Assembly: GCA_964411255.1 (NCBI GenBank)
Contig: CAYPKD010000004.1
Span: 94,037 to 158,036, forward strand
Length of the DNA: 64,000 nt
Reading direction: 5' to 3'
From: an uncultured Gammaproteobacteria bacterium
Lineage (GTDB): Bacteria > Patescibacteriota > Patescibacteriia > UBA11705 > DATKZF01
The translations under genes were made by a program, and so were the position numbers. Under the pieces are notes generated by a model. That model searched no databases. It saw only the letters and a list, made by a program, of their open reading frames with translations, and was not told where the DNA came from. This document shows positions 1-64,000 of the stretch, in pieces (positions within the stretch are counted from its first letter, which is position 1; the number at the start of each line of letters is the position of its first letter).

Positions 1-452
1 AATTACAAAACTATATCCTTCTGTAGGATGAAAAAAAATATCTTTTAGATCAAACTCAATCTCTTTTGTCTGCCACTGGTCTTGTTTTTCAATTTCAATA
101 TTTTCATTTAGAAAAATCTTTTTGCCTTCATCTTCAATAATGCCAAATTCAAAATTCTGCAAATTCTCAGACGAATATGTTAATTTTACCTTTGCATTTT
201 CAAATTTAACAGGCATACGCAAATTGAAGGCAATTGGACTGTTTATAATTTTCATGTATGAGTCATTTTCTTCTACAATCATTTCATAATCTTCTGGCAT
301 AAAAAATCTAGAGACAAATCCGCTTTGCTTGCCAAAATCATATTTTAAATGAAAATGACCGCTAAATGAAAAATAATTATAAGCAAAACCAAAAAGTATG
401 GCCATTGGGATCAACCAAATAAAAATTCTAATTATAACAATATGGTTTTTCT

Positions 453-2120
453 TCATAAATTCAAATCCAAAGATATTTTATATAAATAAAAATTATCAAT
501 TTGTGTGTTCAACTCAAATTTTAAATTCTGATTTATTTTTGTTCTGTTTATAAATTCCATATCATCTGGCGCTAGCATTGAATAATAATAGACTGGTCGT
601 GAATCAATCAAATTTGCCACAAATGGAAAAATTGCATAATTTTCTAAAAACACAATTACTTTTCTTTTTGGAAAAAATATTTTATCAGACCGGTCTGTAA
701 TAATAATGGCATGGTCTTCTGTCTTTTCTAAAACAATATTTCGAGTTTGATTATATTTTTCCAAATTCTGTTTTACTGCAAATAAACTTTCATCTGTTTT
801 TACAAAAACCAAATTAAATGTAAACAAGCTTAAAACTAATAAAAATAAAATTGTTGAACTTGCTTTTATATTAATTCTTACTTTTTCAAAAACCTTCCAG
901 ACTGCGAACAAGCTGTAAGACATAAATGGCAATAGCAAAACAAATATTGGCAGCCAGTATCGCAGATATGAAGTACCAATGGTCAGTTTTGAAGCATCAA
1001 AATGATCATAAAAAACATATCCGCCATAATATATTATTAAATAAGCACTGACAGCTAAAGTAATTAAAAGATAAACAAACTTTTTTGTATAATGTTTTTT
1101 ATCTTTGTAAAAATAAATAAAAAAGGTAGCAATTCCTGGAATTAAAAAAATATTAAACCATGCTAAAAATCTCCAAAAATAATTAATAAACACAGTAATG
1201 CTCTGAACCAGCTTTATGCCAAATGGAAAAATTGCTGAAACTGAAAAGAATGAACTTAAAATTGTAAAAATATTTCCATTTGCAACCTGATCATTTAAAT
1301 CTACACTTAAAAGCCTGGTATTATAACCAAGCTGAAAATAGCCCCCATATAATTCTTTGTTTAAATGCAGAGTCGGTAAAAATGCAACTACTACAAAAAT
1401 TATACCAATTGTGATGCCAGCCCAATTCGCTTTTTTTATGTTGAACAAAAGCAAGGCGAAATATAGCAATGCTACCCAATAAATCTCTGATGGTCTAATG
1501 CTCAAAGCTAAACCTAAAAGCAATCCTGCTATAGCATATGTTTTCAAAACTCTTGGTTTAAAATAATTTTTTATTCCTTTTTTATATTTTATGTTTAACA
1601 AAATAGCCAAAGAAATAATTAACAAATCAACAAATATAACATTGGGCATCAAGCTTTTTGCAGTATAATAAATAAAAATTGGATGAAAAAATAAAAGCAA
1701 TGCGCTAAGCATTGCCACTTCTTTTTCAAAAATTTTGCGTAATCCTAAATACAAAAAAATTGGAGTAATAGCGCTGACTATTGGAATTATAAAAGGAATT
1801 ATATAACAGCCAAATAAATCAGCTATCACTCCTAAAATAATTGGCATGCCTAAAAAATATCCAGGTACAATGTCTCCGTTGGCATTTGAAGTGGCAGATC
1901 TTGGAATGATAACTCCATTTACTTTTAAATTATCAGGTTCAGCAATACCCATTGATCCATTTGAATAATTGCAGGAAAAAACATAATTGGCCGTTTCATC
2001 TGGAGAATTAAAAATTTCCTTTGGCGCGCTAAAAGCTAAAAAGCTGTACACAAAAAAGCATGCAATTCCCACTATTGCCAACACAAATATAGGCTGATTG
2101 TTCTTCACCCACTTTTTCAT
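453..2120 (-). CDS. polytopic membrane protein, possibly a GT-C fold glycosyltransferase (PMT/ArnT-like)
   Basis: 555 aa with >10 predicted TM helices; first periplasmic loop carries an 'SPDETANY' acidic motif resembling GT39/GT83 DE motifs. No closer match recognised. Confidence 0.35.
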   Translation of the reverse strand: MKKWVKNNQPIFVLAIVGIACFFVYSFLAFSAPKEIFNSPDETANYVFSCNYSNGSMGIAEPDNLKVNGVIIPRSATSNANGDIVPGYFLGMPIILGVIADLFGCYIIPFIIPIVSAITPIFLYLGLRKIFEKEVAMLSALLLFFHPIFIYYTAKSLMPNVIFVDLLIISLAILLNIKYKKGIKNYFKPRVLKTYAIAGLLLGLALSIRPSEIYWVALLYFALLLFNIKKANWAGITIGIIFVVVAFLPTLHLNKELYGGYFQLGYNTRLLSVDLNDQVANGNIFTILSSFFSVSAIFPFGIKLVQSITVFINYFWRFLAWFNIFLIPGIATFFIYFYKDKKHYTKKFVYLLITLAVSAYLIIYYGGYVFYDHFDASKLTIGTSYLRYWLPIFVLLLPFMSYSLFAVWKVFEKVRINIKASSTILFLLVLSLFTFNLVFVKTDESLFAVKQNLEKYNQTRNIVLEKTEDHAIIITDRSDKIFFPKRKVIVFLENYAIFPFVANLIDSRPVYYYSMLAPDDMEFINRTKINQNLKFELNTQIDNFYLYKISLDLNL

Positions 2121-2201
2121 ATTGCTTGTATTTTAGCGTAAAATAACAAAAATTTCAATTCATTCTTATTAATATTTATTGCGTTAAACAAGAACAGAAT
2201 T

Positions 2202-2361
2202 GGGGGTCTGGGGGGCTGATTGCCCCTTGCAAAACCTCATAATCTTCATCGTCCCTTCGCATTTGAAGCCCCCCAGCGGTTTTTGGTTACTTTTTGGCGC
2301 CAAAAAGTAACTTGGCGCAAGCCAACATTGCAAAGCCCAAAGCAGGCATATGCCTGTATAG
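2202..2361. repeat. structured dispersed repeat, copy A (gggggtctggggggctgattgcccc ... cgcatttgaagccccccagcggtttttgg + palindromic hairpin + ggcgcaagccaacattgcaaag + terminal hairpin)
   Basis: Near-identical to copies at 44944, 55146 and 58147. Long-range stem ctggggggct/agccccccag; perfect palindrome gttactttttggcgccaaaaagtaac; terminal hairpin caggcatatgcctg. Confidence 0.8.
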
Positions 2362-2428
2362 TAAAAATGTAAAATGGGTTCTTCTTTATTTTTATTTATA
2401 ATCAAAAAAGACAAAGCATTGCTTTGCC

Positions 2429-3244
2429 TTAAATTATTCCAGTAGGCGCAATCCGCGCCAAAAATAGATTTCTTTTTTTATCTCCTGCCACTCTAGACCA
2501 AAATTCTCCCTCATGGCAAGTACAGCTACTATCCCAGCCAAACTGAAATTCCTGTTCGAGAACATCTGAGTCATCAATGCCCAGCCTATCTGCTTCGCAA
2601 TAAATCATTTGCTGCAAATGATAAGAAACCTTGCCTTTGCGAGGGCCATGCTCTACTTCTTTAAGACACAAACGAGTTCCCCACTTACCAAACCTTGATC
2701 TAATTTCCTGCTCCTGCTTTTCATCTTTATCATGTCCATAACAGCACGGGCCAATACCACAGCCAACCCAAAACCTTAATTTCTCAGGCGGAGTCTTTAA
2801 AACCATTACCACTTCTTCTAATATTGAATAATTCCATCCTCGTCTAAAAATATTTTTTAATCCTAAACGCACAACGCACATTGCTTTTTGAATTGGATCC
2901 CAGACAACTCCGATCGGGCAATCATAGGTTAAAATTCCGATTCCCACTCGGGTGTCGCGAAAAACAAGACCTGCATCTGAATCATTTTGCGTCCGCCAAA
3001 GACCTGGTCCTAATTGAATCGTATTTGAATCATGAAAATTCGCAACCCCAGTCTTAAATTCTACTCTTGGAAAAAACATTTGTTCAATATTAAGAGCAGA
3101 CATAATTTCTTTTCTTTTCGCCGCTCCTGCTTCAGTTTGCAGCAAACTGCTACTATCTCCATGGCCTTTACCTAAAAAAATATATTCAACTGCTCCGTCA
3201 AAAAGTTTTTTCCGCTCAAAGGCCATTTTTTCTCCTTTCCTCAT
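2429..3244 (-). CDS. YfiH/PgeF-family (DUF152, laccase-domain) protein
   Basis: Motifs 'YDCPIGVV', 'GIGPCCYG' (cf. the IGPCCYEV box of YfiH) and C-terminal 'CTCHEGEFWSR'. 4-nt ATGA overlap with the upstream paralog. Confidence 0.5.
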   Translation of the reverse strand: MRKGEKMAFERKKLFDGAVEYIFLGKGHGDSSSLLQTEAGAAKRKEIMSALNIEQMFFPRVEFKTGVANFHDSNTIQLGPGLWRTQNDSDAGLVFRDTRVGIGILTYDCPIGVVWDPIQKAMCVVRLGLKNIFRRGWNYSILEEVVMVLKTPPEKLRFWVGCGIGPCCYGHDKDEKQEQEIRSRFGKWGTRLCLKEVEHGPRKGKVSYHLQQMIYCEADRLGIDDSDVLEQEFQFGWDSSCTCHEGEFWSRVAGDKKRNLFLARIAPTGII

Positions 3245-4044
3245 CTGGGAAGCAATCTGGCCACAAAAGCATTTCTTGGATATTCTCTGTCAGCATCTCT
3301 GACATTGGACCAAAAATCTCCATAACCATCAGCATTTGGATCTTTCATGCCAAAACATGAAGTACATCTCTTGTCACAGATAATTTTTCCAAAACCTAGA
3401 TTTAATGCTTGTCGATAAATTATTTTCAAATTGTCATGGGCAACATGCAAGCCGCCTTTTCTTGGCCCATATGAAACATTGCCTTCAACCACATCTGGTC
3501 CGTATTCTTTTCTTAAAAATGACATTCTTTCCCTATTCTTATCTCCGTATTTTGGATGCTCGATTGGATAGCCATTGCAGCAAGGGCCAATTCCTCCGCC
3601 AATCCAAAGATTCAACTTTTCTGGAGGCCTACGTAGCTCTTTCACAGCTTGTTCTAAAATTGTATATTCTTTATAATCCTCTCTATAAATATTGCATATG
3701 CCCATATGAATCATGCAAAGCGTATGAAATTCTGGATCATAAATAAGTCCAATATGACAGTCAGCTGTAAAAATTACAATTGCCACTTCTGTATTGTTTC
3801 TGATAATACCACCATCAGCTGAAATCGTTGATATTAAGAGCCCAGTATCAGTAAATACTACGAGAGGTTCATCAATATCAAGCACTGTAGTTGAACATTC
3901 TACAGAAGGAACAAACAAATACTCGACCTGTAATTCCTGCATTAATCTTTGTCTTAATTCTGCAGAACTTGGATCTTTTGGATGAAAATTTCCCCATTTT
4001 CTACCAATTAAATCATATTTAACATATTTGAAAACGGTCTTCAT
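3241..4044 (-). CDS. YfiH/PgeF-family (DUF152) protein, divergent tandem paralog
   Basis: 'TADCHIGLIYDP', 'GIGPCCNGYP', 'CTSCFG...DFWSNVRD'. Same architecture as 2429..3244. Confidence 0.5.
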   Translation of the reverse strand: MKTVFKYVKYDLIGRKWGNFHPKDPSSAELRQRLMQELQVEYLFVPSVECSTTVLDIDEPLVVFTDTGLLISTISADGGIIRNNTEVAIVIFTADCHIGLIYDPEFHTLCMIHMGICNIYREDYKEYTILEQAVKELRRPPEKLNLWIGGGIGPCCNGYPIEHPKYGDKNRERMSFLRKEYGPDVVEGNVSYGPRKGGLHVAHDNLKIIYRQALNLGFGKIICDKRCTSCFGMKDPNADGYGDFWSNVRDADREYPRNAFVARLLPR

Positions 4045-4125
4045 CCCCTCCCCCTTTTTGAAAAGGACAATTAAGCTAACTTATACTATTATTGTATAAA
4101 AGTCAAGCTAATTTTACAAAAAATA

Positions 4126-4154
4126 TTGACAAAATTATAAATACATGCTAGAAT
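4126..4154 (+). promoter_or_regulatory. sigma70-like promoter (TTGACA-17-TAGAAT)
   Basis: ttgaca at 4126-4131 and tagaat at 4149-4154 with a 17-nt spacer, ~100 nt upstream of the 4258 CDS. Confidence 0.45.
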
Positions 4155-4257
4155 ACAATATTGTTCTTTTTCATTTTCCGCCTCTGCGTACGCCTGAAAT
4201 CCAGGTTAAAGTACAAGGAAGGCATGCTCGCCACAGTGCGAAGCAAGGAGAAATGAC

Positions 4258-4701
4258 ATGGTTTCTAAAACCTCACCTCCAACTGCATATCAATTGATCC
4301 AGCTGACAAGAAAATTCACTGAATTTCTTGCCAGCTATCGTAATCCTGGCACAGCCATTACTCTTTTCCTGATTAAAATATATGCAAATTGGGTGCAGGG
4401 ACTAAACAGTAGATCCTGTCAAACAGCAATAGAAACAAACGCAGATGCTTTTCAAGGTATTATTTTAGAAAAAGCCTTGCAAGACGATCTATCAGAATCT
4501 TTATTTATTATTGAAAAAAACATTACGATAAAGGGAAAACAAGATAAGATCGATCTTTTCGCATCAGGCTCTGGAGAAGGAACTGATCTGAAAGGTATGC
4601 GCCATGAACTGCCTAGTCAGCGCAGGGCAGATCTAATCTTTAAGAAAAACCCATTTAAGAAGATTACTGAAAATAATCCCTACTGGAAACCCAAACCATA
4701 A
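4258..4701 (+). CDS. hypothetical protein
   Basis: 147 aa ORF with strong RBS aaggag 7 nt upstream; followed by an intrinsic terminator. Confidence 0.5.
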   Translation: MVSKTSPPTAYQLIQLTRKFTEFLASYRNPGTAITLFLIKIYANWVQGLNSRSCQTAIETNADAFQGIILEKALQDDLSESLFIIEKNITIKGKQDKIDLFASGSGEGTDLKGMRHELPSQRRADLIFKKNPFKKITENNPYWKPKP

Positions 4702-4707
4702 TAAAAT

Positions 4708-4740
4708 AAATCCCAGCTTTATAAGCTAGGGATTTTTTAT
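4708..4740 (+). terminator. rho-independent terminator
   Basis: aaatcccagcttt-ata-agctagggattt hairpin followed by TTTTTT. Confidence 0.55.
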
Positions 4741-4757
4741 TATATAGAATTTATAAT

Positions 4758-5213
4758 TTAGAGTAGTTCTTCTAATTTCTGACTTTCATCATCAGTAACC
4801 AATGAATTGCGTTTAAATATTTCAATTATTTTCCGCTTAAATTTCATTTCCTTTTCTTTATTTCTTTCAATCCTTCTTCCAATCTCAGCAGCTAAATCAG
4901 CCAATTTGTTATCCAAATACATCTTATCTGGATACTGATTTTTTACTGTCATTTTAAAATCAGATAATTCAGTTTTAACTTGACTTAGACCACCTTCAAC
5001 TTTATCAAGCCTGCCTTCAACTTTATCAAGCCTGCCTTCAACTTTATCAAGCCTGCCTTCAACTTTATCAAATCTTTTTCCCACCTCTAAAAATCCAGTT
5101 TGCACAGCACCAGCTAAATTATCAATTTTTTCATTGGTTTTCTTAAATTCTTGTTTTATTTCCTCATCCATATATATAATTTTAGCACACAAAATCAATT
5201 TAGTAAATTTCAT
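4758..5213 (-). CDS. coiled-coil protein with heptad tandem repeat (GRLDKVE)x4
   Basis: 151 aa; protein repeat 'GRLDKVEGRLDKVEGRLDKVEGRLDKVEG' encoded by a 21-bp DNA tandem repeat. Confidence 0.5.
   Translation of the reverse strand: MKFTKLILCAKIIYMDEEIKQEFKKTNEKIDNLAGAVQTGFLEVGKRFDKVEGRLDKVEGRLDKVEGRLDKVEGGLSQVKTELSDFKMTVKNQYPDKMYLDNKLADLAAEIGRRIERNKEKEMKFKRKIIEIFKRNSLVTDDESQKLEELL
4991..5075. repeat. 21-bp tandem repeat x4 (coding, within the 4758..5213 CDS)
   Basis: ccttcaactttatcaagcctg repeated in tandem. Confidence 0.8.
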
Positions 5214-6792
5214 CCTTTTTTTCCTTCAAAAATGCAAACCAATCATCAATTACATCAATAATTATATTAAACGGCGCAGCAATAATAAAATCTAAAATAA
5301 ATATAAAAATGTTTATTCTGGAAAATTTAGTGGAAATCCACTGGCCAACTTTAATAATTGGCATAAAGAAAAATTCTATTAAACTTGAAATGAATCCGCC
5401 TCTTTCTTTAACCACATACATTTCCTTAGCTGACTGGCGCAGCCGATAACCGAAAAAGCTGACAATGCTTAAAAATATTAAAAAGATAGCTCCGCTAATT
5501 ATATTAAATTCAAGCTGCATCAAACCCCAAATCAATGCACCAAAAGTTATAACATATGTGCAAAGATAGAATAGGCCAAAAATTACCTGCTTGATTGCTC
5601 CCCAATCCCGCGGCGGCTTGATTATTGTCTTTTTCATATCATCAACCCAGCCAAAAATTATTTTCATAGTTTCGCTTTGAATCTTTTTAGCATTCCTTGA
5701 TGAAGAAACAATTATTGTTTTGCCCAGAAAAAATAAAAGCAGGATCGGTACAAATAAATTAATCAGAAGCGGAATATAACTTATTTCCTTAATTATAAAA
5801 TATTCAAAAGGAACTTCGATCGCTAATGCCAATAGCATCTTTGTTAAAAATATATAAATCATTGCCCGAAATATACTTTTATTCAAACGCGATTTTACAA
5901 ACTTCTTCTTCTTGGTCACTGCTACATTCAAATAGGCCTTTGTCGTTTCCGGATCCAGAAGGATCGATTCAACCTTATCTGGATTTTGCTCAATAATATC
6001 TTTTACCATGTATAGATAAACGCTAAATGATTTTGAGTGACGCTGAATCTTTCTTGCCAGCCGGTGATGTAGATGATGATCAATTATTTTTTTTATTTCA
6101 GAAATATTTACTCTAATATCATCAAACACTTCATCAGGATCTGAGTACCAGGCAGGATAAAACAAACGAAACAATGAATAAGCCACCATATCATTATCAG
6201 ATTTTACCAAAGCCCTTTGCACGCCAACAAATATTTGCAAATCTTTTTCATCTTCAGATATTGAATCATCTAAAATTTCTGTCTGATACTTGGCAATTGC
6301 ATAAGTTGCGTTTATCAAAGCTCTTTTAAAATTTGAAGGCACTAAAATTTCTTCAATCTCAACTGATACCAAACCTAAAAGCCAGTTCCTCATTTTATTT
6401 TGTTGGGAATAGGTAAAGGAATCCTTTATTGCCAAATACAAATTTGCAGTTTTATTTAATGCAATATTAACCTCGTTTACTTTGGTTTCTGGCAGGCTGT
6501 TATTTTCAACATATCCAGCCCGAATCAATTCTTTAATAACTGATTCTCCGATTTGAGCCCCTCTGAGGCATTCATAAAATCTGCGCTTGCAAATCCGGTT
6601 AACAGCACTTTTTCGAAGTAAATGCTCGTCCCGATAATCAACAATATTTCTGATTTTTTCATATGCTAAAACAGCCTTGGCTACCACTTCATTTACGCCA
6701 ATAGTGCTGTCCTGCGCATATTCTGACGGAGCCTGTTCGTTATAATATGCAGCTATTAAATTTTCGATTGGTTTAGTTGGCATATTTACCAT
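5200..6792 (-). CDS. hypothetical protein, soluble N-terminal domain plus C-terminal 4-5 TM region
   Basis: 530 aa ORF; hydrophobic C-terminal third; no recognised family. Confidence 0.45.
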   Translation of the reverse strand: MVNMPTKPIENLIAAYYNEQAPSEYAQDSTIGVNEVVAKAVLAYEKIRNIVDYRDEHLLRKSAVNRICKRRFYECLRGAQIGESVIKELIRAGYVENNSLPETKVNEVNIALNKTANLYLAIKDSFTYSQQNKMRNWLLGLVSVEIEEILVPSNFKRALINATYAIAKYQTEILDDSISEDEKDLQIFVGVQRALVKSDNDMVAYSLFRLFYPAWYSDPDEVFDDIRVNISEIKKIIDHHLHHRLARKIQRHSKSFSVYLYMVKDIIEQNPDKVESILLDPETTKAYLNVAVTKKKKFVKSRLNKSIFRAMIYIFLTKMLLALAIEVPFEYFIIKEISYIPLLINLFVPILLLFFLGKTIIVSSSRNAKKIQSETMKIIFGWVDDMKKTIIKPPRDWGAIKQVIFGLFYLCTYVITFGALIWGLMQLEFNIISGAIFLIFLSIVSFFGYRLRQSAKEMYVVKERGGFISSLIEFFFMPIIKVGQWISTKFSRINIFIFILDFIIAAPFNIIIDVIDDWFAFLKEKKDEIY

Positions 6793-6848
6793 GTTATTCT
6801 AGCATAAATTTAAAAAAATAAAACCTGAGAAATTTTCTCAGGCTTCTA

Positions 6849-7202
6849 TCACATTCTGGTTAGAGTTAGACCTTTGGGATCGTAACTCAATTTGAATAAT
6901 TGATTTTCCCTATTTTTCCGAAAAATACTCACAATTCCTTCACGGCAATATCGAAAAAACTTTGCCAATATGAGCCAGACAGAATCCTGGCCTCTGTAAA
7001 AATGCCGAGTTGTGCCTTGTCTCGTATTGACAATGGCTATTACAGACTTTTTACCTTTTTCAAACCTTACTTCATATGCTTTGTCTTCATATGCTGATCG
7101 CAAAATATTTGCCATAAAGGCATTAATCGATTCTTCATTTATTCGCATTTTCCCTCCATTTCCAGAACATTTTACTATAGCATATATTATAAAAAAAGTC
7201 AA
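6849..7202 (-). CDS. hypothetical protein
   Basis: 117 aa ORF; no recognised motif. Confidence 0.3.
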   Translation of the reverse strand: MTFFIIYAIVKCSGNGGKMRINEESINAFMANILRSAYEDKAYEVRFEKGKKSVIAIVNTRQGTTRHFYRGQDSVWLILAKFFRYCREGIVSIFRKNRENQLFKLSYDPKGLTLTRM

Positions 7203-7248
7203 ACGTTGACTAGGAAATTAGATTAATTGCTGATAAGATATTCATAGT

Positions 7249-9339
7249 ATGATAAAAAATCTGACATTTCTTTTTATAAATCTTGCACTTACAATATTTG
7301 TTTGTATAAATTTTTTTGTCGAACAAAACTTTTATATACACATAATTGCATCAGGCATTTTTTTAATTTTAAATACTTATTTATTTGCCTCAATTTTTTC
7401 AAAATATAATTTTAAATCATGGATTTTATCTATTTTACTTATAATAGGCATCATAATTATCCCAGGATCAATAATCTATTATTTTTATCAGATTAATTCA
7501 TATGTGATAAGTATTCTGGTCGTATTAATCTTTGGATTATCAACATTTTTTTGGTATAAAAGCGATACACCATTATTAAAGCCACATATTCCAAAATTAA
7601 AACTGACTTTTCTTGAATTCTTAACCATGGTCAGCTATTTAATTTCTATTGGCTTTATTCTTTTTATTTTAATTAAATCCAGATCAGATATTGCTGTCAG
7701 AACGCCCTGGGCTTTAATTGACAAAAGAATATTTGTCCTTTATTTTACTTCAACCTTTATTCTGATTGTTTTATTTTGGCAGACAAAATTAAATTCATTT
7801 TGGCAAAAAACATTTTTATCAATGCATTTTTTTGTTTCTTTTTGTGTTGCATTTATTGTTTACAAATTAGGATTTGGCTATGATCCTTTTATTCATCAAA
7901 AAACAGTAGAAATAATCAGCCAAGATGGTTTTATCTCCCCAAAACCACTATATTATCTTGGGCAATATACACTCGAAGTATTGGTGCACAAATTATTTTT
8001 AATTCCAATTGACTGGATTGATAGATTATTTGTCCCTGTTTTAGCAGCAATCTCTCTGCCAAGCATAATTATTTTTTCCATAAAAAAAATAAATCCAATT
8101 GCTGTGTTAATCTTTTTAGCTATCCCTTATTCATTTTTAGCATTTACCACCCCTCAGAATCTAACTTTTTTCTTTAGTCTTTTATTAATATTTCTGGCTT
8201 ATCGATTTTTAATTTATAAAGACATTTCCTGGATTTGGCTTGGTCTATTATCCTTAATTATACTGACCATTCACCCATTAACCGGCCTTCCAATGCTTTT
8301 ATTTTCCCTGGCCTTGCTTATTTTTAGATATAAAGCCAGTAACCTAATAAGCAAAATATCAAAAACCCTTTATTTAATATTGTCTGCAATAATTATTCCT
8401 TTTGCATTTGTCTTATTAAATTTAACACGCGGCTATCAAATCAATTTCCGATTTGATTGGAATGTAATCACTTCAGATTTATCAAGTTTTTTTCAAAACA
8501 TGTTTTATTTAAAAAATAATTTTAGACAGATTTATGATCTGATATACTTTTATGGATTAAATTTAAAATTCTTTATAATTATTTCGATTATTGTATTTTT
8601 AATTTTATTTTGGAAAAAAGGCAGCCAGATGTTTGGTCATAAAATAAAAACTCAGCCCAAACATCTGGCTGCCATCTTTCTTGGGTCTTTTATTATCACT
8701 GGAATAAATTATTTAATCTTAAAAAACTTCTTTGTCTTTGAAGAATTAATTTATTATGAAAGATCTGATTATGCATTACGACTAATAACTTTAATGTTTT
8801 TATTTTTAATCCCTCTGATTCTAATATTTATTTCAAAACTTATTGATTTTAAAAATAAAAGAAAAATAATTGTAATTTCAATTTTTATCCTCTTGAGTTT
8901 AATAATTTCAGCCAGCTTTTACCTCAGCTATCCCCGCTATGACAATATTCAGGCCAGCCGGGCATTAAATGTAAGTAAATATGATTTTAATGCTGTGCGA
9001 TATATTGCAGATAATGAAAATCTACCATACATAGTGCTCGCCAATCAAAATACTTCTGTGGCTGCAATAAAGCTATACGGATTTGAACCTGTTTATAATA
9101 ATTATTTTTACTATCCAATTCCAACAGGTGATGAATTATATCAAATTTATCTAAAAATGGTTAATGATCAACCAAGAATTGAATACATTAATGAAGCTAA
9201 ACAATTGACCAGAATCAGCACGGTTTATTTTGTTCTGCCAAAATACTGGGATAATTTCAATCAAATTAAGTCAGCAGCCGAGCAGATTGCAATTGAACAT
9301 CATTCTATTGATGAGCAAATTGAAATATTTAAATTTTAG
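7249..9339 (+). CDS. large polytopic membrane protein (possible GT-C-type glycosyltransferase / DUF2079-like)
   Basis: 696 aa, ~14 TM segments, extremely AT-rich coding region. Confidence 0.45.
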   Translation: MIKNLTFLFINLALTIFVCINFFVEQNFYIHIIASGIFLILNTYLFASIFSKYNFKSWILSILLIIGIIIIPGSIIYYFYQINSYVISILVVLIFGLSTFFWYKSDTPLLKPHIPKLKLTFLEFLTMVSYLISIGFILFILIKSRSDIAVRTPWALIDKRIFVLYFTSTFILIVLFWQTKLNSFWQKTFLSMHFFVSFCVAFIVYKLGFGYDPFIHQKTVEIISQDGFISPKPLYYLGQYTLEVLVHKLFLIPIDWIDRLFVPVLAAISLPSIIIFSIKKINPIAVLIFLAIPYSFLAFTTPQNLTFFFSLLLIFLAYRFLIYKDISWIWLGLLSLIILTIHPLTGLPMLLFSLALLIFRYKASNLISKISKTLYLILSAIIIPFAFVLLNLTRGYQINFRFDWNVITSDLSSFFQNMFYLKNNFRQIYDLIYFYGLNLKFFIIISIIVFLILFWKKGSQMFGHKIKTQPKHLAAIFLGSFIITGINYLILKNFFVFEELIYYERSDYALRLITLMFLFLIPLILIFISKLIDFKNKRKIIVISIFILLSLIISASFYLSYPRYDNIQASRALNVSKYDFNAVRYIADNENLPYIVLANQNTSVAAIKLYGFEPVYNNYFYYPIPTGDELYQIYLKMVNDQPRIEYINEAKQLTRISTVYFVLPKYWDNFNQIKSAAEQIAIEHHSIDEQIEIFKF

Positions 9340-9398
9340 TATTTGTAAAACATTCACTATTGTGATATTTTATTATTAGCCATTCAGGAGGGCATACA

Positions 9399-9818
9399 AT
9401 GAAAAACGCAAAACTGCTCTTTTTTATTTTGTTAATGCATGCCTGTTCGACAGGCCCAAATTTTGCGAATCAAAAATTGAGAGGCCATGACTTTGCAGGC
9501 AAGCAATTACAAAATGCGAATTTTTCAAATGCATTTTTAGAAAAAGTAAATTTCAAAGGCGCAAATTTAAGAGGTGTGGTTTTTTCAAATGCTAGTCTAA
9601 GCGCTGCTGAGTTTGACAAAGCAATCCTGATTGATGCAGATTTTGACAATGCTGATCTGAGCTATGCCAGTTTTAATGGTGCTGACTTAACTGGTGCAAA
9701 TGTAAAAGACGCAAAAAACGTCATTGGGGTTTTTTATACAAAAGCTACCAAATGGCCTGGCAGTTATAAACCAAACGGGGGTATTTGCACAGATTGTAAT
9801 AATACACAGAACCACTAA
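9399..9818 (+). CDS. pentapeptide-repeat lipoprotein
   Basis: Signal peptide with lipobox 'LMHAC'; tandem A(D/N)LxxA(N/D)F pentapeptide repeats; RBS ggagg. Confidence 0.7.
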   Translation: MKNAKLLFFILLMHACSTGPNFANQKLRGHDFAGKQLQNANFSNAFLEKVNFKGANLRGVVFSNASLSAAEFDKAILIDADFDNADLSYASFNGADLTGANVKDAKNVIGVFYTKATKWPGSYKPNGGICTDCNNTQNH

Positions 9819-9867
9819 ACTTAGTGGTTTTTTAAAAAACAAAAAATCCCATATCAGGGACTTTTTT
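9809..9867. terminator. two adjacent intrinsic terminators, the second bidirectional
   Basis: aaccactaa-actt-agtggtt+TTTT, then aaaaaa-tccc-atatca-ggga-cttttt flanked by A-run and T-run. Ends the pentapeptide gene (+) and rpmG (-). Confidence 0.5.
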
Positions 9868-9905
9868 AGAATACAACTAACCGACTCGCCTACCGACCTT
9901 CCAAT

Positions 9906-10061
9906 CTATTTTACTTCCTTATGAATGGTATGTTTTTTACAATGTTTACAAAACTTTTTCAATTCTAAACGCTGTTTAATTATTTTTTTATTCTTTTTTG
10001 AATAATAATTAATTCTTTTGCAGTCCTTGCATTCAAATTTTATTAGATTATCTTGTGACAT
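9906..10061 (-). CDS. rpmG: 50S ribosomal protein L33
   Basis: Not in the ORF track (51 aa). Translation [51 protein letters not shown] has the L33 CxxC...CxxC zinc ribbon and the '[15 protein letters not shown]' signature. Confidence 0.8.
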
Positions 10062-10194
10062 AAAGACAGTTTATTGAATTAATGAATCAGCCGAAATTTG
10101 ATTTATCTTATACTATTTTAATTTATTATGCAAATTATCATTGGCTTGCCATTCGAATCTCGAGCTCGAACAAAATGAAAGCAAGAGTGAAGAA

Positions 10195-10270
10195 TGGAGC
10201 CACCCGCCGGACTCGAACCGGCGACCGACGGTTTACAAAACCGTTGCTCTACCAACTGAGCTAGGGTGGC
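10195..10270 (-). tRNA. tRNA-Thr (anticodon UGU), CCA encoded
   Basis: Manual fold: acceptor GCCACCC/GGGTGGC, D-arm GCTC-AGTTGGTA-GAGC, anticodon stem ACGGT/ACCGT with loop TTTGTAA (anticodon TGT), 5-nt variable loop, T-arm GCCGG-TTCGAGT-CCGGC, discriminator T, CCA. The overlapping + strand ORF 10082..10264 is spurious. Confidence 0.85.
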
Positions 10271-10376
10271 ATAACGCTAAGAGTTAAAGATTGAAAGTTC
10301 TTGCCAAAGGCGGGCCCGCCCCTGGCGGGAAAAAGTAAAAGACAAAAGTTAAAATATTAACCAAATCACAAAATAC

Positions 10377-10405
10377 ATTATATACAATTTTTCGATAATT
10401 GTCAA
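10377..10405 (-). promoter_or_regulatory. consensus sigma70 promoter (TTGACA-17-TATAAT) driving tRNA-Thr and rpmG
   Basis: Minus-strand reading cttgacaattatcgaaaaattgtatataatg; perfect -35 and -10 hexamers. Confidence 0.55.
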
Positions 10406-10457
10406 GAGAAATTTGGATAAAAAAGCAGATAATCTCTGAATTATCTGCTACATTCTA

Positions 10458-10841
10458 TTATTGCACTTTAGGTGCAAATGGCACATCATGCTCATGTTTA
10501 CAAACTGTACATTTCACTCTAGCTTTGGCAAAACCAGCTGAATAACCAATTAGCTGATGGCTTGTTTGAGTAAGGTCATTTTTTCCATTATTACAGTTAG
10601 GACAATAAGCTGGAATACCAGTAACTGTTCCTGTCTTACCTCTTAACGGAGGAACTTTTCTGCCATCAGGCAAAGATGAATCAACCGTTTGAGCTTTGTT
10701 AACTTCACGTAGCATTTTATCATCATCAAAAATTACAGCATCATCATCTAAGGTTCTGGGAGCAGGTGGCAAGGAAACGTCTGTATTTGAACGATTTCTA
10801 ATTCTTATCAAAATGTTTTTTAGCCAATCACTCGGTGCCAT
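10458..10841 (-). CDS. zinc-ribbon protein, hypothetical
   Basis: 127 aa; 'CPNCNNG...CTVCKHEHD' pair of CxxC motifs at the C-terminus. Confidence 0.4.
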   Translation of the reverse strand: MAPSDWLKNILIRIRNRSNTDVSLPPAPRTLDDDAVIFDDDKMLREVNKAQTVDSSLPDGRKVPPLRGKTGTVTGIPAYCPNCNNGKNDLTQTSHQLIGYSAGFAKARVKCTVCKHEHDVPFAPKVQ

Positions 10842-10938
10842 TTGTCTTCCCCTTACTTTTGATGTTACTAATGATTTATAGCATATTATTTCAGTAATGT
10901 CAAGTGAAATAAAAAACGGATAATATTTGAATTACCCG

Positions 10939-11226
10939 CTATTTTTTCACTTCATATGTTTCTTTACATTTACTACACTGAACAGAAATTGTTCCTTTTC
11001 TATTCTGTTCCACACCATGAATATTATCTGCAAAACAATGAGGACATTCTGATCTCATTTTAGTCAAAGTCTTTTTTAAAACAGCCTCAACCTTTTTATC
11101 TCGAGGATCAGTGGTTCCGACACCTACTGGCAAGGGTGAATCTGACCATCTTGCTTTTCTTTCCTGATCTTCTTTTTCAAGCAGACTCATTCCTCTTTTT
11201 TTTCTTTTTTTGAATGATCCGAACAT
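10939..11226 (-). CDS. small zinc-ribbon protein, hypothetical
   Basis: 95 aa; 'CPHC...CSKCK' CxxC pair; A/T-rich promoter-like sequence upstream. Confidence 0.45.
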   Translation of the reverse strand: MFGSFKKRKKRGMSLLEKEDQERKARWSDSPLPVGVGTTDPRDKKVEAVLKKTLTKMRSECPHCFADNIHGVEQNRKGTISVQCSKCKETYEVKK

Positions 11227-11348
11227 TTTGCCCCTCCTTGCTTCTTTCTTTTCTATTAAATATATTTAACATATTTATTTTATTTTGTCAAGTTTACTTT
11301 TTACAATAAATTGCTAAAATACATTAATGAATTAATAATAACAAAAAT

Positions 11349-11909
11349 ATGCTAAAAATTGGTCAAAAAATCCCAGATTTCAGCGTAGAAGCATTTCATA
11401 ACAATGAAATAAAAAAGATAAATTTAATTGATGAAAAATGGTTAGTTCTCCTTTTTTATCCTGCTGACTTTACTTTTGTCTGCCCTACTGAATTAGAAGA
11501 AGCTGCTTTATATTACGAGGAATTCAAGAAGCAGGGCGCAGAAATAATGAGTGTCAGTACTGACACAGCTTTTGTTCATAAAGCATGGCATGATAATTCA
11601 GAGGCTATAAAAAAGATAAGGTATCCAATGATTGCTGATCCTACAGGAACTATTTGCAAAGCATTTGGCACTTATATTGAAGAAGAAGGTGTGTCTGTCA
11701 GGGCAACATTTATTATTGATCCTGACGGCGTATTAAAAGCAATGGATATCCATGACAATAGCATTGGCCGAAGTGCTGATGAGATTCTACGAAAGCTTCA
11801 AGCAGCTAAGTTTGTCAGAGATAATAATGGCGCTCTTGTTTGTCCAGCCAACTGGAAGCCTGGTAAAGACACGTTAAAACCAGGACTTGATCTCGTTGGA
11901 AAAATTTAA
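11349..11909 (+). CDS. 2-Cys peroxiredoxin (AhpC/TSA family)
   Basis: Peroxidatic motif 'FTFVCPTELEE' and resolving Cys 'VCPANWKPG'; length 186 aa typical of the family. Confidence 0.85.
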   Translation: MLKIGQKIPDFSVEAFHNNEIKKINLIDEKWLVLLFYPADFTFVCPTELEEAALYYEEFKKQGAEIMSVSTDTAFVHKAWHDNSEAIKKIRYPMIADPTGTICKAFGTYIEEEGVSVRATFIIDPDGVLKAMDIHDNSIGRSADEILRKLQAAKFVRDNNGALVCPANWKPGKDTLKPGLDLVGKI

Positions 11910-11965
11910 ACTAACTTTATTTCTTTAATAAAAAAACCTGCGTTAATTCAACGCAAGTTTTTGTT

Positions 11966-12571
11966 TTAAAAGGCACAGCTTGTTTTCACCCGAAACGTAT
12001 GACCTTTGTTTTCCTTCTGAACTCCAAAATAATACTGAACATCAAAGGACCATGGCGTATCTGGCTTGTTCAGTCCAAAGTGTGGACCAAACATAACACC
12101 TTTTTCAATCTGTTCACCATGAACGCCAAGCTTCAGCCATTTTATAGGATGATAGTCTAAGGCGTAAAAGCCATAGTAATCATAAACATCTTTAAAATGG
12201 TTGGCCAAAAAATCTCCTTCGAAAAACATCGTGAACTGGCCCTCAAAAAATGAAAATCCAATCCACAGACTGGCATCAAATGCAGTCGTATCTGCCCAAT
12301 TGATTCCAGTACCAATCAACGGAGATACCCAAAACCAATCAGTAATCACCCACATTGGGCCAATATAGGCAAAATACATGTGAATACCATTTTCTGGTGA
12401 TACAAATGCAATTGAATTGCCAAATAGCGACAATGTCTGACCTGCAGCCAAATTATCACCTAATTCGACTGAGCTCTCGACAGAAAACATCAATTCAGCG
12501 CCCCTCCAGCTATACTCAGCAAGAGCAGTTTGCGAAACGCACAGCAATACAATAAAAATCAGCTTTTTCAT
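11966..12571 (-). CDS. secreted hypothetical protein (signal peptide, aromatic-rich)
   Basis: N-terminal 'MKKLIFIVLLCVSQTALA'; W/Y/F-rich, possibly beta-rich; no family recognised. Confidence 0.45.
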   Translation of the reverse strand: MKKLIFIVLLCVSQTALAEYSWRGAELMFSVESSVELGDNLAAGQTLSLFGNSIAFVSPENGIHMYFAYIGPMWVITDWFWVSPLIGTGINWADTTAFDASLWIGFSFFEGQFTMFFEGDFLANHFKDVYDYYGFYALDYHPIKWLKLGVHGEQIEKGVMFGPHFGLNKPDTPWSFDVQYYFGVQKENKGHTFRVKTSCAF

Positions 12572-12797
12572 GTTTTTTCCTCCAGGAAATTGTAAGAACA
12601 GTCAACATCATATTATAACAAACATAAATAAATATGTCAACAGCATTATTCGTAATTATTTGTAATAATAACAAAAAAAATTTGTAATATACTAAAAAAC
12701 AGCATGTTATGACATACTGTTAATTTGTAATATTGTCTAAAAGCTCATTCATTAATATATGAATCTCAAAGTTTGAAGCAACATGACTGGCCCCAAA

Positions 12798-13106
12798 CTA
12801 TAGCATTTTTTCTGCATACACTTCAGAAGCTGACTTTGCAATTATTGGATTGGTAAAACCTGTTCTTCTTATTTTTTGTACAAACGGATAGGTATTTGGC
12901 ACTCTTCCAGGCACACAGCAATCCATTACCATAAAATCAAAATTTTGATCTTGGTCAAAAATTTTCTCAGCATCTACTAAATTATTAGCCCAAATTACAT
13001 CTGCCCTGTCTGCAACTGTAGTCTGCCAAAAATCAACCAGCGTATCTTCATCCTCAACCACAAAAATTCGAGCCTTTTTCAAATCTGGCGCCCTCCTTTT
13101 CACCAA
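12798..13106 (-). CDS. single-domain response regulator (CheY-like receiver)
   Basis: 'RIFVVEDEDT' acidic pocket and 'FDFMVMDCCVPG' phospho-acceptor region; 102 aa. Confidence 0.5.
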   Translation of the reverse strand: MVKRRAPDLKKARIFVVEDEDTLVDFWQTTVADRADVIWANNLVDAEKIFDQDQNFDFMVMDCCVPGRVPNTYPFVQKIRRTGFTNPIIAKSASEVYAEKML

Positions 13107-13242
13107 TCAAAACGTGCCAATATATATGGCACAGACAATAAAAATAGAATAACATATTTTTTCACTCGTTGTCAAGACTAAAAGCAACTACTTGAATTTT
13201 TTCGACAAATATACTAGAATAAATAATCAAAAAGGAGGGAAC

Positions 13243-13611
13243 ATGCAGTCCTTTACAAAACGCCTAAAAGCAATATTTTCACAGCGCGATCCGCCAAAAG
13301 AAAAATTAGCTGATAAAAGAGTGGCTAAATGGATTGAAAAAAGAAAAAAGCATTTTGATACGACTAAAAAAGAGGTAGAAAAATTAATTGAAAAATATCA
13401 ATTGCAGCCAGATGGCAAACCAATTGAATATGCCTTAATGGATCTACCACCGCTGATTAATGGTGTAATACCAAATACAATTTGTATTTTAATTGTTAAT
13501 GCTGAGAACTTTGAAACAATTGTAAAAGGTGAAAATGTAAAAGATATAGATATGCTATTTCCTGATAAAAAAATTTTTGCCCAAGATCAAATCAAGAATT
13601 TTTTCATTTAA
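13243..13611 (+). CDS. hypothetical protein
   Basis: Start moved to the ATG preceded by a strong RBS aaaggaggg (the track ORF starts at 13192); TTGAAT-17-TAGAAT promoter at ~13185-13213. Confidence 0.45.
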   Translation: MQSFTKRLKAIFSQRDPPKEKLADKRVAKWIEKRKKHFDTTKKEVEKLIEKYQLQPDGKPIEYALMDLPPLINGVIPNTICILIVNAENFETIVKGENVKDIDMLFPDKKIFAQDQIKNFFI

Positions 13612-13882
13612 AGTTGGATGGCTTCGGATCTATACAGATACCAATTTCAATGCCAGTGACTTTTATACAAGCTTATGGAATAACCTAAATCATACTTTCA
13701 AGGAATATCAGGGTAAAGTAGTGAAAATGGATGACTTTATTAAATATATCAAAAACAATATTGGACTGTATTATGATGTGATTTTTGACAAAAAGCTTAT
13801 TCTTATATCAATTAACTACAGAGCTCTTGAACCGGAAAAACAAGTTACTTTAATTTATCCAAAAAAACAAGCAGATTCATAA
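13577..13882 (+). CDS. hypothetical protein (overlaps the previous ORF by 35 nt in another frame; possible frameshift continuation)
   Basis: 101 aa ORF in frame +1 relative to 13243..13611; no separate RBS. Confidence 0.3.
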   Translation: MPKIKSRIFSFKVGWLRIYTDTNFNASDFYTSLWNNLNHTFKEYQGKVVKMDDFIKYIKNNIGLYYDVIFDKKLILISINYRALEPEKQVTLIYPKKQADS

Positions 13883-13891
13883 TCTGCTTTT

Positions 13892-14266
13892 TTATATTCT
13901 GCCTTTTAAAAAAACATTCAATCGCATAAAGGAATTTTTCTCTCCTGCGATATATTGTATCAAGGCAATTAAATCCTGAAATCTTCTATCAATTTGAATC
14001 CGGCGCACTTTATTTGACGAACGTCGAAAACTTCTTCCTCGTTGAGCCTCAATATCTTCAATTAATATTTTTAAATCTTTTTCTCCGTTAAATCTAAGAC
14101 CGGGAATGGTATTAAATACTGGCTGTTCTCCAAGTAAATATCTAAGTAATGAAATGCAATCATTTATTCTAACCTGGAACTGATCTATTTTACTACCTGA
14201 TATTGGTTTTCTCAAAGCCAACTTAAACTTATTATATAGTTCTAAAAGTTCTGGTCTTGTCTTCAT
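13892..14266 (-). CDS. hypothetical protein
   Basis: 124 aa ORF, basic. Confidence 0.4.
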   Translation of the reverse strand: MKTRPELLELYNKFKLALRKPISGSKIDQFQVRINDCISLLRYLLGEQPVFNTIPGLRFNGEKDLKILIEDIEAQRGRSFRRSSNKVRRIQIDRRFQDLIALIQYIAGEKNSFMRLNVFLKGRI

Positions 14267-14384
14267 TTCACTCCTCCTTTGTGATATTATTTTTTATCAA
14301 ATATTTTCAAATCAGTCAACTTGACAAAATGTAAGAAATATTTTAAAATACTATCATTCAATATTCCAAACCCACTACTAAGGA

Positions 14385-14654
14385 GTGAAAATGAACAGTC
14401 ACCTTTCTGAAGCACAGCATCATGTTGATCTAGGAGAAACCGATACTTATATAAAATGTGAATATTGTCATAATTCATTGCCCAGTCATCATGCTGACTG
14501 TCCTCAGGTTACTAAAAAATTTCAAGAATGGAAAAAAGGGTTGAATATTGGCAGAAATGGCATAACTATGCCAAAAAATCTTAATCCTACTGCACAGGTC
14601 GGCTGGCATATAGGAAACATAATGCTTGATCCGAAAAATATTGCAAGAAACTAA
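14385..14654 (+). CDS. small Cys/His-rich hypothetical protein
   Basis: RBS aaggagtg; 'CEYCHNSLPSHHADCP' metal-binding-like motif; terminator follows. Confidence 0.5.
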   Translation: MKMNSHLSEAQHHVDLGETDTYIKCEYCHNSLPSHHADCPQVTKKFQEWKKGLNIGRNGITMPKNLNPTAQVGWHIGNIMLDPKNIARN

Positions 14655-14683
14655 ACTCTTCTGACATTCAGAAGAGTTTTTTA
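14655..14683 (+). terminator. rho-independent terminator
   Basis: ctcttctga-cat-tcagaagag followed by TTTTTT. Confidence 0.6.
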
Positions 14684-14904
14684 TTGACTTATTAAAATGT
14701 ATATGCAAAAATTTAAATAGGCCTGTTATTGCAGAGTATTTCAGGTCTTCATACTCTAACACTCTTGCGGAAAGGAAAACGACCATGCTGAAAGTAGCAA
14801 GAGACAATCCTTATGACGGTTAAATAATCGTCAAGGAACATCAGATGGATTTGATTCAATCCTTGGGCTGCGCCTAGCCGATCAAGGAATTTTAAAAATT
14901 TTTA

Positions 14905-14936
14905 ACTCTCAAGTGGCGCATTGAGAGTTTTATATT
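14905..14936 (+). terminator. rho-independent terminator inside an ORF-poor island
   Basis: actctcaa-gtggcgca-ttgagagt followed by TTTATATTT. Confidence 0.45.
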
Positions 14937-15182
14937 TGACAAATTTTTAATTTTATGAAAAAATTTAAATGGAGGGGGGTAGTCCAAGGTGGGACGTCAA
15001 TCAACCGTACAACAGTAGCGTCCACGAAAACCTTAAACAGTAAAGGAGTGAATGATGGATCACTTCAACATCGTCGGACGACCTGCGCCTGGAGACGACC
15101 CTTACGAGACCCCTAGCCTCAGGCTTTGAAAATTGACTTTTGGCTGCTTTTAAGCCGACCCTTGTCTTTTCAAAGCGACGTT

Positions 15183-15220
15183 GAACTCCTACTGACATTC
15201 AGTAGGAGTTCAAATTTTTT
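15183..15220 (+). terminator. rho-independent terminator (13-bp stem) closing the 14.94-15.22 kb unit
   Basis: gaactcctactga-cat-tcagtaggagttc then AAATTTTTT; shares the loop 'ctga-cat-tcag' with the 14655 terminator. Confidence 0.55.
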
Positions 15221-15223
15221 AAA

Positions 15224-15670
15224 TTATTTTTTCATTTTAAAAAACAACCAATTCTTATCCCTGAACTTTATCAATGCATACTTCCCCTTTAATTTTCTGC
15301 CTTTTATTTCAATAATATATTTTTTTTCTTTTTTCTCATCTAACATTTTGTATCTTCCTCTGTCCCAAACTTTTACCTCACCTGCGCCATACTCTCCTTT
15401 TGGAATCGTTCCCTTCCAATATGCATAATCAAGCGGATGATCTTCAGTTTGGACTGCTAATCTTTTTAATCCCACCTTTTTCGGTGGTTTTTTTGGAATG
15501 GCAAAAGATTTTAAAACACCGTCTTTTTCCAATCTTAAATCCCAATGCAAATTTCTGGCATGATGCTCCTGAATTGAATAAATATCTCCAGTTTTTGACT
15601 TTTTTACCACTGGTTTTGGTTCAGGAGTTTTAGTAAATTTTCTTTTCTTTTTATATTGTGTTAAAGACAT
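15224..15670 (-). CDS. stand-alone LigD 3'-phosphoesterase (PE) domain protein
   Basis: 'IQEHHARNLHWDLRLEKDGVLKSFAIPKKPP' matches the LigD-PE signature (H-ARRLH-D-RLE...W-VPKGP); 148 aa. Confidence 0.8.
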   Translation of the reverse strand: MSLTQYKKKRKFTKTPEPKPVVKKSKTGDIYSIQEHHARNLHWDLRLEKDGVLKSFAIPKKPPKKVGLKRLAVQTEDHPLDYAYWKGTIPKGEYGAGEVKVWDRGRYKMLDEKKEKKYIIEIKGRKLKGKYALIKFRDKNWLFFKMKK

Positions 15671-15673
15671 AGA

Positions 15674-16372
15674 TTATTTTAACAAGCCAATTATATTTCC
15701 TATCAATAGTCCTATTAAATACGCAAAGGCAGAAACTGCGGCCCCAATAACAAGCATTTCAAGTCCGCTCTTTGACTTGTCTATTTCTGTTAATTGGCCC
15801 TTATAATATCCTAGAATAAATAAACTTAAACAAGCTAAAATGATTGAAAGAATTATTCCATAACCAACTGGCAGAAAAAAGTATGGCAGAACAGGAACAA
15901 TTCCACCAATTATATATGAAAAAAACATATATACAGAATTTTTAAATGGCTTTTCATACTTACCCATTACAATTCCCAATTCCTTATGGGCTATTTCCTC
16001 TAAAAGCAATTTTTCATCTTTCATCACATGATTAACCATTTTCTTTATCTCATCATCATGATATCCTCTTTTTTTATAAAATTTAATTAAATCTTCCCTT
16101 TTTGCTTCAGGATCCTTTTGGATCTCATCTAATTCTTCTTTTAATAATTTTTCTTGGGCTTGTCTTTCAGATTTTGAAGATAAATATGTACCAGCTCCCA
16201 TTGATAAAGCTTCAACTAAAACAACAATGATTCCAGACAGAATTATAACTGCCCTATTATTTGTACCGCCGGCAATCCCAGTTAAAACTCCCAAAGTTGA
16301 GATTAATCCATCCTCAACTCCAAAAACCACCTGTCGTATTTGTCCAAAAACTTTTTGTGAAAACTTTTTCAT
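15674..16372 (-). CDS. VIT1/CCC1-family iron/manganese transporter
   Basis: N-terminal 'VFGVEDGLISTLGVLTGIAG' VIT signature, central coiled-coil/ferritin-like segment, C-terminal TM helices. Confidence 0.7.
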   Translation of the reverse strand: MKKFSQKVFGQIRQVVFGVEDGLISTLGVLTGIAGGTNNRAVIILSGIIVVLVEALSMGAGTYLSSKSERQAQEKLLKEELDEIQKDPEAKREDLIKFYKKRGYHDDEIKKMVNHVMKDEKLLLEEIAHKELGIVMGKYEKPFKNSVYMFFSYIIGGIVPVLPYFFLPVGYGIILSIILACLSLFILGYYKGQLTEIDKSKSGLEMLVIGAAVSAFAYLIGLLIGNIIGLLK

Positions 16373-16426
16373 ATTTTTATTTTTTATTTTATTAAAAAAC
16401 TCCCACTATCTTTATAGTAAGAGTTT

Positions 16427-17743
16427 TTACTGCTTCACGCAAGTAGTGATGCGTATAAGCAACTCATCCAAAAAGCGCTCAGCCTCAGCAAAAGAATCTG
16501 CTACCATTACACATTGTATTTTGCCGCCTTTATAATCAGCTTCTTCGTTCTTGTTCAGCAGCCCAGGATTATAAAAGGCAACTCCTTTTTTATTTTGTTG
16601 ATCAAAAAGAATCCCTGTACAAAGTTCGAGTAACCTGGAAAAAGGCATGTCACATAAATTCTTATGATTCATATCAATACCATAAATTACTTTGTCCAAA
16701 ACTCCCTGAACTCTGGCAAATTCCCTGATAAAAGTAACTCCGCCCTTTCGAGCATTAGCTTCAATCCAGGTTAATGTGTGTCTGCCATTCCTAAAAACAA
16801 TAACTGTATCAAACCCAATATCGCCCTCATGATCTAACCGATTATATTCCCGTGCAAATTCCATTCCCTCTTCCAGCATCTGGGCTTTATTGTATACTGG
16901 GATTCTAGCCGGGTATATTGCTCCGCCATATGTCCGGATATCACCAATCAAAATCTGTTCCCAGGGTCCAGGTAAGGGCATTACTTTGCCATTAACCATA
17001 AAATGAATTGATGGCGACACCTCAACTCCAGCCAGCCATTCTTCTACCACTCCAGAATTAAACTGAATTCGGTCATAGAATCTTTTTACTTTGTCCTGCC
17101 ATCCAGCTGAGCTGTCAAATCTAAAATTTTCAGTTGAGCTGGCGCCTTTATCTTCTTTCATTACGACTTGTTTTGCTCCTTTTCGAAAAAGCAATTTAGA
17201 AGCATCTATTACTTCTTTTACATCTTGTAAAAATTCTTCTCCATCAGCGACTTTCACACCAATTTCCTTGGCAATTGTTCTGAAATTACTTTTTCTACCA
17301 TTTCGTTCATTTGATGCTCTGCCAAGTATTTTATATCCTGTTTCCTGGGCAAATCTTTCTTCAAAATCACTAACAATAAATACATCGAACAGAGCCTCAG
17401 CTGGATCAGCCAATGACATCAGGTGATGTAGGGTTGCACTGTCTGCTAATAGCTTTTCACCTAAATGCTTTCCGTCAGCCTTTGGCACAATAAAAATTTC
17501 ATGCAAATTTTCATTGCCATATCCCAGATAATTTCTTCTATATTCCAAATAACTATTTGGCGGCATTGAGGATAATAAGAATATTGACTGTCCTTCTAAA
17601 GGAGCTACATGTAATACTCTTTTTTCATAATTTTGTATTCCAGGAATGTGTTTCCAATTTGGTTCAGACATAAAATGTCCGAATATGTTTGGGTGATGTA
17701 TGGCACTCACGACTACCTCCTGTCGTGTTAGCTTGAACCTCAA
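16427..17743 (-). CDS. ATP-grasp-superfamily enzyme (putative ligase), function unknown
   Basis: C-terminal 'IEANARKGG' resembles the ATP-grasp E-x-N-x-R motif; 438 aa; GC-richer than its neighbours; first gene of the operon with VIT1 and LigD-PE. Confidence 0.35.
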   Translation of the reverse strand: MRFKLTRQEVVVSAIHHPNIFGHFMSEPNWKHIPGIQNYEKRVLHVAPLEGQSIFLLSSMPPNSYLEYRRNYLGYGNENLHEIFIVPKADGKHLGEKLLADSATLHHLMSLADPAEALFDVFIVSDFEERFAQETGYKILGRASNERNGRKSNFRTIAKEIGVKVADGEEFLQDVKEVIDASKLLFRKGAKQVVMKEDKGASSTENFRFDSSAGWQDKVKRFYDRIQFNSGVVEEWLAGVEVSPSIHFMVNGKVMPLPGPWEQILIGDIRTYGGAIYPARIPVYNKAQMLEEGMEFAREYNRLDHEGDIGFDTVIVFRNGRHTLTWIEANARKGGVTFIREFARVQGVLDKVIYGIDMNHKNLCDMPFSRLLELCTGILFDQQNKKGVAFYNPGLLNKNEEADYKGGKIQCVMVADSFAEAERFLDELLIRITTCVKQ

Positions 17744-17938
17744 GGAACATGTCAGCTATTTAATTAAAAATAGCCATCGCAGCTGATGACTATGAAAGTA
17801 TAAAAGCAAGCTTTAGCCATCAACTACCAGGGCTATTAATAAAAATAGCAGATATTGCGGAGTAATTGTTTATATGCAAATTTGTCATAAATTATATCTT
17901 ATACTTTAAAAGTAGTCAATATTTTTAGATGTTAAAAA

Positions 17939-18505
17939 TTATTCATTTACTTGCTGCTCAGCCTCAATTATTGCCTGCTTTATCTCTACTGGAAATCTTT
18001 TGCTAAATTCTGTGACAAAATCAGCTGGGAACTCTCTTAATTCAATTAAATCCTTACCTTTCAGCTCAGCAAAAAACCAAATTAATTGTTTACTTTTCGG
18101 ATCTTCTATTAATAGAAGCCCCGCATCTTCTGGAATTGGTTTTAAATTCGGATAAAATCTACCAACTGGAACTGATTTAATATCTTTTAATATAATCTCT
18201 TTTTTTACATTTTCTAATTCAAAATGTGGCTTTCCTTCATATTTTTCTGCTTCTCGAATATGCTGCCATTCCAAAGCGACCTGAGCTCTAGGATCATCGT
18301 GCTCAACCAAATATGGAAGTTTACCTAGCACAGCATCAGGCTCTTTTTTATATTCCCAGACTCTCCAAAACCATTGAATGTTCTTCTTCTCTTCAGGAGT
18401 TAATTTCTTTTTTTCAGTTTTCTCACCTTTAATAACCTTAAAGTGTCTGGGTTTATCAGGTTGTTCTCCAAAATCTAGTGGAATTTGCTCAACATTTTGA
18501 ACCAT
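17939..18505 (-). CDS. hypothetical protein
   Basis: 188 aa ORF, charged; no family recognised. Confidence 0.4.
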   Translation of the reverse strand: MVQNVEQIPLDFGEQPDKPRHFKVIKGEKTEKKKLTPEEKKNIQWFWRVWEYKKEPDAVLGKLPYLVEHDDPRAQVALEWQHIREAEKYEGKPHFELENVKKEIILKDIKSVPVGRFYPNLKPIPEDAGLLLIEDPKSKQLIWFFAELKGKDLIELREFPADFVTEFSKRFPVEIKQAIIEAEQQVNE

Positions 18506-18508
18506 ATT

Positions 18509-19423
18509 TTATAATGAATTGCCAAAAGGAATATTATCCAGGGTTGATTGGTCAACAAAAGTTAAATTTGCCCAGCTATATCCTAATGAAAATAATTTTT
18601 CTGCAGATCGGATGTGATGTTTGGTTCCTTTTTGGATTAAAAATACGCGTGTATCAGTATAACTTCTGAGTACTTTCCCTTCATATGACTTGCTGCCTGA
18701 AGCAGGATGCGAATTTATGTCTTTAAGGCTTGTTCCATGCTGAATTTCTTCATCTTTTGAATATCCATCTTTATCTGCATCACTCCAGCCAGAATGCCTG
18801 ATGTCTTTATGCGTAAATATTGCTATCTGATTACCTCTTTGCTGATCTCCATAATTCAAATCATGGATGGCTTCCATCATTTCATCATAGCCGTAACGCC
18901 AGTCATGCCCATGAATTGTGCCTGGCTCATTAGTTATAAATTGCCTTCGGTTATCATCATAACCTTTTATTATTACAACATGATAAATTGGACCAGCACC
19001 TTGAAAATTTGGATTGTGTAACCCTCTTCCATACACTGGCACTAAAACCGGCTGATTATTATCAATTTCATTTTTTATAGCAATCAAGCTCGGGTTTTTT
19101 TTTGTATCTGCTTCAAATGGAAAGTAATTATTTATAATATGAGTCATCTGATGAGCATTGGTATCTTTATTATATCCCCAAAGTTTATTTTCAATATTAA
19201 CAATGTCTAAAATCTCACTTTTGGGATTATTAATATGTGTATTGCCTTTATAATAATTATCTAGCATAACAGTTGCAGATTCCTCGCAGGCTTCATCAAA
19301 CGGCGCATACCAGCCGTCTGGCGCCTGAACAGTAAAAGGCACGTTTATATTCTTAATATTACCTGCAAATACTGGCAAAGCCATTAAAAAAAATATTATA
19401 CTAAAAATTGTAATTTTTTTCAT
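18509..19423 (-). CDS. secreted papain-like (C39-like domain) cysteine peptidase, putative
   Basis: Signal peptide; 'QAPDGWYAPFDEACEE' (Gln/Cys) and 'HVVIIKGYDD' (His) arranged as in Peptidase_C39_2 / BtrH-like domains. Confidence 0.45.
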   Translation of the reverse strand: MKKITIFSIIFFLMALPVFAGNIKNINVPFTVQAPDGWYAPFDEACEESATVMLDNYYKGNTHINNPKSEILDIVNIENKLWGYNKDTNAHQMTHIINNYFPFEADTKKNPSLIAIKNEIDNNQPVLVPVYGRGLHNPNFQGAGPIYHVVIIKGYDDNRRQFITNEPGTIHGHDWRYGYDEMMEAIHDLNYGDQQRGNQIAIFTHKDIRHSGWSDADKDGYSKDEEIQHGTSLKDINSHPASGSKSYEGKVLRSYTDTRVFLIQKGTKHHIRSAEKLFSLGYSWANLTFVDQSTLDNIPFGNSL

Positions 19424-19435
19424 AAAAATTAGACT

Positions 19436-20059
19436 TTAAATACTTGATTCTATATTTTCCTCCACTTGTTTAATTAATACTTCAATTTCCTTATCTTTTA
19501 CAATATATTGCAAAAGCCTGGTTACTTCTTCAACTGCATTTGTATTTGCCTTTTCCAATAATTCCTGGGTGTTAGCTGCCTGCTCAGCTTGTTTTGTTAG
19601 CTCAGTCAAAGCCTGATTATAGCCATCATCACTATCAAGTACTCTTTTTAAAATACCCTGTTTATTTTTTACATCAATCGGACCTACCAATCTGGTATTA
19701 AATATTTCTGCAGGAGCCAATGAAACAACCACTTTTGTTGATTTTACTTCAATATCTTCTTCTGCAAGCTTTTGCAAATCCACGCCTAAATTCACTTCCA
19801 TATTTCCCCTGGCTTCAATGCTCTGACCAAACAGAAGATCTTTCCAAGTGCCCTCTTTATTTTCTATCAATATCGGTTCATTAAAAACATAAGTCTGCGT
19901 TACTAAAAAACCGCGCGCATGAAGAGTTGTTAAAATGACATCAGCAGTCACTTTTCGCTCTGACTTTTCTGGCTTTGCAATGGACCAGCCAAGGTACATT
20001 GCGCCTCCAATGATTGCAATAACAGCGATAATTATTAAAATTACTTTTAATTTTTTCAT
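19436..20059 (-). CDS. membrane-anchored DUF4230-like protein
   Basis: N-terminal TM helix, then a 'NEGTWKDLLFG' region typical of DUF4230; overlaps neighbours by 4 nt (operon). Confidence 0.4.
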   Translation of the reverse strand: MKKLKVILIIIAVIAIIGGAMYLGWSIAKPEKSERKVTADVILTTLHARGFLVTQTYVFNEPILIENKEGTWKDLLFGQSIEARGNMEVNLGVDLQKLAEEDIEVKSTKVVVSLAPAEIFNTRLVGPIDVKNKQGILKRVLDSDDGYNQALTELTKQAEQAANTQELLEKANTNAVEEVTRLLQYIVKDKEIEVLIKQVEENIESSI

Positions 20060-20580
20060 ACTTTATCCTTTATTTGATAAATATATATTGGAATTTGATC
20101 TTTTGCTGGTTTATCTATTAAAATAGGCTGCCAGTCAGCAATTTTAAAAGAATATGAAATAATCTTTGCACCAGGCTTCAATTCTTTTTGAAGCTTTTTA
20201 GCCACTCTCAATTTCAAACTGATCGGATATCCAAAAATGTAAACAACATCTGCATCGGTTAAATCAACTTTAAAAAAATTTCTATACAATATTTGGCAAT
20301 TTTTACAGCCTGAGAATATTTGCTTAATTTTTGCCCAAAAATAAATTGGCAGAGCCATCTCTATACCAAATGCTTTAGCTTTTGAATTCTTTCCAATAAA
20401 AAATACTACTTTACCATTTCCGCATCCCAAATCATAAAAATTTTGACCGGGTTTTAGGTTTGCCAATTTTAATATCCTGGACAAATCTTTTGTTCTGGTC
20501 GGAACAAAAGGAGCGCTAGACCAGCTGGCAATGGCAATTGTAAGCAGCAAAACAACCAAAACTAAAGCTGCATAAATCAT
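20056..20580 (-). CDS. membrane-anchored class I SAM-dependent methyltransferase
   Basis: Motif I 'YDLGCGNGKVV'; N-terminal TM helix. Confidence 0.6.
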   Translation of the reverse strand: MIYAALVLVVLLLTIAIASWSSAPFVPTRTKDLSRILKLANLKPGQNFYDLGCGNGKVVFFIGKNSKAKAFGIEMALPIYFWAKIKQIFSGCKNCQILYRNFFKVDLTDADVVYIFGYPISLKLRVAKKLQKELKPGAKIISYSFKIADWQPILIDKPAKDQIPIYIYQIKDKV

Positions 20581-23309
20581 ACTTTTGCAGGCTTTGCCTT
20601 TGGAGGTCTAATTTTACCTCTTCTTTTTGCTAATTGCCAGAAGAAAATATAAATTAATATGTGCAATAGGAATAAAAATGCATAGAACCATGTTGGTGAT
20701 ATAATTAATGATGCCAAAGCAAGTAAAACTGAACCAGCAGCTATGAATTTTTGTAAAAATCTGCCAAATCTAATCCATGCCACTTTTTTTGGAATATCAA
20801 CTGGGAATTCTGCATCCAATGGAATGTTCTTGGTTACAACCTGGTCTGGCTTATCAACTAAAATATTTTCACCATGATAAATTTTCTGATAAACAGGGTC
20901 AATATTAAGATCTGCCAATTCAACAGTTGGATATGTATATCTTGGCTTTTTAACATCAATTCTATAAATGCCTTGTCTTGGCACAAAGCTGTATTGACCT
21001 TTTCTGCTGGTTACTACTGTATCAACAATATCATTTGTTTTAACATCAATTAAATGAACAATGGCATATGGAACCGGTTTTTTACTTTGAGACTCATATA
21101 CCACTCCACCACGCCTTTTTTTGCCAAATAACAAGAAAGGCTGTGTAAACAGCAAGAAAAGCAACCAACGCAGAGCAAACAATGCATTTAGTAAATTAGC
21201 TGCTGTCGCAGCTAGCACTGTAGGTTTTAAAAAATCATTATTAAATTCCTGAACTGCTGGCATATCTAATGCTTCTCTGACAACCTGGGTTTGATAAACA
21301 ATTCGCTCACCGACTGCACCAATATATTCAGGTAGTTCTTCAATAGGTGGCATTTCTTCAGGCTGACGTAATAATTCAATTCCTGGATTGATAATCAAGC
21401 TTGAACTATATGAAACTTCTCTTTGTCGATAGCCTTCTTTGCTTATCTGAATTCTGTAATTTCCTGGCAGCACCATAAAACCAAACGTTCCGTTTATTGT
21501 AGAATATGCTGGATTTGATTGGGCATAAGCATTGCCTGGCCAAACAGTACCATCTTCATGAAGAAGTGTTATATATGCTCCTTGAACAGCAAATTGCTGA
21601 CCATCGATTTCTTCATATACATATCCCCATGGAACAACCGTAACTCCAAAATCCAATACGTCAACAGACCCATCCAAATACGTGATTACCAGACGGGCAG
21701 GATAATTCCCAGGAGTAAAATCGCTTTGAACACTGACTTTATATAATAATCCATCTGCAGTTCTGGCCATTTGGTACGTTGATGATCCAATCAACCATTG
21801 CACTGAAGAAGTGGGATTAGGTAAAACTGTAGCATCAAGCTCAACTGAATATACAAAGCTCGGCAATATTGATATATATCTGTTACTGGCAGGTATTAAC
21901 TCTATTGTATGTCCTGCAGCCCAAAATTCCACATGTTCTGCCCCTACTCTTTGGTCTTCTGGAACTGTTATTTCAGGTGCCTCAGGTATTTCTGGGCATG
22001 GTTCACACTCTTCACATTCCTCAAGTCCGCATTCTAATACTTCACAAGTACAACCCAATTCTTCACAGGTAGGAGGTGGGGGCACTGGTTCATTAAAAAT
22101 GTATCTGTAAGGGGTCATTATATTCCCTGCCAAATCTCTAGCATTTATCTCAACAACAATTGGTTGGCCATCAGTGAAATCCTGAATAGTATCAATTGTT
22201 ACACGAAAATTACTTGTATCTCCAGTATAGGTGAATACATTTGGCCCAGCTAATTGGTATGTTATACCATCAATCGATACAACTACTGTATCAATATCAA
22301 CCCCTGATTGATCATCCCGGATATTAAACGCAACATCTGCATCCAAAGGAACACCTCGCTCACCAGGACTTGGATCTGGATTTCTCACATACGGCGGCGT
22401 AAGATCGACAATTGGCTCATTAAAAGTGTATATATACGGATTCATTACATTACTTGCCAGATCCATTGCTCGAATTTCTACCCTGACTGGCGTATCAGGC
22501 AAGAAATCCTGGATCGGATCTACTGTAATTCGATAATTTAATGGATCACCTGTATATGTAAAAGTATTTGGGCCAGCTAAAGTATATTCAATGCCATCAA
22601 CAAATATTTGAACAGAATCTAAATCAACACCTGATAAATTATCCCGTAAATTAAAAGCAATATTAGAATCCAATGGTACACCTCTTTGTCCTGGAGTCGG
22701 ACTAGGATTAGTTACCCAAGGAGGAGTTGTATCGTCTACACAAGGCCCTGTAACAAAGTTGTAATTGGCACCAGCAACTCCATCTAAAATATCATTACTT
22801 AACATATCAGCAATATTACTATCAGTTGATCCGCCGACAACATAATAAAAATTAAAACTGGTACTGGTTATCCCAGGTCTACTTCTAAAAACTAATGAGC
22901 CATAAACTCCTGACCCATTATAGCCCCCCATAACATTAAAGCCAGTTAAATACACCCTTCCCTCAGCTTCATTCACCACATTGCCCGGATACATCTGATA
23001 AACTGTCCCCGGCTTTACTTGAGTACCAGGCATATTTGTAACCTGATCAATAAATTCTATTTCTGCAGGATTAAATTCAATGACTGCGTCAGCAGCGTTT
23101 GAATCCACCCCCTCTGTATCAATCATTATATTTACCGAATATTCACATTCCATTCGATACGTATCAGCCGCTGGATCAATCCAAAAATCTGCTGCATTAA
23201 CGACCTTTGATCCGGCAAAAAATCCAATTGCTGCTAACACTATTATTCCAAAAAGTAGTACTATTTTTTTCATATTTATATTATTAGTTACAAATATATT
23301 TATTTTCAA
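20577..23309 (-). CDS. large cell-surface protein with duplicated ~100-aa domains, Cys-rich linker, carboxypeptidase-regulatory-like domains and a C-terminal TM anchor
   Basis: Signal peptide; two ~100-aa internal repeats (TPPWVTNPSPTPGQRGVPLD... / TPPYVRNPDPSPGERGVPLD...); 'CEELGCTCEVLECGLEECEECEPCPE'; 'GNYRIQISKEGY' CarbopepD_reg-like; C-terminal hydrophobic helices. Confidence 0.6.
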   Translation of the reverse strand: MKINIFVTNNINMKKIVLLFGIIVLAAIGFFAGSKVVNAADFWIDPAADTYRMECEYSVNIMIDTEGVDSNAADAVIEFNPAEIEFIDQVTNMPGTQVKPGTVYQMYPGNVVNEAEGRVYLTGFNVMGGYNGSGVYGSLVFRSRPGITSTSFNFYYVVGGSTDSNIADMLSNDILDGVAGANYNFVTGPCVDDTTPPWVTNPSPTPGQRGVPLDSNIAFNLRDNLSGVDLDSVQIFVDGIEYTLAGPNTFTYTGDPLNYRITVDPIQDFLPDTPVRVEIRAMDLASNVMNPYIYTFNEPIVDLTPPYVRNPDPSPGERGVPLDADVAFNIRDDQSGVDIDTVVVSIDGITYQLAGPNVFTYTGDTSNFRVTIDTIQDFTDGQPIVVEINARDLAGNIMTPYRYIFNEPVPPPPTCEELGCTCEVLECGLEECEECEPCPEIPEAPEITVPEDQRVGAEHVEFWAAGHTIELIPASNRYISILPSFVYSVELDATVLPNPTSSVQWLIGSSTYQMARTADGLLYKVSVQSDFTPGNYPARLVITYLDGSVDVLDFGVTVVPWGYVYEEIDGQQFAVQGAYITLLHEDGTVWPGNAYAQSNPAYSTINGTFGFMVLPGNYRIQISKEGYRQREVSYSSSLIINPGIELLRQPEEMPPIEELPEYIGAVGERIVYQTQVVREALDMPAVQEFNNDFLKPTVLAATAANLLNALFALRWLLFLLFTQPFLLFGKKRRGGVVYESQSKKPVPYAIVHLIDVKTNDIVDTVVTSRKGQYSFVPRQGIYRIDVKKPRYTYPTVELADLNIDPVYQKIYHGENILVDKPDQVVTKNIPLDAEFPVDIPKKVAWIRFGRFLQKFIAAGSVLLALASLIISPTWFYAFLFLLHILIYIFFWQLAKRRGKIRPPKAKPAKV

Positions 23310-23355
23310 ATGTATATACTATTTTTTCTTTTTTTATTTTTACTTTATACGTTTA

Positions 23356-25305
23356 CTAGTCTCCCCATTCATATAAATTATAAACCAAAATACTTAAATC
23401 CAATCCGTTTACCTGCGTATCTTGATTTAAATCTGCATGTAAATCAGCTGTATATAATGCAATCACCGTTGCTGAAATATCTAATCCATTTACATAATTA
23501 TCTTTTGTCATATGCACATCACCAGCTAATACGCTAAAGGTTTCACCCAAAGTGAAATCAAGAATTTCTGCTTGTGTTGGATCCATACTTTGATCATAAA
23601 GCTTCTTTTTTAAATGAGACAATCCCTTGAACATAGTATCATAAACGCCAGGAACCAGATCGTCTATTAAAACATCAGCCTCACCTGTTGATTCTGCAGT
23701 ATCTACTGAATATAAATTCGTAATAACATCTGTTCCAGGAGTGTAAAAAGCTAAAACACCATTTGTGTCCCAATTTCCGGTTCGAGGCAAACGCTTTTCA
23801 GGCCAGGCTTTTATATGCACGGTAAACGGAGCTATCAATATTGCCCAGTCAAATGCTCCTGAAGCAAAATCTCCGTTTGTATTATAAGCAAAGGCTGAGT
23901 AGTAATAAATAACTCCAAACTCCACATTATAATCATAAGCTAATTCATCAGGCCCATTATATACAAAGTCTCCGTCAAATGGAGTAGCAGGATAGCCAGT
24001 AGTACTTCTCTTAATTAAAACACCGCCAAAATCCGGCATAATCGGATTTTGCCAGGTTAAAATAATCCTAACATTATCAACATCTGGATCAGCTGAAAAA
24101 TTTAATACATTTGGCACAAACACTTCTTCAGGAAGTGTTGTAAAGGAATGATTTATACTGGATACAGTATTGCCAAAATTATCACTGGAAGTTACAGAAA
24201 AATAATATGTTGTATCAGCTAATAGTCCGTCTAGAGGAATCGTATGAATTATAACCATTGTGCCATCCTCCCTAAATCCAATTTCATAGCTGTTTGTTAA
24301 TCCAAAATCAACTCTGGAATCTGCGTCATGGTTTGTTTCCCAAACGATGTCAGCTGAATGAGCAGTAATATTTTCAGCTCTGACATTAAAAATTATTAAT
24401 TCTTCAGCTAAGGGTAAAGTGGTAAAAGTATAGTCCCCGTCGCTGGCCAATGTACCATCTCCGGCAACTGACACTACCTGAAAATGATATAGGGTATCAG
24501 GAGTCAATCCAATCAAATCAATCGAATGAGATGTAACATATGCTCCGTCAAAGGTACTTCCAATCTCATATCCAGCAGTCAGTCCATAATCAACTCTGGA
24601 ATTTGCATTTCTGTTTGTGTCCCAGGTAACAGTGGCGCTGTAAGGAGTGATATTTATAACCTGAACATTTGAAATAATCAAAGGCGTGCTACCTCCAGGC
24701 GGTATAGTAGACTGTTGAACAGTTGCAATTACCCCTACGGTTGTGTCAGAAATTGAGAGACCAATAACTCTTTCATCGCCAAATCCACCGCTAATATATA
24801 AAAGATAAGCACCGGCTGTGTTCGGATTATTAATCATATCCACTCCACCAGACGCATTTGTACCTATTTCTATTATCACCGTATCATTTGACGCAATTTC
24901 ATTTATGCCTGCGTTTGTAGGTGGAGTTAAGGTCAATATATTTGCTGTAAAAGAAGCGCCCCAAGTATTAAATCCAGCCACGGCTGCCAATACTTCCTCT
25001 GTCTCATATCCTGTTGTCGGGCCATGAGAAAGATCTATATCGCTAAAATCAACGCCTGCATTATTAAAATTCGAATCAAAAGTAAGAGTTATGGTTGACG
25101 CAGGCAAATGAACCCCAGATGGCGTATCAAATTTGATAGTATGATTTGAATCAGCTCCCATTAAATGCGAGGAAACCGCATCTGAAACATTTATTAAATT
25201 GGCAGCATCGGTTTGATTTGGAGAAAAACAAAATATACTAAAAACATTAGCAATTGAAATAATTACCAAAAAAGCTAAACTCTTTTTTAGCGCCTTTTTA
25301 ATCAT
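23356..25305 (-). CDS. secreted surface protein with FN3-like domains and a C-terminal dockerin-like module
   Basis: Signal peptide; 'YSATVTWDTNRNANSRVDYGLT' and 'HSADIVWETNHDADSRVDFGLT' FN3/PAP-N-like pair; C-terminus 'DLNQDTQVNGLDLSILVYNLY' and 'NYVNGLDISATVIALY' dockerin-like repeats. Confidence 0.55.
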   Translation of the reverse strand: MIKKALKKSLAFLVIISIANVFSIFCFSPNQTDAANLINVSDAVSSHLMGADSNHTIKFDTPSGVHLPASTITLTFDSNFNNAGVDFSDIDLSHGPTTGYETEEVLAAVAGFNTWGASFTANILTLTPPTNAGINEIASNDTVIIEIGTNASGGVDMINNPNTAGAYLLYISGGFGDERVIGLSISDTTVGVIATVQQSTIPPGGSTPLIISNVQVINITPYSATVTWDTNRNANSRVDYGLTAGYEIGSTFDGAYVTSHSIDLIGLTPDTLYHFQVVSVAGDGTLASDGDYTFTTLPLAEELIIFNVRAENITAHSADIVWETNHDADSRVDFGLTNSYEIGFREDGTMVIIHTIPLDGLLADTTYYFSVTSSDNFGNTVSSINHSFTTLPEEVFVPNVLNFSADPDVDNVRIILTWQNPIMPDFGGVLIKRSTTGYPATPFDGDFVYNGPDELAYDYNVEFGVIYYYSAFAYNTNGDFASGAFDWAILIAPFTVHIKAWPEKRLPRTGNWDTNGVLAFYTPGTDVITNLYSVDTAESTGEADVLIDDLVPGVYDTMFKGLSHLKKKLYDQSMDPTQAEILDFTLGETFSVLAGDVHMTKDNYVNGLDISATVIALYTADLHADLNQDTQVNGLDLSILVYNLYEWGD

Positions 25306-25508
25306 GAAAATACAGTCATTTATTCGATTAAATTTGATTTTATTATACCATTTTTCATTTTTTTTTACTTGGGGATAAATGATTATTTTAATTTTAAAAA
25401 AATTTGTTTATTTTTTTTGCTTTTTCAAAGAAAAATTTGTATAATGTTTATAATTAATTCTTTAATTTATTCAAGTTATATAATCTTTTCAGATTCATTA
25501 ATTTTTAT

Positions 25509-25751
25509 ATGGATCAGCTAAAACAAAAATCAATTGAGCAATACTTTGCTGCTCATGATATTTCTGACCCTGATCAAAAAGCAAAAATTCTGCCAGAAAT
25601 CACAGAAATTATTTATGATAGAAACGTTTATGTAGTGCAGGCTGAAAAAGAGGAAAATGATTATAAAAAGCAGCAGATAACAAACGATGCTATTGAAATG
25701 GATAAAACCATTAATGAAATTATTCAGGAATTTCTGGAGGAAAATCAATAA
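25509..25751 (+). CDS. small acidic hypothetical protein
   Basis: 80 aa ORF; stop is 1 nt before the gpmI start. Confidence 0.35.
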   Translation: MDQLKQKSIEQYFAAHDISDPDQKAKILPEITEIIYDRNVYVVQAEKEENDYKKQQITNDAIEMDKTINEIIQEFLEENQ

Positions 25752-25752
25752 T

Positions 25753-27333
25753 ATGCCTTTAGCACAAAAACCAGTGGTATTAATTATTTTGGATGGTTTT
25801 GGAATAACCTCTCCAACAGAAACAAATGCAATCACCCAAAGTGCAAAGCCTTTTTTTAATAAATTAATTAATACTTATCCAACCATGCTTTTAGAAGCTT
25901 CTGGCATGAATGTTGGTCTACCATTTGGTGAAATGGGCAATTCTGAAGTTGGGCACGTCAATATTGGTTCAGGAGTTTTACATTATCAAAGTCTGCCAAG
26001 GATTGATAAATCAATTGAAGATAAATCATTTTTTGAAAATGCAAGTTTATTAAAAGCAGTTGAAAAAGTAAAAAAATACGATTCCAAGCTCCATATTATA
26101 GGTTTAATCGGAAATGGAGGCGTTCATGCGCATCAAAGGCATTTAGAAGCGATGATTGATTTTTGCAGAAAATACAAATTAAAGAAAAAAACTTTTCTGC
26201 ATGCTTTTTTAGATGGCAGAGATGCTGGTCGCGACACTGGAAAACAATTTTTAGAAGAAATAATAAAATATGGAAAAAAGAAAAAATGCGTTGAGCTAGC
26301 TTCAATCTGCGGACGACTATACGGAATGGACAGAAACAGAAGATGGGAAAGAACTGAAAAAGCCTATAATTTAATTGCTTTAGGCCAGGCAGAACAGACA
26401 ACGCAAAGCCCAATCAAAGCTATTGAAGCCTCTTATGCAAACAATGTCTTTGATGAGGAATTTGAACCAACCTTAATTGTTGATAAAAAAAATAACCCAA
26501 CCGCCACAGTAGCCAAAGAAGATGCTGTAATATTTGTTAACTTTAGAGCAGACAGGGCTGTGCAGTTAACCCAGGCATTTGTTAAGGAAAAATTTAAAAG
26601 ATTTGAAAGGCCTTATTTAGAAGGATTAACCTTTATTACGCTAACTGAATACAAAGAAGGATTACCAGTTGAAGTTGCATATCCAAGACAAACAATTAAA
26701 AATCCTTTAGCTAAAATATTCAGTGATGCAGATTTAAAACAACTTCATGCAGCAGAAACTGAAAAATATGCGCATGTAACTCATTTCTTAAACGGACAAA
26801 ACGAAGATAAATTCCCAGGTGAAGAACGAATTTTAGTTCCCTCTCCTCTGGCAGAAAGTTATGCTAAAGTGCCAGAGATGTCTGCTAATCCGTTGACTGA
26901 CGAACTTATAAAAGCAATAAATTCTGAAAAATTTGATTTCATTGTAGTAAACTATGCCAATCCAGATATGGTTGGCCATACTGGAGATTTACAAGCAACG
27001 ATAAAAGCTGTTGATGTGGTTGATCAATGTTTACAAAAGCTCATCCCTGAAATTCTGAAAAAAAATGGTATTGCTTTCATTGTCGGTGATCATGGCAATG
27101 CAGAAGAATTAATAAATTTACAAACTGGAAAATTAGACAAGGAACACAGCGTTTATCCAGTACCCTTTATAACAATAAGCAACAAACATGAAGCACAAAT
27201 AATCCAGACTCTGCAAAACAATGATTTATCAACCATGTCACCTTTAGGGATTTTATCTGATGTCGCCCCTACTATACTGGCACAGATTGGGCTTCCTGCA
27301 GATCCAGAAATGACCGGAGCCAGCCTTTTATAA
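25753..27333 (+). CDS. gpmI: 2,3-bisphosphoglycerate-independent phosphoglycerate mutase
   Basis: N-terminus 'PVVLIILDGFGI...NSEVGHVNIGSG' and C-terminal 'GDHGNAEE' metal-binding motifs of iPGM; start moved to ATG 25753 (track ORF begins 66 nt upstream). Confidence 0.9.
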   Translation: MPLAQKPVVLIILDGFGITSPTETNAITQSAKPFFNKLINTYPTMLLEASGMNVGLPFGEMGNSEVGHVNIGSGVLHYQSLPRIDKSIEDKSFFENASLLKAVEKVKKYDSKLHIIGLIGNGGVHAHQRHLEAMIDFCRKYKLKKKTFLHAFLDGRDAGRDTGKQFLEEIIKYGKKKKCVELASICGRLYGMDRNRRWERTEKAYNLIALGQAEQTTQSPIKAIEASYANNVFDEEFEPTLIVDKKNNPTATVAKEDAVIFVNFRADRAVQLTQAFVKEKFKRFERPYLEGLTFITLTEYKEGLPVEVAYPRQTIKNPLAKIFSDADLKQLHAAETEKYAHVTHFLNGQNEDKFPGEERILVPSPLAESYAKVPEMSANPLTDELIKAINSEKFDFIVVNYANPDMVGHTGDLQATIKAVDVVDQCLQKLIPEILKKNGIAFIVGDHGNAEELINLQTGKLDKEHSVYPVPFITISNKHEAQIIQTLQNNDLSTMSPLGILSDVAPTILAQIGLPADPEMTGASLL

Positions 27334-27393
27334 ATGTACTTAACAAACAAAAAAATCAGCGACTTAATGCCGCTGATTTTATTAGTCAATACT

Positions 27394-27723
27394 TTAGTCT
27401 TCAACAAATTTTGGTCTCTTGTCTACATGAAGTCCAAAATAAGCATTCCATTTGGACATGTGTCTGAATAATCGAGCTGATTTCTTCCACATTGTTTCGT
27501 GTCTTTTTCCTAAAATCAACATGTACCAGAAATGTGCGAAATTTACTAATCCGATCCAAAATCCCCATGGAATTAAAGGCCAAACCATTATAAACATCCA
27601 TAATTGCCGAAAAATGAATAGCCTGGAAATCTTTTCTCTGAATGGAATCTCAATTTTGATCTCTAATTTAGGAGATTCCGATTTTCCACCTGATGAAGGT
27701 GTTGGTTGATTTTCTCCATTCAT
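27394..27723 (-). CDS. small membrane protein, hypothetical
   Basis: 109 aa; two TM helices. Confidence 0.4.
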   Translation of the reverse strand: MNGENQPTPSSGGKSESPKLEIKIEIPFREKISRLFIFRQLWMFIMVWPLIPWGFWIGLVNFAHFWYMLILGKRHETMWKKSARLFRHMSKWNAYFGLHVDKRPKFVED

Positions 27724-27810
27724 AAATATAAAAGTTAATTATATTCTTGTAAAAATTATAGCATATTTGCAAAAATAACGCAAAAGTTATCAACAATAAC
27801 AAAAAAACAT

Positions 27811-28017
27811 ATTTGTTTAGCAATTCCTGGTAAAATTGAATCAATTGATGAAAAAAACCAAACCGCACTGGTTAATTTTGATAATTTGAAAAAAAATATC
27901 AATATCAGCTTAATTAAACCAAAAATTGATGATTTTGTTATTGTACATGCGGGTTTTGCTATTGAGATAATTGATAAAAATGAGGCAATTGAAATAAAAA
28001 GGTTATTGAAACGTTAA
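27811..28017 (+). CDS. hypC: HypC/HupF-family hydrogenase maturation chaperone, lacking an ATG start (ATT at 27811 precedes the essential Cys codon)
   Basis: Translation (I)CLAIPGKIESIDEKNQTALVNFDNL...FVIVHAGFAIEIIDKNEAIEIKRLLKR matches the HypC N-terminal 'MCLAIPxKI' signature and beta-barrel length. No in-frame ATG, GTG or TTG between the upstream stop (27736) and the Cys codon. Confidence 0.6.
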   Translation: MCLAIPGKIESIDEKNQTALVNFDNLKKNINISLIKPKIDDFVIVHAGFAIEIIDKNEAIEIKRLLKR

Positions 28018-28020
28018 ATA

Positions 28021-28050
28021 TGTGTTATGTTGCGTTAATCAATGTGTTAT
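28021..28050. repeat. left inverted repeat flanking four-helix-bundle cassette 1
   Basis: tgtgttatgttgcgttaatcaatgtgtta pairs with the reverse complement of 28427..28460 (ggggttatggttgcgttaagtgggtgtta). Confidence 0.6.
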
Positions 28051-28065
28051 ATTACGTAATTAAAT

Positions 28066-28374
28066 ATGAAAATAAAAAATATAGAAGATCTTGATGCTTG
28101 GAAGGAAGCAATACTCTTTTGTGAAATGATCTATAAGTTAGCAAACAAACTGCCAATTAAGCATCTACGTGCAAGTGCTAGAGGAGTTGCTGCCAACATT
28201 GCCGAAAGATTTGGTAGATATTTCTATAAAGAGAATCTACGTTTTTATGGTATTGCAAAAGGTTGCTTAAATGAAGTTAAGAGTGATTTAAATATCTGTC
28301 TGCGAATAGAATATATAACTCAAGAAAATTTAATGAGTATATTTTTCAAGCAGATAAGGTTGAATCAATACTAA
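28066..28374 (+). CDS. four-helix-bundle protein (23S rRNA IVS protein / Avd family)
   Basis: 'LDAWKEAILFCEMIYKLANKLP...LRASARGVAANIAERFGRYF...FYGIAKGCLNEVKSDLNIC' follows the TIGR02436/PF05635 family pattern. Confidence 0.7.
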   Translation: MKIKNIEDLDAWKEAILFCEMIYKLANKLPIKHLRASARGVAANIAERFGRYFYKENLRFYGIAKGCLNEVKSDLNICLRIEYITQENLMSIFFKQIRLNQY

Positions 28375-28426
28375 ATGGATTAATAAACAGCGTATTAAAA
28401 AGACTTAAAAATATTGCCAAATAACG

Positions 28427-28460
28427 CATACTAACACCCACTTAACGCAACCATAACCCC
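28427..28460. repeat. right inverted repeat flanking four-helix-bundle cassette 1
   Basis: Reverse complement aligns with 28021..28050 at ~23 of 29 positions with one indel. Confidence 0.6.
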
Positions 28461-28467
28461 ATGTAAC

Positions 28468-29496
28468 ATGTATAACACCATAGATACAATCAATACACTG
28501 ACTTGCAAAATAAATCATCCTGTTAAATTGATGGAACTTTGCGGCACGCATTCGCAAACCGTGGCCAAATACAATTTAAAAAGCTTGCTGCCGCAAAATA
28601 TTGAATTAATCTCCGGCCCTGGCTGCCCTATTTGCGTCACTGATCAAACTGATATTGATATTGTAATTAGCCTGGCAGAAAATAATATTCCAATTGCCAT
28701 TTATGGTGATGCTTTAACATTGCCAGGCACAAATTCCAGTCTTGAAAAGTTAAAGCAGCAAGGTAAAAAAATCCATATTGTTTATTCAACTCAAGATGCA
28801 TTAAATATTCAAAAACAAGAACCAGACTTGATTTTCTTTGGAATTGGATTTGAGACAACCACTCCAATGACAGCTTGGGCACTCAAGCAAGGTCTTAAGG
28901 TTTATTCAGCACATAAACTTTTTCCACCAGCAATGGCAGCGCTTTTACAAAATCCTGATATCCAAATCGACGGATTTATTGATCCGGGTCATGTTTCTGC
29001 AATAATTGGAGAAAAGCCTTATAAACAATTTAATGTTCCTCAAGTTATATCCGGATTTGAGCCTGAGGATGTATTAATTTCAATTCAAATGCTGCTGGAA
29101 ATGATTTTGAAAAATAAAAATGAACTTAAAAACCAATACACACGAGTTGTAAAGCCAGATGGAAACATTGAAGCCAAAAAAATCATTGAAGAAGTTTTTG
29201 AAATTTCAGATGCCAAATGGCGCGGACTTGGCAACATTCCAAACTCCGGATTAAAAATAAAAACTAAATTTCAAAATCAGGATGCGGAATATATTCATAA
29301 AGATTTAATTGAAAAAATAAAACAAAACATTGAACCAAAACAAAATAAATGCATTTGTGGTAAAATACTGCAAGGATTGGCAAAACCTGGTGATTGCCCT
29401 CTATTTGCCAAGTCTTGCACACCGGAAAATCCTCAGGGAGCGTGCATGGTTTCAGTTGAAGGGAATTGCCAGATTGAGTACAGGTTTAATAACTAA
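28468..29496 (+). CDS. hypD: hydrogenase maturation factor HypD
   Basis: 'CGTHSQ', 'GPGCPICV', 'FFGIGFETTTP', 'PGHVSAIIG', and C-terminal 'CICG...CPLF...C...GACM' Fe-S cysteine motifs typical of HypD. Confidence 0.85.
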   Translation: MYNTIDTINTLTCKINHPVKLMELCGTHSQTVAKYNLKSLLPQNIELISGPGCPICVTDQTDIDIVISLAENNIPIAIYGDALTLPGTNSSLEKLKQQGKKIHIVYSTQDALNIQKQEPDLIFFGIGFETTTPMTAWALKQGLKVYSAHKLFPPAMAALLQNPDIQIDGFIDPGHVSAIIGEKPYKQFNVPQVISGFEPEDVLISIQMLLEMILKNKNELKNQYTRVVKPDGNIEAKKIIEEVFEISDAKWRGLGNIPNSGLKIKTKFQNQDAEYIHKDLIEKIKQNIEPKQNKCICGKILQGLAKPGDCPLFAKSCTPENPQGACMVSVEGNCQIEYRFNN

Positions 29497-29501
29497 TTTG
29501 G

Positions 29502-29540
29502 GGGAGGCTGGAAGCTGGGTGTAGGTTTAGAAGCTAGAAT
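29502..29540. repeat. left inverted repeat flanking four-helix-bundle cassette 2
   Basis: gggaggctggaagctgggtgtaggtttagaagctaga pairs with the reverse complement of 30035..30071 (gggatgctggaagctaggtatgggtgtggatgctaga), ~30 of 37 identical; an extra inner copy ctccagcttccagcc sits at 29968..29982. Confidence 0.7.
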
Positions 29541-29547
29541 ATACAAT

Positions 29548-29958
29548 ATGAACAATAACAAACAACCAATTAAAAGCTTTGATGACTTATGGGTTTATAC
29601 TGAAAGTTATAATGCCTCAATTATTATCTTCTCAGAAATTCTTCCAAAATTACCAGCTGAAGAAAAATTCGATTTAAAGGATCAAATACGAAGGGCCTAC
29701 AAAGCAGTTCCACGATTGATTGCCGAGGGATATGCTAAAAGACATCAAAAGGCAGGGTTTCAAAAATACTTGGACGATGCTAACGCAGAATCCAATGAAA
29801 TGATTGTTTGCTTACGGCAATGCAGGGACTTGTATAGTGAATTTATTGATAAAGATATATGTAAAAAACTTATAGAAATCTACACAAAATGCAGCAAAGG
29901 ACTCTGCAGCCTTTCCAAAACCTGGATGAGTTTTTCTAAACTTCCCCCAAAAAAATAA
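29548..29958 (+). CDS. four-helix-bundle protein (23S rRNA IVS / Avd family), second copy
   Basis: 'DQIRRAYKAVPRLIAEGYAKRH' matches the family core (RAA-SIP-NIAEG-GR); 136 aa. Confidence 0.65.
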   Translation: MNNNKQPIKSFDDLWVYTESYNASIIIFSEILPKLPAEEKFDLKDQIRRAYKAVPRLIAEGYAKRHQKAGFQKYLDDANAESNEMIVCLRQCRDLYSEFIDKDICKKLIEIYTKCSKGLCSLSKTWMSFSKLPPKK

Positions 29959-30034
29959 TATTTCTAACTCCAGCTTCCAGCCTTCGTCAAGACTTCGGCC
30001 GGCAGGCCAAATCCACAATTCGCTTCTAAAAAAA

Positions 30035-30071
30035 TCTAGCATCCACACCCATACCTAGCTTCCAGCATCCC
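30035..30071. repeat. right inverted repeat flanking four-helix-bundle cassette 2
   Basis: See 29502..29540. Confidence 0.7.
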
Positions 30072-30097
30072 AACGAATAAATTAATCTATCTTAAAT

Positions 30098-31066
30098 ATG
30101 ATTGAATTAGAACACGGTGGCGGTGGTTATAAAAACAACCAACTAATAAAAGAACTCCGCCAAATCATTAATTTAAAAACAGACTGGACAAACATTGAAG
30201 ATGATGCAGCAATTTATGATCTTGGTGATAAAAAATTGGTTTTTACAACTGATGCTTTTATAGTTGATCCGATTTTCTTTCCAGGAGGAGATATTGGAAA
30301 AATTGCAGTTTGCGGGACCATTAATGATCTTGTTGTGATGGGAACAAAGCCATTGGGATTATCTTTAAGTATTGTAATCGAAGAAGGTTTTGCTAAAAAA
30401 GATCTTTTCAAAATAGCTGAATCCATTGATAAAATTTCAAAACAAACTAATATTCCAATTGTAACTGGTGATACAAAAGTAATTGATAAAGGAAAACTTG
30501 ATAAAATTGAAATAACCACAGCTGGAGTTGGCGTAACTGAAAAAGTAATTGACAATGGTGGTGCAAAAATTGGCGACAATATTATAACTTCCGGAGATTT
30601 AGGCGAGCATGGCGTTACTTTACTCGCCTATCGATTTGATTATCAAACTGATATAAAAAGCGACTGCAAAGCTTTATGGGAAGAATTTCAGGCAGTTGGG
30701 CCTTTATTAAACGCAGCCAAAGATCCAACTCGCGGCGGAGTGGCAGCAAATATAAATGAAATTGCAGAAAAGTCAAAAGTAAAAATTGTTTTAGACGAAA
30801 ATAAACTACCGTATAAAAAAGACGTAATTGCTTTAACGGAACTTTTAGGTATTGAATTATTTAATTTACCATCAGAAGGCCGCTTTATTGCAGCAGTTAG
30901 TGAGGAGAACACTGATGAAGCATTAAAAAAACTTCAGGAATTTAATCCTGAAGCTAAAGTGATAGGAAAATGCGTTCAAGGTGATGGCGTATTTTTGAAG
31001 ACCAAACTTGGTTCTGAGAGAAGGATTGAGGAGCCAAAGGGTAAATTGATACCGAGGATTTGCTAA
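30098..31066 (+). CDS. hypE: hydrogenase maturation factor HypE (carbamoyl dehydratase, AIR-synthase-related)
   Basis: N-terminus 'IELEHGGGGYKN', 'FTTDAFIVDPIFFPGGDIGKIAVCGTINDLVVMG', and C-terminal 'PRIC' ending with the thiocyanate-carrying Cys. Confidence 0.85.
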   Translation: MIELEHGGGGYKNNQLIKELRQIINLKTDWTNIEDDAAIYDLGDKKLVFTTDAFIVDPIFFPGGDIGKIAVCGTINDLVVMGTKPLGLSLSIVIEEGFAKKDLFKIAESIDKISKQTNIPIVTGDTKVIDKGKLDKIEITTAGVGVTEKVIDNGGAKIGDNIITSGDLGEHGVTLLAYRFDYQTDIKSDCKALWEEFQAVGPLLNAAKDPTRGGVAANINEIAEKSKVKIVLDENKLPYKKDVIALTELLGIELFNLPSEGRFIAAVSEENTDEALKKLQEFNPEAKVIGKCVQGDGVFLKTKLGSERRIEEPKGKLIPRIC

Positions 31067-31127
31067 AAGAAATAAATCATGCTATATTAAAACGAAAAAT
31101 ATTTATTAATAAAAATTTTTATATTTT

Positions 31128-32033
31128 ATGTTTTGTAAAAATTGCGGCACCAAAATAGAAAATAATTCAAAATTTTGTACTAATTGCGGTGCTCCTACAT
31201 CTAATACACATAATCGAGGAAATGAAACCTTAAAAACTAAAAAGTCAACTACCACAACTGCTAAAAAACAATCCTCATTAATTGGAAAAATTGTCACCGT
31301 TTTTTTAATTCTTACTGTGGTTGGAGTTGGTGTCTACCTTAGCTTAGATGAGGATTCAATAGAAAAAAATAATGAAGGCTTAACAAGCTTTGATTCTGGT
31401 GATAGTCAAACTGCTATCAATCAATTGCAAGAGGCGAAAGGAGAGGCTATTACCAATGAAAATAAAATCAATACTCTCAAGAATCTCGGTTATGTATATT
31501 CATCAGAAGAACAAAACTTGGAGGCGCTAAAATCATTTAAAGAAGCTCTAAATTTAACAAAAAATCATAGCTTTGATTATTACCTAATATCCGGAGAGAT
31601 AGCTGAGCTTGAAAACAATCCAACCCTGGCTGTACAAAATTACAATAAAGCCTATGAAATAGATCCAAATGATTTTCAGGTCAATAATTCTCTTGCTTTA
31701 TTTTACCTTGACCTTGACGAAATTGCTCCACAATATGTTGATTATCCAAAGGCATTATCATATGCAAAAAAAGCATACGAATACGATTTAGAAAAACAAG
31801 AAACAATCAAACAAAACCTTGCGATCGCACATTATTTTAATAATAACTTTAATCAAACTATTTCATTGTTATCAACCTCAAACTACACCCAACATCCATA
31901 TGCTGCTTTCTGGCTAGGTCTCGCTTATTTAGAAAAGGAAGATGATTTAAACGCAAAATTTTATTTACAAAAAGCTGTAAACGGAGGCGCTGAAGTCCCT
32001 CAATTAATCCATGATTATTTAAATAATGATTAA
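31128..32033 (+). CDS. zinc-ribbon / TM / TPR-repeat protein
   Basis: 'FCKNCGTKIENNSKFCTNCG' zinc ribbon, one TM helix, then TPR-like repeats (…AYEIDPND…, …LGLAYLEKED…). Confidence 0.55.
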   Translation: MFCKNCGTKIENNSKFCTNCGAPTSNTHNRGNETLKTKKSTTTTAKKQSSLIGKIVTVFLILTVVGVGVYLSLDEDSIEKNNEGLTSFDSGDSQTAINQLQEAKGEAITNENKINTLKNLGYVYSSEEQNLEALKSFKEALNLTKNHSFDYYLISGEIAELENNPTLAVQNYNKAYEIDPNDFQVNNSLALFYLDLDEIAPQYVDYPKALSYAKKAYEYDLEKQETIKQNLAIAHYFNNNFNQTISLLSTSNYTQHPYAAFWLGLAYLEKEDDLNAKFYLQKAVNGGAEVPQLIHDYLNND

Positions 32034-32101
32034 ACACAATAAAAAAATAGAAAAATAGTACACTTCATCTTGTTTAAAAAGTCTTTTTTTACTATTTAAT
32101 T

Positions 32102-32815
32102 ATGTCAAACTACACGAACCTTTTCCAGCAATTCATTGCTCACACTAATGAAAAAGAAACGTTAAAAAATGAACTTAGTATATTATTAAAAAATCACAAA
32201 TTTGATTCTCTTTTAGATATTGGCTGTGGAACTGGGGCAATAATTGAGCAAATAATTCCGAATTTTAAAAAAATATCCTTACTTGATATTGAAGACAGAT
32301 TAAAGGATGATATTAAAAATAATCCAAAAGTAGAATTTATTCAAAAAGATTTTCTACAATTTGAAACTGATAAAAAATTTGATGTCATTTTAGCTGCTTA
32401 TGTTTTATGGGAGATCCCTTACAAAGAATGGGACGCTTTTTTTGAAAATACCCAAAATTTACTCCAACCCAACGGAATAATGGTTATAATTGATGAATAT
32501 TCAGAAAATAAATATGACAATCCTTTTTTCAATTTTAATACAAATATCCAGCCATACAATGATTACCCTGGCTTATCAGAATTTTTATCAAAAAAAGGGT
32601 TTGATTACAAAATAAAAAAATTCAAATCCCAAATATTTGCTAAAGATGAATTAGAAATGTATGAAGTATTAAAATTCTTTTTCCAATTACCTAAACAAAG
32701 AGATTTTTATCAGAAAAGCAAGCAACAAATCATCAATAATCTTAAAACAAAATGTAATAATACTGGATGTATCATAAACATGCAGCATATTATTTATAAA
32801 ATAAAACTCCAATAA
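32102..32815 (+). CDS. class I SAM-dependent methyltransferase
   Basis: Motif I 'LLDIGCGTGAI' and motif II 'FDVILAAYVL'. Confidence 0.6.
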   Translation: MSNYTNLFQQFIAHTNEKETLKNELSILLKNHKFDSLLDIGCGTGAIIEQIIPNFKKISLLDIEDRLKDDIKNNPKVEFIQKDFLQFETDKKFDVILAAYVLWEIPYKEWDAFFENTQNLLQPNGIMVIIDEYSENKYDNPFFNFNTNIQPYNDYPGLSEFLSKKGFDYKIKKFKSQIFAKDELEMYEVLKFFFQLPKQRDFYQKSKQQIINNLKTKCNNTGCIINMQHIIYKIKLQ

Positions 32816-32816
32816 T

Positions 32817-33542
32817 ATGAGAAACAAAATTTTCATTCTAATCATTATAATTTTACTGATAATTATTGCAGGCGGCGCATATTATTATTTTTATAAATTC
32901 AAACCTTCACAAACCATTCAAGAACAACCAATAACTGAAGAATCAGCTACAGAACAGCAAGAAGAACCCACTCAAGTAACTCAAAAGCAGGATCCAAGCA
33001 GTATTTTAGATTATTACAACATTATCCCAGCAGATTATATTGGTGAAGCAATAGACATGGAAATTGATGGAGTTTATTATGATCGAAGTAAGTTTATTGA
33101 AATTTTAGATGAAAAAAATTACTATATTCGCCTCTCAGCAAAGCCAGCCAATTTAGTGCGAGGCGGAGGCATATCCTATACTGATTTTACTTTATTTTTA
33201 GGAAAAAACGCACCAGACACTTTAGCCATAGCAAATACAACATGCGTTTCAATTGGATGTTTAATAAATGATTTGTATTTTTTGCAATATAAAAATGAAC
33301 AATGGATTGACATGCAAGATTCAGTTTTTCCAAAATTAGATGAGGATTTTATAAAAGAAAAAGCAGAAAGCGCAGTAATGAATAAATTCGGCAATCTGGG
33401 AGATGAGCCAGAATCTGTGCCAGTAACACTTTTTATTTTGCCGAGATACGGCACGACAATTTTATTAAAAGAAGAAAAAACAGATACTGTAATTTATAAT
33501 CTTCAGTGGAATGGAAAAAGCTTTGATGCCTATAAACAATAA
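32817..33542 (+). CDS. membrane-anchored hypothetical protein
   Basis: N-terminal TM helix, acidic linker, 241 aa; starts 2 nt after the MTase stop. Confidence 0.45.
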   Translation: MRNKIFILIIIILLIIIAGGAYYYFYKFKPSQTIQEQPITEESATEQQEEPTQVTQKQDPSSILDYYNIIPADYIGEAIDMEIDGVYYDRSKFIEILDEKNYYIRLSAKPANLVRGGGISYTDFTLFLGKNAPDTLAIANTTCVSIGCLINDLYFLQYKNEQWIDMQDSVFPKLDEDFIKEKAESAVMNKFGNLGDEPESVPVTLFILPRYGTTILLKEEKTDTVIYNLQWNGKSFDAYKQ

Positions 33543-33590
33543 CCGAAAATTCTCATTACAATAAAAAAACTCCAAGAATTTATCCTGAAG

Positions 33591-33884
33591 CTATGATGCT
33601 CTCTCCTCAACTTTTTTCTCCTGAACTTTCATCATATTCAAAGACCTGACCATACCCACAACAAGCATTAAACAGCCCATATTTAGTAAAAATACACACA
33701 GAATAACCAGCCTGGGTACCAATGCTGATTCAATAGAATGTTCGATATGATTTAAATATGCTAGGGTAAATATACTTCCCAAAACAAGAACAGGACCGAA
33801 GACAACCATAAATGCATTTAAAAATTTCTTCATTTGATCACCTCCTCGAAATCCAGTAAGATATATGACATTATAATCATACAA
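33591..33884 (-). CDS. small membrane protein, hypothetical
   Basis: 97 aa; three hydrophobic helices. Confidence 0.35.
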   Translation of the reverse strand: MYDYNVIYLTGFRGGDQMKKFLNAFMVVFGPVLVLGSIFTLAYLNHIEHSIESALVPRLVILCVFLLNMGCLMLVVGMVRSLNMMKVQEKKVEERAS

Positions 33885-33968
33885 ATTCGGAATGTCAAAA
33901 TAATATTGACAAAATTACTAGCAGATGTTATTATATAAAATCGTTCTTTATAAACCCAGGAGGCAATC

Positions 33969-34259
33969 ATGGCAGAATCCTTTTATCCTTATGCATGCCT
34001 AATTTTAGTCATTTTTCTTTGGGTACTTATTTGGATGGCAAAAGCTATTCATAAAAAAGAAAAACATCTTTTTGGAGGATCTATTATTTTAACAATAGCA
34101 ACCATTGCAATTCTGATTTTGTTTGGATACAAAGATGCTATTGATTGTGTTTATATGGCAATTTTCATGTCTCTTAGTTTTATGACTGCTTGCATTGGTA
34201 TTGTTCTAACCAGTGCTGGCTTACTTATTGTTTGCACGCAAACAAACCTAAAATCCTGA
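33969..34259 (+). CDS. small 3-TM membrane protein (tandem paralog A)
   Basis: TTGACA-17-TATTAT promoter at 33907-33935; RBS aggagg; paralogous to 34276..34581 ('IWMAKAIHKKEKHLFGG' vs 'IWLAWIIHKNEIHFLGG'). Confidence 0.5.
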   Translation: MAESFYPYACLILVIFLWVLIWMAKAIHKKEKHLFGGSIILTIATIAILILFGYKDAIDCVYMAIFMSLSFMTACIGIVLTSAGLLIVCTQTNLKS

Positions 34260-34275
34260 AACAAAGGAGGAAATC

Positions 34276-34581
34276 ATGGAAAATCCTGTACATCATGTAT
34301 TGATATTAACTTTGCTAGCCAATGCTATTGTGTGGTGCGTAATCTGGCTGGCCTGGATAATTCATAAAAATGAAATACATTTTTTAGGTGGAGGTATACT
34401 GGTAATAATTGGAACAGCCGGACTAATAATTATGAATGAAATCAGCCACCTGATGGATCCTGCTTATTGCTCCATAGAAGCAACAGGCTTTCTGCTTTCA
34501 ACACAAGGTATGATATTAGCTGCAATAGGATTTATTAAGGAATTAAAGAGGGCAATGAATAAATTTAGACCGCAATCATAA
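34276..34581 (+). CDS. small 3-TM membrane protein (tandem paralog B)
   Basis: RBS aaggagg; paralog of 33969..34259; terminator accgca-atcataaa-tgcggt+TTTTTT at 34569..34594. Confidence 0.5.
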   Translation: MENPVHHVLILTLLANAIVWCVIWLAWIIHKNEIHFLGGGILVIIGTAGLIIMNEISHLMDPAYCSIEATGFLLSTQGMILAAIGFIKELKRAMNKFRPQS

Positions 34582-34664
34582 ATGCGGTTTTTTGTTATTG
34601 ACAAATTATTTTAATAATGATATAATAAATTATTGATATTTCAACTTGCCTAAGGGAGGTAATA

Positions 34665-35090
34665 ATGTCTGCGCAACAACAAGCAGTAGAAAGAAATGTT
34701 AGACTATTTCTTGATGGATTTGATCAAACTCGTCTAGATGTATTTAACACAACCGCCCAGGCAGTTGTTCAGGCTCTTAAACAGCCAGTCAAAAATCCAA
34801 GGCAATGGGACAAGCTGTTCAATATGCTCACTGGCTATCTTGAAAAATTCCTAGGTGAGCTTATTACAGATTCCCTTCATTTTCCCATGGAATTTTACGA
34901 TAATACATATATTGAAACTAGAGGTCAATTTTATATGGCTATAGAAGAGCTGGCAGAATCTCTAAGGGAAATCCTTGTTGTAAAAACAAAGGGAAACTGC
35001 TCAATGTTAGGACCTCACATGTATGATGGACTTAATATAGAAGCCTTTAATAAGGTGATGCAATACATTAGTCAACTAAAAAACTCATAG
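34665..35090 (+). CDS. hypothetical protein
   Basis: TTGACA-17-TATAAT promoter at 34598-34626; RBS gggagg; terminator aaccgcat-taaaat-atgcggtt+TTTTT at 35094..35120. Confidence 0.5.
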   Translation: MSAQQQAVERNVRLFLDGFDQTRLDVFNTTAQAVVQALKQPVKNPRQWDKLFNMLTGYLEKFLGELITDSLHFPMEFYDNTYIETRGQFYMAIEELAESLREILVVKTKGNCSMLGPHMYDGLNIEAFNKVMQYISQLKNS

Positions 35091-35143
35091 TACAACCGCA
35101 TTAAAATATGCGGTTTTTTGATCCCTGATTTTCAGGTAACAAC

Positions 35144-36337
35144 CTAGAACTTTTCATTTCTCAAGCAATACATCATCTGCCCCAAACTCAATCCATAATC
35201 TCCCCTCTCAATATTTTTAGACATAATTACTCCATTGTTTTTCGCAACTTGACTCATAATCTTATTATTTGCCATTCCTCCTCCAAAATATATTGGTAAA
35301 TTTGAATCAGCTTTTTTCGCAATATTAATTAGCCCTTCAATAACATATTTTTGAACAGTAGCTGCCAGTCTTCCCTTATCCTTATCCAAATTATCCAAAA
35401 GCCATTCAAAAAGATAAGAGATATTTAACTCATATTGTTTTTCAATTTCTCTGTTTCTCTGTTTCTCTGTCTTTGTGTTTTTCTGCTCTTCTGTTTCTCT
35501 GTCTTTGTGTTTTTCTGTTATCCTAGGCTCTAAATCAAACGGATCTGCTGATTTCTTCTCCAGTAAATCAACGGGCTCATGTTTATAATTTCTTTCATTT
35601 TTACAAAGGCCAAGTAAAACTGAGGCTGCATCCAGTATTCTTCCAGTACTACTAGTTTCTACTGAATTAAATTTTTGTTCGTACATTTTTACAAATAAAT
35701 CAAACTCCTCCTTTTTAAAAAACTTTTCAAAAATCGACCGTATTTCAGCCGGCTTTTTTATTTTTAAAAGTATTGAAAGAAGCATTCTGGCCGGCTCTTT
35801 TATTGATAAATCCGCACCGCATAATAATTGATTTTCCAAATGCCCAATTCTTTTTATTTTATCTTTGCTTTTTTCTTTTTGATTTTGACTGATAAGGAAC
35901 ACTTCACCTCCCCAAATCTTTCCATCAAGACCATACCCTGTACCGTCTGCTGCTATACCTATAAACTTGGAGAAGCTGAGTGTGGGTATAGAAGCTAGAA
36001 TAGTGTAATCAAATAATACTGAATAAACATGCGCAATGTGATGTTGTACTTTTTCAAGCTTTGCGTCATATTTATCAGCTAATTCTTCTCCCAATTTTGA
36101 GGTTTTATATTCTGGATGCAGATCAACACATATTATATCTGGAACAAAACTATTTTTTTCCAAAAATTCAAATATAATCTTTTTATAATTTTCAAAATTA
36201 TTTTCTTCAATCAAATCACCTAGATCTTCTTGGTAATAAATCTTTCCTTTATTATAAACACAAAAATTCCCAGCTGACTCAGGTCCTAAGGCTAGGATTT
36301 TTTGATTCTTATTAATCGTCACGTCAAACCCTTTCAT
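35144..36337 (-). CDS. HypF-like carbamoyltransferase, Kae1/TsaD-like domain only (no acylphosphatase, Zn-finger or YrdC domains)
   Basis: 'VQHHIAHVYSV' (the HHxAH metal motif of the HypF Kae1-like domain), 'IGIAADGTGYG', 'GGGMANNKIM...GDYGLSLGQMMY'. Contains a charged low-complexity insert encoded by a tandem DNA repeat. Confidence 0.6.
   Translation of the reverse strand: MKGFDVTINKNQKILALGPESAGNFCVYNKGKIYYQEDLGDLIEENNFENYKKIIFEFLEKNSFVPDIICVDLHPEYKTSKLGEELADKYDAKLEKVQHHIAHVYSVLFDYTILASIPTLSFSKFIGIAADGTGYGLDGKIWGGEVFLISQNQKEKSKDKIKRIGHLENQLLCGADLSIKEPARMLLSILLKIKKPAEIRSIFEKFFKKEEFDLFVKMYEQKFNSVETSSTGRILDAASVLLGLCKNERNYKHEPVDLLEKKSADPFDLEPRITEKHKDRETEEQKNTKTEKQRNREIEKQYELNISYLFEWLLDNLDKDKGRLAATVQKYVIEGLINIAKKADSNLPIYFGGGMANNKIMSQVAKNNGVIMSKNIERGDYGLSLGQMMYCLRNEKF
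35450..35520. repeat. imperfect ~35-bp tandem repeat x2 inside the hypF-like CDS
   Basis: ttctctgtttctctgtctttgtgtttttctg repeated; encodes 'TEKHKDRETEEQKNTKTEKQRNRE'. Confidence 0.7.
35972..36003. repeat. solo copy of the cassette-2 inverted-repeat motif inside the hypF-like CDS
   Basis: gaagctgagtgtgggtatagaagctagaata versus 29511..29541 gaagctgggtgtaggtttagaagctagaata (28 of 31 identical). Confidence 0.6.
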
Positions 36338-36354
36338 ACTATTTTAATCTTATC

Positions 36355-36392
36355 ATAATTTTTAAAATTTAAAAGGCGCATATAATAAAAAC
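36355..36392 (-). terminator. rho-independent terminator for the histidine kinase gene
   Basis: Minus strand aaggcg-tttttattatatg-cgcctt followed by TTTAAATTTT. Confidence 0.5.
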
Positions 36393-36395
36393 GCC

Positions 36396-37244
36396 TTATT
36401 TTGTGTTTGTTCTTACTGGAAAATAAACGCTAAATGTCGTTCCATAACGGTATATACTATCAACGTCAATCCAGCCTTTATACTTTCTTACCACCTTATC
36501 AACAATTGTCAGTCCAATGCCAGTACCCTTTCTTAATTTTGTCGTATAATACGGATCAAAAATTCTATCAACATTCTCACCCATAATTCCTATTCCCGTG
36601 TCTTCAATTGTAATTAAAACATATCTTTCTGGATTCTCTTGGTCAGGCAGAAAACCAGGCTTATTCTCAGCAATTACTATTTTTGTCATTACCTTAATAA
36701 CATTAGGACGATCATAAGCCCCCAGGGCGTCTCCTTCTTGAATCGCATCATATGCATTTATAAATAGATTCAGCAACATTTGCTGTATATCTACTGGATC
36801 AATCAAAATAGGTGGCAAATCTTCTTGAAAGCTATATTCGAACACAGCCTCAGCATGCAGGCCTTGAATAAGCGCCATTATCTCTTCAATAATTCTATTA
36901 ATATTTACTGGAATCATTGCAGCCGCAGATGGTTTTCCAAAATCCTGAAGTTGTTTTACCAGCGCTACAGTTTGATGATGCGCACATAAAGCTAACTCAC
37001 GCAGGGGGCGATCTTCATTATTATCAGTCTTTAAATCCTCGCTGTCCAGATAAAAACCAACCACAGCAAGTAAATTATTCAGCTGATGAATTACCTGGCT
37101 TGTTAGTTGGCCTAGCCCTTGCAATTGCATGGCTTTGCGCTGTCTTTGTCTGTATGGTTTTTTTTCTAAAGTTTTAAAGGCCTCAGGAGGCTGAGTTACC
37201 TCATGCCTAAATTTATTTTGATCCAATTTATCTTTATCTCCCAC
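36396..37244 (-). CDS. soluble sensor histidine kinase (HisKA + HATPase_c), no TM or sensor domain recognised
   Basis: H-box 'VIHQLNNLLAVV'; 'DTGIGIMGENVDRIFDPYYTTK...GTGIGLTIV' N/G1/F/G2 boxes. Confidence 0.75.
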   Translation of the reverse strand: MGDKDKLDQNKFRHEVTQPPEAFKTLEKKPYRQRQRKAMQLQGLGQLTSQVIHQLNNLLAVVGFYLDSEDLKTDNNEDRPLRELALCAHHQTVALVKQLQDFGKPSAAAMIPVNINRIIEEIMALIQGLHAEAVFEYSFQEDLPPILIDPVDIQQMLLNLFINAYDAIQEGDALGAYDRPNVIKVMTKIVIAENKPGFLPDQENPERYVLITIEDTGIGIMGENVDRIFDPYYTTKLRKGTGIGLTIVDKVVRKYKGWIDVDSIYRYGTTFSVYFPVRTNTK

Positions 37245-37365
37245 ATCCCTCTCCTTTTTGTCTTTTTGTTTTTATTTCAAAAAACTAGTTATATTATAAC
37301 ATTTTTTTATCATCTTCAATGTTACACTGTGGATTAAAAAAACGTTTTTTTGAAAAACGTTTTTA

Positions 37366-38196
37366 TCATTGATAACAAATAGTTGGAAAAAATATTTCAA
37401 ACATAGATCCACATCCGATTCGACTTAAAACCTTTATAAAACCTCCATATTTTCCAACAATGCTCCTGACTATATGAAGACCTATTCCAGTGCCCTCTTC
37501 TTTAGTAGTAAAATAGGGTACAAAAATTTTATTAAAATTTTCTGGGTCTATGCCGCAGCCATTATCACTGATTGACATTCTAACATAATTTCCCGGATGT
37601 ATTCCTTGTAAACTATATTTTTTCGTATCACTAATCACAAATTCTTTAACACTAATACCTACTTCCCAAATGCTATTTGGATTATTACTTTCTGCTGCAT
37701 CCCATATTGCTTCTCTGGCATTTAATATTAAACACATTATCACTTGCTGTAAATCTATAGGATCAATCATAATTTTTGTTGTTTCATCCAAATCCAAAGC
37801 CAATTCAAAACATCTATCAATTAAGCCCCACTTAATAACTTTTGCAATCGAATCATTAATATCGATTGGCTCAGGCTCTGGCAGAGACAATCGCCCGAAT
37901 TCTAAAATTCTTCTGCATAATCGATGTGACTGCTGGCATATTTCTTCAGCTTCTGTTAAATATTCTTCCTTTCTTTGTTCAGAAGCTTGATTAGCAGCCA
38001 TCTTCAAATTCATATCAATAACCACCAATTGACTTCGAAGCTGATGAGCAATCCTAACAGTCGATTCACCAATTGTCTGCATGATAAGTAACTGTCTTTC
38101 CTGCATTTCAATACTTTCATCTGATTCAGGCGGCAAAATTTGTTCATCATTACCTATTACAATACTACACCTTTGTCTTTCACCTTTTTCTTGCAT
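37366..38196 (-). CDS. soluble sensor histidine kinase, second tandem copy
   Basis: H-box 'RIAHQLRSQLVVI'; 'DNGCGIDPENFNKIFVPYFTTKEEGTGIGLHIV'. Confidence 0.75.
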   Translation of the reverse strand: MQEKGERQRCSIVIGNDEQILPPESDESIEMQERQLLIMQTIGESTVRIAHQLRSQLVVIDMNLKMAANQASEQRKEEYLTEAEEICQQSHRLCRRILEFGRLSLPEPEPIDINDSIAKVIKWGLIDRCFELALDLDETTKIMIDPIDLQQVIMCLILNAREAIWDAAESNNPNSIWEVGISVKEFVISDTKKYSLQGIHPGNYVRMSISDNGCGIDPENFNKIFVPYFTTKEEGTGIGLHIVRSIVGKYGGFIKVLSRIGCGSMFEIFFPTICYQ

Positions 38197-38306
38197 TATT
38201 CCTCCTTGTCAAATAACTAAACGAATTATAGCAAGCTCTTTTATAAAAATCAAAAAGGCAGCCATTTTAGCTGCCTAGCATCTAATCACTCATTACTAAT
38301 TACCCA

Positions 38307-39368
38307 TTACTTATTTACAAAAACCGTCTGCGTCGGATATGCGAATTCTATACTTTCTTCATTAAATTTCTTATAAATGTCAAGGTTGATCTGCTGCTTT
38401 GCCTCTGCAAAAACATCAAACTCTTTTGACTTGACCTCATAAACAATTTTAAAAATTAAAGCAGAATCTCCAAAATTTTGAAATTTGCAACGGACAAATT
38501 CAAGATCCTTGTGTTTAGTAATTATATCCTCAATAATTTTTGGAATTGATTCCAATTTAGCTGAGGAAGTGTCATAGGTTACACCTAATTCAAAACTATC
38601 ACGACGCTTTTGCATTTTTCTAAAGTTCTGCACTCTGGCATTTGTCAATTCTCTGTTTGAAATAACCAATTCTTCACCATTCATTGTTCGAAGTCTTGAA
38701 GTTTTTAGTCCAATTTTTTCAACTGTGCCACTATCAGATCCGACCTGGATAAAATCCCCAATTTTAAATGGCTTATCAATATAAATGGAAAATGAGCTAA
38801 AAATATCTTCTAAAATATTCTGCAAGGCTAAAGCAATAGCAATACCGCCGATTCCTAATCCAGCTATTAATGCAGTCACATCAAAGCCTAGATTTCCAAG
38901 TATCAAAACAATTCCCACTGCCCACAAAACGATCTTTACTATGATTTTTAATGCTCTCATCATTGACTGGCTGATTGTTTCCTTATCAGCGGATTTTTCC
39001 ATGTACTTTTTTGCAGAATAATCTACCAATCTCTCTAAAGCATGAATTACTTCATAAACAATGACCAATAAAAACAAAACACTAATTACCTTGTGCACCA
39101 TTGCCGGAAAAGTTAATGCTTTAATTCCTAAATACAAGGCGACAAAAAAGTAAAACGGTGGCCTGATTTTTCGAAAAATCTCTATTAAAATGTCATCAAA
39201 TTCCGTCTCAGTCTTCTCCGACAGCTTTTTTAGTTTTGATAAAATAACTGATTGAAAAATTTTCAATACAAGAATTGTGCCAATGAAAATGGCTAAGGCC
39301 AAAACATATTCATATCCTGTATTTGACCAAAATTCTATAGCTTTTAAGGCTTCAATAATTTTGTCCAT
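38307..39368 (-). CDS. MscS-family small-conductance mechanosensitive channel
   Basis: Three N-terminal TM helices and the conserved beta-domain 'KIGDFIQVGSDSGTVEKIGLKTSRLRTMNGEELVISNRELTNARVQNF'. Confidence 0.8.
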   Translation of the reverse strand: MDKIIEALKAIEFWSNTGYEYVLALAIFIGTILVLKIFQSVILSKLKKLSEKTETEFDDILIEIFRKIRPPFYFFVALYLGIKALTFPAMVHKVISVLFLLVIVYEVIHALERLVDYSAKKYMEKSADKETISQSMMRALKIIVKIVLWAVGIVLILGNLGFDVTALIAGLGIGGIAIALALQNILEDIFSSFSIYIDKPFKIGDFIQVGSDSGTVEKIGLKTSRLRTMNGEELVISNRELTNARVQNFRKMQKRRDSFELGVTYDTSSAKLESIPKIIEDIITKHKDLEFVRCKFQNFGDSALIFKIVYEVKSKEFDVFAEAKQQINLDIYKKFNEESIEFAYPTQTVFVNK

Positions 39369-39404
39369 ATTTTTTTGTTAATTATGTTTATAATCTAGCA
39401 GTTT

Positions 39405-39560
39405 TTGGTGATTTTTGCAAAAGGCCGATTCACGGGCGCGTACCACGCGCCTGTAGAGACAGGTTTGAAACCTGTCTCTACGTAGGAACACAAAATATTG
39501 TGTTCCTACATGAATCGGCATAAAAAAACACCAAAGCTTTGCTTTGGCGCTTATAATTAT
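39405..39560. other. highly structured intergenic element: three adjacent perfect hairpins enclosed by an 8-bp outer stem, then a fourth hairpin
   Basis: Outer stem ccgattca...tgaatcgg; hairpins gggcgcgt-acca-cgcgcc, gtagagacaggtt-tgaa-acctgtctctac, gtaggaacacaaaat-attgtgttcctac; then ccaaagc-ttt-gctttgg. The overlapping ORF 39378..39623 is judged spurious. Confidence 0.5.
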
Positions 39561-39907
39561 AAATCTGGGAAAAACAAATCTCCTTTTATTGGGTGAGATG
39601 ATTCTGCTACAATTGCTTGCCATGTATCCCTTTTATTATATTCAAAACGAATCAGGGTTTTATCCATAAAATCTTTTTTATCAATTTCAAGTTTTAATAT
39701 ATAAAGGCGACCTTCAGTATCCAGCTCGAGCTCACATCCAATTATTGTACCTGTAATAACAAATGTATTACCCTCTTCACATGAACTTGCTGGCCCTGCA
39801 ATAAAACAAGCATTCCGGCCACGATTTCTACACAATGATTTTGGATCAGAATCTATGTCTATTCCATTTGACGAGAGTTCATCTACTATGGCTTGGGGTA
39901 TTTCCAT
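39557..39907 (-). CDS. hypothetical protein
   Basis: 116 aa ORF. Confidence 0.4.
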   Translation of the reverse strand: MEIPQAIVDELSSNGIDIDSDPKSLCRNRGRNACFIAGPASSCEEGNTFVITGTIIGCELELDTEGRLYILKLEIDKKDFMDKTLIRFEYNKRDTWQAIVAESSHPIKGDLFFPDL

Positions 39908-40109
39908 TTTCTTCTTCCTTTCGCCTAAATTTAGGCTTTAAATTCAGCTTATCAAATGCTGTAAATTCAGTCAAACCCTTGACAAAAGGAATCAGGCATG
40001 ATAGAATGTTATCATAATTCATAAGTTTAGTTTTGTTAAAACCTTACAATTTTTATCTAGCTTTTTATAAGTAGTATCAAATCGTACAGTTTATCAAAAC
40101 ATCAATTAC

Positions 40110-40271
40110 ATGGACGACCAAAACAATGGTTCACGGCAAATGTTTCAAGGCGACTGGACTTGTTCAGAGTGCGGAGCTGAAATCAAAGAGCTTCCATTCG
40201 AACCAGATGGTGACAGACCGCTTTATTGCAGAGACTGCCATCGAAAAAGACGACCACAAAGACGATTTTAA
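40110..40271 (+). CDS. small CxxC-CxxC zinc-ribbon protein (53 aa), not in the ORF track
   Basis: MDDQNNGSRQMFQGDWTCSECGAEIKELPFEPDGDRPLYCRDCHRKRRPQRRF; followed by the terminator gagccccgaaatggggttc+TTTTATTTT at 40277..40314. Confidence 0.5.
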   Translation: MDDQNNGSRQMFQGDWTCSECGAEIKELPFEPDGDRPLYCRDCHRKRRPQRRF

Positions 40272-40387
40272 GATATAGAACCAAAAGAGCCCCGAAATGG
40301 GGTTCTTTTATTTTATTAAACTTGACAATATATAAAAATCCATATATAATATTGGAGCTCTTTTCCCACAATAAACAGAGGAATGGT

Positions 40388-40681
40388 ATGCTATCTGATT
40401 TATTCAATGCAAATGAAATCATTGCTTTTTTCCTCTTAATTGCTATATGCTATTTTTATGCCAGAATTGATTCCTGGGCAGTAGGCAATAAGTCAATAAG
40501 ATCCTCCATTGTCCTCATAATACATGGTCTTTCTACTGCAATACTTTTTGCATGTATCATTGCCATTTTTTTCCTGCTTGAAGTAATTTTTGCTTACTTT
40601 TTCTTTATGTTTACTTTTGCAATCTGGCTCACAGTCGACTTCATCAAAGATTCGATCATGAAAAAAGACATTTTTTCATAA
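40388..40681 (+). CDS. small 3-TM membrane protein
   Basis: Start moved to the ATG after RBS agaggaa; TTGACA-17-TATAAT promoter at 40323-40351; the track ORF 40226.. extends upstream through the promoter. Confidence 0.5.
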   Translation: MLSDLFNANEIIAFFLLIAICYFYARIDSWAVGNKSIRSSIVLIIHGLSTAILFACIIAIFFLLEVIFAYFFFMFTFAIWLTVDFIKDSIMKKDIFS

Positions 40682-40715
40682 AAAAAAACTGACTCTTTCA
40701 TAAAGGTCAGTTTTA

Positions 40716-41465
40716 TTATTCCTCCAATGCTCTTTGGATTTCCTCTAAAGTGCGTTTTACAGCATCTTTTGGATCATCAGCTCCAGTGATCGGCCTGCCA
40801 ATGACCAAGCGCTTTGCGCCATTTTGAATTGCCTTAGCTGGTGTCATTACCCTGGCCTGGTCATCACCAGAGACCAAAGTCCACTCAGGCCTAATTCCCG
40901 GACAATTACCTTCTAATAACAATTCTCTTCTGTTTTTCAGCAGTTCAGCTTCATGCGGAGAGCAAATAAGTCCATCTGCTCCTGCCAGCTGTGCCATGCG
41001 CGCAAACCGCAGCACTCCAGCTTTTGTCGAACAGGTGAAAATTGACTGGCATTCTTCTTCATTTAATGAAGTAAGGACAGTTACGCCCAAAACTTCAGTT
41101 TGATCTCCAACCGCTTGTTTTAAAGCATTCATGCCATCAATACCTGCACAGCACATCATGGTTACTATTTCTGGTTGCACTTCTGCTAAAAACCCACCAT
41201 CATATTCCATTGTTTTTGGAATATCAACCAGTTTTAGATCAGCAAAGACTTTTAGGCCTAAATTATGAAGATAAACAATTAACGAATAACCGCAGGCGCG
41301 TAAAATAGAATTGATTTTCAAATAAACCCCGGTTCCTTTAAGTTTTTCAGCCAACGCCGCAACCTGTTCTCTGGCATCAGCAACAGAGCCGGCTTTTTTC
41401 GGATCAAAGTCAGCAGCTACAATCAGTCTTTCTGTAAGCTCCATCCATCCCCCTTTCTCAGTCAT
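40716..41465 (-). CDS. pyrF: orotidine-5'-phosphate decarboxylase, putative
   Basis: 'LIVAADF', 'DLKLVDIPKT', 'VTVLTSL', 'GIRPEW...GDDQARVMTPAKAI..GA..LVIGRPIT' as in OMP decarboxylases; a HPS/KGPDC-type relative cannot be excluded; GC-richer than its surroundings. Confidence 0.6.
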   Translation of the reverse strand: MTEKGGWMELTERLIVAADFDPKKAGSVADAREQVAALAEKLKGTGVYLKINSILRACGYSLIVYLHNLGLKVFADLKLVDIPKTMEYDGGFLAEVQPEIVTMMCCAGIDGMNALKQAVGDQTEVLGVTVLTSLNEEECQSIFTCSTKAGVLRFARMAQLAGADGLICSPHEAELLKNRRELLLEGNCPGIRPEWTLVSGDDQARVMTPAKAIQNGAKRLVIGRPITGADDPKDAVKRTLEEIQRALEE

Positions 41466-42327
41466 AATCTGCAGTTAAATCAATCCAGTTTTGTTTAGGT
41501 CTTAATGCATCAGACCCAGTCTCACACAATGGACACTCATCTGGATGCCAAATATTCATCTTTTGATCAATTAAAGCAAAAATTCTCCTCTCATCCAAAT
41601 GTGTTTGTCCTGATCTGTTTAGTATTGCTAAAATGTAAGGTAAAACAGTTACCCCTTTCTCTTCTAAAGCTGCAATTGTCTTTCTGGTTGTGCCCATTGT
41701 ATTTAATACATCCTCAACCACTAAAACTTTTGTTCCTGGCTCAAATTCAAATCTTTTAACAAGCATTCTGGTTCTTTTGATGTTTAAAAAAGTGTCAACA
41801 AAATCTTCAATGTCTTGTTCTGATAAATTAAAGGATTGCAGAAGCAGGCTCAATTGTTCTTTTACTTTATCCTTATCCATACCCATATTGACAATGATTT
41901 GTCTGCAAACAGGCTCGAGTGCTCGTAATCCAGCATAAAGTAAATCCATATCCTCTTCTGAACCATAATCAAACTGAACTTTTTTCACTACTTTTTCTGT
42001 AAAACCACATTTCAAATGAAGCTGTCTGGCAAATTCATATGCTATATTAATGGCTCCATAAGCAGAACCAAAAACCTGACTACCCACAGGAACATGCCAA
42101 GAAAGTTCTTTCAATATCTCCCTGCAGACCTGACTAAGCAGTTTTGGATCTGAAATAATGCCACTGGCATTTAAATAACCATCACTATGATTACCGCTTG
42201 TTAATAAGGCATGAGGCCGAAGTTTATGACCATCATGCATCCAAAATATTCCCATTTTGGTAAATTTTGCCATCCATTTTTCCTGGTCCATTTTTCCTCC
42301 TTTCCAGGAATTTTTGTAAAAGGTCAA
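41458..42327 (-). CDS. type I phosphoribosyltransferase, orotate PRTase-like, with an N-terminal extension
   Basis: PRPP-binding loop 'VLVVEDVLNTMGTTRK'; 8-nt overlap with pyrF suggests a pyrE-pyrF operon. Confidence 0.5.
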   Translation of the reverse strand: MTFYKNSWKGGKMDQEKWMAKFTKMGIFWMHDGHKLRPHALLTSGNHSDGYLNASGIISDPKLLSQVCREILKELSWHVPVGSQVFGSAYGAINIAYEFARQLHLKCGFTEKVVKKVQFDYGSEEDMDLLYAGLRALEPVCRQIIVNMGMDKDKVKEQLSLLLQSFNLSEQDIEDFVDTFLNIKRTRMLVKRFEFEPGTKVLVVEDVLNTMGTTRKTIAALEEKGVTVLPYILAILNRSGQTHLDERRIFALIDQKMNIWHPDECPLCETGSDALRPKQNWIDLTADYD

Positions 42328-42426
42328 TCAAATTGTATCCTAAATCATATAAAAATACAATGTCAATTTTTTGTATTTTAAAAAGCCATTTTTATTTTGA
42401 CTTTTTTTAGAATGTGAATGCGGATT

Positions 42427-43200
42427 TTATTTATATAACTCGTAAAAAATTATTGCCGCAGCGCTGGCCACATTAATCGATTCAATTTCATCACCCATTT
42501 TGATTGTAATAGCCCCATCGGCTATTTTTTCAATTTTTTTATCAACACCATGCGATTCGCTTCCCAAAACAATGCAAACTTTTTTTTGCTTTTTAATTCT
42601 CTTAATATCCTCCCCACCTTCAAGTTTAGTAGAATAAATTTTCATTTCTTCTTTAATCTTTTTTAATAATTTTCTATTTTTATCAAATTCAATATTGAGC
42701 TTAAAAAAAGATTCTTTAGCAGCATTTATCACTTTAAAATTAAACAAATCAACACAATCTTCATCAATTACAATATTTTTCAAATTAAAAGCTAAAGCTG
42801 ACCGTAATATTGTTCCTAAATTTCCCGGATCACTTAGTGCATTGAAATACACGATTGACTTTGCCAAATCAACCTTACCAGGCTTTTTTGAATAAATTGC
42901 AGCAAAGCCAGCTGGAGTATCTAAATTTGAAAATTTCTTATTCAGCTTTTCATCTATTAAATAATATTCTTTCAAGTCTGACTTTTTTAATACAAAATCC
43001 AGCTTTTTCTTATTTCTTTCTTCAAAATCTTCAGTGATAAAAACAAAATCTGGATAAATTTCAGTTTTTGCAGCATCAAAAGCAATGGTGATATTTTCAA
43101 CAAAAAACTGATCATACTTTTCCCTGTACTTTTTTTGATTCAACTTTTTCAAAAACTTAATTTTTTCATTGTCTTTGCTTTCAATTTGAATTTTTTTCAT
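42427..43200 (-). CDS. SpoU/TrmH-family RNA 2'-O-methyltransferase
   Basis: C-terminal 'VCIVLGSESHGVDKKIEKIADGAITIKMGDEIESINVASAAAIIFYEL' SPOUT knot motifs. Confidence 0.75.
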   Translation of the reverse strand: MKKIQIESKDNEKIKFLKKLNQKKYREKYDQFFVENITIAFDAAKTEIYPDFVFITEDFEERNKKKLDFVLKKSDLKEYYLIDEKLNKKFSNLDTPAGFAAIYSKKPGKVDLAKSIVYFNALSDPGNLGTILRSALAFNLKNIVIDEDCVDLFNFKVINAAKESFFKLNIEFDKNRKLLKKIKEEMKIYSTKLEGGEDIKRIKKQKKVCIVLGSESHGVDKKIEKIADGAITIKMGDEIESINVASAAAIIFYELYK

Positions 43201-43202
43201 AC

Positions 43203-43526
43203 TTATTCTTGTTCTTTAAGCCATTCTTTATTAATGCTCTTTTCTTTTATTGCTTGTTCCAAATCAATTCCTAAAAAATCCGCATTTAAAGTAATATTGG
43301 CAAAAATATCAGCCAATTCTTTAGATACAAATTTCCTTGATTCTTTTTCTGAAACAAATTTTTCAGGTCTGCACTTTTTTCTGTGAATTAAGACAGCCTG
43401 ATAAAACTCCCCTACTTCTTCAGCAAGTTTTAGCAATGCAAACTCTTCATCAATTTGAACATTGTATTCTTTTGAGTACTCCTTAATTCGTTCAAGCACG
43501 CCTTGTTGTAATTTTTTAAATTCCAT
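43203..43526 (-). CDS. MazG-like nucleotide pyrophosphohydrolase
   Basis: 'LKLAEEVGEF...KELADIFANIT' EExxE...D motifs of the all-alpha NTP-PPase fold; 107 aa. Confidence 0.6.
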   Translation of the reverse strand: MEFKKLQQGVLERIKEYSKEYNVQIDEEFALLKLAEEVGEFYQAVLIHRKKCRPEKFVSEKESRKFVSKELADIFANITLNADFLGIDLEQAIKEKSINKEWLKEQE

Positions 43527-43692
43527 ATATTGGTAATGAGTAAAGAGTAATGGGTAATAAGTAATTAAAATATCTGCGCTTTGGTTATTGATACTATGAT
43601 ACCTTATTCATTACTAATAATCAAAGACTTGACATATTTTATAATCTCAAATATAATGATATATTCTCTGCCATAGCTAAAGGGGGCTAACA

Positions 43693-43926
43693 ATGGAAGA
43701 CAGAGGTAAGCGCTTCACAGAAGAACATCGATACAGTTTTGGTGATCTAAGGCCTGGAGCTAAATTTATTATTAGTAATCGTCAGGGAAGATATGATGTT
43801 TACTGCCATGATTCATATTTAGTAATGAGTAAACTGCAAGGACAAGGCAGGGCCGTAATCCTAAACAGTGGTGAAATTTTAGAAAGCATTGAACCAAATG
43901 TTTTAGTACAAAAAGTTCTTTTTTAA
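43693..43926 (+). CDS. hypothetical protein
   Basis: TTGACA-17-TATAAT promoter at 43629-43657; RBS aaaggggg; 77 aa. Confidence 0.45.
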   Translation: MEDRGKRFTEEHRYSFGDLRPGAKFIISNRQGRYDVYCHDSYLVMSKLQGQGRAVILNSGEILESIEPNVLVQKVLF

Positions 43927-44028
43927 CACTGGCGTTATATTTAACAGCCAGTTTTTTATTACAATAATCTTGACTGAAAAAGCATTATTAATTACTATAA
44001 ATTTGTTACACATAGCCAAGGAGGGGTT

Positions 44029-44385
44029 ATGCCAGAATTTATCCATGGCCAGGACTTACAAGGCTGGTATATTGAAATATGGTATCAACTGGTAACTGTC
44101 AAGGACAGTGGTAAATCAAAAGTTGTCGGATATATAAATAATGAAAAACTTGCCAGGGCAATTGCCAATAAAGGCGGGTCATGGGGAGCAAAAGGAAAAG
44201 CAATACAAATAACGGTAATTACCCAGGATGGAAAAACCGGACATATTATAAAGAAAAAATCCATTCATCCAAACCATGAGAAGCTGCGTCAGGAAGCAAT
44301 GCTGTCAATCTTACCAAAACTTGATGATGATGAAATTGCGATTTTAGGACTTGAAAAAGAAATAGACAAATTAGAAAAAGATTAG
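44029..44385 (+). CDS. hypothetical protein
   Basis: RBS aaggagggg; 118 aa. Confidence 0.45.
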   Translation: MPEFIHGQDLQGWYIEIWYQLVTVKDSGKSKVVGYINNEKLARAIANKGGSWGAKGKAIQITVITQDGKTGHIIKKKSIHPNHEKLRQEAMLSILPKLDDDEIAILGLEKEIDKLEKD

Positions 44386-44435
44386 CATTATAAAGCGTTT
44401 CAAAAACGCTTTTTTTAATTTAAAAAGCGAGAATA

Positions 44436-44798
44436 TTATCCCCGCTTATTTTTTTTAGACCTTTTTCTTGATTTCTTTTTTTTACCATTTGGTTTAAAAA
44501 ATGCACCTGATAGAGTTATGTCGCATTTTCCTGAACATTTTTCTACACTACCTCGACAAAAAGTAGGCCGATTACATTGGTCATTACACCTAATGGTTAT
44601 TAATTGCGGATGCTGCGTTTGCTGAGGATTGGCAGATCTTTGAGTCCTTAACACCTTAAAAGGATCTAGCCCATACCAAATCTTTATGTTTTCTTTCCCC
44701 ATACTTTTAAAAGCAAAGTCAGACCATTTAACTGTTTGCTTCTTTCTAAATATGTATGGAATAGCCACAGTCATCTCCTTTGGCAAATCACCTGCCAT
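44436..44798 (-). CDS. basic Cys-rich hypothetical protein
   Basis: 120 aa; C-terminal K/R-rich tail; several Cys. Confidence 0.4.
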   Translation of the reverse strand: MAGDLPKEMTVAIPYIFRKKQTVKWSDFAFKSMGKENIKIWYGLDPFKVLRTQRSANPQQTQHPQLITIRCNDQCNRPTFCRGSVEKCSGKCDITLSGAFFKPNGKKKKSRKRSKKNKRG

Positions 44799-44943
44799 CT
44801 GAAAATAAAGTATAACAGATTGTATAAATTGTCAAATTTTGCTTAATCTATAAAACCATCTGTTTTATTTCTATATTTTTCAGTCTCTTATGAATATCGG
44901 GACAAAATCTTTTTATTCAGAACATCTTTTCATGTATAGCAAC

Positions 44944-45101
44944 GGGGGTCTGGGGGGCTGATTGCCCCTGGCGCGATAACAGAACTCAATCGAAGCTTCG
45001 CATTTGAAGACCCCCAGCGGTTTTTGGTTACTTTTTGACGCCAAAAAGTAACTTGGCGCAAGCCAACATTGCAAAGGGCAAAGCAGGCTTTGCCTGTATA
45101 G
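44944..45101. repeat. structured dispersed repeat, copy B
   Basis: Same core as copy A; variable loop differs; terminal hairpin caggc-ttt-gcctg; flanked by 'gtatag' on both sides. Confidence 0.8.
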
Positions 45102-45154
45102 GAAAAAATAATATTTGAATTTTAAAAAGCCTGCATTAAAAATGCAAACTCTTT

Positions 45155-46144
45155 TTATATGCTTTTATTTTTTTCAAAAATATCACTAATAACTTCCTCA
45201 AGTGAAACATCTTTAATATTCAGATCTTTAACTGGCAATTGCGCCATCAACCGGCTAATTTTATCCAATGAATCTTCCTGCGGAATACTCAATTCAGCTT
45301 CATACATTGAATGCTTTGTCACTTTACCAAATACCCTAAGTCTATTTCGATCTACTTTTTTATAAAAACTGATTTTAATATTTTTATCATTGCTATAGTC
45401 GTTAATGATTTTGTCAATTGATCCATCATAACCAAGCTTGCCTTCATTAATAATGATCAAGCGCTTGCACAAATCCTGCACATCATCCATGTAATGTGAA
45501 GTTAAAATAATGGTTGTCTTATTGACCCGATTATATTTTCTTAAAAATTCTCTGATCTTTTTTTGAGATACAACATCCAGACCAATTGTCGGCTCATCTA
45601 AAAACAATACCTTAGGATTATGCAAAAGCGAGGCAATAATTTCAAATTTCATTCTCTGGCCTAAAGAAAGCTTTCGAACCTGCACTTTCAATTGATCAAC
45701 CACATCTAAAAGTTCTGTCAGTTCTTTTAATCTCTTTCTATAAGGGCCTTCTGAAATTTCATACATTCTTTGATATAGATTAAAGGTTTCAATCGCTGGC
45801 AAAGTCGGCCAGAGCTGCTGCTTTTGACCCATTACAATAGATATTTTTTTCTTAAAGCTCTCTTCTCTTCGGCGAGGATCATGACCAGCCACCTTAATAT
45901 CACCTTCTGTTGGGTATAAAATCCCTGAAAGCATTTTTAGAGTGGTAGTTTTACCAGCACCATTTGGCCCGATAAATCCCACAAACTCGCCTTTTTTTAT
46001 TTCAATAGATACATTCTTCACCGCTTGCTTTGTTAACTTTTTCCTTTTAAAAACTGCTTTCAAAGACCCTTTCAGCCCTTCTTCTTTTTTATGATAAACA
46101 AAAGTCTTTGATAAATTTTTTACGTGTATTATTGATTTTTGCAT
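45155..46144 (-). CDS. ABC transporter ATP-binding protein (ABC-2 type exporter)
   Basis: Walker A 'GPNGAGKTT', signature 'LSLGQRMK', Walker B 'VLFLDEPTIGLD'. Confidence 0.9.
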   Translation of the reverse strand: MQKSIIHVKNLSKTFVYHKKEEGLKGSLKAVFKRKKLTKQAVKNVSIEIKKGEFVGFIGPNGAGKTTTLKMLSGILYPTEGDIKVAGHDPRRREESFKKKISIVMGQKQQLWPTLPAIETFNLYQRMYEISEGPYRKRLKELTELLDVVDQLKVQVRKLSLGQRMKFEIIASLLHNPKVLFLDEPTIGLDVVSQKKIREFLRKYNRVNKTTIILTSHYMDDVQDLCKRLIIINEGKLGYDGSIDKIINDYSNDKNIKISFYKKVDRNRLRVFGKVTKHSMYEAELSIPQEDSLDKISRLMAQLPVKDLNIKDVSLEEVISDIFEKNKSI

Positions 46145-46147
46145 ATT

Positions 46148-46933
46148 TTATCCTTTGGCGCTTTCATATCTTTTTATTCCAGAATTCCAAAATACTCTGC
46201 TAAATAAATAGAAAGCAATGGTTATAAAAATTACTAATAGAAATTCCCATAAGGCCAGGTCATTATACATCGCCTTTGCTGGAAATGAATAAATGACAGC
46301 AATTGGCACCACTATTGATAAAATCCATTTCATTGCACCTTTATAAATTGAAATTGGATACTGGCCCAATTCATGCAATTCTGTATGTAAATATGTTGAC
46401 TGCCTGATAATTTTATAAAAACTTATGGCATAAATAATGGAAGTGATTGAGAAATGAATGATTATTCCGCAAAGCAAAACAAAAAGATAAAATAATATAT
46501 TAATCGGCTGCTGGCTGTTTAATATTCCATAAATTATTATACCAATTGCTGTGGCAATTTGTGGAATGGAAAAAATGACATCAATTTTTCTGTATGAGAT
46601 AAAAGCTTTTACATTTATTGGCTTGGTCATAAAAATGTCCAAATCTCCAAATTCGATATACCTAGGCAAATGATTAAGTCCCCTAACATATGATGCCCAG
46701 CTAATGGCTTCAATAAAAAAATATGTACCCAGCAGAATATAAGTCTGATTAATTTCCCAGCCTCCCAGAGTATCTACCTGAAGGTAAACTGCTTTAAAAA
46801 ATATAATTACAACTGCGAATCGCAAAAGTACGCCAATAAGCACAAAAGTAAAAGGAAATGGTTCACTCAGGCGATCCATCATTTCAAGCTTGGCTGTACT
46901 GCTCATTAATTTTAAATTTTTCATTAATTTCAT
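46148..46933 (-). CDS. ABC-2 family permease
   Basis: Six TM helices; immediately downstream of a second permease gene, in an operon with the ATPase. Confidence 0.6.
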   Translation of the reverse strand: MKLMKNLKLMSSTAKLEMMDRLSEPFPFTFVLIGVLLRFAVVIIFFKAVYLQVDTLGGWEINQTYILLGTYFFIEAISWASYVRGLNHLPRYIEFGDLDIFMTKPINVKAFISYRKIDVIFSIPQIATAIGIIIYGILNSQQPINILFYLFVLLCGIIIHFSITSIIYAISFYKIIRQSTYLHTELHELGQYPISIYKGAMKWILSIVVPIAVIYSFPAKAMYNDLALWEFLLVIFITIAFYLFSRVFWNSGIKRYESAKG

Positions 46934-46936
46934 AAA

Positions 46937-47731
46937 TTATGCTCCATAAGCTTCATATCTTTTAAGGCCTCTTATCCAGACAATTTTTACAATTGCTAGC
47001 AAAACAAATGTCCATAAAAGCTGAATGCCAATTCCAATAAACAATTGCTCCATGTTCAATCGGCCTAAAAAAGACTCAATTATAAAATAACCTGTATATT
47101 TAAATGGCAGAAAACTTGCAATATTTTGAATATATAAAGGCAGAAAAACAATTGGAATCCAGGTGCCGGTAAAAAGGCTGGCAACAATATCTGTAACCAT
47201 AGTAATACTTTCAGAAAATTTTACCCAAAACTCTATTAATGCCAGCAGCACTGCAAATAAAAACAAAATATTAACAGCGCCTAAAGCCGTGATTATTAAA
47301 GTCAAATACGCAATCGGATCAGTAACAAAGAAAAGATGTTCTCTGAAAATAATAAAAATCAAAATTAAAATTGGCAGCCCGATAAGCATCCGAAAAATTG
47401 TCTTTGATAAATTCATCCAATAAGTATGGGCAATATAGCTAATCGGCTTGGTCATATAAACTGACAAACGGCCTTCTCGAATTTCCTCAGCTATTGGAAT
47501 CCAGGGAAAAATAGCAGCAAACAAATAAACAACTATCAAATAATACGTGACAATTTGCTCTTTTGAATATCCCATTAATTCTGCTCTTTCTCCAAAAACA
47601 GTTGACCATAAATAAAAAACGCCAATCATTGAAATCATAGCGATTATAAAATGTATTAGCGTATTAAAACGATATTCTAACTGTACCTGCCAAAAATTTT
47701 TAAAAACTAAAAAATATTTTCCAAGCTTCAT
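46937..47731 (-). CDS. ABC-2 family permease
   Basis: Six TM helices; first gene of the permease-permease-ATPase operon. Confidence 0.6.
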   Translation of the reverse strand: MKLGKYFLVFKNFWQVQLEYRFNTLIHFIIAMISMIGVFYLWSTVFGERAELMGYSKEQIVTYYLIVVYLFAAIFPWIPIAEEIREGRLSVYMTKPISYIAHTYWMNLSKTIFRMLIGLPILILIFIIFREHLFFVTDPIAYLTLIITALGAVNILFLFAVLLALIEFWVKFSESITMVTDIVASLFTGTWIPIVFLPLYIQNIASFLPFKYTGYFIIESFLGRLNMEQLFIGIGIQLLWTFVLLAIVKIVWIRGLKRYEAYGA

Positions 47732-47841
47732 CTTTATTTTTATGTTTATTTAATTAAATTATAGCATATTTTTGTTATTCAATATATTACTAAAAAAACA
47801 GGCTGAATAACCTGTTTCAATATTACATTATTTTATAACTT

Positions 47842-48351
47842 TTATTCCTTGTTCAATTCCGTAAAAAACATTTTCAAAGCATTTTGCAAAGACTCTCGTA
47901 TTTGCTTATCATACTTTGGACGATCTATGGCGTTGCCCGCACCTAAGCGAAACCCAGCTCCATCTTCCAAATAACTGCACTCAATTTCCTGTCCATAAAA
48001 TGTAACTTTCCCAGTTTCTTCTCTTGGCTCTCCGTATTCTGCTTCAGCACCAACCTGATAAGAGCTTGAAATATCTATCAGAAAATCTTTTTTCCCAGCC
48101 TTTAATACTAAAAGTTCAAACATCTCTTTAATCTTTTTTTCCAAATCAGACACAGTAGCATAACCTAATGACGCCCTGCCCTCTTCAAATGCAATTATTT
48201 CATCAAAAAAAAGAGCAGTTATTTGCTCTATGTTGTTTTCCCCAAAATCTGAAATTTTTCCAGCTTGTTCATCTAATAAAAAATAATCATCCAGTAAAAT
48301 CTCCCCCTCTGCTGGTGTTTCTGGCCCCCCTTTTTCTGGATTTAATACCAT
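47842..48351 (-). CDS. acidic hypothetical protein
   Basis: 169 aa ORF. Confidence 0.45.
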   Translation of the reverse strand: MVLNPEKGGPETPAEGEILLDDYFLLDEQAGKISDFGENNIEQITALFFDEIIAFEEGRASLGYATVSDLEKKIKEMFELLVLKAGKKDFLIDISSSYQVGAEAEYGEPREETGKVTFYGQEIECSYLEDGAGFRLGAGNAIDRPKYDKQIRESLQNALKMFFTELNKE

Positions 48352-48526
48352 ATGTTTGAAGCTAATTTATGTACTTTTATTATATCAAAAAAATGCTATT
48401 TTCCAAAATAATAAGGTAATTTTAAAAAAAATTTTACCTGTAATTATCCAAGATTGAATAGCTATACTATTACTTTAACTAAGGTTTTAGCTTTTTTATT
48501 ACAGCTCAATCATAATCATCCCTTTC

Positions 48527-48660
48527 GTGGGGTCTGGGGTGGCCACTCAGCGCCATATAAAAAAGCGTCAAATCGTATTCATTGTGATAGCGATTTGGCC
48601 ACCCCAGAACTTTTTGGTTCTTTTTGGTTACAAAAAGAACAAGGCCGCGCGCCTAGCGCA
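48527..48660. repeat. structured dispersed repeat, diverged copy E with compensatory substitutions
   Basis: Long-range stem is now ctggggtggcc/ggccaccccag; hairpin is gttctttttg-gttac-aaaaagaac; both structures retained despite sequence change. Confidence 0.65.
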
Positions 48661-48777
48661 CCATGAAAAAACATACATTAATGAAAATTCATATAAAGGG
48701 TTTTATAAGAAAGTAAGCATACCCCATAAAAAAAACACTATTTATCAAAATTAAATAGCATCTTTGTAATTTATCGT

Positions 48778-49734
48778 TTAAACTGATTTTCTACTCATTA
48801 CAGCCTGCCAAATCAGGCTTATTATTGAAATTAATACAAACATTCCAATAATTACTGAACCTATGCCCAAAAAGAAAACAATTATTGAATCCTGCGGCTG
48901 TGGATTTGAAATAATATCAAAATTTTGGGTTTCAATAGCTGCTTGAAATTCATCTGATAATAATCCAATTAAAATTACCGGCGTGACCAAAACCGCATTA
49001 TGAATCAAATGATTGGCAATTGCCCAGCCAAGTCCAAATTTCATTCTGACAAACCCCAGTATCAGGCCAAGAATGAATTGCGGCAGAATTATAAGCGGCG
49101 CTAAAAACCAAATCTGCTCAAAATCCAAAAAATTAAATAAATGGAGCAGGGCAAAAACAAATGCTGCGCTGTAAAAAATATAATTAAACTTTTTTAAATA
49201 AAATTTTTCAATTTTTTCTTTTTTTACTTTTTTTCTAAAAAGAAATCCTAAAAGCAGGCCTACAACCATTATAAAAAAAACAAAAGAAATAATTCCCCAA
49301 ATTTGCGTAATTGAAAAAATCCACTCAGGTAAAAGAACTGCAAATCCATGCCAAACTTCAGTTAAAAGGCCAAAAAATATTATTAAAATAAAGGCAATTG
49401 AAAAACTTAAACGAAATGGCGAATACTTTAATCCCATACGAAAAGTCAGTTCTTCTGCCAATGGTGCCCAAACCAAACTAAGTAAAAGCACTAAATACAA
49501 TGGCTGATTTAATAAAAGATCAACAACTGCATGCCGCTGCTCATCATATTCAAAAATTGATAAAACAATATTTATAAAAATTCCGACAACAATGGCTATT
49601 GTCAAGAACAATGCCCAGATTCTGATCACATCCCAAAGCTTTGATCTTATCTTTTGCCTTGAAACCTCAATACCATAGTTTGGCTTAGTCAGAAATCTGA
49701 AAAAAGATATTAAAATACTGTTTTGTTTTTCCAT
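48778..49734 (-). CDS. CPBP-family intramembrane metalloprotease (CAAX protease / Abi)
   Basis: 'APLAEELTFR' (EExxxR), 'FALLHLFNF' (FxxxH), 'ANHLIHNAV' motifs; multiple TM helices. Confidence 0.7.
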   Translation of the reverse strand: MEKQNSILISFFRFLTKPNYGIEVSRQKIRSKLWDVIRIWALFLTIAIVVGIFINIVLSIFEYDEQRHAVVDLLLNQPLYLVLLLSLVWAPLAEELTFRMGLKYSPFRLSFSIAFILIIFFGLLTEVWHGFAVLLPEWIFSITQIWGIISFVFFIMVVGLLLGFLFRKKVKKEKIEKFYLKKFNYIFYSAAFVFALLHLFNFLDFEQIWFLAPLIILPQFILGLILGFVRMKFGLGWAIANHLIHNAVLVTPVILIGLLSDEFQAAIETQNFDIISNPQPQDSIIVFFLGIGSVIIGMFVLISIISLIWQAVMSRKSV

Positions 49735-49803
49735 AAAAGATATTACTTTCTTATTTTATCACAAATGAAACAAAGCATAAAACAATAAAAAAGCCAAGTT
49801 ATA

Positions 49804-50547
49804 TTAAACTTGACCAATATATCCTCCATGCGGACAAGGCTCATTACAATTATAAAAATTATAGCACCACTGCCGAACATCATCTGTCCAAAATTGTTCT
49901 TTAAATCCCGGAAGTTCCAAATTTATTCTTTCAAGCTCATTCCCATGACCACCAATAACAACATGCAGAATATGTCTATCATTATTTTTCTGAAATTGCT
50001 CAAAGGCATACATAAAATAGTCCCAGCGCTCAATGGCATAAAAAGCTAAAGCCTCCATTTTTCTTGTTTCTGCCAGTTCGGCCATTATTTCTCTGGCATC
50101 AGAAGGAAAACCTTTATGTTCTTCAAGGCAAAATTGCAATAAAAATGCTCGGTGAAACTCATCAAAAGCTTCTTTTGGCAAAAAACTAAACATATTGCGA
50201 ACTGCAAGATACTCATCAAGATCATCATCTGCTTCAACATTTTTTTCAGCTAAAACTATATCTCGGCCAAGCTCACCCTCACCAAGATCATGAATTAAAA
50301 ATGCTGTTAAAAGAAGGTGCTTATCCAAATCAACATACTTGCTAAGCATCGTTATCATAATATTGCCAAGTACACTCAGCGCAATTGTATGCTGCAAACA
50401 ATCTTGCTTTCGCAATTCATCATTTTTTTCAATAAATCTGCCCCAGCGGATAACCTTTGGCATTCTGACCTGAATGCCTGACCATACGTCTACACAATTT
50501 TGTAAAAATTCAGCAGGTATAGTAACCAATCTATTCTTCTGGTGCAT
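49804..50547 (-). CDS. HD-domain phosphohydrolase
   Basis: 'HTIALSVLG' ... 'FLIHDLGE' H...HD motif. Confidence 0.55.
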   Translation of the reverse strand: MHQKNRLVTIPAEFLQNCVDVWSGIQVRMPKVIRWGRFIEKNDELRKQDCLQHTIALSVLGNIMITMLSKYVDLDKHLLLTAFLIHDLGEGELGRDIVLAEKNVEADDDLDEYLAVRNMFSFLPKEAFDEFHRAFLLQFCLEEHKGFPSDAREIMAELAETRKMEALAFYAIERWDYFMYAFEQFQKNNDRHILHVVIGGHGNELERINLELPGFKEQFWTDDVRQWCYNFYNCNEPCPHGGYIGQV

Positions 50548-50795
50548 TTGGCCACCTTTCGATGCTTGTTTTGCATCACCAACTCAATGCCATTCAGAAA
50601 TATTTTGAACATCTGTAGTATACATGATTTTTATAAAAACTTATCCACAACCAACTTTAACTAATTATATTAAATTTATTTAAATTAACCTCGAGCAAAA
50701 GACGCTCTTGCAATGTAGTTAATAAAGCTTTTCATTGACAAAATTCAAGTTTATTGATAAAATATTTTGAAATCTGATCTTTTCATGGAGGAAAA

Positions 50796-51392
50796 ATGAC
50801 AGCCAGCCAAATTTTAGCAATAATAGCAAATATTATTATATTTGCAGTATATGTCACATATTTAAAGCAAGTGATAACAGGACAGTCAACTCCAAATCCA
50901 GCTACTTGGCTTATCTGGTTTTCAGTATTGCTGATCAATTCCATTACATATATAATCATCACTGAAGATGTTTATAAAAGCTTTATTTCTATTTCAGCCT
51001 GCATGTTTGTTGGAATCATTCTGGTTTTATCTTATTTCAAAGGAGCTCTTAGGCCGTTAGAAAGAGTGGATAAATGTGCATTGATTGGAGTATTACCAAT
51101 TGTAATATTCTGGCAAATCTCAGAAAATGCAGAAATTTCAAATCTATCATTACAGGCAATTCTGTTTATATCCTTTATTCCAACAATCATGAGATTGCTG
51201 GATGGGACACTAAAAGAAGCCACAATTTTACCCTGGAATTTGGCAGTCATTGCCTATGGATTTCAGATTGCTGCAATTTTAGTCGATTTTAATGGAAATT
51301 ATTACTCTATTGCCTTTCCAATAGTCAATGGAATTTTGGGCAATGGTGCTGTGGCTGTTACAATTTTATATATAAACAAAAAGAGAACCTGA
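50796..51392 (+). CDS. 6-TM membrane protein, hypothetical
   Basis: TTGACA-17-TAAAAT promoter at 50737-50765; RBS ggagg. Confidence 0.5.
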   Translation: MTASQILAIIANIIIFAVYVTYLKQVITGQSTPNPATWLIWFSVLLINSITYIIITEDVYKSFISISACMFVGIILVLSYFKGALRPLERVDKCALIGVLPIVIFWQISENAEISNLSLQAILFISFIPTIMRLLDGTLKEATILPWNLAVIAYGFQIAAILVDFNGNYYSIAFPIVNGILGNGAVAVTILYINKKRT

Positions 51393-51425
51393 CATTAGGT
51401 TCTTTTTTAAATTAGTCATCGGTCA

Positions 51426-53411
51426 TTATTTAAATTCTGCCTGAAAAACTCCATCAAAATCTCTTGGCGGATTTTGTAAATATTTTCTAATTCTTTGCAA
51501 ATATAAATCAATCACTTTGTCTTCTGGATATTTGTTTTTTAATTTTTCAAAAACGTATTTTGCTTCTTTAAATCTGCCCTGCAGATAAATTCTGGCAGCT
51601 CTGTTAAATTCAGAAGCAAACTGTTCATGCTTACCGCTTCTCACCTTCACTCCCAAAACTTCATATATTTTCACACCCTTATCTTTGCCTTTTACAGCCA
51701 CATTATCTAAATATCTGACCACAAATTCATCTTTAATTTTTTCTGCAGTTATTGCTGAAACAATTATTTGTACGCCATAATACTTAGTTAATCCTTCAAG
51801 CCTGGATGCCAAATTTACATCATCTCCTATTACTGTATAATCAAATCTTTTCTTTGATCCAATATTACCAACTATCACCTTCCCAGTATTAATTCCAATC
51901 CCAATATTAATCTCAGGCTTGCCGTTTGATCTGTTTTTCTTATTAAATACTTTTAGCTTTTCAACCATCATTAATGCGGACCTGATTGCATCTTTTTCAT
52001 GATTTTTATTTTCCAAAGGCGCATTCCAAAATGCCATAATTGCATCACCAATATATTTATCAATCACTCCGTCATTTTCAATTATTACATCTGACATAGC
52101 TGATAAATAATCATTTAATAATTCAACCAAATTTTCTGTTGATAATTTTTCAGAAAGAGAAGTAAAGCCTCTAATATCTGAAAACAATATGCTTAAAGTC
52201 TTTTTTTCTCCTCCCAAATTCAGCTTTTCAGGCCTGGCAATCAATTCATCAACCACTTCTTTTGCCACATATTGTGAAAACCCAGCCCTAATCTTTTTCT
52301 TTTCCTTTGATTCAAGCAGATATTTCGCAAAAATACCTAAAAAGTAAATTACAATCATTAATAATATTGGATATAAAATTGGGATGATAAAGCCTGAGGC
52401 AAATAAGGCTGAACAGAAAATCAAATAGACAATCATTAATAACAATAATAAAAATACTGAATATCTAATTCGTATACTAAAAACAATCAGGCCGATTATA
52501 ATTGCCAGCATTGCTAAATGCAACAAATATTGGATATCATTATCAATCTCTCTTAAAAAATCTTTTTGTAAATAACTTTCAATTAAATTTGCCTGGATCT
52601 CAACGCCTGACATTGCCTGTCCACGAGTGGAAGCAGTAAAATACTCATCATGCAGATTATTTGCTGTTGCCCCAACCAATACGATTTTATCTTTTAATTT
52701 TCTACTTTTAAAATCATTTTCTAAAACATCTGAAAAAGAATAGGTTTTAAAAGTATCTTGCGGTCCGAAAAATTTTATACGAAATAAACCATATTGGTTA
52801 AAATCATAAATCTTCGGATTAGTCTCTTTTTCTTCAGCCCAAAATCCGGCAGCTCTTAAAATCTCCGCATAAAATGGCGATATCTGTTCATCATTATATC
52901 TAATATAAAATGGGACTTTGCGAATCTTGCCGTCAACATCTGGAATAAGTACTGAATGACCAATATTGTGATTGAATCTTATATCACCTATAGGAAATAA
53001 AGTGTCAGTGAACTGGGGGATTTTATTTTGTCTTAGTTTTATTTGACCTTCCATTGGAAAAACAACATTGTCATAATTATTTAGTGTTTGCAAAAATATT
53101 TCATCACCATTTCCTTTTTCGCTAAAAGTAACATCATAGCCAATTGCTCTGGCTCCAGAATTTTCAAGTTTTTCAATCATTTCAGCATGCATTTCTCTGT
53201 TCCACGGCCACTGGCCAAACTGCTGGATTGAATCATCATCAATGGCAACAATTACAATTTTACTCGAGATATCTTCTTTAATGAATAATTTATCCTGAAG
53301 CTGAGTATCAAAATTCCAAAAAATTCTAAAATAAAACAAAGCAAAAATTAAAGCAACACCCCCCAGTATTGCCAAAATTGCACTGAAAAATTTTGTGGAT
53401 TTTTTTACCAT
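51426..53411 (-). CDS. CHASE2-domain class III adenylate/guanylate cyclase
   Basis: N-terminal TM + CHASE2 ('VIVAIDDDSIQQFGQWPW'), TM cluster, C-terminal cyclase domain ('LSILFSDIRGFTSLSE', 'GDAIMAFW', 'IGINTGKVIVGNIG'). Confidence 0.8.
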   Translation of the reverse strand: MVKKSTKFFSAILAILGGVALIFALFYFRIFWNFDTQLQDKLFIKEDISSKIVIVAIDDDSIQQFGQWPWNREMHAEMIEKLENSGARAIGYDVTFSEKGNGDEIFLQTLNNYDNVVFPMEGQIKLRQNKIPQFTDTLFPIGDIRFNHNIGHSVLIPDVDGKIRKVPFYIRYNDEQISPFYAEILRAAGFWAEEKETNPKIYDFNQYGLFRIKFFGPQDTFKTYSFSDVLENDFKSRKLKDKIVLVGATANNLHDEYFTASTRGQAMSGVEIQANLIESYLQKDFLREIDNDIQYLLHLAMLAIIIGLIVFSIRIRYSVFLLLLLMIVYLIFCSALFASGFIIPILYPILLMIVIYFLGIFAKYLLESKEKKKIRAGFSQYVAKEVVDELIARPEKLNLGGEKKTLSILFSDIRGFTSLSEKLSTENLVELLNDYLSAMSDVIIENDGVIDKYIGDAIMAFWNAPLENKNHEKDAIRSALMMVEKLKVFNKKNRSNGKPEINIGIGINTGKVIVGNIGSKKRFDYTVIGDDVNLASRLEGLTKYYGVQIIVSAITAEKIKDEFVVRYLDNVAVKGKDKGVKIYEVLGVKVRSGKHEQFASEFNRAARIYLQGRFKEAKYVFEKLKNKYPEDKVIDLYLQRIRKYLQNPPRDFDGVFQAEFK

Positions 53412-55055
53412 TTATTCAAAAGTTACGCCTAATAAATTTATACTATCATCATCTTCGAGCACAATCTCAAATTTTTCCATAAATACTTGCATATCTGTTT
53501 TCAAATCTACCAATTTATTCTCCTGATCAAGAATTCTGGCTGATAAATCACTGACCAGCTCTCCATATTGATACAACTCATCTCCCAGTAAATCATCAAG
53601 CACATTTAAATCATTGGTTGTGCCAATAGCTTCTTTATTCAAATTCTGCAGCTGCATTTGTATTTCACTTAGCCTTTTTTCCAGACTTTCATAATTTTTA
53701 TAATAATCTTCCAGTTCATCCTTTGAATAAAAAGCCCGGTCTTTTTGAGACTGTTCAATTTTTTCTAATTGGGCTAAGAGTTGTCCAAGGTTTTGCTCAG
53801 TATTGCTAATCCGTAGATTTATTTCCTGCATTTCAGCTTTTAAATTTTTTAAGGTAATATCTCCATTATTTTCAAAAGTTTCTCCATCTTGCTGTAATTC
53901 ATCTGCAATATTTTCAATTGCCGTCTCGATCCGAGGCTTTGAAATCCTGGTATTCTGAAATATTCTATTTATTAAAAAGTCTTTTTGATTTGCATCAAAT
54001 ATATTGTTTAAATAAAAATTCTTAATTTGCTCGTCCTGCATTAAATTTTCCTTTATCTGTGGGTCAAATGCTTTTATTCTTTGAATAAATGGAAGTATTT
54101 GCGGATCAACATCCATTTTATTTATAATTGCCAACGCCTGATCTTTTCTGCCACTTTCAATCAATGCCTCTACTTCTAAAAGCCTTTTTATTTTTATATT
54201 TCTGACAATTTTTTCTTTTTGATATTTATCAAAAGCTGTCATTAATGAAATTCTCTCGCTTAATTTCTTTAAATTATAAAATTTGTCTCCGGGAAGCGGA
54301 CCGACCTGATTTAAAATACGCTTTCGTCTTTTAGAAATTTCATCTTTAAAATCTGAATCTCTTTCTAAATTATTTTTCACCCAGGATTTTTTTCTCTCAT
54401 CAATCCTTAATTTTCTTTTCTGAAATCGTGATCTTTTTAATGTTTCTATTTCATCAGCTGACGCTGTCTCATCAATTTTTACTGGCTGATAAATCAAAAC
54501 ATCTTCTTCATTGACTTCAACCTCTCCTTCTTCGTCAGAAACCTGGACTGTATTTTCAAAAACCGCCACATTTACTTCATCACCTAAATAAGAAACGTTA
54601 AATGAAGTGCCACGCACAGTAGCTACCACATTATCAGCCTCGACTTCAAAAGCCGCATCTGGGTGTAAAAGCTCCAATAAACGAGACCAGACTTGGCCTT
54701 CTTTTAAATTAACTTTAACTTTTGTCAAAAGAGGTGAATTCTCATCAATCACTCCCTTGGTAATTTCAATTTCAGTATTTTCATCTAGAATAATCTCCTG
54801 AGTATCGTAAAACACTATTTTAGCTTTTGAATTCTCGTCAGTTTTCACACTGTCACCCTGCATTAAAGGCATGTCTCCGGAGACTTTAATATAGCCTTCA
54901 CCGTCTGATTTGTAATAAACACTGCCCTTTTCCTCATAAAGTAAAATGGCAGGATCTTCAAGGTCAATTGAGCTTGCATAAGCTGTCATTAATGCCCAGC
55001 CGCCAACTCCAGCTATAATAATAATAATTAGGATAAATATTATAGATTTTTTCAT
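53412..55055 (-). CDS. FecR-domain membrane protein with a long coiled-coil C-terminus
   Basis: N-terminal TM; 'VSGDMPLMQGDSVKTDENSKAKIVFYDTQEIILDENTEIEI' FecR-like beta-sandwich; directly upstream of and abutting the CHASE2 cyclase. Confidence 0.55.
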   Translation of the reverse strand: MKKSIIFILIIIIIAGVGGWALMTAYASSIDLEDPAILLYEEKGSVYYKSDGEGYIKVSGDMPLMQGDSVKTDENSKAKIVFYDTQEIILDENTEIEITKGVIDENSPLLTKVKVNLKEGQVWSRLLELLHPDAAFEVEADNVVATVRGTSFNVSYLGDEVNVAVFENTVQVSDEEGEVEVNEEDVLIYQPVKIDETASADEIETLKRSRFQKRKLRIDERKKSWVKNNLERDSDFKDEISKRRKRILNQVGPLPGDKFYNLKKLSERISLMTAFDKYQKEKIVRNIKIKRLLEVEALIESGRKDQALAIINKMDVDPQILPFIQRIKAFDPQIKENLMQDEQIKNFYLNNIFDANQKDFLINRIFQNTRISKPRIETAIENIADELQQDGETFENNGDITLKNLKAEMQEINLRISNTEQNLGQLLAQLEKIEQSQKDRAFYSKDELEDYYKNYESLEKRLSEIQMQLQNLNKEAIGTTNDLNVLDDLLGDELYQYGELVSDLSARILDQENKLVDLKTDMQVFMEKFEIVLEDDDSINLLGVTFE

Positions 55056-55145
55056 AAAAATAAGTTTATTAGAAGTACATATAATTTACCTAATTTTATT
55101 CAATTTGACAACTTTTATTTAGAACTTTCAACCGTTTATAGAAAC

Positions 55146-55334
55146 GGGGGTCTGGGGGGCTGATTGCCCGATGCGCGATACCTGCACATAATCAATACTT
55201 CGCATTTGAAGCCCCCCAGCGGTTTTTGCCCAGCACCAAAACAAAGTTTGGTGCTGGGTCGGCGCAAGCCGAGAACCGTATGGTTCTGGGCAAGTCAACA
55301 TTGAAAAGCCCAAAGCAGGCTCCAGGCCTGTTTT
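55146..55334. repeat. structured dispersed repeat, copy C with a compensatory hairpin swap and an inserted hairpin
   Basis: Core identical; central palindrome replaced by cccagcaccaaa-acaaag-tttggtgctggg; extra hairpin agaacc-gtat-ggttct; ends caggc-tccag-gcctg+TTTT. Confidence 0.8.
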
Positions 55335-55446
55335 GAAAAAAGTGACCTTTGCGTTATTAATCTTTAAAATAATTTAGTAGCTATTGTTGTTTCACAAAAA
55401 AACCAGATGTAAATCTGGTTTTTTATATATCATTTGTATAAATCTT

Positions 55447-55863
55447 TTACTTTATCTCAAACTGCTTTTTCACTGGCTCAGCATTATCAGTATGAATTTT
55501 TAACTCAACTTCATATCTACCAGTTGGCCAGCCTGCAGGCGGCGCAGTTAAAGCTGAATAAATACTGGAAGTTACTTCTTCTATATCCACAGTGACTGAA
55601 TCAATTTCAACAACTGGATCTTCATCTAAATAACGCCAATAAAATGTTACCTGCGTCCCCTCTGGTGCATTATTTAATACCGCAGTCACATAGATTTCCT
55701 CTAAATCAGTTGCAAATTCTGCTTGGTCCTCAGCGCATAAATCTCCCTCTGGAATCTCGCACATTTTTACATCAGTTAAATTTGCAGTTGATACTTCACA
55801 AGATGATGCCATGATAAACACACAACTGGCAATCAAAAACAAGGATAAAATTTTTGTTTTCAT
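55447..55863 (-). CDS. small secreted/lipoprotein, hypothetical
   Basis: Signal peptide with 'ASSC' lipobox-like site; acidic. Confidence 0.45.
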   Translation of the reverse strand: MKTKILSLFLIASCVFIMASSCEVSTANLTDVKMCEIPEGDLCAEDQAEFATDLEEIYVTAVLNNAPEGTQVTFYWRYLDEDPVVEIDSVTVDIEEVTSSIYSALTAPPAGWPTGRYEVELKIHTDNAEPVKKQFEIK

Positions 55864-55909
55864 AATTTTTCATTAGTAGTTAATCTATATATATTTTATC
55901 AAAAAAATA

Positions 55910-56737
55910 TTATTGATTCAATGCATCAATCTCTTCTGTATCCTCTATATCTGTCCAGTTTTGCAATACTCTGCCATAGACAGAGATTGTCCAATATTCA
56001 TAATTTGATCCAGTAACACCTTGTTCCTCATCCCCTGCCAATCCTGTAAAGCAGGCCCATTCAATTCTATTATTAACAAACTCAACCCTGCAAGGATAAA
56101 CTTCTGCTCCTGTAGCAGTCTTATGCAATGTTTCAACATTATAAACTTCATAAACATCATCTTCATTTACAACTAATAAATTTCTTTGTTCATATGATAA
56201 TAACTTATTGGCCTTGGCTCCATGGGGCCAAAAATATCCAGCAGCTAAATCCAGACCTTCATCTAAATGGCAGACATAAAATGCATAAAAATCTGATGAA
56301 TGTCTGTACTGAGCATATTCAGCCAATTTCTTTTCTAGATCTTGAATATATTTTGTGGTATAAATATCCAAATCCATTTGAGCTCTCATTTTTTTATTGA
56401 CAATTAATGAACTCAATAAATCTCCGCCATATGTTTGGCCGTTTGCCATGCCAATACAGTCTGAAGAGGCATAGCCTTCAAATCCAAAATAATCATCAGA
56501 CGGGAATTCAATAGCCCATTGTTTATAAATGTCTTCAACAGGCTTTTTCTTTGGTTTTGTCCGTTCCTCAGTGGCAACTGAAGTCTGTTCTTCAACTTCT
56601 AAAACATCAACAGGAGTGGTGACAGTATCTTGCTCAATCTGCTTTTCTTTTTTAAAACGATCAAAAATGTCAGTTACGCTGCATCCGCTTAAAAAAATTA
56701 AGCATGACATTAAGATAAATATTAAATATTTTCTCAT
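55910..56737 (-). CDS. lipoprotein, hypothetical
   Basis: 'LIFLSGCSV' lipobox; 275 aa. Confidence 0.5.
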   Translation of the reverse strand: MRKYLIFILMSCLIFLSGCSVTDIFDRFKKEKQIEQDTVTTPVDVLEVEEQTSVATEERTKPKKKPVEDIYKQWAIEFPSDDYFGFEGYASSDCIGMANGQTYGGDLLSSLIVNKKMRAQMDLDIYTTKYIQDLEKKLAEYAQYRHSSDFYAFYVCHLDEGLDLAAGYFWPHGAKANKLLSYEQRNLLVVNEDDVYEVYNVETLHKTATGAEVYPCRVEFVNNRIEWACFTGLAGDEEQGVTGSNYEYWTISVYGRVLQNWTDIEDTEEIDALNQ

Positions 56738-56930
56738 ATTTAATTCTTAATTTAATAATCCAGAATTTAGGTTTCAGAATACATGATCTAGGACACTTTC
56801 ATTATAACATTTTGCTAAATTTTAATAAAATGTCTATTCAATCATGAAACAATAAAAAATAGGATTGACAAATACCCAAAATCAATTTATTATTAAACAT
56901 CAAGTGTTCTTTTTATTAAAGGAGGGTAAA

Positions 56931-57470
56931 ATGGGCACAGTCACAGCCATGATTCATGTGGGTCGAACCCATCAAAACCATTTAGGCATATTGCCAGCCG
57001 ATTGGCTATATTTACATGAAAACAGCCGCCCGAGCTGGCATTTACAGCCATTAAGTATAATGGGCAGAAATAGACAACATATTGATATCACCTGGGTTCC
57101 TACTCTAAAACATATGCTTGATGATGCAATGCTGATGATTGCAATTTTTATACTTAAAGATGAAGCAATTATTAAAAAAGCAAAACAATGCTTTAAAAAA
57201 GATGACCTTTCGTTTATTGAACTAAACAGAGATATTAATAAACAAGATTTGTATCAACTTCGCAGAAAATGCAGAGCGTTGAGAAACAGATATAAGATTG
57301 TTGTTACACTCCTTGGCAAATCTTCTTTATCAAGGCATTGCCCTGTACTTGAAAAGTATAAAATGGATGTTGAAGTTTGTATTCCTGCCTTTGATAGACA
57401 TTTTTCTCATTGGGAAAAGAAAACAGTCACTTCAGGTTCTCTGGATATTCAAAGAACGGAGGCTCCATGA
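56931..57470 (+). CDS. hypothetical protein
   Basis: Start moved to the ATG after RBS aaggaggg; TTGACA-17-TATTAT promoter at 56868-56896; stop overlaps the next start (ATGA). Confidence 0.45.
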   Translation: MGTVTAMIHVGRTHQNHLGILPADWLYLHENSRPSWHLQPLSIMGRNRQHIDITWVPTLKHMLDDAMLMIAIFILKDEAIIKKAKQCFKKDDLSFIELNRDINKQDLYQLRRKCRALRNRYKIVVTLLGKSSLSRHCPVLEKYKMDVEVCIPAFDRHFSHWEKKTVTSGSLDIQRTEAP

Positions 57471-58006
57471 AAATCGTACTTGGCTCAAAAAGCAAAATAA
57501 AAGCTGAGGCTCTCAGACAAGCCCTGACTGAAGTACTGGAATTGATTGACGAAAAGTCGAACATTGAACTGGAGCTTACAGAAGTGAAATCCTGGGTGAG
57601 ACCTCAGCCAATGAAGGCCGATGAAGCTCTCAGGGGCGCAATGGAAAGAGCCGGACGCTCTCTGCGGGCTTGCCCAGAAGCTGAACTGGCAATAGGGATT
57701 GAAAATGGCGTGCACAGATTTTCTGACATGATTAATGAATATTGGATCGATTTTGCTTTTGTGGTTGCCCTTACTCCGCTTATGATAAAATATGTCAGCA
57801 CAAGCTGTGGAATTCAGTTTCCGACAAATATTGTATTTTTATCCGAATCCAAACAAGCCCAGGATACTTGCGGACAAATTATGGAAAAATTAAAGATGGT
57901 CAAGGATGGCAAAGATCCTCATTCATCTTTGACTTTTGGCGCATTGTCCAGAAAAGAATCGCTTATTCAGCCACTCAAGGTGGTTTTAATACAAGCATTA
58001 TCATAA
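57467..58006 (+). CDS. YjjX-like inosine/xanthosine triphosphatase (NTPase_I-T / DUF84), putative
   Basis: 'KIVLGSKSKIKAEALRQAL' and 'ELAIGIENGV' resemble YjjX 'VVCATTNPAKIQAILQAF' and 'FWVAIEAGI'; RBS ggagg; track ORF start trimmed. Confidence 0.45.
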   Translation: MKIVLGSKSKIKAEALRQALTEVLELIDEKSNIELELTEVKSWVRPQPMKADEALRGAMERAGRSLRACPEAELAIGIENGVHRFSDMINEYWIDFAFVVALTPLMIKYVSTSCGIQFPTNIVFLSESKQAQDTCGQIMEKLKMVKDGKDPHSSLTFGALSRKESLIQPLKVVLIQALS

Positions 58007-58008
58007 AA

Positions 58009-58034
58009 CCCGCTTTCAGAAAGCGAGTTTTTTA
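58009..58034 (+). terminator. rho-independent terminator
   Basis: cgctttc-agaa-agcg+TTTTTT. Confidence 0.5.
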
Positions 58035-58062
58035 TTTCAGATCAATTATTATATTCCCTATC

Positions 58063-58085
58063 GTGGGGTCTGGGGTTGCCATTCA
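58063..58085. repeat. 5' fragment of an E-type copy of the structured repeat
   Basis: cgtggggtctggggttgcc matches the 5' end of copy E; no 3' partner strand present. Confidence 0.5.
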
Positions 58086-58146
58086 ATTATATAAATAAAA
58101 ATTCACACATTGATGAAGATCAGAACATTTTTTCATTTATAGCATC

Positions 58147-58305
58147 GGGGGTCTGGGGGGCTGATTGCCCCCGGAGCGATCCTCAAACTTAATCGTTGCT
58201 TCGCATTTGAAGCCGCTCAGCACTTTTTGGTTACTTTTTGGTGCCAAAAAGTAACTTGGCGCAAGCCAACATTGCAAAACCCATAGCAGGCTCCAGGCCT
58301 GTTTT
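58147..58305. repeat. structured dispersed repeat, copy D
   Basis: Core as copies A/B; long-range stem partly degraded (agccgctcagc); ends caggc-tccag-gcctg+TTTT as in copy C. Confidence 0.8.
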
Positions 58306-58377
58306 GAAAAAGATTAAATTTATTTTTTCCTAAATAAAAAACCCTGATACTATAGGGATATAAAACTCGTAATTCAA

Positions 58378-59349
58378 TCATTTATTCCAAAGATTTATAT
58401 AAGACTGAAATTTTTTAGCTATCAAATCCTGAGCTTTTGATTTTGTAATCTTTTTTTCTTTATATTTTATCAAAGCATCTAAAAATATTGTCCGGCCAAT
58501 AGCAAATCCAATAATCTGATCAAACTTTTTGGCTGCCAAAAGCCATTGCTTAACTTTTTTATCATCCTCTCCCCTGCCTAAAAATATTATTGACGAGTTC
58601 TTTGGAATTACTTTTAAAATTCTCTTCCAGCATTTATTAGAAAATCCTTCCATTTTCCAAATATCAACTTTTACTTTTTGTTTTATTTCTTTAATTGCCG
58701 CAACTGTTCTGATCAATCGTAAAGTCTTTTCATAATTTCTTTCAGTATTTACCAGTTTTAAATCTTTGTCAGTTGCTGGAACTAAAAGCTCAATTAATAA
58801 TTTATAATTATTTTTTTTGCAAAAATCACTTAAACGCTTTAATTTTTTAAGCTGCACTTTATTTATTTTCTTATTTATAGGATTATACCGAACCAATGCT
58901 TTAGCATAATCTGGCTTAAATTTATTGATATGCCTGCCAAAAGCACTTCCATATTCAAAACCATATTGTTTTTGCCCGCTTTTCTCAGTGGTCAAACAAA
59001 TCTGAATTTTTCGCTTTTTTGCATCTTTTAATACTTTCGCACCAAATTCTTCATCAACGAGAATGGCCAAATCGTCTTTTTTTTCATACTTTTTATACAC
59101 CTTTAAAAATGCCTGATAAATCAATTCTTTCAGTTTTTCTAGCTCTTTATGCTGCTTTTTTGTTATTTTTTTAGTACCAATTAAGTGCTTTTTAAATGAG
59201 CCCCGATGGTCAAAAGGCATGATTATAAGCTGTTTTTTCATATTATTCGTATTATACCATATTTCATTCGATTTTTGCCTATTGACAAAATTCTCATTAT
59301 TAGCTAGTATGTAAATTATTAAATATCCATGTTGATTGCAGTAAAGCAC
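58378..59349 (-). CDS. hypothetical protein, possibly a DUF2090 / class I aldolase-like TIM-barrel
   Basis: N-terminal 'IIMPFDHRGSF' and C-terminal 'IIGFAIGRTIF' resemble the IolC C-terminal/DUF2090 family; assignment uncertain. Confidence 0.35.
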   Translation of the reverse strand: MLYCNQHGYLIIYILANNENFVNRQKSNEIWYNTNNMKKQLIIMPFDHRGSFKKHLIGTKKITKKQHKELEKLKELIYQAFLKVYKKYEKKDDLAILVDEEFGAKVLKDAKKRKIQICLTTEKSGQKQYGFEYGSAFGRHINKFKPDYAKALVRYNPINKKINKVQLKKLKRLSDFCKKNNYKLLIELLVPATDKDLKLVNTERNYEKTLRLIRTVAAIKEIKQKVKVDIWKMEGFSNKCWKRILKVIPKNSSIIFLGRGEDDKKVKQWLLAAKKFDQIIGFAIGRTIFLDALIKYKEKKITKSKAQDLIAKKFQSYINLWNK

Positions 59350-59366
59350 TGATTGGGGGATACTTA

Positions 59367-59579
59367 ATGCAAAAAGGTAGTAAGTTCAAGTGGAAACCTC
59401 TCTCAAAATTGCCGCAAGGAACAGCAGAAAATCTCAGGATTAGAGAAGAAGACCATGGAAAAGGGCCATTTATTGTAAAGGAAATCGAGCCATTTCTTGA
59501 AAATAATCGTTTAATAATATTTAGAAATGAACGTGGTCATGATGCAGTTGTAAATGAAAATTTATTGATTGAGGTGTAA
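59367..59579 (+). CDS. small hypothetical protein
   Basis: 70 aa ORF; terminator-like hairpin cctgactt-cat-aagtcagg+TTTTTT follows. Confidence 0.35.
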   Translation: MQKGSKFKWKPLSKLPQGTAENLRIREEDHGKGPFIVKEIEPFLENNRLIIFRNERGHDAVVNENLLIEV

Positions 59580-59622
59580 ATAAATACCTGACTTCATAAG
59601 TCAGGATTTTTTAATATTATTA

Positions 59623-60381
59623 TTACTCTATTGAAATTGAAAAAATTGCTTGTGTATATCCAGTATCTTTTTCCTTATCTATTCCAAATGAAATCTTTTT
59701 CCCAGAGTCAAAATTTATATCTGTTTTAATCAAGCCTCTTTTTGCACTTAATTCGGTTGAAAATGATTTAATAATACCAAGTGTCTCTTTTTCTAAAATA
59801 TCATCTGGCTCAATGTTTGATATAATATACCAATTAAATTCTTCATGTTGTTCGGTGATACGATGTATTGAACCGACTAATAATCCTTTAATTCCTTCTA
59901 CTTCCAATATAATTTCCCAAGATGCTGGCAACCATGGTCTTCCTTTCTTGTCTTTCTTTCTTAATTCCTTTAGATCAAACTCTATAGCTTCTAAATAGTC
60001 TTTATTTAAACTTAATAATAACTCATAGGTAGCTTCATCACTTAACTTCACTTCTGAAACATTTTTTTTACGTATGCGTTCCTGATTAGTATCCTCCAGA
60101 AGATCAATTGGCTCTGTATTGAAGGCTGGTTCTGCACTTTCTTGTCTTTTTCTTTTCTTTTCAATTTTATCCTTTATCTTCATTAACTCATTCTTATAAT
60201 CCGTATAAAAATCCAAAGCCTCTTTCAACTTCCCAGCTTTTTCAGCAGCCACAGCCTTATCCATGATCTTTCCCAGAAATTCCTTTTCTTCATCAGTTAA
60301 AGGCACACGCTTAACCTCACTCCGCCGCGGGCGGGCCATTTGGAGTTGGGATTCGAGAGATTGGGGTTTTTCTGACTTCAT
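59623..60381 (-). CDS. paralog-family protein 1 (shared N-terminal helical domain, unique C-terminus)
   Basis: N-terminus 'PQSLESQLQMARPRRSEVKRVPLTDEEKEFLGKIMDKAVAAEKAGKLKEALDFYTDYKNEL' shared with three neighbours. Confidence 0.55.
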   Translation of the reverse strand: MKSEKPQSLESQLQMARPRRSEVKRVPLTDEEKEFLGKIMDKAVAAEKAGKLKEALDFYTDYKNELMKIKDKIEKKRKRQESAEPAFNTEPIDLLEDTNQERIRKKNVSEVKLSDEATYELLLSLNKDYLEAIEFDLKELRKKDKKGRPWLPASWEIILEVEGIKGLLVGSIHRITEQHEEFNWYIISNIEPDDILEKETLGIIKSFSTELSAKRGLIKTDINFDSGKKISFGIDKEKDTGYTQAIFSISIE

Positions 60382-60393
60382 ATCTTTTACATG

Positions 60394-61086
60394 CTATTTC
60401 ATTATATCACCTTTTATTTTTCCCTCTTCTTTCAGTCTTTCTGCTTTTTCAACTAATTTTTTAGTACAGCCCTCAATTATAAGATCGTTGCCAACATATA
60501 AATCATCTGGCAAATCTTTAATTGATGAATTATTTAATATTAGATCACCATCAATGCGAGTATTCTCAGGTAAAGAATCCATTATTGCTCCGTTCATATT
60601 AAGTGTACCAAAAACTCTAAGACCTGAACCTTTCCACTTTTTTACAACAGTATTTTTTAATATTAATGAATTACTAACTAACATGTTTGCAGGAAATTCA
60701 TCAATAATTTTCCCTGTTAAATTTAACATTTGTTTTGTTTCCAGCGCTGGAAGCTTTGATAAATCAAAAACAATCTCTACAAAATTTTCCTCTGTGAATC
60801 CAATAGCAGCAATCCATTCTTCTAGTTTTTCCCTTGTCCAAACAATTTCTTTCTCTTTTTCCTTTATCTTTAACAACTCATTCTTATACTCAGTATAAAA
60901 CCCTAAAGCCTCAGCCAATTCCCCAGCTTTTTCCGCAGCCACAGCCTTATCCATAATCTTTCCTAAAAATTCCTTTTCTTCAGCAGTCAGCGGCACACGC
61001 TTAACATCACTCCGCCGCGGGCGGGCCATTTGAAGTTGGGATTCGAGAGATTGAGGTTGTTCTTTTTGCATAGAGCTATTAGACAT
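60394..61086 (-). CDS. paralog-family protein 2 (shared N-terminal domain; C-terminus related to paralog 3)
   Basis: 'QPQSLESQLQMARPRRSDVKRVPLTAEEKEFLGKIMDKAVAAEKAGELAEAL'; C-terminal '...GCTKKLVEKAERLKEEGKIKG' similar to paralog 3; the true start may be the internal Met 15 codons downstream. Confidence 0.55.
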   Translation of the reverse strand: MSNSSMQKEQPQSLESQLQMARPRRSDVKRVPLTAEEKEFLGKIMDKAVAAEKAGELAEALGFYTEYKNELLKIKEKEKEIVWTREKLEEWIAAIGFTEENFVEIVFDLSKLPALETKQMLNLTGKIIDEFPANMLVSNSLILKNTVVKKWKGSGLRVFGTLNMNGAIMDSLPENTRIDGDLILNNSSIKDLPDDLYVGNDLIIEGCTKKLVEKAERLKEEGKIKGDIMK

Positions 61087-61109
61087 TAATCATTTGTAAT
61101 TGAGAATAA

Positions 61110-61823
61110 CTATGAAGGAATGATTACTTTTCCCTTAATTTTTCCTTCTTTTGCTAACTTTTGCGCTTTTTCTTTCACTTTATCAGAACAACCACCAACC
61201 CAAAAATTATGCCCGACATATATATTATCTGGCAAATTTTCAATAGCTGACCTTGCTATGTCAAAACTCCCTGTAACATGCGTATTTTCAGGTATGTGAG
61301 ATAGTTTTGCATTTTTCATATCACATGAACCTTTTACAGTTAATCCCGGGCCATTCCATTTTTTAACTTCCGCATCATTTAATAAAAGATGTCCATTAAC
61401 AGTTAAATTTGGCGGGAATTCGTCAATTACTTTACCTCTCAAACGCAGATAGCCTATTGTTTCTAATCGAGGGAATTTGGTTAAATCAAAAGTCTGTGCT
61501 GTATATTCTGAAATTGAAAAATCAGGAAATTCATAAACCTTTTCCACCCACTCTTCAAGCCTACCTAGAGTCCATATTTTTTTTTCATCCTCTTTTATTT
61601 TTTTATCCTTCTCTTCTTTAATCTTTAACAATTCATTTTTATAGTCAGTATATAAATCTAATGCTTCTTGCAGCTTCCCTGCCTTTTCCGCAGCCACTGC
61701 CTTATCCATAATATTTCCCAGAAATTCCTTTTCTTCATCAGTTAAAGGCACACGCTTAATCTCAGCACGTTTTGGTTTGGCCATTTTTAATTGACTTTCT
61801 AGTGATTGAGGTTGTTCTGGCAT
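61110..61823 (-). CDS. paralog-family protein 3
   Basis: Start set to 'MPEQPQSLESQLKMAKPKRAEIKRVPLTDEEKEFLGNIMDKAVAAEKAGKLQEAL'; the track start 61844 would overlap the upstream gene. Confidence 0.55.
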   Translation of the reverse strand: MPEQPQSLESQLKMAKPKRAEIKRVPLTDEEKEFLGNIMDKAVAAEKAGKLQEALDLYTDYKNELLKIKEEKDKKIKEDEKKIWTLGRLEEWVEKVYEFPDFSISEYTAQTFDLTKFPRLETIGYLRLRGKVIDEFPPNLTVNGHLLLNDAEVKKWNGPGLTVKGSCDMKNAKLSHIPENTHVTGSFDIARSAIENLPDNIYVGHNFWVGGCSDKVKEKAQKLAKEGKIKGKVIIPS

Positions 61824-61840
61824 ATATTTTAGGTATAAAA

Positions 61841-63205
61841 TCAAATCGTATTTATTCTCTTTACATAATTGTTTCCCTCCTTAGCAATTATATATATTTT
61901 ATCCTCATTTATTAAACCAAAATGATAAATTTCATCATAATCTTTACCAACTTTTTCTCCCTTTTCATTTACTACAAACCATTTGCCATCTTTTTTTGCT
62001 GCAAAAACAATTTTACCTCCAATATCTCGTGGATCTTTAACCTCATCATAATCGTGTCCAACTTTCTCCCCTGCTTCATTTACTACAAACTTTTTGCCAT
62101 CTTTTTTTGCTGAAAAAGTAATTTTACCTCCAATATCTTGTACCTGCCCAACATTATCATAATCTTGTCCAACTTTTTCTCCTTTTTCATTTATTGTAAA
62201 CCATTTACCATCTTTTTTTGCTGAAAAAGCAATTTTACCTCCAATATCTTGTGGATCTTTAACCTCATCATAATCTTGTCCGACTTTTTCTCCTTTTTCA
62301 TTCATAACAAACTGTTTATTATCCTTGATTGCTACAAAAGCAATTTTTCCTCCAATATCCTGTGGGTCCCAAATTTTATCATAATCTTGTTCAGTTTCTT
62401 CACCCTTTTCGTTTACTATAAACCATTTGCCATCTTTTTTTGCTCGAAAAACAATTTTACCTCCAATATCTTGTGCCTGCCCAATATGATCATAATCTTG
62501 TCCAACTTTTTCTCCTTTTTCATTTATTATAAACCATTTGCTACCTTTTTTTGCAGAAAAAGCAAGCTTACCACTAATATTTTTTAAAAAACTAATATGA
62601 TCATAATCTTGTCCAACTTTTTCTCCTTTTTCATTAACTACAAAGCATTTGTCATCTTTTTTTGCTCGAAAAACAATTTTTCCTCCAATTTCATGAGGAT
62701 ACCCAACATCATCATAATCGTGTCCAACTTTTTCTCCTTTTTCATTTATTATAAACTCTTTGTTGTTTTTTTCAGCATCAAAAGCAATCCTGCCTCCGAT
62801 ACTTTCAGGATAGCCAACATCATCATATTCATCTCCAACTTTTTCTCCCTTTTCATTTACTACAAACCATTTGCCATCTTTTTTTGCTGCAAAAGCAATT
62901 TTTCCTCCAATATCTTGAGGCTTTCGAACTCCATCATATTTCTTTATATCTATTAAAGCCACTATTAGTCCTTCATTATTTTCCTTTTCTTCTCTTTTTT
63001 TAATCTTTAATAATTCATTCTTATAATTCGAATAAAAATCCAAAGCCTCTTCTAATCTTCCAGCCTTTTCCGCAGCCACTGCCTTATCCATAATATTTCC
63101 CAGAAATTCCTTTTCTTCATCAGTTAAAGGCACACGCTTAATCTCAGCACGTTTTGGTTTGGCCATTTTTAATTGACTTTCTAGTGATTGAGGTTGTTCT
63201 GGCAT
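61841..63205 (-). CDS. paralog-family protein 4: shared N-terminal domain plus 11 tandem WG-like beta repeats
   Basis: N-terminus identical in 55 of 58 residues to paralog 3 (near-identical DNA); C-terminal '(I)GGKIxFxAKKDGKWFVVNEKGEKVGxDYDxV' repeated 11 times (WG/KWG-repeat-like). Confidence 0.6.
   Translation of the reverse strand: MPEQPQSLESQLKMAKPKRAEIKRVPLTDEEKEFLGNIMDKAVAAEKAGRLEEALDFYSNYKNELLKIKKREEKENNEGLIVALIDIKKYDGVRKPQDIGGKIAFAAKKDGKWFVVNEKGEKVGDEYDDVGYPESIGGRIAFDAEKNNKEFIINEKGEKVGHDYDDVGYPHEIGGKIVFRAKKDDKCFVVNEKGEKVGQDYDHISFLKNISGKLAFSAKKGSKWFIINEKGEKVGQDYDHIGQAQDIGGKIVFRAKKDGKWFIVNEKGEETEQDYDKIWDPQDIGGKIAFVAIKDNKQFVMNEKGEKVGQDYDEVKDPQDIGGKIAFSAKKDGKWFTINEKGEKVGQDYDNVGQVQDIGGKITFSAKKDGKKFVVNEAGEKVGHDYDEVKDPRDIGGKIVFAAKKDGKWFVVNEKGEKVGKDYDEIYHFGLINEDKIYIIAKEGNNYVKRINTI
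61960..62930. repeat. ~99-bp coding tandem repeat x11 (WG-like repeats)
   Basis: Periodic 'ttttacctccaatatc...tttttctcc...' units; generates the spurious F-rich antisense ORFs 61922..62956. Confidence 0.8.
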
Positions 63206-63260
63206 ATATTTTTAAAAAGGAAGGAAATATTTCATTCCTCCTTTTATATATATCATTAAA

Positions 63261-63962
63261 TTAGTCGTCTTTATTCATTCCCTTATGCTTTCCCGGCTCA
63301 TTTCCATGCTCAATTCCCTTGTGCTTTCCAGGATGGCCATTATCATCTCCGTCTTCAGGATCACCCTTTCCTCCTTTTGGTTTTCCATTACCACCTTTTG
63401 GTTTGCTTCCACCTACTCCGCCTTTTGGCTTGCCTTTTCCTCCGCCTTTTCCACCAGCCGGATCTCCAATTCCGCCAATACCTCCTTTAGGTTTTCCTTT
63501 TCCAAGCAGTCCCCATCCAGTAACAGCAGCTAGCATGCATACAAGCACTAATAAAAATTTTAATATTTGATCGCGCCATTCCCAAAGCATATCCCAAAAT
63601 CCTTGTTCATCTTCATTAAATTCGCAGCAATCATCATCTGATGGCCAAATAAACTGGTCATTTGAAGCAACTTCATCATCTGATGCGAAAACATCATCGC
63701 TGGCAAAAAGTGAATCATCTGAAGCAAATAAATCGTCATTGTCATCATCATCATCTCCCTCATTATTGTCATCGCCTTCATCACCATCAACATCTTCTTC
63801 TGGTTCAGGTTCTGGCTCTGGTTCATGTTCTTCTTCGCATTTATCAGAATCTAAAGGATAAAAATCATCTTTATCACTGCAAGTATCATCATCAGTATCA
63901 TAATCTTTTGGATCTGTTCCAATCTCATCTTCATCCCAGTTAAACAAACCATCATTATCCAT
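63261..63962 (-). CDS. low-complexity protein: D/E-rich N-terminal half, TM helix, G/K/P-rich tail; N-terminus may extend past the window edge
   Basis: 'DDEVASNDQF', TM 'FLLVLVCMLAAVTGWGLLG', 'GKGGGKGKPKGGVGGSKPKGGNGKPKGGKG'. Confidence 0.4.
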   Translation of the reverse strand: MDNDGLFNWDEDEIGTDPKDYDTDDDTCSDKDDFYPLDSDKCEEEHEPEPEPEPEEDVDGDEGDDNNEGDDDDDNDDLFASDDSLFASDDVFASDDEVASNDQFIWPSDDDCCEFNEDEQGFWDMLWEWRDQILKFLLVLVCMLAAVTGWGLLGKGKPKGGIGGIGDPAGGKGGGKGKPKGGVGGSKPKGGNGKPKGGKGDPEDGDDNGHPGKHKGIEHGNEPGKHKGMNKDD

Positions 63963-64000
63963 ATCTGTATCTAAATCGTCAATTATTCCATCGCCATCAG

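Follow-up and report, generated by a model that had tools for sequence, protein, structure and literature searches.

A dispersed intergenic repeat

Five copies (A to E) and one fragment (F) of a non-coding repeat lie between the ORFs of the window, the term used here for the whole 64,000-nt stretch of DNA that was analysed. All are on the + strand, at 2202-2361 (A), 44944-45101 (B), 48527-48665 (E), 55146-55334 (C), 58063-58085 (F) and 58147-58305 (D), in agreement with the loci, the common orientation and the intergenic position given in an earlier note on this DNA. The sequence GGGGTCTGGGGKKSY occurs six times in the window, each time on the + strand, while 0.02 occurrences are expected from shuffles; GGCGCAAGCCAACATTGCAAA occurs three times against an expectation of zero. 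Copies A to D are alignable over approximately 170 nt and copy E over the 5' two-thirds. The extent of ~160 to 190 nt first proposed proved too short, as a semi-conserved leader of ~25 to 37 nt (..TCAGAAC..TTATAGCAnC) and a tail of ~15 to 30 nt (TATTG-A6-..ATTTAAA) are also common to the copies. One element is ~200 to 240 bp in length. The elements are ~50% G+C in a window of 28 to 38% G+C. The ORFs that overlap the copies had been regarded as artefacts and we concur, because they are short, use TTG or GTG as start codons and do not keep the same frame and strand among the copies. The window, part of a 364-kb JGI metagenome contig, comes from a bacterium of the Patescibacteria (candidate phyla radiation, CPR). 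The best named homologues of the phosphoglycerate mutase and the CHASE2 cyclase encoded in the window are from Patescibacteria (Magasanikbacteria, Uhrbacteria, Falkowbacteria).

The window has several other features. Two PF05635 genes (23S rRNA intervening-sequence/Avd-like four-helix-bundle) at 28066-28374 and 29548-29958 on the + strand are interspersed among hypC, hypD and hypE. Inverted repeats lie on both sides of the second gene (GGCTGGAAGCTGG.. upstream and CCAGCTTCCAGCC downstream); the upstream repeat is found again at 35972-36002 and, as a weaker match, at 54649-54679. The second gene with its inverted repeats resembles a small selfish cassette of its own. At 61817-63004 on the - strand, in ORF 61841-63205, a coding repeat of 111 bp (37 aa) is present in nine tandem units. 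The 454-aa repeat protein has weak BACON/beta-propeller matches, and related 240-nt repeats are found in the neighbouring ORFs 60146-63212. Shorter tandem repeats include an 8-bp unit (TGTTTCTC-like, 7+ units, 35436-35523) within ORF 35144-36337, called HypF_C, and four units of 21 bp (4974-5078) within ORF 4758-5213. At 10271-10400 on the - strand, a tRNA-Thr(UGU) gene has a canonical TTGACA-N17-TATAAT promoter approximately 110 nt upstream and an unusually long leader with a GC-rich hairpin (cccgccaggggcgggcccgcc).

Anatomy of the element

The anatomy is described in the + strand order of copy B, which extends from 44910 to 45119 and scores 119.8 bits with the covariance model introduced below. 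The leader (44910-44943) is composed of a T-run, ATTCAGAAC.. and TATAGCAAC, and is followed by an unpaired GGGGGU (44944-44949). The long stem P1 (CUGGGGGGCU/AG(C)CCCCCAG; 44950-44959/45008-45017, with one mismatch) contains a conserved internal loop with GA facing GA, a bulge of UUU and UGC/GCA, and is capped by a poorly conserved apical region. The latter had been described as a variable loop of 28 nt; it is weakly conserved, with the consensus ..GGCGCGATA..AACT.AATCA.TG, and is not hypervariable. Three variable nucleotides (NNN) and an invariant U5 come next (45018-45025), then P2, a 13-bp palindrome (GGUUAC-UUUUUGG-xy-CCAAAAA-GUAACU; 45026-45053), and P3, a small hairpin (UUGGC-GCAA-GCCAA; 45053-45066). 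A conserved single strand, CAUUGNAAAG (AAYAUUGNAAAG), which in copy B reads CAUUGCAAAG.. (45067-45082), separates P3 from P4 (GCAGGC..GCCUGU; 45083-45097), and an A-rich tail (45098-45119) completes the element. Approximately 25 single-stranded or core nucleotides are invariant.

Copy A (2202..2374, 120 bits) has a degenerate leader and the same order of parts: GGGGGU at 2202-2207, P1 at 2208-2217/2267-2276, NNN and U5 at 2277-2284, P2 at 2285-2312, the P3 GNRA hairpin at 2312-2325, P4 at 2342-2357 and the A-rich tail to ~2374. Copy D (58120..58321, 119.8 bits) has a leader at 58120-58146, P1 at 58153-58162/58211-58220 with the 3' strand mutated to AGCCGCUCAG, CAC and U5 at 58221-58228, P2 at 58229-58256, P3 at 58256-58269, P4 at 58286-58302 and a tail to ~58321.

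The other copies are mosaics. Copy C (55113..55345, 78.9 bits) has the leader at 55113-55145, P1 at 55152-55161/55210-55219 and CGG with U5 at 55220-55227. As had been noticed before, its palindrome is swapped for an unrelated perfect hairpin (55228-55259) and an extra hairpin is present, which splits P3 (55260-55300); P4 (55315-55331) and the tail follow. Copy E (48492..48665, 71.5 bits) represents a diverged subfamily, in which the reported switch of the long stem to CUGGGGUGGCC/GGCCACCCCAG is indeed found (48534-48544/48597-48607). Its leader is at 48492-48528, AAC and U5 are at 48608-48615, P2 (GGUUCUUUUUGG-UUA-CAAAAAGAAC) is at 48616-48640 and a GC hairpin is at 48647-48659. Fragment F (58028..58086) consists of an E-type leader and GGGGTCTGGGGTTGCCATTCAA and is truncated after the P1 5' strand. 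It lies directly after the terminator of the gene at 57410-58006, and the same fragment is present at L015, one of the related loci on other contigs and genomes that are designated here by L-numbers.

Relatives and distribution

Approximately 25 additional copies were recovered from related metagenome contigs and two other CPR genomes. An exact 22-mer from the element was absent from 185,579 species-representative genomes. Scans with a degenerate gapped pattern (GGGGTCTGGGGKKSY-N35-65-CCCCAG-NNN-TTTTTG) identified copies in two MAGs, four near-identical ones in a MAG labelled Saccharibacteria and a single one in another from Patescibacteria, as well as one Acetobacteraceae locus and 18 loci on related metagenome contigs. 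The viral contigs scanned with this pattern gave no match, nor did BLAST against plasmids and phages. A covariance model built from 27 copies and used as a search found further copies that lack the exact motif, namely one at L018 928-1046 and a second, inverted copy each in L007 and L010. Three stretches were devoid of copies in this search: 22 kb of L032, a 63%-related genome; the part of the window between 16 and 38 kb; and the 9.6 kb to the left of the window, which also has no mobility gene.

Comparison with Rfam 15, as the earlier note had advised, gave only tRNA matches at gathering thresholds in the window and 18 related loci. At E<=10 nothing in 55100-58400 overlaps copies C or D, and no ribozyme family is matched. 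Neither the literature search nor the annotated records yielded a description that matches the element.

The Acetobacteraceae locus (L011, chromosome OZ255625.1) has three copies of GGGGGTCTGGGGGG, at 877-988 (-), 3186-3230 (-) and 3264-3316 (+), each followed by a short CUGGGG..CCCCAG hairpin. An AT-rich box is located 6 to 8 nt upstream of each in a genome of 65% G+C, and U7 follows one of them. These units are either a distant relative of the core module or a case of convergence.

Several contigs end inside the element, at the point where its invariant part starts (L031 1-80, L034 1-83, L023 14-129 and L015 4773-4893). Because independent metagenome and Logan contigs end in this manner, the repeat fragments assemblies of this population.

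Covariation of the helices

Compensatory changes had been proposed to support the secondary structure, and pair counts on two sets of copies bear this out, exceeding every shuffle and slid control. Among 27 copies 92.7% of cells pair and 12 pairs are changed on both sides (shuffles 0/500); among 22 full-length copies 95.2% of cells pair and 16 pairs are changed on both sides (shuffles 0/500). Slid controls paired 37 to 57% of cells across both sets, and 43 to 57% for the 27-copy set. The shuffle statistics overstate independence, since many of the sequences are closely related. RNAalifold recovers P1 and P2 unguided. P3 covaries among the 22 copies (UA13/CG8, GC18/CG3), and its loop is GCAA in 16, GUAA in 4, ACAA in 1 and GCCA in 1. 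The loop remains GNRA where the stem flips from GGC/GCC to GCC/GGC. The outer half of P2 covaries freely (GC15/CG6, UA17/CG4/AU2), and no change was ever seen in the U5 linker, the U5:A5 tract or GGGGU; CCCCAG-NNN-UUUUU is invariant across all subfamilies. A G.U pair closes P2 in 21/27 copies and P4 in 12/22. In some copies helices are inserted into loops or replace them.

The three variable nucleotides covary with the apical loop of the palindrome. The first two are complementary to two nucleotides of the P2 loop in 51 of 54 cells, where the shuffled mean is 31.9 and none of 20,000 shuffles reaches 51. The pairs are N1:y = CG16 AU4 GC3 UA2 and N2:x = GC12 AU11 GU2 UA1, and six Watson-Crick dinucleotide combinations are represented (CG:CG, CA:UG, AA:UU, GA:UC, UG:CA, CU:AG). 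In copy E AAC pairs with GUU of the P2 loop. Two copies outside of the training set, L018 928-1046 and the inverted L007 copy, follow the same rule, both with AAC and GUU. The centre of P2 is flipped in the E-type copy of L015 (L015E) and the pairing is lost there. The order of strands is that of an H-type pseudoknot (S1-5'/S2-5'/S1-3'/S2-3') with covariation for both helices: four pairs of S2 (=P2) have double changes, and the two pairs of S1 are each represented by three to four pair types. Covariation between NNN and the P2 apical loop thus implies a putative H-type pseudoknot, but a pseudoknot of 2 to 3 bp onto a hairpin loop of 2 to 4 nt would require the top of P2 to open. With this order of strands the U5 linker would pass through the deep groove of P2, next to the U5:A5 tract. 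Because all three tracts are invariant, we infer a possible U.A-U triplex, telomerase- or SAM-II-like.

Resemblances to HDV-like and hammerhead ribozymes, retrons, tmRNA-like molecules and Tn3 inverted repeats were inspected by eye and dropped, as the defining motifs are missing. A group IIC intron was rejected because GUGYG and domain V are absent from the aligned copies on both strands and the element has ~200 nt compared with >=600 nt. Integron attC sites were likewise rejected, RYYYAAC..GTTRRRY core sites being absent from the aligned copies on both strands.

Genomic position

The element fills the gap from a terminator to the -35 box of the following gene, and a neighbouring gene is separated from the element by its own terminator. 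The 3' end of the element faces a gene 3' end in approximately 26 of 29 informative cases. Where the neighbours are in tandem they are on the strand opposite to the element in 17 cases vs 2 to 3. A stricter rule, that the element is always downstream of a same-strand terminator hairpin, was discarded because it is true for only about one-third of the copies. The C-skewed strand carries the G-rich side of the element in the window and at ~26 of 30 loci, and at L027 the orientation tracks the skew and not the two neighbouring genes. The orientation bias may be due to replication or to transcription.

Mobility and constraint

Comparison of one site in genomes that are 83 to 90% identical shows an empty and a filled state. 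L012 has a 39-nt gap in which the terminator abuts the -35 box, and L017 has a 351-nt insert, in which the element is accompanied by two additional hairpins and a second repeat module. The two sites give no sign of a target duplication. The comparison demonstrates mobility, or at least insertion or deletion, of the element. In the slot of copy C the genome of L015, ~83% identical, has an E-type element instead, and the polymorphic segment runs from ~55128 to 55412. Single, tandem, truncated and inverted copies all occur. The repeat is thus multi-copy, non-coding and polymorphic for presence at orthologous sites, which are the general properties of mobile repeats. No gene for a transposase, integrase or reverse transcriptase (RT) is near any copy, and the ORFs that adjoin same-strand copies encode no nuclease or transposase.

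The second repeat module (GCCATTAAACGCC..CTTCAGTGAAGGATGGCACACnCCAAnTGACG..T-run) is found directly 3' of the element in four related-contig loci (L016 ~790-880, L017 ~1770-1866, L018 ~2150-2240 and L020 ~3740-3830) and has no Rfam match. The remnant of a frameshifted IS1595/ISXO2-like transposase C-terminus is located at L032 ~8100-8340 (-), with a PF12762 match at E=0.006 that is below cutoff. This remnant occupies the intergenic slot orthologous to that of copy C, which suggests that the slot is an insertion hotspot.

In its core, copy A matches the L023 ortholog at 99 of 99 sites. Identity at this locus is lower elsewhere, at 92% in the adjacent gene, 90% in the intergenic DNA together with the leader and 80% in the apical loop. 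With 10% divergence, a run of 99 unchanged sites would have a probability of ~3e-5, which indicates constraint on, or homogenisation of, the resident copy. At locus D the whole intergenic block, including F and D (window ~57930-58270 vs L015 4550-4893), is 93 to 97% identical to L015, while the adjacent gene is 76% identical. This block is likely a recent recombination tract that ends in the repeat, and it is uninformative on the core specifically.

Tests of a MITE and of a transcribed unit

The first reading of these copies was a candidate ncRNA or MITE. The MITE half of it is not supported, as terminal inverted repeats (TIRs) and a regular target-site duplication (TSD) are both lacking. The leader is no more similar to the reverse-complemented tail of its own copy than to that of different copies (mean score 18.1 within and 18.9 between), and CAGACCCC has no occurrence in the window. 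Only the Saccharibacteria-labelled MAG has GGGGTYYG..CRRACCCC termini, which come from two tail-to-tail copies. The 'tatag' flanks of copy B that had been put forward as a possible TSD are a conserved internal motif, because the leader and tail in which they reside are common to the copies. Most copies are without flanking direct repeats. Irregular direct repeats flank two copies, one of 29 nt at L026 (a duplicated terminator) and one of 40 nt at L018 928-1046 (the last nucleotides of the convergent gene). A 'direct repeat' at L008 was set aside as a tandem partial copy of the element.

The hairpin followed by UUUU at the end of copies C and D had been taken as the mark of a transcribed unit. 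The endings themselves (GCCTGTTTTG) are real, but as a general mark they do not hold, because only about one-third of the copies have them; the remainder end in GCCUGUAUAG or GCCUGUAUUG. Behind P4, UUUU is confined to C, D and a small number of other copies, and in all subfamilies P1 leads into U5 after three nucleotides, where a U tract within 0 to 2 nt of a GC-rich stem would be expected of an intrinsic terminator. A terminator consensus scan called neither P1 nor P4. The leader has no good match to a sigma-70 promoter although the genome uses canonical ones, and alternative-sigma motifs sought by eye were unconvincing. Two further ideas were rejected: that of an uptake signal, because the 8-9-mers CTTTTTGG/CCAAAAAG are not enriched outside the elements, and that of a guide RNA, because the apical loops are without complementary targets in the window.

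A candidate structured RNA on a mobile repeat

We favor a structured RNA carried on a mobile, lineage-specific, mosaic non-coding repeat of Patescibacteria, and assign this reading a probability of roughly 0.45. Elements are gained, lost and exchanged in the short gaps between terminator and promoter, one orientation being retained, and the fold of one strand is conserved, not a pair of transposon ends. The predicted fold would begin with the unpaired GGGGU and the long P1 with its tandem-GA/UUU internal loop, and the 3-nt and U5 linker would lead to the 13-bp P2, the apical loop of which may pair back to the linker in the H-type pseudoknot. The U5 linker could lie in the groove of the invariant U5:A5 tract. 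GNRA-capped P3, the single strand AAYAUUGNAAAG and P4 would complete the structure. The + (G-rich) strand would be made as an RNA of ~170 to 250 nt that acts at the RNA level, most likely as a self-contained structured transcript that may also block antisense transcription through P1 and U5, while the element spreads as a non-autonomous repeat.

The comparisons show the family and its spread, the helices, the covariation of the pseudoknot, the insertion polymorphism and the orientation bias. That the folded molecule would be RNA we infer from features characteristic of RNA and specific to the + strand: the GNRA loop, the closing G.U pairs, the K-turn-like loop, the insertion of helices, and the pseudoknot with its U and A tracts. 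Several observations run against this interpretation. The leader is unconvincing as a sigma-70 promoter, although the genome has canonical ones, and the hairpin with UUUU ends only some copies. In silico both strands fold about equally, and a strand test that counted G.U against A.C within helices, without the P2 base pair, was not discriminating (11 vs 8). The long perfect palindromes and the flip/flop of the P2 loop at L015E are typical of the DNA level, and conservation at locus D covers the whole intergenic region, which argues for recombination rather than selection there.

The palindromes and the flip/flop would also suit the closest competitor of the structured RNA, a pure DNA repeat of the REP/REPIN or IS200/IS605-PATE kind, whose single-stranded hairpins would be recognised and cut by a single-copy HUH/Y1 (RAYT- or TnpA-like) enzyme with its gene at another place in the genome. 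GGGGT and the CTGGGG..CCCCAG hairpin would then play the role of GTAG and the REP palindrome, and RNA would be irrelevant. We consider this possible but rather unlikely. It would account for the absence of TIRs and of a regular TSD, for the extragenic position adjoining gene 3' ends, for single, tandem and inverted-pair copies and for a strict orientation bias that correlates with GC skew, L027 following the skew over its neighbours. The left boundary is usually after a T-run and ATYCAR and the tail ends in TTRAA, which may be read as like IS200/IS605 cleavage motifs. However, the GNRA loop and the G.U pairs belong to the G-rich strand, which coincides with the C-skewed strand and is not the lagging-strand template used by elements of the IS608/ISDra2 type. 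We know of no role for a conserved GNRA loop, a K-turn-like loop or a loop-to-linker pseudoknot in HUH substrates. A tblastn search of 330 kb with an approximate IS200 TnpA query gave no match to a Y1 transposase, a weak test given that such a gene would be single-copy, and no transposase adjoins any copy.

A domesticated cis element, selected locus by locus as a polar insulator or terminator cassette between convergent or tandem genes, is less probable still. P1 followed by U5, and P4 followed by a U-rich stretch, would halt antisense transcription from the neighbouring promoter region. The exact placement between terminator and -35, the facing of gene 3' ends, the invariance of CCCCAG-NNN-UUUUU in all subfamilies, the core kept in the orthologous copy and a similar GGGGGUCUGGGGGG..CCCCCAG-C-U7 unit in the unrelated Acetobacteraceae genome are all consistent with such a cassette. 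But a U tract 3 nt past the stem and a 50-nt apical region of P1 are atypical of intrinsic terminators, and P2, P3, the pseudoknot and the conserved single strands would be superfluous for one. Related genomes also do without the element, at the same site in L012 and altogether in the L032 sequence searched.

A new self-cleaving ribozyme or a SINE-like RNA-copied element is very improbable. Tertiary structure would here serve cleavage or priming, and target-primed insertion would have left its traces in the A-rich tail and in the direct repeats at L026 (29 nt) and L018 928-1046 (40 nt). Such a reading fits a compact element rich in tertiary motifs with ~25 invariant nucleotides and a partial copy at L008 that looks 5'-truncated. 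Against it, no ribozyme family is matched at E<=10, no RT is near any copy, most copies and the empty/filled site are without duplications, and fragment F is truncated at the 3' and not at the 5' end.

Returning to the structured RNA, an extension of it, which we regard as doubtful on present sequence comparisons, would make the element an undescribed class of compact tertiary-structured RNA. This class would be confined to CPR, present in tens of copies per ~1-Mb genome and under selection, perhaps as a ribozyme or RNP scaffold or as a component of RNA-dependent mobility. Its putative hallmarks would be the K-turn-like loop, the GNRA hairpin and the pseudoknot, which a U.A-U triple helix would clamp.

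Comparison with known repeats and RNAs

The family behaves like other dispersed, non-autonomous repeats of mosaic build, a category already represented by REP/BIME, BOX, ERIC and MITE/PATE elements. REPs, BIMEs and REPINs are also short GC-rich hairpin repeats at gene 3' ends, are extragenic and mosaic, have many copies that may be single, tandem or in inverted pairs, and place an invariant motif before a palindrome with no TIR and no TSD. Measured against the REP/REPIN-RAYT definition, GGGGU with CUGGGG..CCCCAG, the extragenic position and the inverted doublets are analogous, and the unit, of ~200 nt, has extra modules. The element is 5 to 8 times longer than a REP, has GGGGU in place of GTAG, and adds four helices, a pseudoknot and a GNRA loop. 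No RAYT was found here, and the hosts are CPR rather than Proteobacteria.

BOX, ERIC and Correia elements are similar in being modular non-coding intergenic repeats of 100 to 250 bp that have a predicted fold, are polymorphic among strains and are thought to act on transcripts. They share no sequence similarity with the element, and the TIR and the TA or fixed TSD of Correia elements and typical MITEs are absent here. To our knowledge no loop-to-linker pseudoknot is documented in these families.

The IS200/IS605 PATEs and TnpB omega-RNAs have in common with the element the lack of TIR and TSD, hairpins near the ends, strand specificity, a short target motif and no coding capacity. The orientation of the element with respect to GC skew is, however, opposite to the IS608/ISDra2 rule, although the rule could hold for the complementary strand. 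There is no Rfam match to IS605-orfB or HEARO and no tnpA or tnpB was seen; unlike an omega-RNA, the element has no variable guide beside a scaffold, and its apical loops have no targets in the window. The element does not have the defining marks of a DDE-type MITE, and its strand bias is contrary to the IS200/IS605 rule.

Among structured RNAs the nearest likeness is to the pseudoknots of telomerase and of the SAM-II and preQ1-II riboswitches, which have the same succession of S1 5' strand, U-rich loop 1, stem 2 with junction-proximal U5:A5, and S1 3' strand. The three homopolymer tracts do not vary, and the helix pairs beside them covary. The likeness is one of structure alone, as S1 is 2 to 3 bp, loop 3 is 1 to 2 nt and stem 2 is 11 to 13 bp in the element. 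No riboswitch or telomerase model gave a match, and unlike a riboswitch the element is not upstream of genes in the sense orientation.

Implications for Patescibacteria

CPR/Patescibacteria have very small, streamlined genomes, for which few repeats and few known regulatory RNAs are usually reported. One would therefore not expect to find a 200-nt element kept at many loci, least of all one whose helices, pseudoknot and ~25 invariant nucleotides persist across distant CPR lineages. The repeat also breaks up metagenome assemblies and seems to mark recombination tracts between related populations. As a single-stranded DNA substrate, the element would imply a mobilising enzyme that has yet to be described. 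As an RNA, it would represent a new structured RNA class in a phylum group with almost no experimentally known ncRNAs, and may provide a natural bacterial example of a pseudoknot/triplex module.

Follow-up and report, generated by a model that had tools for sequence, protein, structure and literature searches.

On balance, the GC-rich island described here appears to consist of two independently transcribed, orphan structured small non-coding RNA genes. The island occupies positions 14653-15222 of the window, the whole 64,000-nucleotide stretch of DNA that was analysed, where it lies between two convergent genes and comprises two cassettes on the + strand, each with a promoter and an intrinsic terminator (Table 1). 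A diverged relative conserves both units to a degree that clearly exceeds the neutral level. In the scheme we propose, a strong sigma-70-type promoter would drive each RNA gene and a Rho-independent terminator would end it, P1 and P2 would give rise to separate RNAs of ~218 and ~250 nt, and the products would act as RNAs, most likely as trans-acting regulators that pair with mRNAs via conserved unpaired stretches. The window DNA matches JGI contig Ga0309772_1000015 (364 kb) and is unchanged in the ENA and Logan assemblies.

Table 1. Coordinates of the island, its neighbours and other features of the window, with nucleotide identity between the window and the relative L014
Feature	Position in window	Strand	Description	Identity, window versus L014
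87-aa zinc-ribbon-like gene	14391-14654	+	Upstream neighbour	
T0	14653..14679	+	Intrinsic terminator of the 87-aa gene; 12-bp stem, 3-nt loop, T-run	96%
P1	14684..14712	+	Unit 1 promoter; TTGACT, 17 nt, TG-n-AAAAAT (near-consensus sigma-70, TG-extended)	90%, -35 hexamer kept
P1-predicted transcription start	near A14719/G14720	+		
Unit 1 RNA	~14719..14937	+	~218 nt; predicted consensus fold of four helices, then T1	76% (body)
Mini-ORF 1a	14785..14823	+	12 codons (MLKVARDNPYDG), inside unit 1	
Mini-ORF 1b	14845..14877	+	10 codons (MDLIQSLGCA), inside unit 1; 3' half is invariant hairpin 2	
T1	14904-14929	+	Unit 1 terminator hairpin	88%
P2	14936..14964	+	Unit 2 promoter; TTGACA, 17 nt, TG-n-AAAAAT (near-consensus sigma-70, TG-extended)	98%
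53-aa ORF	14955-15116	+	Begins upstream of the predicted unit 2 transcription start	
P2-predicted transcription start	near G14971	+		
Unit 2 RNA	~14971..15222	+	~250 nt; G-rich 5' end predicted to close a long irregular helix with an apical multiloop	91% (body)
Unit 2, 5' 84 nt				93%
Mini-ORF 2	15052..15129	+	25 codons (MMDHFNIVGRPAPGDDPYETPSLRL), inside unit 2	84% (mini-ORF stretch)
Unit 2 3' hairpin domain	15123-15176	+	Followed by T2	
Unit 2, 3' 51 nt				98%
100-aa TTG-start ORF	15126-15428	+	Leaves the island, antisense to LigD_N	
T2	15181..15213	+	Unit 2 terminator; 15-bp stem, perfect 33-nt palindrome	97%
LigD_N 3'-phosphoesterase gene	15224-15670	-	Downstream convergent neighbour	
438-aa PGM1-like ATP-grasp protein	16427-17743	-	Possible peptide-ligase type; in most relatives, absent from L006	
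Six-copy GC-rich elements	2203, 44945, 48529, 55147, 58065, 58148	+	ORF-free, structured, each ~165-200 nt	

An earlier sequence-only reading of this DNA had proposed two units delimited by promoters and terminators, and this division is borne out. Both promoters are near consensus, and a scan of positions 14200-15800 (1.6 kb) found 11 promoter-like sites compared with 4.7+/-2.2 in shuffled sequence, and 8 terminator-like sites compared with 1.1+/-1.1. Only the limits of the units move, from ~14700-14936 to ~14719-14937 for unit 1 and from ~14965-15220 to ~14971-15222 for unit 2; similarly, the TTGACA that had been placed at 14934 is present ahead of unit 2 but starts at 14936. The P1 and P2 regions form a 42-nt direct repeat with 71% identity and a spacing of 252 nt. 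The loop and flanks of T0 are those of T2, and the 11-mer CTGACATTCAG occurs in these two terminators and nowhere else within the 64 kb. The earlier remark that the last terminator shares a motif with the first is thus correct, although its stem has 15 bp and not the 13 bp then given. Two Logan contigs (L003 and L005, SRR14699967) both end within the 33-nt palindrome of T2, which probably reflects a break of the assembly graph at the palindrome and not biology. As had also been claimed, the island is GC-rich (unit 1, 0.394; unit 2, 0.476; window mean, 0.336+/-0.048), unit 2 falling in the top 0.4% among 250-nt windows, and no + strand ORF contained in the island reaches 60 codons.

The informative relative is the sole further member of the LigD_N 90% cluster; its contig, L014, is the same as L016, with L017 near-identical. 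L014 has the gene order of the window and carries the whole island. Between the two, identity is 53% at the four-fold degenerate sites of eight flanking genes (259/488), 71-86% over the DNA of these genes, and 69% and 83% in two ordinary intergenic regions. Each segment of the island can be set beside these values (Table 1); unit 2 includes a 43-nt block that is invariant. The layout of a trans-encoded sRNA gene, intergenic and with its own promoter and Rho-independent terminator, is found here with signals that are 88-98% identical in L014. Because the signals and unit 2 are kept while unit 1 diverges, purifying selection is a better fit than recent transfer of the island as a unit. As read from this sequence comparison, the nucleotide sequence of unit 2, both promoters and the terminators are shown to be under purifying selection.

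Consensus structures, predicted on the same two-sequence alignment that was used for scoring them, are significant for both units in these models. For unit 1, whose single-sequence fold has a z of -1.9, RNAalifold places 55 pairs with 4 compensatory changes, 5 one-sided consistent changes and none broken; the consensus energy (terminators excluded) has a z of -4.9 and was reached in 0/500 column shuffles. Sliding the 3' partners by 1-3 columns lowers the 4 compensatory pairs to 0-1. One predicted helix joins the region where ORF 1a starts to the corresponding region of ORF 1b, and the unit folds better on the + strand than on the - strand. The observed covariation was reached in 35/500 shuffles, a control that is underpowered because there are only two independent sequences. 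In the modelled structure, the fold of unit 1 appears to be conserved via compensatory changes.

In unit 2, the predicted 75 pairs contain 1 double change, 5 single changes and none broken, with a consensus energy z of -2.65 (8/500 column shuffles, terminators excluded). Every substitution in its paired columns retains pairing, and about 14/19 of its variable columns are unpaired by our own classification; the covariation value was reached in 248/500 shuffles, again with only two independent sequences. The single-sequence fold of unit 2 is similarly strong on either strand (z = -4.3 on the + strand, -4.6 on the - strand). The consensus fold reaches -55.2 kcal/mol on the + strand compared with -47.8 kcal/mol on the - strand, with structure conservation indices of 0.88 and 0.75, and G-U pairs point to the + strand, as do the alifold energies.

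We considered whether the units might be mRNAs for micro-proteins of 12, 10 and 25 aa with long structured UTRs, or dual-function RNAs, and regard this as unlikely. The mini-ORFs listed by the sequence-only reading do exist and the 12-codon length was right, although the ORF given as 9 codons has 10 and that given as 29 codons has 25 (15052-15129). All of them conserve an SD-like sequence and a start codon in L014. The AAAGGAG reported ahead of the unit 2 ORF is indeed there, 6 nt before a second ATG that is conserved in L014; with either ATG the peptide reads M(M)DHFNIVGRPAPGDDPYETPSLRL. Furthermore, both unit 1 ORFs stay open in the relative: ORF 1a keeps its 12 codons (MLNVAVDNPIDD) with 7/12 substitutions at third codon positions (our own count, p estimated at about 0.17), and ORF 1b becomes MEWNRIESLGCA, its frame kept via an in-frame 6-nt insertion. 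The first 16 codons of mini-ORF 2 are also nearly unchanged, with 14/16 residues retained. Against this, the first ATG of mini-ORF 2 is CTG in L014, and a 2-nt deletion shifts the frame, altering the C-terminus and leaving 19 aa (MDLLNIVGRPAPGDDPDIL) instead of 25. Before the indel, 1 synonymous codon change stands against 3 non-synonymous ones (H to L, F to L and Y to D). The start codon and SD of this ORF are base-paired in the consensus fold, and its stretch is the least conserved segment of unit 2, at 84% compared with 93% and 98% in what would be its UTRs. No reading frame across unit 2 is conserved between the window and L014 on either strand: the 53-aa + frame carries seven non-synonymous changes and one synonymous change (our own count) and has a different start in L014, and a - strand ORF diverges past residue 29. 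The marks of a small-protein gene, in which start, frame and stop are preserved and changes are mostly synonymous, are not seen in the unit 2 ORF. Since mini-ORF 2 is the least conserved segment, is frameshifted and leaves no frame intact, unit 2 is probably selected as an RNA, with mini-ORF 2 not being a functional product. In unit 1, four of the ORF 1a substitutions fall within predicted base pairs and retain the pairing; the putative mini-ORFs 1a and 1b could still be translated. We thus take the mini-ORFs to be incidental in unit 2 and at most accessory in unit 1. A D[ND]PY[DE] motif that is unique to two mini-ORFs in the six-frame translation of the window was rejected as coding evidence: it is lost in L014, and the underlying DNA match, equalled by 385/1000 shuffles, is at chance level. 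The earlier choice between small proteins and structured RNAs accordingly narrows, with conservation, folds, promoters and terminators on the side of RNA and micro-proteins disfavoured for unit 2; conservation of the mini-ORFs in relatives fails for unit 2, with its lost ATG and frameshift, and extends in unit 1 to ORFs that stay open.

Other readings assign the conserved sequence to neighbouring genes or to a different kind of RNA. The mini-ORFs would be precursor peptides if the 438-aa PGM1-like ATP-grasp protein encoded nearby belonged to a peptide-modification or peptide-ligation cluster. This protein weakly matches PGM1_C (E = 0.0028), its homologues have weak precomputed PreAtp-grasp matches, and neither the enzyme nor the units are present in L006; yet the PGM1_C match is below the curated cut-off, the units are missing from L007 and L009-L011, all of which encode a homologue of the enzyme, conservation of the peptides is poor between the two lineages in which enzyme and units are both present, and two unrelated genes separate the enzyme from the units, which lie on the opposite strand. 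A bona fide enzyme together with a co-occurring conserved peptide, as expected for the precursor of a PGM1-like ligase, was not found, and we hold this explanation to be extremely unlikely. A cis element of the neighbours, for example the unit 2 - strand serving as a structured 3' UTR or antisense partner of the LigD_N/VIT1 transcript, is very unlikely. It would accord with the equally good single-sequence fold of the - strand and with T2, which has no T-run on the - strand, so that LigD_N transcripts may read into unit 2. However, the + strand carries both P2, which is 98% conserved, and the T-run of T2, the consensus fold is the better one on that strand by energy and conservation index alike, and the element is missing from relatives whose LigD_N is 72-83% identical. 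A protein-sequestering or scaffold RNA, either a CsrB/RsmZ-like sponge or the RNA of a novel ribonucleoprotein and not a base-pairing regulator, seems distinctly unlikely. Unit 2 is conserved over almost its full length and not in one short seed, and unit 1 has 5 GGA motifs while unit 2 has 7, roughly twice the expectation from composition (our own count, made without statistics); but these motifs lie mostly in stems and not in loops, no Rfam sponge family matches, and no candidate binding protein was identified. From the same constraint over almost the entire 250 nt comes the bolder idea, for us a long shot, that unit 2 is the RNA part of a novel ribonucleoprotein or a new structured RNA class in a narrow lineage of ultra-small, probably episymbiotic bacteria.

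The interpretation as two small non-coding RNA genes calls for comparison with known RNA families. At the gathering score, tRNA-Thr was the only Rfam 15 match anywhere in the window; a search of 14600-15300 at E<=10, with the filters relaxed, gave nothing but weak terminator-like noise. With no Rfam model matching the island, the units are not a known RNA. The sequence-only reading had seen no match to tmRNA, RNase P RNA or SRP RNA, and the Rfam scan agrees, with 6S RNA also absent. A tmRNA, with its tRNA-like end domain and tag ORF, was found by neither Rfam nor ARAGORN, which in the window reported only tRNA-Thr at 10195-10270. The bacterial A and B models of RNase P RNA (P4 and CR-I to CR-V core) had no match at E<=10. 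At the same threshold there was none to SRP RNA (domain IV, GNAR tetraloop), and inspection revealed no GGAAGCAGC-type motif; 6S RNA likewise had no match at E<=10, and the predicted folds are not end-paired rods. Nor are the units leader-peptide attenuators, since unit 1 ends at its terminator ahead of a second promoter, the next gene after unit 2 is convergent, and no coding gene lies downstream. Paralogy of the two unit bodies was rejected as well (alignment score of 17 compared with 16.4+/-2.3 in shuffles).

Homologues of LigD_N with 72-83% identity share a conserved synteny (DUF4230, Peptidase_C39_2, VIT1, LigD_N), and one of them is labelled as a Patescibacteria group bacterium. At the syntenic loci L006, L007 and L009-L013 (LigD_N identity 72-83%), no island-like DNA was found. 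In L006, a distant homologue of the 87-aa gene sits immediately beside LigD_N with nothing intervening, so that the island must have been a gain of a narrow lineage or else a loss in others. We favour a gain between the zinc-ribbon-like gene and LigD_N, which would have taken place in a single narrow lineage of an AT-rich bacterium resembling Patescibacteria. T0 and T2 are homologous hairpins of the form AACTC..CTGACATTCAG..GAGTT, and the abutting genes of L006 have a single terminator unrelated to either; together, these sequence observations suggest that the island arose through insertion or duplication at an ancestral terminator. The upstream 87-aa protein (CxxC...H...C) had no homologue in the protein database; a distant homologue of its gene is seen in L006 (pairwise E = 2e-9), and the protein is fast-evolving, with 56% aa identity to L014 compared with 80-91% for its neighbours. 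At the syntenic spot of L007 (GCA_049319825.1, 4500-4770, + strand) there is a different GC-rich unit of ~230 nt, with TTGACA-17-TAAATT and a strong terminator, on the strand opposite to the island units and without an Rfam match. Different lineages may have acquired differing GC-rich RNA genes between the zinc-ribbon gene and LigD_N, which would make this site a hotspot.

Broader searches yielded little beyond the L014 lineage. A scan of the JGI metagenome collection with an invariant 20-mer returned only that lineage (L016 and L017). Because it missed the window's own JGI contig, which bears the 20-mer, the collection is incomplete and absence from it is weak evidence; the negatives of the metagenome (JGI) and GTDB scans are lower bounds. 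In the GTDB representative genomes, the two-block pattern had one match, in a coding region of a Chloroflexia with 69% GC, which we rejected as chance. Nothing real emerged from viral contigs, phage genomes or plasmids, and protein searches with the spurious ORFs overlapping unit 2 returned only the L014 ORF and low-complexity matches. Covariance models of units 1 and 2 (R1 and R2) detected no further copies in the window and 39 loci, so that the RNAs are single-copy. As far as the collections show, the units appear to be restricted to two closely related lineages.

If the products are trans-acting regulators, an A(A/C)(U/C)CCUU motif with two copies per unit (14803, 14857, 15097 and 15157) may matter, as CCUU-containing motifs are candidate pairing sites for the AAGG of Shine-Dalgarno sites. 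Duplex-energy target scans, which covered 85 start regions of the window and 11 neighbouring genes shared with L014, yielded no candidate that exceeded background or was conserved. The genomes of Patescibacteria/CPR bacteria are tiny and encode few classical regulators, and full-text searches of a paper library found nothing on sRNAs in this group. A pair of strongly promoted, constrained orphan RNA genes would offer a concrete entry point to RNA-based regulation in Patescibacteria/CPR, and the finding shows that GC-rich islands in AT-rich metagenomic genomes mark real, selected elements. The general importance is modest, this being a lineage-restricted candidate with no function assigned.

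The same window contains a family of six GC-rich, ORF-free structured elements that is unrelated to the island and may exceed it in interest (Table 1). The pattern GGGGTCTGGGGNNSC has 6 matches in the window with 0.02 expected. The scaffold consists of GGGGGUCUGGGGGGCUGAUUGCCCC, about 28 variable nt and UUCGCAUUUGAAGCCCCCCAG, followed by hairpins (in short form, GGGGUCUGGGG...GAAGCCCCCCAG). The copy at 55147 has one hairpin swapped for a different hairpin, and the segment 55141-55345 folds with a z of -5.3. Genes neighbouring the copies are unrelated, the variable parts have no match elsewhere in the window, Rfam gives no match, and the family is absent from the relative loci examined and from viral contigs. 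The island units do not belong to it: their covariance models miss the six copies, and the pattern is absent from the island.

Several known systems resemble the proposed RNA genes in part. Housekeeping RNAs (tmRNA, RNase P, SRP and 6S) share their size range, a GC content above that of the genome, and an own promoter and terminator, but would be expected in close relatives, from which the units are absent, and would match Rfam, as the units do not. Among dual-function sRNAs with a small ORF, SgrS/SgrT, RNAIII/delta-haemolysin and SR1/SR1P have a conserved peptide. The units are like them in combining a structured RNA with an internal, SD-preceded ORF of 10-25 codons, whereas the ORF of unit 2 is its least conserved part and is frameshifted in L014. 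Tandem trans-encoded sRNA genes with their own promoter and terminator include Listeria LhrC1-5, Vibrio Qrr and enterobacterial OmrA/OmrB. Unlike these, the unit bodies are not detectably paralogous, show no similarity to Rfam sequences or covariance models, and occur in two lineages only. The likeness to them, one of general features and not of homology, lies in short genes (200-250 nt) that begin at a strong sigma-70 promoter and end at a Rho-independent terminator, in the tandem intergenic arrangement with similar promoter modules, and in C/U-rich motifs able to pair with Shine-Dalgarno sequences. Finally, GC-rich intergenic islands in AT-rich genomes reportedly mark structured RNA genes, as Klein, Misulovin and Eddy are said to have found in 2002 and later GC-IGR screens after them. 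This is a principle of detection that defines no family and is silent on function; the sequence-only reading drew on the same signal, which is seen in the GC content of unit 2.

Follow-up and report, generated by a model that had tools for sequence, protein, structure and literature searches.

The question raised by this hypCDE operon of a Patescibacteria-type genome is how two small genes with repeat-rich flanks came to sit in its two spacers, one between hypC and hypD and the other between hypD and hypE. The operon lies on the forward strand of a 64-kb window, the whole stretch of DNA analyzed. It consists of hypC (27811–28017; PF01455, 8.7e-21), hypD (28468–29496; PF01924, 2.7e-126; TIGR00075, 1.5e-125), and hypE (30098–31066; TIGR02124, 1.6e-103). 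The hypC gene starts with ATT, directly followed by the essential Cys codon; the ATT is kept in the relative L084, and GTG takes its place in L003. The three hyp genes and both small open reading frames (ORFs) lie at the positions first described for them, and the profile matches agree. The answer is probably that small selfish cassettes of one kind entered the operon twice, as independent insertions. Each cassette spans ~450–580 bp and has the same anatomy: a G/U-rich 5′ arm of short repeats, a gene for an Avd-like four-helix-bundle (4HB) protein of family PF05635, and a complementary 3′ arm.

Relatives with syntenic operons show that the cassettes are discrete insertion/deletion units. Among those compared (L084, L003, L088, L089, and L085), HypD identity is 73–87%. 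Cassette 1 (28018–28467) is a 450-nt insertion in place of a hypC–hypD junction of 0–13 nt. This site is empty in L084, where the spacer is 13 nt, and in L003, where the stop and start codons overlap as ATGA; L088 and L089 each carry a homologous, intact cassette there. In the distant operons L086 and L087, hypC is directly contiguous with hypD. Cassette 2 (29497–30079) runs from the hypD stop to the hypE leader and also occupies the hypD–hypE site in L084 and L003. This second site is without a cassette in L089 (11-nt spacer), L088 (100-nt spacer), and L085, which has a NUDIX-like ORF instead. Presence is therefore sporadic across the window and its five close relatives, as it is for rRNA intervening sequences (IVSs). 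The preliminary description had taken the cassettes for inserted modular elements, not ordinary spacers, and the empty sites in relatives confirm that view.

In cassette 1, the 5′ arm (28019–28062) is built from GTGTTAT, GCGTTAA, and ACGTAA units, and similar arrays of a GCGTTAT unit are also found in L088, L089, and L090. The stem's outer 5′ strand comes from the last 17 nt of hypC, with pairing from 28001. The 3′ arm (28419–28477) consists of TAACGC, TAACAC, and ATAAC units and reaches into the first hypD codons. The gene between the arms, 4HB-1 (28066–28424; PF05635, 4.8e-18), is decaying. Its ORF (28066–28374) encodes 102 aa, and its intact homologues P0122 and P0123 have 126 aa. The damage comprises an 8-aa deletion, a substitution of R for G in the NIAEGFGR motif, and a frameshift near 28333–28345, after which the C terminus with the last helix resumes in another frame (alternative-frame translation NGLINSVLKRLKNIAK) up to the TAA at 28422–28424. 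The family first proposed for this gene (PF05635/TIGR02436) holds, but the gene is a decayed pseudogene and not an intact one.

Cassette 2 has an intact, full-length gene, 4HB-2 (29548–29958; 136 aa; PF05635, 4.5e-17), downstream of a G/U-rich 5′ arm (29495–29539) with units GAGGCTGG, GAAGCTGG, and GAAGCTAG. Its 3′ arm is present twice. The outer, C/A-rich arm occupies 30034–30079; the inner copy (29960–29991), already noted in the preliminary description, was recovered as an inverted repeat at 29970–29990 and sits where L084 and L003 have their 3′ arm. Within the 3′ arm region, alignment with four related cassettes places an extra segment of ~72 nt at ~29975–30046 (core 29992–30033), which overlaps parts of both the inner and the outer arm. 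This segment is an insertion found in the window only, relative to those four cassettes, and it holds a small GGCCGGCAGGCC hairpin.

The arms of the two cassettes are the two longest of the 147 inverted-repeat pairs in a 4-kb region: 28001–28037 with 28422–28458 in cassette 1 (37 nt, 73%) and 29502–29538 with 30035–30071 in cassette 2 (37 nt, 81%). The repeats had been described as simple inverted repeats of 30–37 nt; they are present, but as arrays of short repeats that extend up to ~45–60 nt. The large number of short inverted repeats that AT-rich, low-complexity DNA yields in these 4 kb is the one point in favor of chance pairing in intergenic DNA. That explanation is already refuted. None of 500 shuffles reaches the energy of any arm-only duplex, which is −30.2 kcal/mol for cassette 1 (z −4.4), −55.0 kcal/mol for the outer arm of cassette 2 (z −9.1), and −42.1 kcal/mol for its inner arm (z −5.6). 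The arms are, moreover, conserved between orthologous cassettes, between paralogous ones, and from phylum to phylum. The long, stable duplexes expected from the outset are thus borne out by folding. Both minimum-free-energy and centroid RNA folds keep the long-range closing stems of the two cassettes, and RNAalifold retains the closing stem over five related cassettes. A long terminal stem around the element is a feature of rRNA IVSs as well. Local hairpins inside each arm (CGA-N-GCYCGU-W-UCG) were considered and rejected, as N and W do not covary within an arm.

Recurrence of the repeats, another expectation of the preliminary description, did not materialize within the window: a search for the arm patterns that allowed up to three mismatches found no other copy in the 64 kb, and phmmer with both 4HB proteins found no others among all ORFs of the window. 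No Rfam family fits the arms. Promoter and terminator scans gave the same counts as in shuffles, with nothing specific to the cassettes, and PADLOC defense models found no match. The contig is at least 364 kb long; in the 64 kb of it that the window covers, the RNase III signature motif is absent.

Both proteins belong to the IVS/Avd family, as had been proposed. Against PF05635 (cutoff 33.8 bits), 4HB-1 scores 65.8 bits and 4HB-2 62.6 bits; against TIGR02436 (cutoff 24), the scores are 54.9 and 54.7 bits. The AF2 model of 4HB-2 (pLDDT 91.6) agrees with this placement. Its best PDB matches in Foldseek are 2gsc (Xcc0516; TM 0.75/0.86) and 2rld (BT_0352), followed by Avd chains. The cassette 2 protein is under strong purifying selection, with a dN/dS of 0.04–0.05 compared with 0.06–0.11 for hypD and hypE.

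The resemblance to Avd raises the possibility that the cassettes are remnants of diversity-generating retroelements (DGRs), with the 4HB genes as Avd. The 4HB-2 model aligns with Avd chains 8ub7, 8ubb, 4dwl, and 8ub8 at a TM of 0.63–0.69 (query-normalized) or 0.73–0.80 (Avd-normalized), and there is a weak DivGenRetAVD match (E = 0.0025). However, the Avd equivalog model gives 18 bits against a cutoff of 80, the 10 neighboring ORFs contain no reverse transcriptase domain, and no direct repeats resembling template and variable repeats occur within 30 kb (≥45 nt, gene paralogues aside). The cassette 2 subfamily also has no relatives in viral contigs. A DGR origin is therefore highly improbable, and the earlier judgment that no classical DGR is present stands for the 64-kb window, which was the range searched.

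The wider distribution of the cassettes bears on what they do in the hyp operon. In species-representative genomes, 326 places with the cassette 2 subfamily were confirmed, 80 of which were fetched for locus-level analysis; at 55–63% identity, the subfamily is found in unrelated operons of more than 15 phyla. Neither the window nor any of the 80 loci contains an rRNA match, and the two sites here are the hypC/hypD and hypD/hypE spacers, not the inside of an rRNA gene or the tip of an rRNA helix. The idea of an IVS-type architecture in an mRNA context is supported. In 75% of loci, the flanking inverted repeat lies above the 95th percentile of shifted controls. Across genomes, the cassettes are in sense orientation and tightly placed between co-oriented genes: both neighbors are co-oriented at 63 of 77 loci (82%, with 58% expected; p = 8e-6), and the median gaps to the neighboring genes are 86 and 73 nt.

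These observations weigh against a host-adapted regulatory module, in which the 4HB proteins would be accessory factors for hydrogenase maturation and the stems would tune hyp stoichiometry. Such a module would fit the retention of cassette 2, with its conserved protein, in three related hyp operons and the third cassette that adjoins hypF in L003 and L088. The same subfamily is nevertheless found in those unrelated operons, each site lacks a cassette in close relatives that retain hypCDE, and the cassette 1 gene is a pseudogene. The distribution of the cassettes largely refutes this explanation, which is very unlikely.

If the cassettes are selfish insertions, a further question is whether the arms act as RNA or as DNA. 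A 19-nt core, GGTTRCGANGCYCGTWTCG, is found in both arms of 56 nonredundant loci, which were chosen because both arms fit one consensus. In the core alignment, 73.3% of cells pair, compared with 66.7% in shuffles (none of 500 reaches the observed value) and 30–38% when the arms are slid against each other. Three core pairs switch from AU to GC or CG on both sides, and two mismatches inside the core are conserved. Arm complementarity is thus maintained via compensatory changes, although the covariation mainly splits two or three sublineages and so represents few independent events. Paralogous copies within one genome share homology limited to the arms and the ORF, from ~40–70 nt before the ATG to ~30–60 nt after the stop; those in L068 are 87% identical over 515 nt.

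Several of these features would also be expected of a transposable element that acts at the DNA level. In such an element, the arms would be terminal inverted repeats (protein-binding iterons) for a trans-acting or unknown recombinase or for the 4HB protein itself, and RNA pairing would be incidental. The arm sequence itself, beyond its complementarity, is conserved across phyla; the arms are arrays of short units with a period of ~7–11 nt; paralogue homology stops at the arm edges; and a terminal-repeat mechanism predicts the covariation equally well. Tests of pairing type do not favor RNA: G·U outnumbers A·C among arm mismatches by 154 to 118 (p = 0.03), a weak signal, and the sense-strand duplex has the better energy in 60 of 85 loci, with shifted control regions biased alike (195 versus 98). 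On the other side, the strong sense-orientation bias in operons is unexpected for an autonomous DNA transposon, and the two conserved core mismatches make the ends systematically different from each other. No target-site duplication is recognizable at the L068, cassette 1, or cassette 2 junctions, and no transposase, recombinase, or reverse transcriptase was found with the cassettes. The homologous rRNA IVSs, moreover, are known to work as RNA stems (PMC4990558). A DNA-level element is a minority possibility.

The favored reading, held with reasonable but incomplete confidence, is a mobile IVS-type cassette that lives in mRNA rather than rRNA. Each cassette would be transcribed within the hyp polycistron, and its arms would pair into an imperfect duplex of 35–45 bp that loops out the 4HB gene. 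This pairing would set the upstream stop codon beside the downstream start codon, so an insertion would be tolerable in a tightly coupled operon. By analogy with rRNA IVSs and Correia elements, RNase III probably cuts the arm duplex in the hyp mRNA, which would divide the hyp transcript and free the 4HB message as a monocistronic mRNA. The prediction is that RNase III segments operon mRNAs at cassette stems. One possible role of the basic 4HB protein is to bind the repeat core that is conserved in the arms of its own cassette.

A bolder proposal, tentative and more likely wrong than right, is that a very widespread and so far unrecognized class of minimal mobile elements carries the PF05635 genes scattered over bacterial genomes as cargo and may even be driven by them. 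A pentameric Avd-like protein would recognize the conserved repeat core of the element's arms, in the form of either RNA or DNA, and help the element to spread with no transposase, recombinase, or reverse transcriptase encoded; rRNA IVSs would be the special case noticed first.

Apart from that proposal, the findings join two subjects that had been kept apart: the rRNA IVSs with an ORF and the orphan "four helix bundle protein" genes, annotated by the thousands, look like a single type of cassette whose arms are conserved and complementary. They also pose the problem of how a ~500-bp element encoding only a small helical protein could spread across phyla. The cassette nature would explain 4HB genes wedged into unrelated operons (hyp, ackA–murJ, and probably cas) with no need to assume a functional association, and it calls for caution in annotating them as functional partners of their neighbors. 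Full-text literature searches turned up work on rRNA IVSs, on rRNA insertions of the candidate phyla radiation (CPR), and on cas loci that contain 4HB genes. In that incomplete coverage, no account of 4HB cassettes bounded by repeats in an mRNA was found, and a prior description is possible.

Among known systems, the 23S rRNA IVSs of Leptospira, Coxiella burnetii, and Xanthomonas (S23p/PF05635), which RNase III cuts out of the transcript without religation, share the protein family with the cassettes. In both, the ORF lies within long, imperfectly matched inverted repeats and is directly preceded by short tandem repeats (in Coxiella, GACAGAT heptamers); a size of ~430–760 nt, ORF decay in some copies, and a sporadic distribution that suggests horizontal transfer are shared as well (PMC4990558). 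CPR rRNA insertions likewise carry 23S_rRNA_IVP ORFs (PMC11270868). The differences are that IVSs occupy an rRNA helix and the cassettes an mRNA intergenic spacer, and that excision by RNase III is established for the S23p-bearing IVS of Coxiella (PMC4990558), whereas it is inferred here. In addition, the cassette 2 protein is clearly under purifying selection, whereas the Coxiella S23p seems not to be made.

Correia/NEMIS and other miniature elements (MITEs) are also small, lie between genes, and have terminal inverted repeats, which fold in cotranscribed mRNA and are bound or cut by RNase III, as with Correia elements (PMC2649163). Unlike the cassettes, they are noncoding and ~100–160 bp long, they have target-site duplications, and a genome holds tens to hundreds of nearly identical copies. 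The cassettes contain a conserved gene, number only a few in a genome, and show no such duplication. A MITE would be expected to be noncoding and shorter than ~300 bp. The ORF of 102–136 aa, the arms unique in the window, and the absence of a duplication at the well-defined L068 junctions led to rejection of a MITE identity. An integron gene cassette, which has a single attC recombination site 3′ of a promoterless ORF and lies in an array beside an integrase, was rejected too: here repeats flank the ORF on either side, and the 10 neighboring ORFs scanned contain no integrase domain.

Avd has a homologous basic four-helix-bundle fold and, in DGR ribonucleoprotein structures (8ub7, 8ubb, and others), is complexed with reverse transcriptase and RNA, which suggests nucleic acid binding. 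Unlike DGRs, the cassettes have no reverse transcriptase among the neighboring ORFs and no template and variable repeats within 30 kb. A parallel in other operons comes from 23S_rRNA_IVP genes inside CRISPR–cas operons, such as the one that separates cmr3 from cmr2 in Pleurocapsa (PMC3936711). There, too, a 4HB gene is wedged into an operon; that study took it for a functional partner of cas genes and described no flanking repeats (PMC3936711). These genes are probably the same insertion phenomenon.

The two cassettes in the hyp operon of the window are discrete insertions that lie in sense orientation, their arm complementarity is maintained, and the protein of cassette 2 is under selection. 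The hypC-hypD-hypE operon is co-directional, in a host genome of 33.6% GC, and its three genes (hypC at 27811-28017, hypD at 28468-29496, and hypE at 30098-31066) are strong family matches. Between hypC and hypD lies 4HB-1 (28066-28374, 102 aa), and between hypD and hypE lies 4HB-2 (29548-29958, 136 aa). The preliminary description assigned both small genes to the family of rRNA intervening sequence (IVS) and Avd proteins, an assignment borne out by PF05635 matches of 65.8 and 62.6 bits (cut-off 33.8) and by matches to TIGR02436. AlphaFold predicts 4HB-2 with confidence as a four-helix bundle (pLDDT 91.6), and the closest solved structures are Xcc0516 (2gsc), BT_0352 (2rld), and Avd chains of diversity-generating retroelement (DGR) complexes.

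Evidence for insertion comes from five recovered syntenic relatives, the loci L084, L003, L088, L089, and L085. HypD identity is 73-87% among the first four and the window, and L085, whose HypD is partial, shows 75-86% identity to them. One close syntenic relative is annotated as "Patescibacteria group bacterium." In the window both sites are filled, with a decayed gene at the hypC-hypD site. L084 and L003 have a filled hypD-hypE site and an empty hypC-hypD site, with a 13-nt spacer in the former and an ATGA stop/start overlap in the latter. L088 and L089 show the reverse arrangement, i.e., an intact 126-aa homologue between hypC and hypD and empty hypD-hypE sites of 100 and 11 nt, respectively. 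In L085, the hypC-hypD site is outside the sequence covered and the hypD-hypE site holds a NUDIX-like gene. The hypC and hypD genes are also contiguous in the distant hyp operons L086 and L087. The earlier view of these features as inserted modular elements thus holds, and the empty and filled junctions indicate that the cassettes are discrete units that were gained or cleanly lost several times in this small clade.

The NUDIX-like ORF of L085 (535-995) is followed, before hypE, by a stranded stretch, ATGCCCACTAAAGTGGGGTAG, that matches the 3' end of hypD in L089, where the gene is longer; this arrangement marks the hypD-hypE spacer as a repeated insertion site. One half of the 100-nt spacer of L088 (1560-1661), which lacks cassette 2, is purine rich, AAAAGGAAAAATGAAAAA, and the other is its pyrimidine-rich complement, TTTTTCCTTTTTCATTTTT; the spacer could represent either a remnant stem devoid of an ORF or a hairpin unrelated to the cassettes. 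A third four-helix-bundle cassette adjoins an mscS-like gene in L003 and L088. At the window counterpart (about 38270-38310, minus strand), just after the mscS-like gene at 38307-39368, there is only GTAATGGGTAATTAGTAATGAGTGATTAGATGCTAGG and then a terminator-like hairpin; GTAATGGGTAATTAGTAATGAGTGATTAGATGCTAGG looks like a lone degenerate 5' arm, perhaps the footprint of a lost cassette. The sole HypF-like gene of the window (35144-36337, minus strand, 397 aa) encodes the C-terminal Kae1-like domains only (HypF_C and HypF_C_2), without the acylphosphatase, zinc-finger, and YrdC parts; L003 and L088 have this short form too.

The two genes have fared differently. Relative to the intact 126-aa homologues P0122 and P0123, 4HB-1 is decayed: Eight residues are missing, its NIAEGFGR motif has a G-to-R change, and a frameshift near 28333-28345 leaves the true C terminus, NGLINSVLKRLKNIAK, running on in another frame to a stop at 28422-28424. 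In contrast, 4HB-2 is intact, and comparison of the window, L084, and L003 shows it to be constrained, with a dN/dS of 0.04-0.05 that is at least as low as that of hypD and hypE (0.06-0.11), all of these ratios being approximate because dS is saturated. 4HB-2 proteins are equidistant (84-85% identity for all pairs among these three loci), whereas HypD of the window is 87% identical to that of L084 and 77% to that of L003. Between the window and L084, synonymous sites have also diverged more in 4HB-2 (pS 0.70) than in hypD (0.57). The pattern hints at cassette replacement or gene conversion rather than strict co-descent.

The apparent start of hypC is ATT, with the essential Cys codon next (27811-27816) and no in-frame ATG, GTG, or TTG to use; ATT is kept in L084 (3781-3786), and GTG stands at the equivalent position in L003 (5051-5056). 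The ATT is likely a noncanonical start codon. The opening codons of hypD, ATG TAT AAC ACC (MYNT; 28465-28480), double as a TATAAC repeat unit of the cassette 1 3' arm, and the N-terminal ~15 residues of HypD in the window are unlike those of cassette-free relatives. The hypD start seems to have been re-created by the insertion of cassette 1.

The inverted repeats first noticed around each gene are the two longest in the 4-kb region, and the inner copy in cassette 2 was recovered as well. They are longer than originally described, about 45-60 nt, and are made of short repeated units: GTGTTAT/GCGTTAA at the 5' side and TAACGC/ATAAC at the 3' side in cassette 1, and GAGGCTGG/GAAGCTGG plus the complement in cassette 2. 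For both cassettes, the closing long-range stem expected from them is present in minimum-free-energy and centroid RNA folds. Arm-only fold energies are -30.2 kcal/mol for cassette 1 and -55.0 and -42.1 kcal/mol for the outer and inner pairs of cassette 2, values matched by 0 of 500 shuffles in each case; chance repeats are effectively excluded. The cassette 2 3' arm has an extra ~72-nt segment (about 29975-30046) that is missing from four related cassettes, copies the arm start, and holds a small GGCCGGCAGGCC hairpin. The second cassette of L003 also has a duplicated arm, but on the 5' side.

The same architecture holds generally across the family. The cassette 2 subfamily has 2310 relatives in the protein collection and 326 confirmed places in species-representative genomes. 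The 80 loci fetched from these (51-63% protein identity) span Patescibacteria, Omnitrophota, Planctomycetota, Desulfobacterota, Chloroflexota, Bacteroidota, Zixibacteria, Cloacimonadota, and others. One cassette of this bacterial subfamily, L034, is on a contig binned as a Thermoplasmata archaeon MAG, which could reflect transfer or mis-binning. Of 75 loci scored, 75% have a flanking inverted repeat above the 95th percentile of shifted controls. Across 56 nonredundant loci, selected for both arms fitting one consensus, a 19-nt arm core, GGTTRCGANGCYCGTWTCG, lies 15-50 nt upstream of the ATG, and its complement directly follows or overlaps the stop. In an ungapped alignment the two cores pair in 73.3% of cells, a level that none of 500 shuffles attains (66.7% in shuffles); pairing falls to 30-38% with the partner slid. 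Three core pairs show both-sided switches (AU 25/GC 21, AU 33/CG 18, and UA 32/CG 22), covariation that mostly divides two or three sub-lineages. At two positions it is the failure to pair that is conserved; R faces A at one of them (45 of 56 loci), and the other shows mostly A·A or U·U (37 of 56). The cassette 1 subfamily, with 23 proteins, is small; every one of its five members with a named source is annotated as Patescibacteria. It has an arm unit of its own, GCGTTAT, with a period of about 10 nt. One of its copies lies between acetate kinase and murJ. A hyp-specific function of the cassettes can effectively be dismissed.

None of the 80 fetched cassette 2 subfamily loci is in an rRNA gene, and 5 of 80 have a tRNA gene in the fetched flank. 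Three cassettes (L031, L043, and L056) directly adjoin tRNA genes and may be co-transcribed with them. Cassette genes share the orientation of the upstream neighbor in 75 of 82 loci and of the downstream neighbor in 69 of 81; both neighbors are co-oriented in 63 of 77, compared with 58% expected from other adjacent gene pairs of the same loci (p = 8e-6). With median neighbor gaps of 86 and 73 nt, the spacers are essentially filled by the arms. Homology between paralogous copies in one genome is limited to the arms plus the ORF: 87% identity over 515 nt in L068 (from position -48 relative to the ATG to +48 past the stop), 76% over 506 nt in L003, and 74% over 513 nt for the L061/L081 copies. 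In the main rival reading, the cassettes are DNA elements, the inverted repeats are their termini, and RNA pairing is incidental. It still stands because two tests meant to tell RNA-level from DNA-level pairing had weak or uninformative outcomes. The cassette junctions show no target-site duplication, and no linked transposase, recombinase, or reverse transcriptase was found near the cassettes; overall, we regard this reading as unlikely. A classical DGR had already been discounted, in agreement with the lack of a reverse transcriptase among 10 neighboring ORFs, and a DGR remnant is likewise effectively excluded. Tandem paralogous pairs at 33969-34581 and 36396-38196 (two small ORFs of ~100 aa and two HATPase_c genes) account for all long direct repeats within 30 kb.

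In the favored model of an RNA-level element, operon transcription would carry the cassette along and the arms would then pair. In cassette 1, pairing would juxtapose the hypC stop, within the 5' strand, and the hypD start, 10 nt beyond the 3' strand, mimicking the ATGA coupling of the uninterrupted relative L003. RNase III probably cleaves the paired arms, by analogy with documented cleavage of the S23p-bearing IVS of Coxiella, where tandem heptamers precede the ORF (PMC4990558), and of Correia inverted-repeat elements in Neisseria mRNAs (PMC2649163). The four-helix-bundle protein is basic (pI about 9), would be expected to form a pentamer, and is, by structure match, a homologue of Avd, a component of the DGR reverse-transcriptase ribonucleoprotein; more speculatively, it may bind the conserved arm core.

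Genes annotated 23S_rRNA_IVP have been noted in CPR rRNA insertions (PMC11270868) and within cas operons, as with the insertion between cmr3 and cmr2 of Pleurocapsa PCC 7327 (PMC3936711). A full-text literature search of incomplete coverage found no report of four-helix-bundle cassettes with flanking repeats as units of insertion in an mRNA setting. The cassettes are of the IVS type in protein family and anatomy, but they lack the rRNA location that defines an IVS. Like Correia-type elements they would work in mRNA, and unlike them they carry a conserved gene.

Follow-up and report, generated by a model that had tools for sequence, protein, structure and literature searches.

A hypF-like gene in the window, as we call the whole 64,000-nt stretch of DNA analysed here, contains within its coding sequence a 31-nt patch that matches one terminal arm of a hairpin cassette carrying a PF05635 gene. 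The reading we favor, at slightly better than even chances, is that the patch is solo arm-derived DNA, copied by replacement without added length on at least two occasions, and that it has no present function.

A nucleotide-level match between the hypF-like gene and a cassette arm

On the forward strand, positions 35972-36002 read GAAGCTGAGTGTGGGTATAGAAGCTAGAATA and positions 29511-29541 read GAAGCTGGGTGTAGGTTTAGAAGCTAGAATA; 28 of the 31 positions are identical, and the three differences from arm to patch are G>A, A>G, and T>A. The earlier note had reported this similarity and placed the copy at 35972-36003. Both the similarity and the start hold, while the end was set one base too far, the match being 31 nt long and ending at 36002. 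Dinucleotide shuffles are expected to give no match at this level, and none appeared in 100. When all direct 31-mer pairs in the window with at most three mismatches were compared, this was the sole pair outside repeat families and AT-rich low-complexity sequence, and an arm-only nhmmer profile with true cassette arms as input recovered the hypF-like copy (E=1.5e-5). With the arm read in the frame of the gene, 7 of the 8 amino acids common to patch and arm use the same codons, several of which are rare here (CTA, 7% of Leu; TTC, 12% of Phe; AGC, 15% of Ser); given the codon usage of the window, this identity has P=1.9e-5. Patch and arm are similar as nucleotide sequences, and this is not a by-product of the protein sequence. 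The copy is homologous to the cassette arm, as had been claimed, and forms a physical link between the hypF-like gene and the cassette family.

The patch sequence was the same in 3 independent assemblies, which rules out an assembly artefact, and no hypervariation of the patch was seen among them. Further solo copies were found neither in the 64-kb window, which holds two arms and one solo copy only, nor in ~106 kb of six related loci. A scan of a metagenome collection with AAGCTNNGTNTNGGNNTAGAAGCTAGA matched a sole contig, that of one relative (L004), and a shorter 17-nt pattern gave 22 matches in viral contigs, none of them extending past the pattern, which is chance level. A dispersed repeat or MITE was also considered and rejected: sub-motif searches, the arm-only nhmmer profile, and the metagenome scan returned known arms and the orthologous hypF-like site only.

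Location of the patch in the hypF-like protein

The hypF-like gene (35144-36337, minus strand) encodes a 397-aa protein with the Pfam domains HypF_C (residues 10-110, 1e-22) and HypF_C_2 (residues 127-387, 3e-42). It does not match a full-length HypF carbamoyltransferase, having these two domains only and lacking the N-terminal acylphosphatase, zinc-finger, and YrdC domains; it represents the Kae1-like domain of HypF only. The protein aligns to residues ~400-640 of the solved HypF structure 4g9i and to residues 400-613 of 3vth, and the ORF upstream of the gene encodes a histidine-kinase ATPase. Homologs number 1336, and the named ones among the best 120 are mostly from Patescibacteria/CPR. Within this gene the patch (35972-36002, coding on the minus strand, with the plus strand reading like the left arm of the cassette) specifies residues 112-122 (TILASIPTLSF) of YTILASIPTLSFS (residues 111-123).

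The earlier note had asked whether this segment is an insertion relative to orthologs. The alignment contradicts this: the loop from HHxAH to DGTG is of the same length, with 27 aa here and a mode of 26 aa across 118 CPR orthologs. The loop is ~9 aa longer than in solved full-length HypF structures, and this extra length is common to the whole CPR family. In an AF2 model with a mean pLDDT of 90, helix 99-115 ends within the patch, and the loop that the patch also covers falls below a pLDDT of 50 at residues 117-120. Other repeats are inserted in frame at the same loop in related loci or orthologs (given L and P numbers here; W is the genome of this window), namely a palindromic insert of 27 aa in L010, an insert of 8 aa in L012, and repeat-derived inserts in P0056, P0063, and P0111. 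The low pLDDT and these other in-frame repeat inserts mark the loop as a permissive site. For the 27-aa insert of L010, an origin as a copy of nearby sequence was rejected, as no second copy was found across its 21-kb locus.

The PF05635 cassettes of the window

The matching arm belongs to cassette 2 (type B), which lies on the plus strand between hypD (28468-29496; Pfam HypD, 2.7e-126) and hypE (30098-31066; Pfam AIRS and AIRS_C), also on the plus strand; the hypD/hypE synteny around the cassette is preserved in all relatives. The left, G/T-rich arm (29502-29541) and the right, C/A-rich arm (30035-30071) form a 37-nt inverted repeat (29502-29538 and 30035-30071) that is 81% complementary and is paired in the minimum-free-energy fold. 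The PF05635 ORF (23S_rRNA_IVP, four-helix-bundle, Avd-like; 29548-29958, 136 aa, Pfam 4.5e-17) sits in the hairpin loop, the 3' part of the left arm, TAGAAGCTAGAAT, stands directly upstream of its start codon, and its protein has 2296 homologs at E<=1e-20. Between the ORF and the right arm is an extra segment (29962-30034, plus strand) with an inner partial right-arm copy, whose positions 29970-29990 pair with 29498-29518, and a GC-rich stretch, CCTTCGTCAAGACTTCGGCCGGCAGGCC. This segment is found in the window's cassette only and is missing from L004 and L012, to whose arms the left arm of cassette 2 is orthologous; it aligns with the hypF-like loop of L012. Cassette 1 (type A; 28001-28470, plus strand) holds a PF05635 ORF at 28066-28374 (Pfam 23S_rRNA_IVP, 4.8e-18) between unrelated arms of GCGTTA and TAACGC units, of which no solo copy was found. 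At gathering score, the single Rfam match in the window was a tRNA, and cassette 2 is not in an rRNA; the arms matched no known RNA family, including those of Rfam. Among 46 cassettes, the flanks had a mean of -60 kcal/mol, and the sense strand was the more stable in 31 of them (p=0.02).

Arms of the W type are common to five cassettes in three different spacers of four genomes. Near the hypF-like gene, cassettes occupy the hypD-hypE spacer, the hypC-hypD spacer, and the region downstream of MscS, and L012 has two cassettes, one of them directly upstream of its hypF-like gene. Relatives with 54-61% identical PF05635 proteins, spread over many phyla, carry a related arm consensus, GGTTACGA[AGT]GCCCGT[AT]TCG paired with CGA[AT]ACGGGC[ATC]TCGTAACC, and intermediate arm forms were found among PF05635 cassettes. 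One arm of a Thermodesulfobacteriota cassette, TATAGAAGCTCGAATG, which ends in the cassette start codon, is identical at 16/16 positions to the patch of L008. Mini-hairpins made of arms and lacking an ORF are present in intergenic DNA of other genomes. The empty hypD-hypE spacers of L007, L008, L010, L013, and L120 contained no arm-like sequence. Compared across genomes in this way, the arms belong to the cassette lineage and not to the gene. The reverse origin, in which the arms derive from the hypF-like gene, was rejected on two grounds, related arms flanking cassettes in unrelated phyla and an outgroup gene without the patch.

Two patch types at the same register

The hypF-like gene of L008, L119, and L007, which form a sister sub-clade, carries another arm variant at identical gene positions. 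The arm of L117, CGGTATCGGTTGCGGTATCGAAGCTGGTATG, matches the patches of L008, L119, and L007 at 28/31, 27/31, and 24/31 positions, respectively (blastn E=2e-6 for the 28/31 match), compared to 17-20/31 for arms and patches of opposite types. W and L004 have patches of the W-type arm, and L008, L119, and L007 have patches of the L117 type. An L117-type arm adjoins a cassette gene in the genome of L007 (GT2-Wzy spacer), which is where this donor was seen; L008 is represented by one 8-kb contig. The outgroup ortholog, L120, keeps the gene order without a cassette; its loop, one residue different in length, reaches no more than null-level scores against the arms (6-8). For the loop of L012, a score of 23 where the shuffle maximum was 19.5 is suggestive of a third patch event.

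Compared with the arms, the patches of W and L004 have two derived states in common, and lineage-specific covariation is absent, which places the event in that clade before the split of W and L004; being common by descent, the two patches count as one observation. Between these genomes, 18% of same-amino-acid codons differ, which is too low for a nucleotide-level selection test, and 102 of 312 eight-codon windows with unchanged amino acids are also without synonymous change. A clade of W, L004, and L012 as the reason for their common cassette 2 was rejected, with a bootstrap of 15%. Given the second arm variant at the same register and the absence of arm similarity in L120, arm sequence appears to have replaced the segment that codes for the loop on at least two occasions in this small CPR clade of only eight orthologs, a count drawn from the two patch types together with the suggestive third event in L012. 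The second variant points to repeated arm replacement rather than to one insertion or excision. A single ancient event followed by decay is contradicted by the L117 arm variant, which matches the patches of L008, L119, and L007.

Origin of the patch

In the reading we favor, replacement by a copied arm, the donor would be the G/T-rich terminal repeat of a PF05635 hairpin cassette and the recipient would be the hypF-like segment coding for the helix end and a disordered surface loop. The arm copy would replace the resident sequence with no gain in length, most likely by rare short-tract ectopic gene conversion or template switching, and the conserved 3' half of the arm, TAGAAGCTNGAAT, which in the gene codes for I-[LR]-A-S, may have anchored the copying. 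The disordered loop would tolerate the change, and the patch would afterwards drift as ordinary coding sequence; we would assign it no present function. Against this reading, a 31-nt tract with a conserved anchor of ~13-17 nt is short for conversion of the RecA type, and covariation of patch and arm is equally expected from functional RNA-RNA pairing. No conversion intermediate or tract boundary was demonstrable at the patch.

Such pairing had been raised in the earlier note, and the complementarity check bore it out as a physical possibility, with a predicted duplex of -49.7 kcal/mol between the left arm and the hypF-like transcript versus -52.8 kcal/mol between the left arm and its right arm in cis. 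The hypF-like mRNA would bind the left arm and the ribosome-binding region of cassette transcripts, giving an RNase III substrate or coupling expression, and complementarity of the patch to the resident arm would be maintained by selection. The values for L004 are -48.4 (hypF-like mRNA) and -47.9 (cis), and from one sub-clade to the other the patch type changes together with the arm type. Even so, we consider functional pairing in trans unlikely, as a partner in cis, ~500 nt off on the same RNA, should win over one in trans, the patch of L007 is the least similar (24/31) to the arm of its own genome, and the patch of L012 is split by an in-frame insertion, leaving a duplex of -39.2 versus -54.6 in cis despite two cassettes. 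Moreover, the matching cassettes stand in unrelated operons (hypD-hypE; GT2-Wzy in L117) with no consistent regulatory logic, and W and L004 differ by no lineage-specific compensatory change. Similarly doubtful is a footprint of past insertion, in which a cassette or an ORF-less mini-hairpin entered the loop segment and was mostly deleted, leaving one arm. The loop is a proven insertion hot spot (L010, L012, P0056, P0063, and P0111), and ORF-less arm mini-hairpins do occur in intergenic DNA of other genomes; however, loop length is constant in five lineages with two patch types, so exactly compensating deletions would be required, neither a second arm nor a PF05635 remnant adjoins the patch, and the register is identical for both patch types. 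The same footprint, left by insertion or excision, had been proposed alongside a recognition or homing target in the earlier note, and since no further motif copies exist in the sequences searched except on the L004 contig, both readings fail as that note had framed them; for the footprint, the different arm variant at the same register in the sister clade weighs in the same direction.

A homing target, meaning an integration site recognised by the cassette or by a factor acting on it, is in our view very improbable. Cassettes do recur at a few spacers near the gene, one of them directly upstream of hypF-like in L012, but none is at the patch in any of 8 orthologs, an empty site should look like joined flanks and not like an internal arm, and the five empty hypD-hypE spacers (L007, L008, L010, L013, and L120) bear no likeness to the patch. 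The cassette codes for the four-helix-bundle protein only, with no nuclease or recombinase. PF05635 is the Avd family, so that transfer as in a DGR also has to be weighed, with an Avd-family protein and a reverse transcriptase encoded elsewhere copying arm RNA (as template repeat) into the gene (as variable repeat). PF05635 is cited in a paper on DGRs (PMC10053308). As in a DGR, an Avd-family gene here adjoins a repeat that has a copy within a neighboring coding sequence, donor and replaced tract are equally long, and the conserved end could act as an IMH anchor. We nonetheless hold this origin to be extremely unlikely and rejected it for three reasons: the differences (G>A, A>G, T>A) are not adenine-specific, with at most one at an adenine whichever orientation is read, the tract measures 31 nt compared to typically ~100 nt or more for DGR repeats, and a scan of 20 ORFs of the window yielded no RVT domain. 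The three identical assemblies likewise show none of the hypervariability of a DGR. Coincidence, that is, a chance likeness of the coding loop to the arm inherited by close relatives, could draw on the internally repetitive, modestly complex arms and on the single observation that W and L004 provide. It is effectively refuted and hardly credible in view of the shuffle expectation of 0, the sole orphan pair in the window, the codon identity, and the second arm variant, with 28/31 positions matching at that register in the other clade. Finally, the loop may serve as a dedicated landing pad, with arms as the source of active rewriting, perhaps via the Avd-like PF05635 protein as an RNA- or protein-guided, non-mutagenic relative of DGR homing, or the patch may be kept for pairing of the mRNA with the arm; taken together, we regard this as distinctly unlikely.

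Comparison with known systems

The IVS elements of Coxiella and Leptospira that contain an S23p/PF05635 ORF are a few hundred nucleotides long, with terminal inverted repeats forming a long stem; from the Coxiella 23S rRNA, RNase III excises an IVS of 428-444 nt with a stem of 28 bp (PMC4990558), and PF05635 ORFs occur in rRNA insertions of CPR bacteria (PMC11270868). Cassette 2 is alike in having terminal inverted repeats that enclose a PF05635/S23p ORF in the loop of a ~40-bp stem, with an AG-rich stretch just before the start codon. Unlike an IVS in a helix of 23S (or 16S) rRNA, it lies between hypD and hypE, and the cassettes as a group are located in spacers of protein operons (hypC-hypD, hypD-hypE, after MscS, and GT2-Wzy). 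We found no description in the literature of a solo IVS arm inside a coding sequence. Cassette 2 also differs from a site-specific mobile cassette, as its only ORF is that of PF05635 and the empty hypD-hypE spacers of five relatives are unlike the patch.

Repeat DNA translated within a conserved protein at a structurally permissive surface position also recalls the Rickettsia palindromic elements (RPEs), which Ogata et al. in 2000 reportedly described within the reading frames of protein-coding genes. RPEs occur as complete palindromes, lengthen the protein by 30-50 residues, and are scattered over many genes. In the hypF-like gene, by contrast, there is one arm, no residues are added, and one site per genome is affected, with lineage-specific arm variants at that site; the 64 kb, the six related loci, and the metagenome scan held no dispersed multi-copy family. 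Gene conversion between dispersed repeats is known from pilS to pilE in Neisseria and from REP/BIME families. The patch resembles these cases in the non-reciprocal, homology-guided transfer of a short tract from a non-coding donor to a coding recipient with register and length kept. It differs from them in having the terminus of a selfish element as donor, with very short homology, and in showing no known recombination-initiating element and no sign of high-frequency or programmed conversion.

Implications

PF05635 "IVS protein" cassettes are known mainly from rRNA genes; here they are hairpin elements in operon spacers of many phyla, with a conserved arm consensus that lies outside the Rfam families. 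The comparison suggests that sequence from the terminal repeat of such an element can take the place of a stretch of a conserved host gene at one site, repeatedly and with the length of the gene unchanged, which would be an unusual route from selfish-element DNA into protein sequence and one that is invisible to annotation. If the loop were a landing pad or the patch were kept for pairing, IVS-like hairpin cassettes would interact specifically with one host gene and would not be inert spacers. A match kept by selection would be the first sign of a specific host-gene interaction for the widespread, function-unknown PF05635 family, and would offer an experimental handle on this protein and element family.

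The arm-like patch in the hypF-like gene

The patch at 35972-36002 (GAAGCTGAGTGTGGGTATAGAAGCTAGAATA, plus strand) is identical at 28 of 31 positions to a stretch of the left arm of cassette 2 at 29511-29541 (GAAGCTGGGTGTAGGTTTAGAAGCTAGAATA, plus strand). This similarity, pointed out in an earlier note, held up: dinucleotide shuffles gave a match in 0 of 100 cases, and when every direct 31-mer pair in the window with ≤3 mismatches was collected, it was the sole pair left once evident repeat families and one AT-rich pair of low complexity were set aside. The patch is the same in 3 independent assemblies and lies inside the minus-strand ORF 35144-36337, where it codes for residues 112-122 of ...DYTILASIPTLSFSKF.... 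In the gene frame the reverse-complemented arm reads ILASKPTPSF and the gene ILASIPTLSF, with identical codons at 7 of the 8 shared residues, rare ones included (CTA 7%, TTC 12%, AGC 15%; probability 1.9e-5). The similarity of arm and patch is at the nucleotide level. The wider motif search proposed in the note yielded no extra copies: a profile built from nine true arms only and run against the window and six related loci (~170 kb in total) matched the hypF-like site and nothing further, with E=1.5e-5 for the window copy and E=3e-5 for that of the relative L004, a degenerate 27-mer run across the metagenome collection matched only the L004 contig, at its arm and its hypF-like copy, and viral matches to the arm/patch pattern were at chance level.

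The gene encodes 397 aa, in which the Kae1-like domain is the sole part of HypF represented (Pfam HypF_C, residues 10-110; HypF_C_2, residues 127-387). Its homologs number 1336; of the best 120, those that are named are mostly Patescibacteria/CPR. Throughout an alignment of 27 orthologs the patch segment is a loop of the same length, bar a few with other inserts, and the HHxAH-to-DGTG stretch has a mode of 26 aa over 118 orthologs and measures 27 aa in the window protein. Only against the solved full-length HypF structures (4g9i, 3vth) is the loop longer, by ~9 aa, and this extra length is common to the whole CPR family. In an AlphaFold2 model (mean pLDDT 90.4), residues 112-115 end the helix 99-115 and residues 117-120 have pLDDT below 50. 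Elsewhere in the coding sequence, an imperfect 8-nt-period repeat at 35436-35523 (TGTTTCTC) codes for a low-complexity ETEEQKNTKTEKQRNREIEKQ segment that is missing in L004; here pLDDT drops below 50 at residues 291-296. Other in-frame, repeat-derived inserts occur at the patch loop in L010/P0006 (27 aa, made of TACGAATCTAC units), L012/P0007, P0056, P0063 (SCHSERS...GRNDK) and P0111; several CPR lineages gained their inserts in the HHxAH-DGTG loop independently, which makes it a hot spot for selfish DNA in general.

Cassettes of the window and its relatives

The inverted repeat of cassette 2 (29502-29538 and 30035-30071; 37 nt, 81% complementary) encloses an ORF of 136 aa between hypD and hypE, a four-helix bundle of family PF05635 ("23S rRNA intervening sequence protein"). 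The minimum-free-energy structure of the RNA pairs the two arms, whose duplex energy is -52.8 kcal/mol. The arms of a second cassette, at 28066-28374 between hypC and hypD, are unrelated and consist of GCGTTA units. [quoted passage not shown] Cassette 2 shares the architecture of the Coxiella/Leptospira IVS, with arms forming a stem around a PF05635 ORF, but is located in an mRNA spacer. Upstream, the hypC frame (27811-28017), whose N-terminus CLAIPGKI is canonical, lacks an ATG, GTG or TTG ahead of the Cys codon, which is preceded by ATT (27811-27813), and the public gene call begins internally (43 aa); this suggests that hypC may use a non-canonical ATT start.

Occupancy was patchy among seven syntenic loci fetched from relatives. 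The window is arranged hypC-[A]-hypD-[B]-hypE. Of the relatives, L004 carries B alone and L013 A alone; L012 carries B and, immediately upstream of the hypF-like gene, a further cassette of type B; L008 carries A and, behind MscS, a cassette of type B; L007 and L010 lack cassettes. Some hairpin is present in every hypD-hypE spacer. Since the spacers without a cassette (L007, 126 nt; L008, 100 nt; L010, 46 nt) each hold a different, sequence-unrelated, ORF-less hairpin, this spacer is one that palindromic DNA has colonised repeatedly. Carriers of a hypD-hypE cassette share the hypD end ...FNN* plus TAAT (29480-29500 in the window and orthologous sites in L004 and L012). The window cassette protein is 85% similar to that of L012 and 84% to that of L004, HypD stands at 77% for L012 versus 87% for L004, and L012 host proteins are much more diverged, which hints that the cassette may have been exchanged laterally together with its flanks. 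P0126, on a contig of JGI 3300075153, is a B-type PF05635 gene with 72% identity to that of the window and lies directly upstream of [NiFe] hydrogenase small and large subunit genes and hypA, another hydrogenase-related operon spacer.

The arm family and its variants in hypF-like loops

B-type arms are common to five cassettes at three different sites. A genome-collection scan gave 196 B-type relatives, of which 80 loci were kept (proteins 51-64% identical), spanning many phyla including Omnitrophota, Bacteroidota, Patescibacteria, Thermodesulfobacteriota and Planctomycetes. Most are flanked by the consensus GGTTACGA[AGT]GCCCGT[AT]TCG paired with CGA[AT]ACGGGC[ATC]TCGTAACC, for example, among loci L014-L093, at L089 ~2470-2492 and 2893-2915, L015 755-807, L020 4217-4324, L040 4686-4760 and L077 638-727, and intermediates lead toward the arm form of the window and L004 (L016, TAGGTTTAGAAGCTAG; also L057 and L062). 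The same arms also form ORF-less mini-hairpins in intergenic DNA. Flank duplexes average -60 kcal/mol, with the sense RNA slightly favoured (31/46, p=0.02), and no Rfam family matches the arms. The consensus arms around PF05635 genes look like an undescribed hairpin-element family. Because cassettes of many phyla share the consensus and intermediates exist, the arms belong to the cassette lineage and copying ran from arm to gene.

The genome of L007 has another B-type PF05635 gene (P0199, locus L117), with a mini-hairpin ahead of it whose left arm (CGGTATCGGTTGCGGTATCGAAGCTGGTATG) matches the hypF-like loops of three lineages: L008/L009 (28/31; blastn E=2e-6), L119 (27/31) and L007 itself (24/31). 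The L008, L119 and L007 alignments occupy exactly the gene positions of the window's 31-mer. Identity across types, window-type patch against L117 arm or the converse, is only 17-20/31, most of the differences falling within the 18 nt at the 5' end. All arm variants have the 3' part TAGAAGCTNGAAT in common; within it, 16/16 positions match a Thermodesulfobacteriota cassette, in which the stretch has the start codon of PF05635 at its end. In a concatenated hypF-like/HypD/HypE tree, the window lineage groups with L004 (bootstrap 100%) and L007 with L008 (52%), with L012, L010 and L013 outside; L119 groups with L008 by sequence identity. The outgroup ortholog L120 (~50% identical, same gene order, no cassette) has a loop whose scores against every arm are those of the null. 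Two sub-clades thus have different arm variants at one register, and at least two arm-to-gene transfers are therefore required.

A third transfer is suggested in L012, whose loop, "insert" included, aligns to the window cassette 3' flank with its GC-rich segment (score 23 vs a maximum of 19.5 in 2000 shuffles). That GC-rich stretch (29982-30010, CCTTCGTCAAGACTTCGGCCGGCAGGCC) resembles the in-frame 'LRLRSGQA' insert of L012 (CTTCGACTTCGCTCAGGACAAGC, ~6370-6395), which splits its arm-like patch; either a small GC-rich element targets the arm sequence, or the L012 loop was copied from an arm already carrying the stretch.

Other repeats of the window

A GC-rich element of ~190 nt occurs in four copies (2176-2367, 44917-45108, 55119-55340 and 58120-58311) and two partial ones (48492-48564 and 58028-58100) in this 33% GC genome. 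Its 5' part (GGGGGTCTGGGGGGCTGATTGCCCC) is conserved and its 3' end resembles a terminator; internally it has a hairpin, in whose place the 55119 copy carries another sequence that is likewise self-complementary. The 58120 copy had no Rfam match at E≤1, and the element may be a paralogous small-RNA family. A 111-nt unit is repeated nine times in tandem (37-aa repeats) at 61817-63004, within ORF 61841-63205; related to it are four repeats of 240 nt in the interval 60146-63212.

Discussion

On balance we lean towards the view that the patch is a solo copy of arm sequence, that such sequence entered this disordered loop on at least two occasions, probably through gene conversion, and that it probably has no function. 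Ectopic conversion of a short tract, or template switching, with the arm as donor and the gene as recipient, would be a rare event and fits the equal-length replacement, the identical register, the conserved 3' anchor and the permissive loop. The earlier note had raised the possibility that the segment is an insertion, a reading that fails against the equal-length loop of the orthologs; that the patch is the footprint of a physical insertion strikes us as improbable. Nor is its idea of a recognition or homing target supported, since the patch is uninterrupted by a cassette in all orthologs examined, empty sites are unlike it and the cassette codes for no nuclease. A process like that of diversity-generating retroelements is unlikely, given mismatches without adenine specificity, a tract of just 31 nt, no reverse transcriptase among the 20 scanned ORFs and a patch that lacks polymorphism across the three assemblies.

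Pairing of the hypF-like mRNA with a cassette arm, also raised in the note, has the thermodynamic potential (-49.7 kcal/mol), and patch/arm covariation by itself cannot separate pairing from conversion. Current selection for pairing is opposed by the patches of the window lineage and L004, which have two derived states in common and do not track their own arms lineage-specifically, by the L007 patch, which is least like the arm of its own genome, and by the split patch of L012, whose duplex reaches -39.2 kcal/mol vs -54.6 in cis; we consider functional pairing doubtful. The shared derived states without own-arm tracking and the L007 mismatch also indicate that the conversion or template switching was episodic, not continuous. 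The patch is a variation on known phenomena, IVS-type cassettes and repeat-derived coding sequence, and the most valuable by-product of the analysis is the recognition that PF05635 genes in mRNA spacers are bordered, across phyla, by one conserved family of arms.
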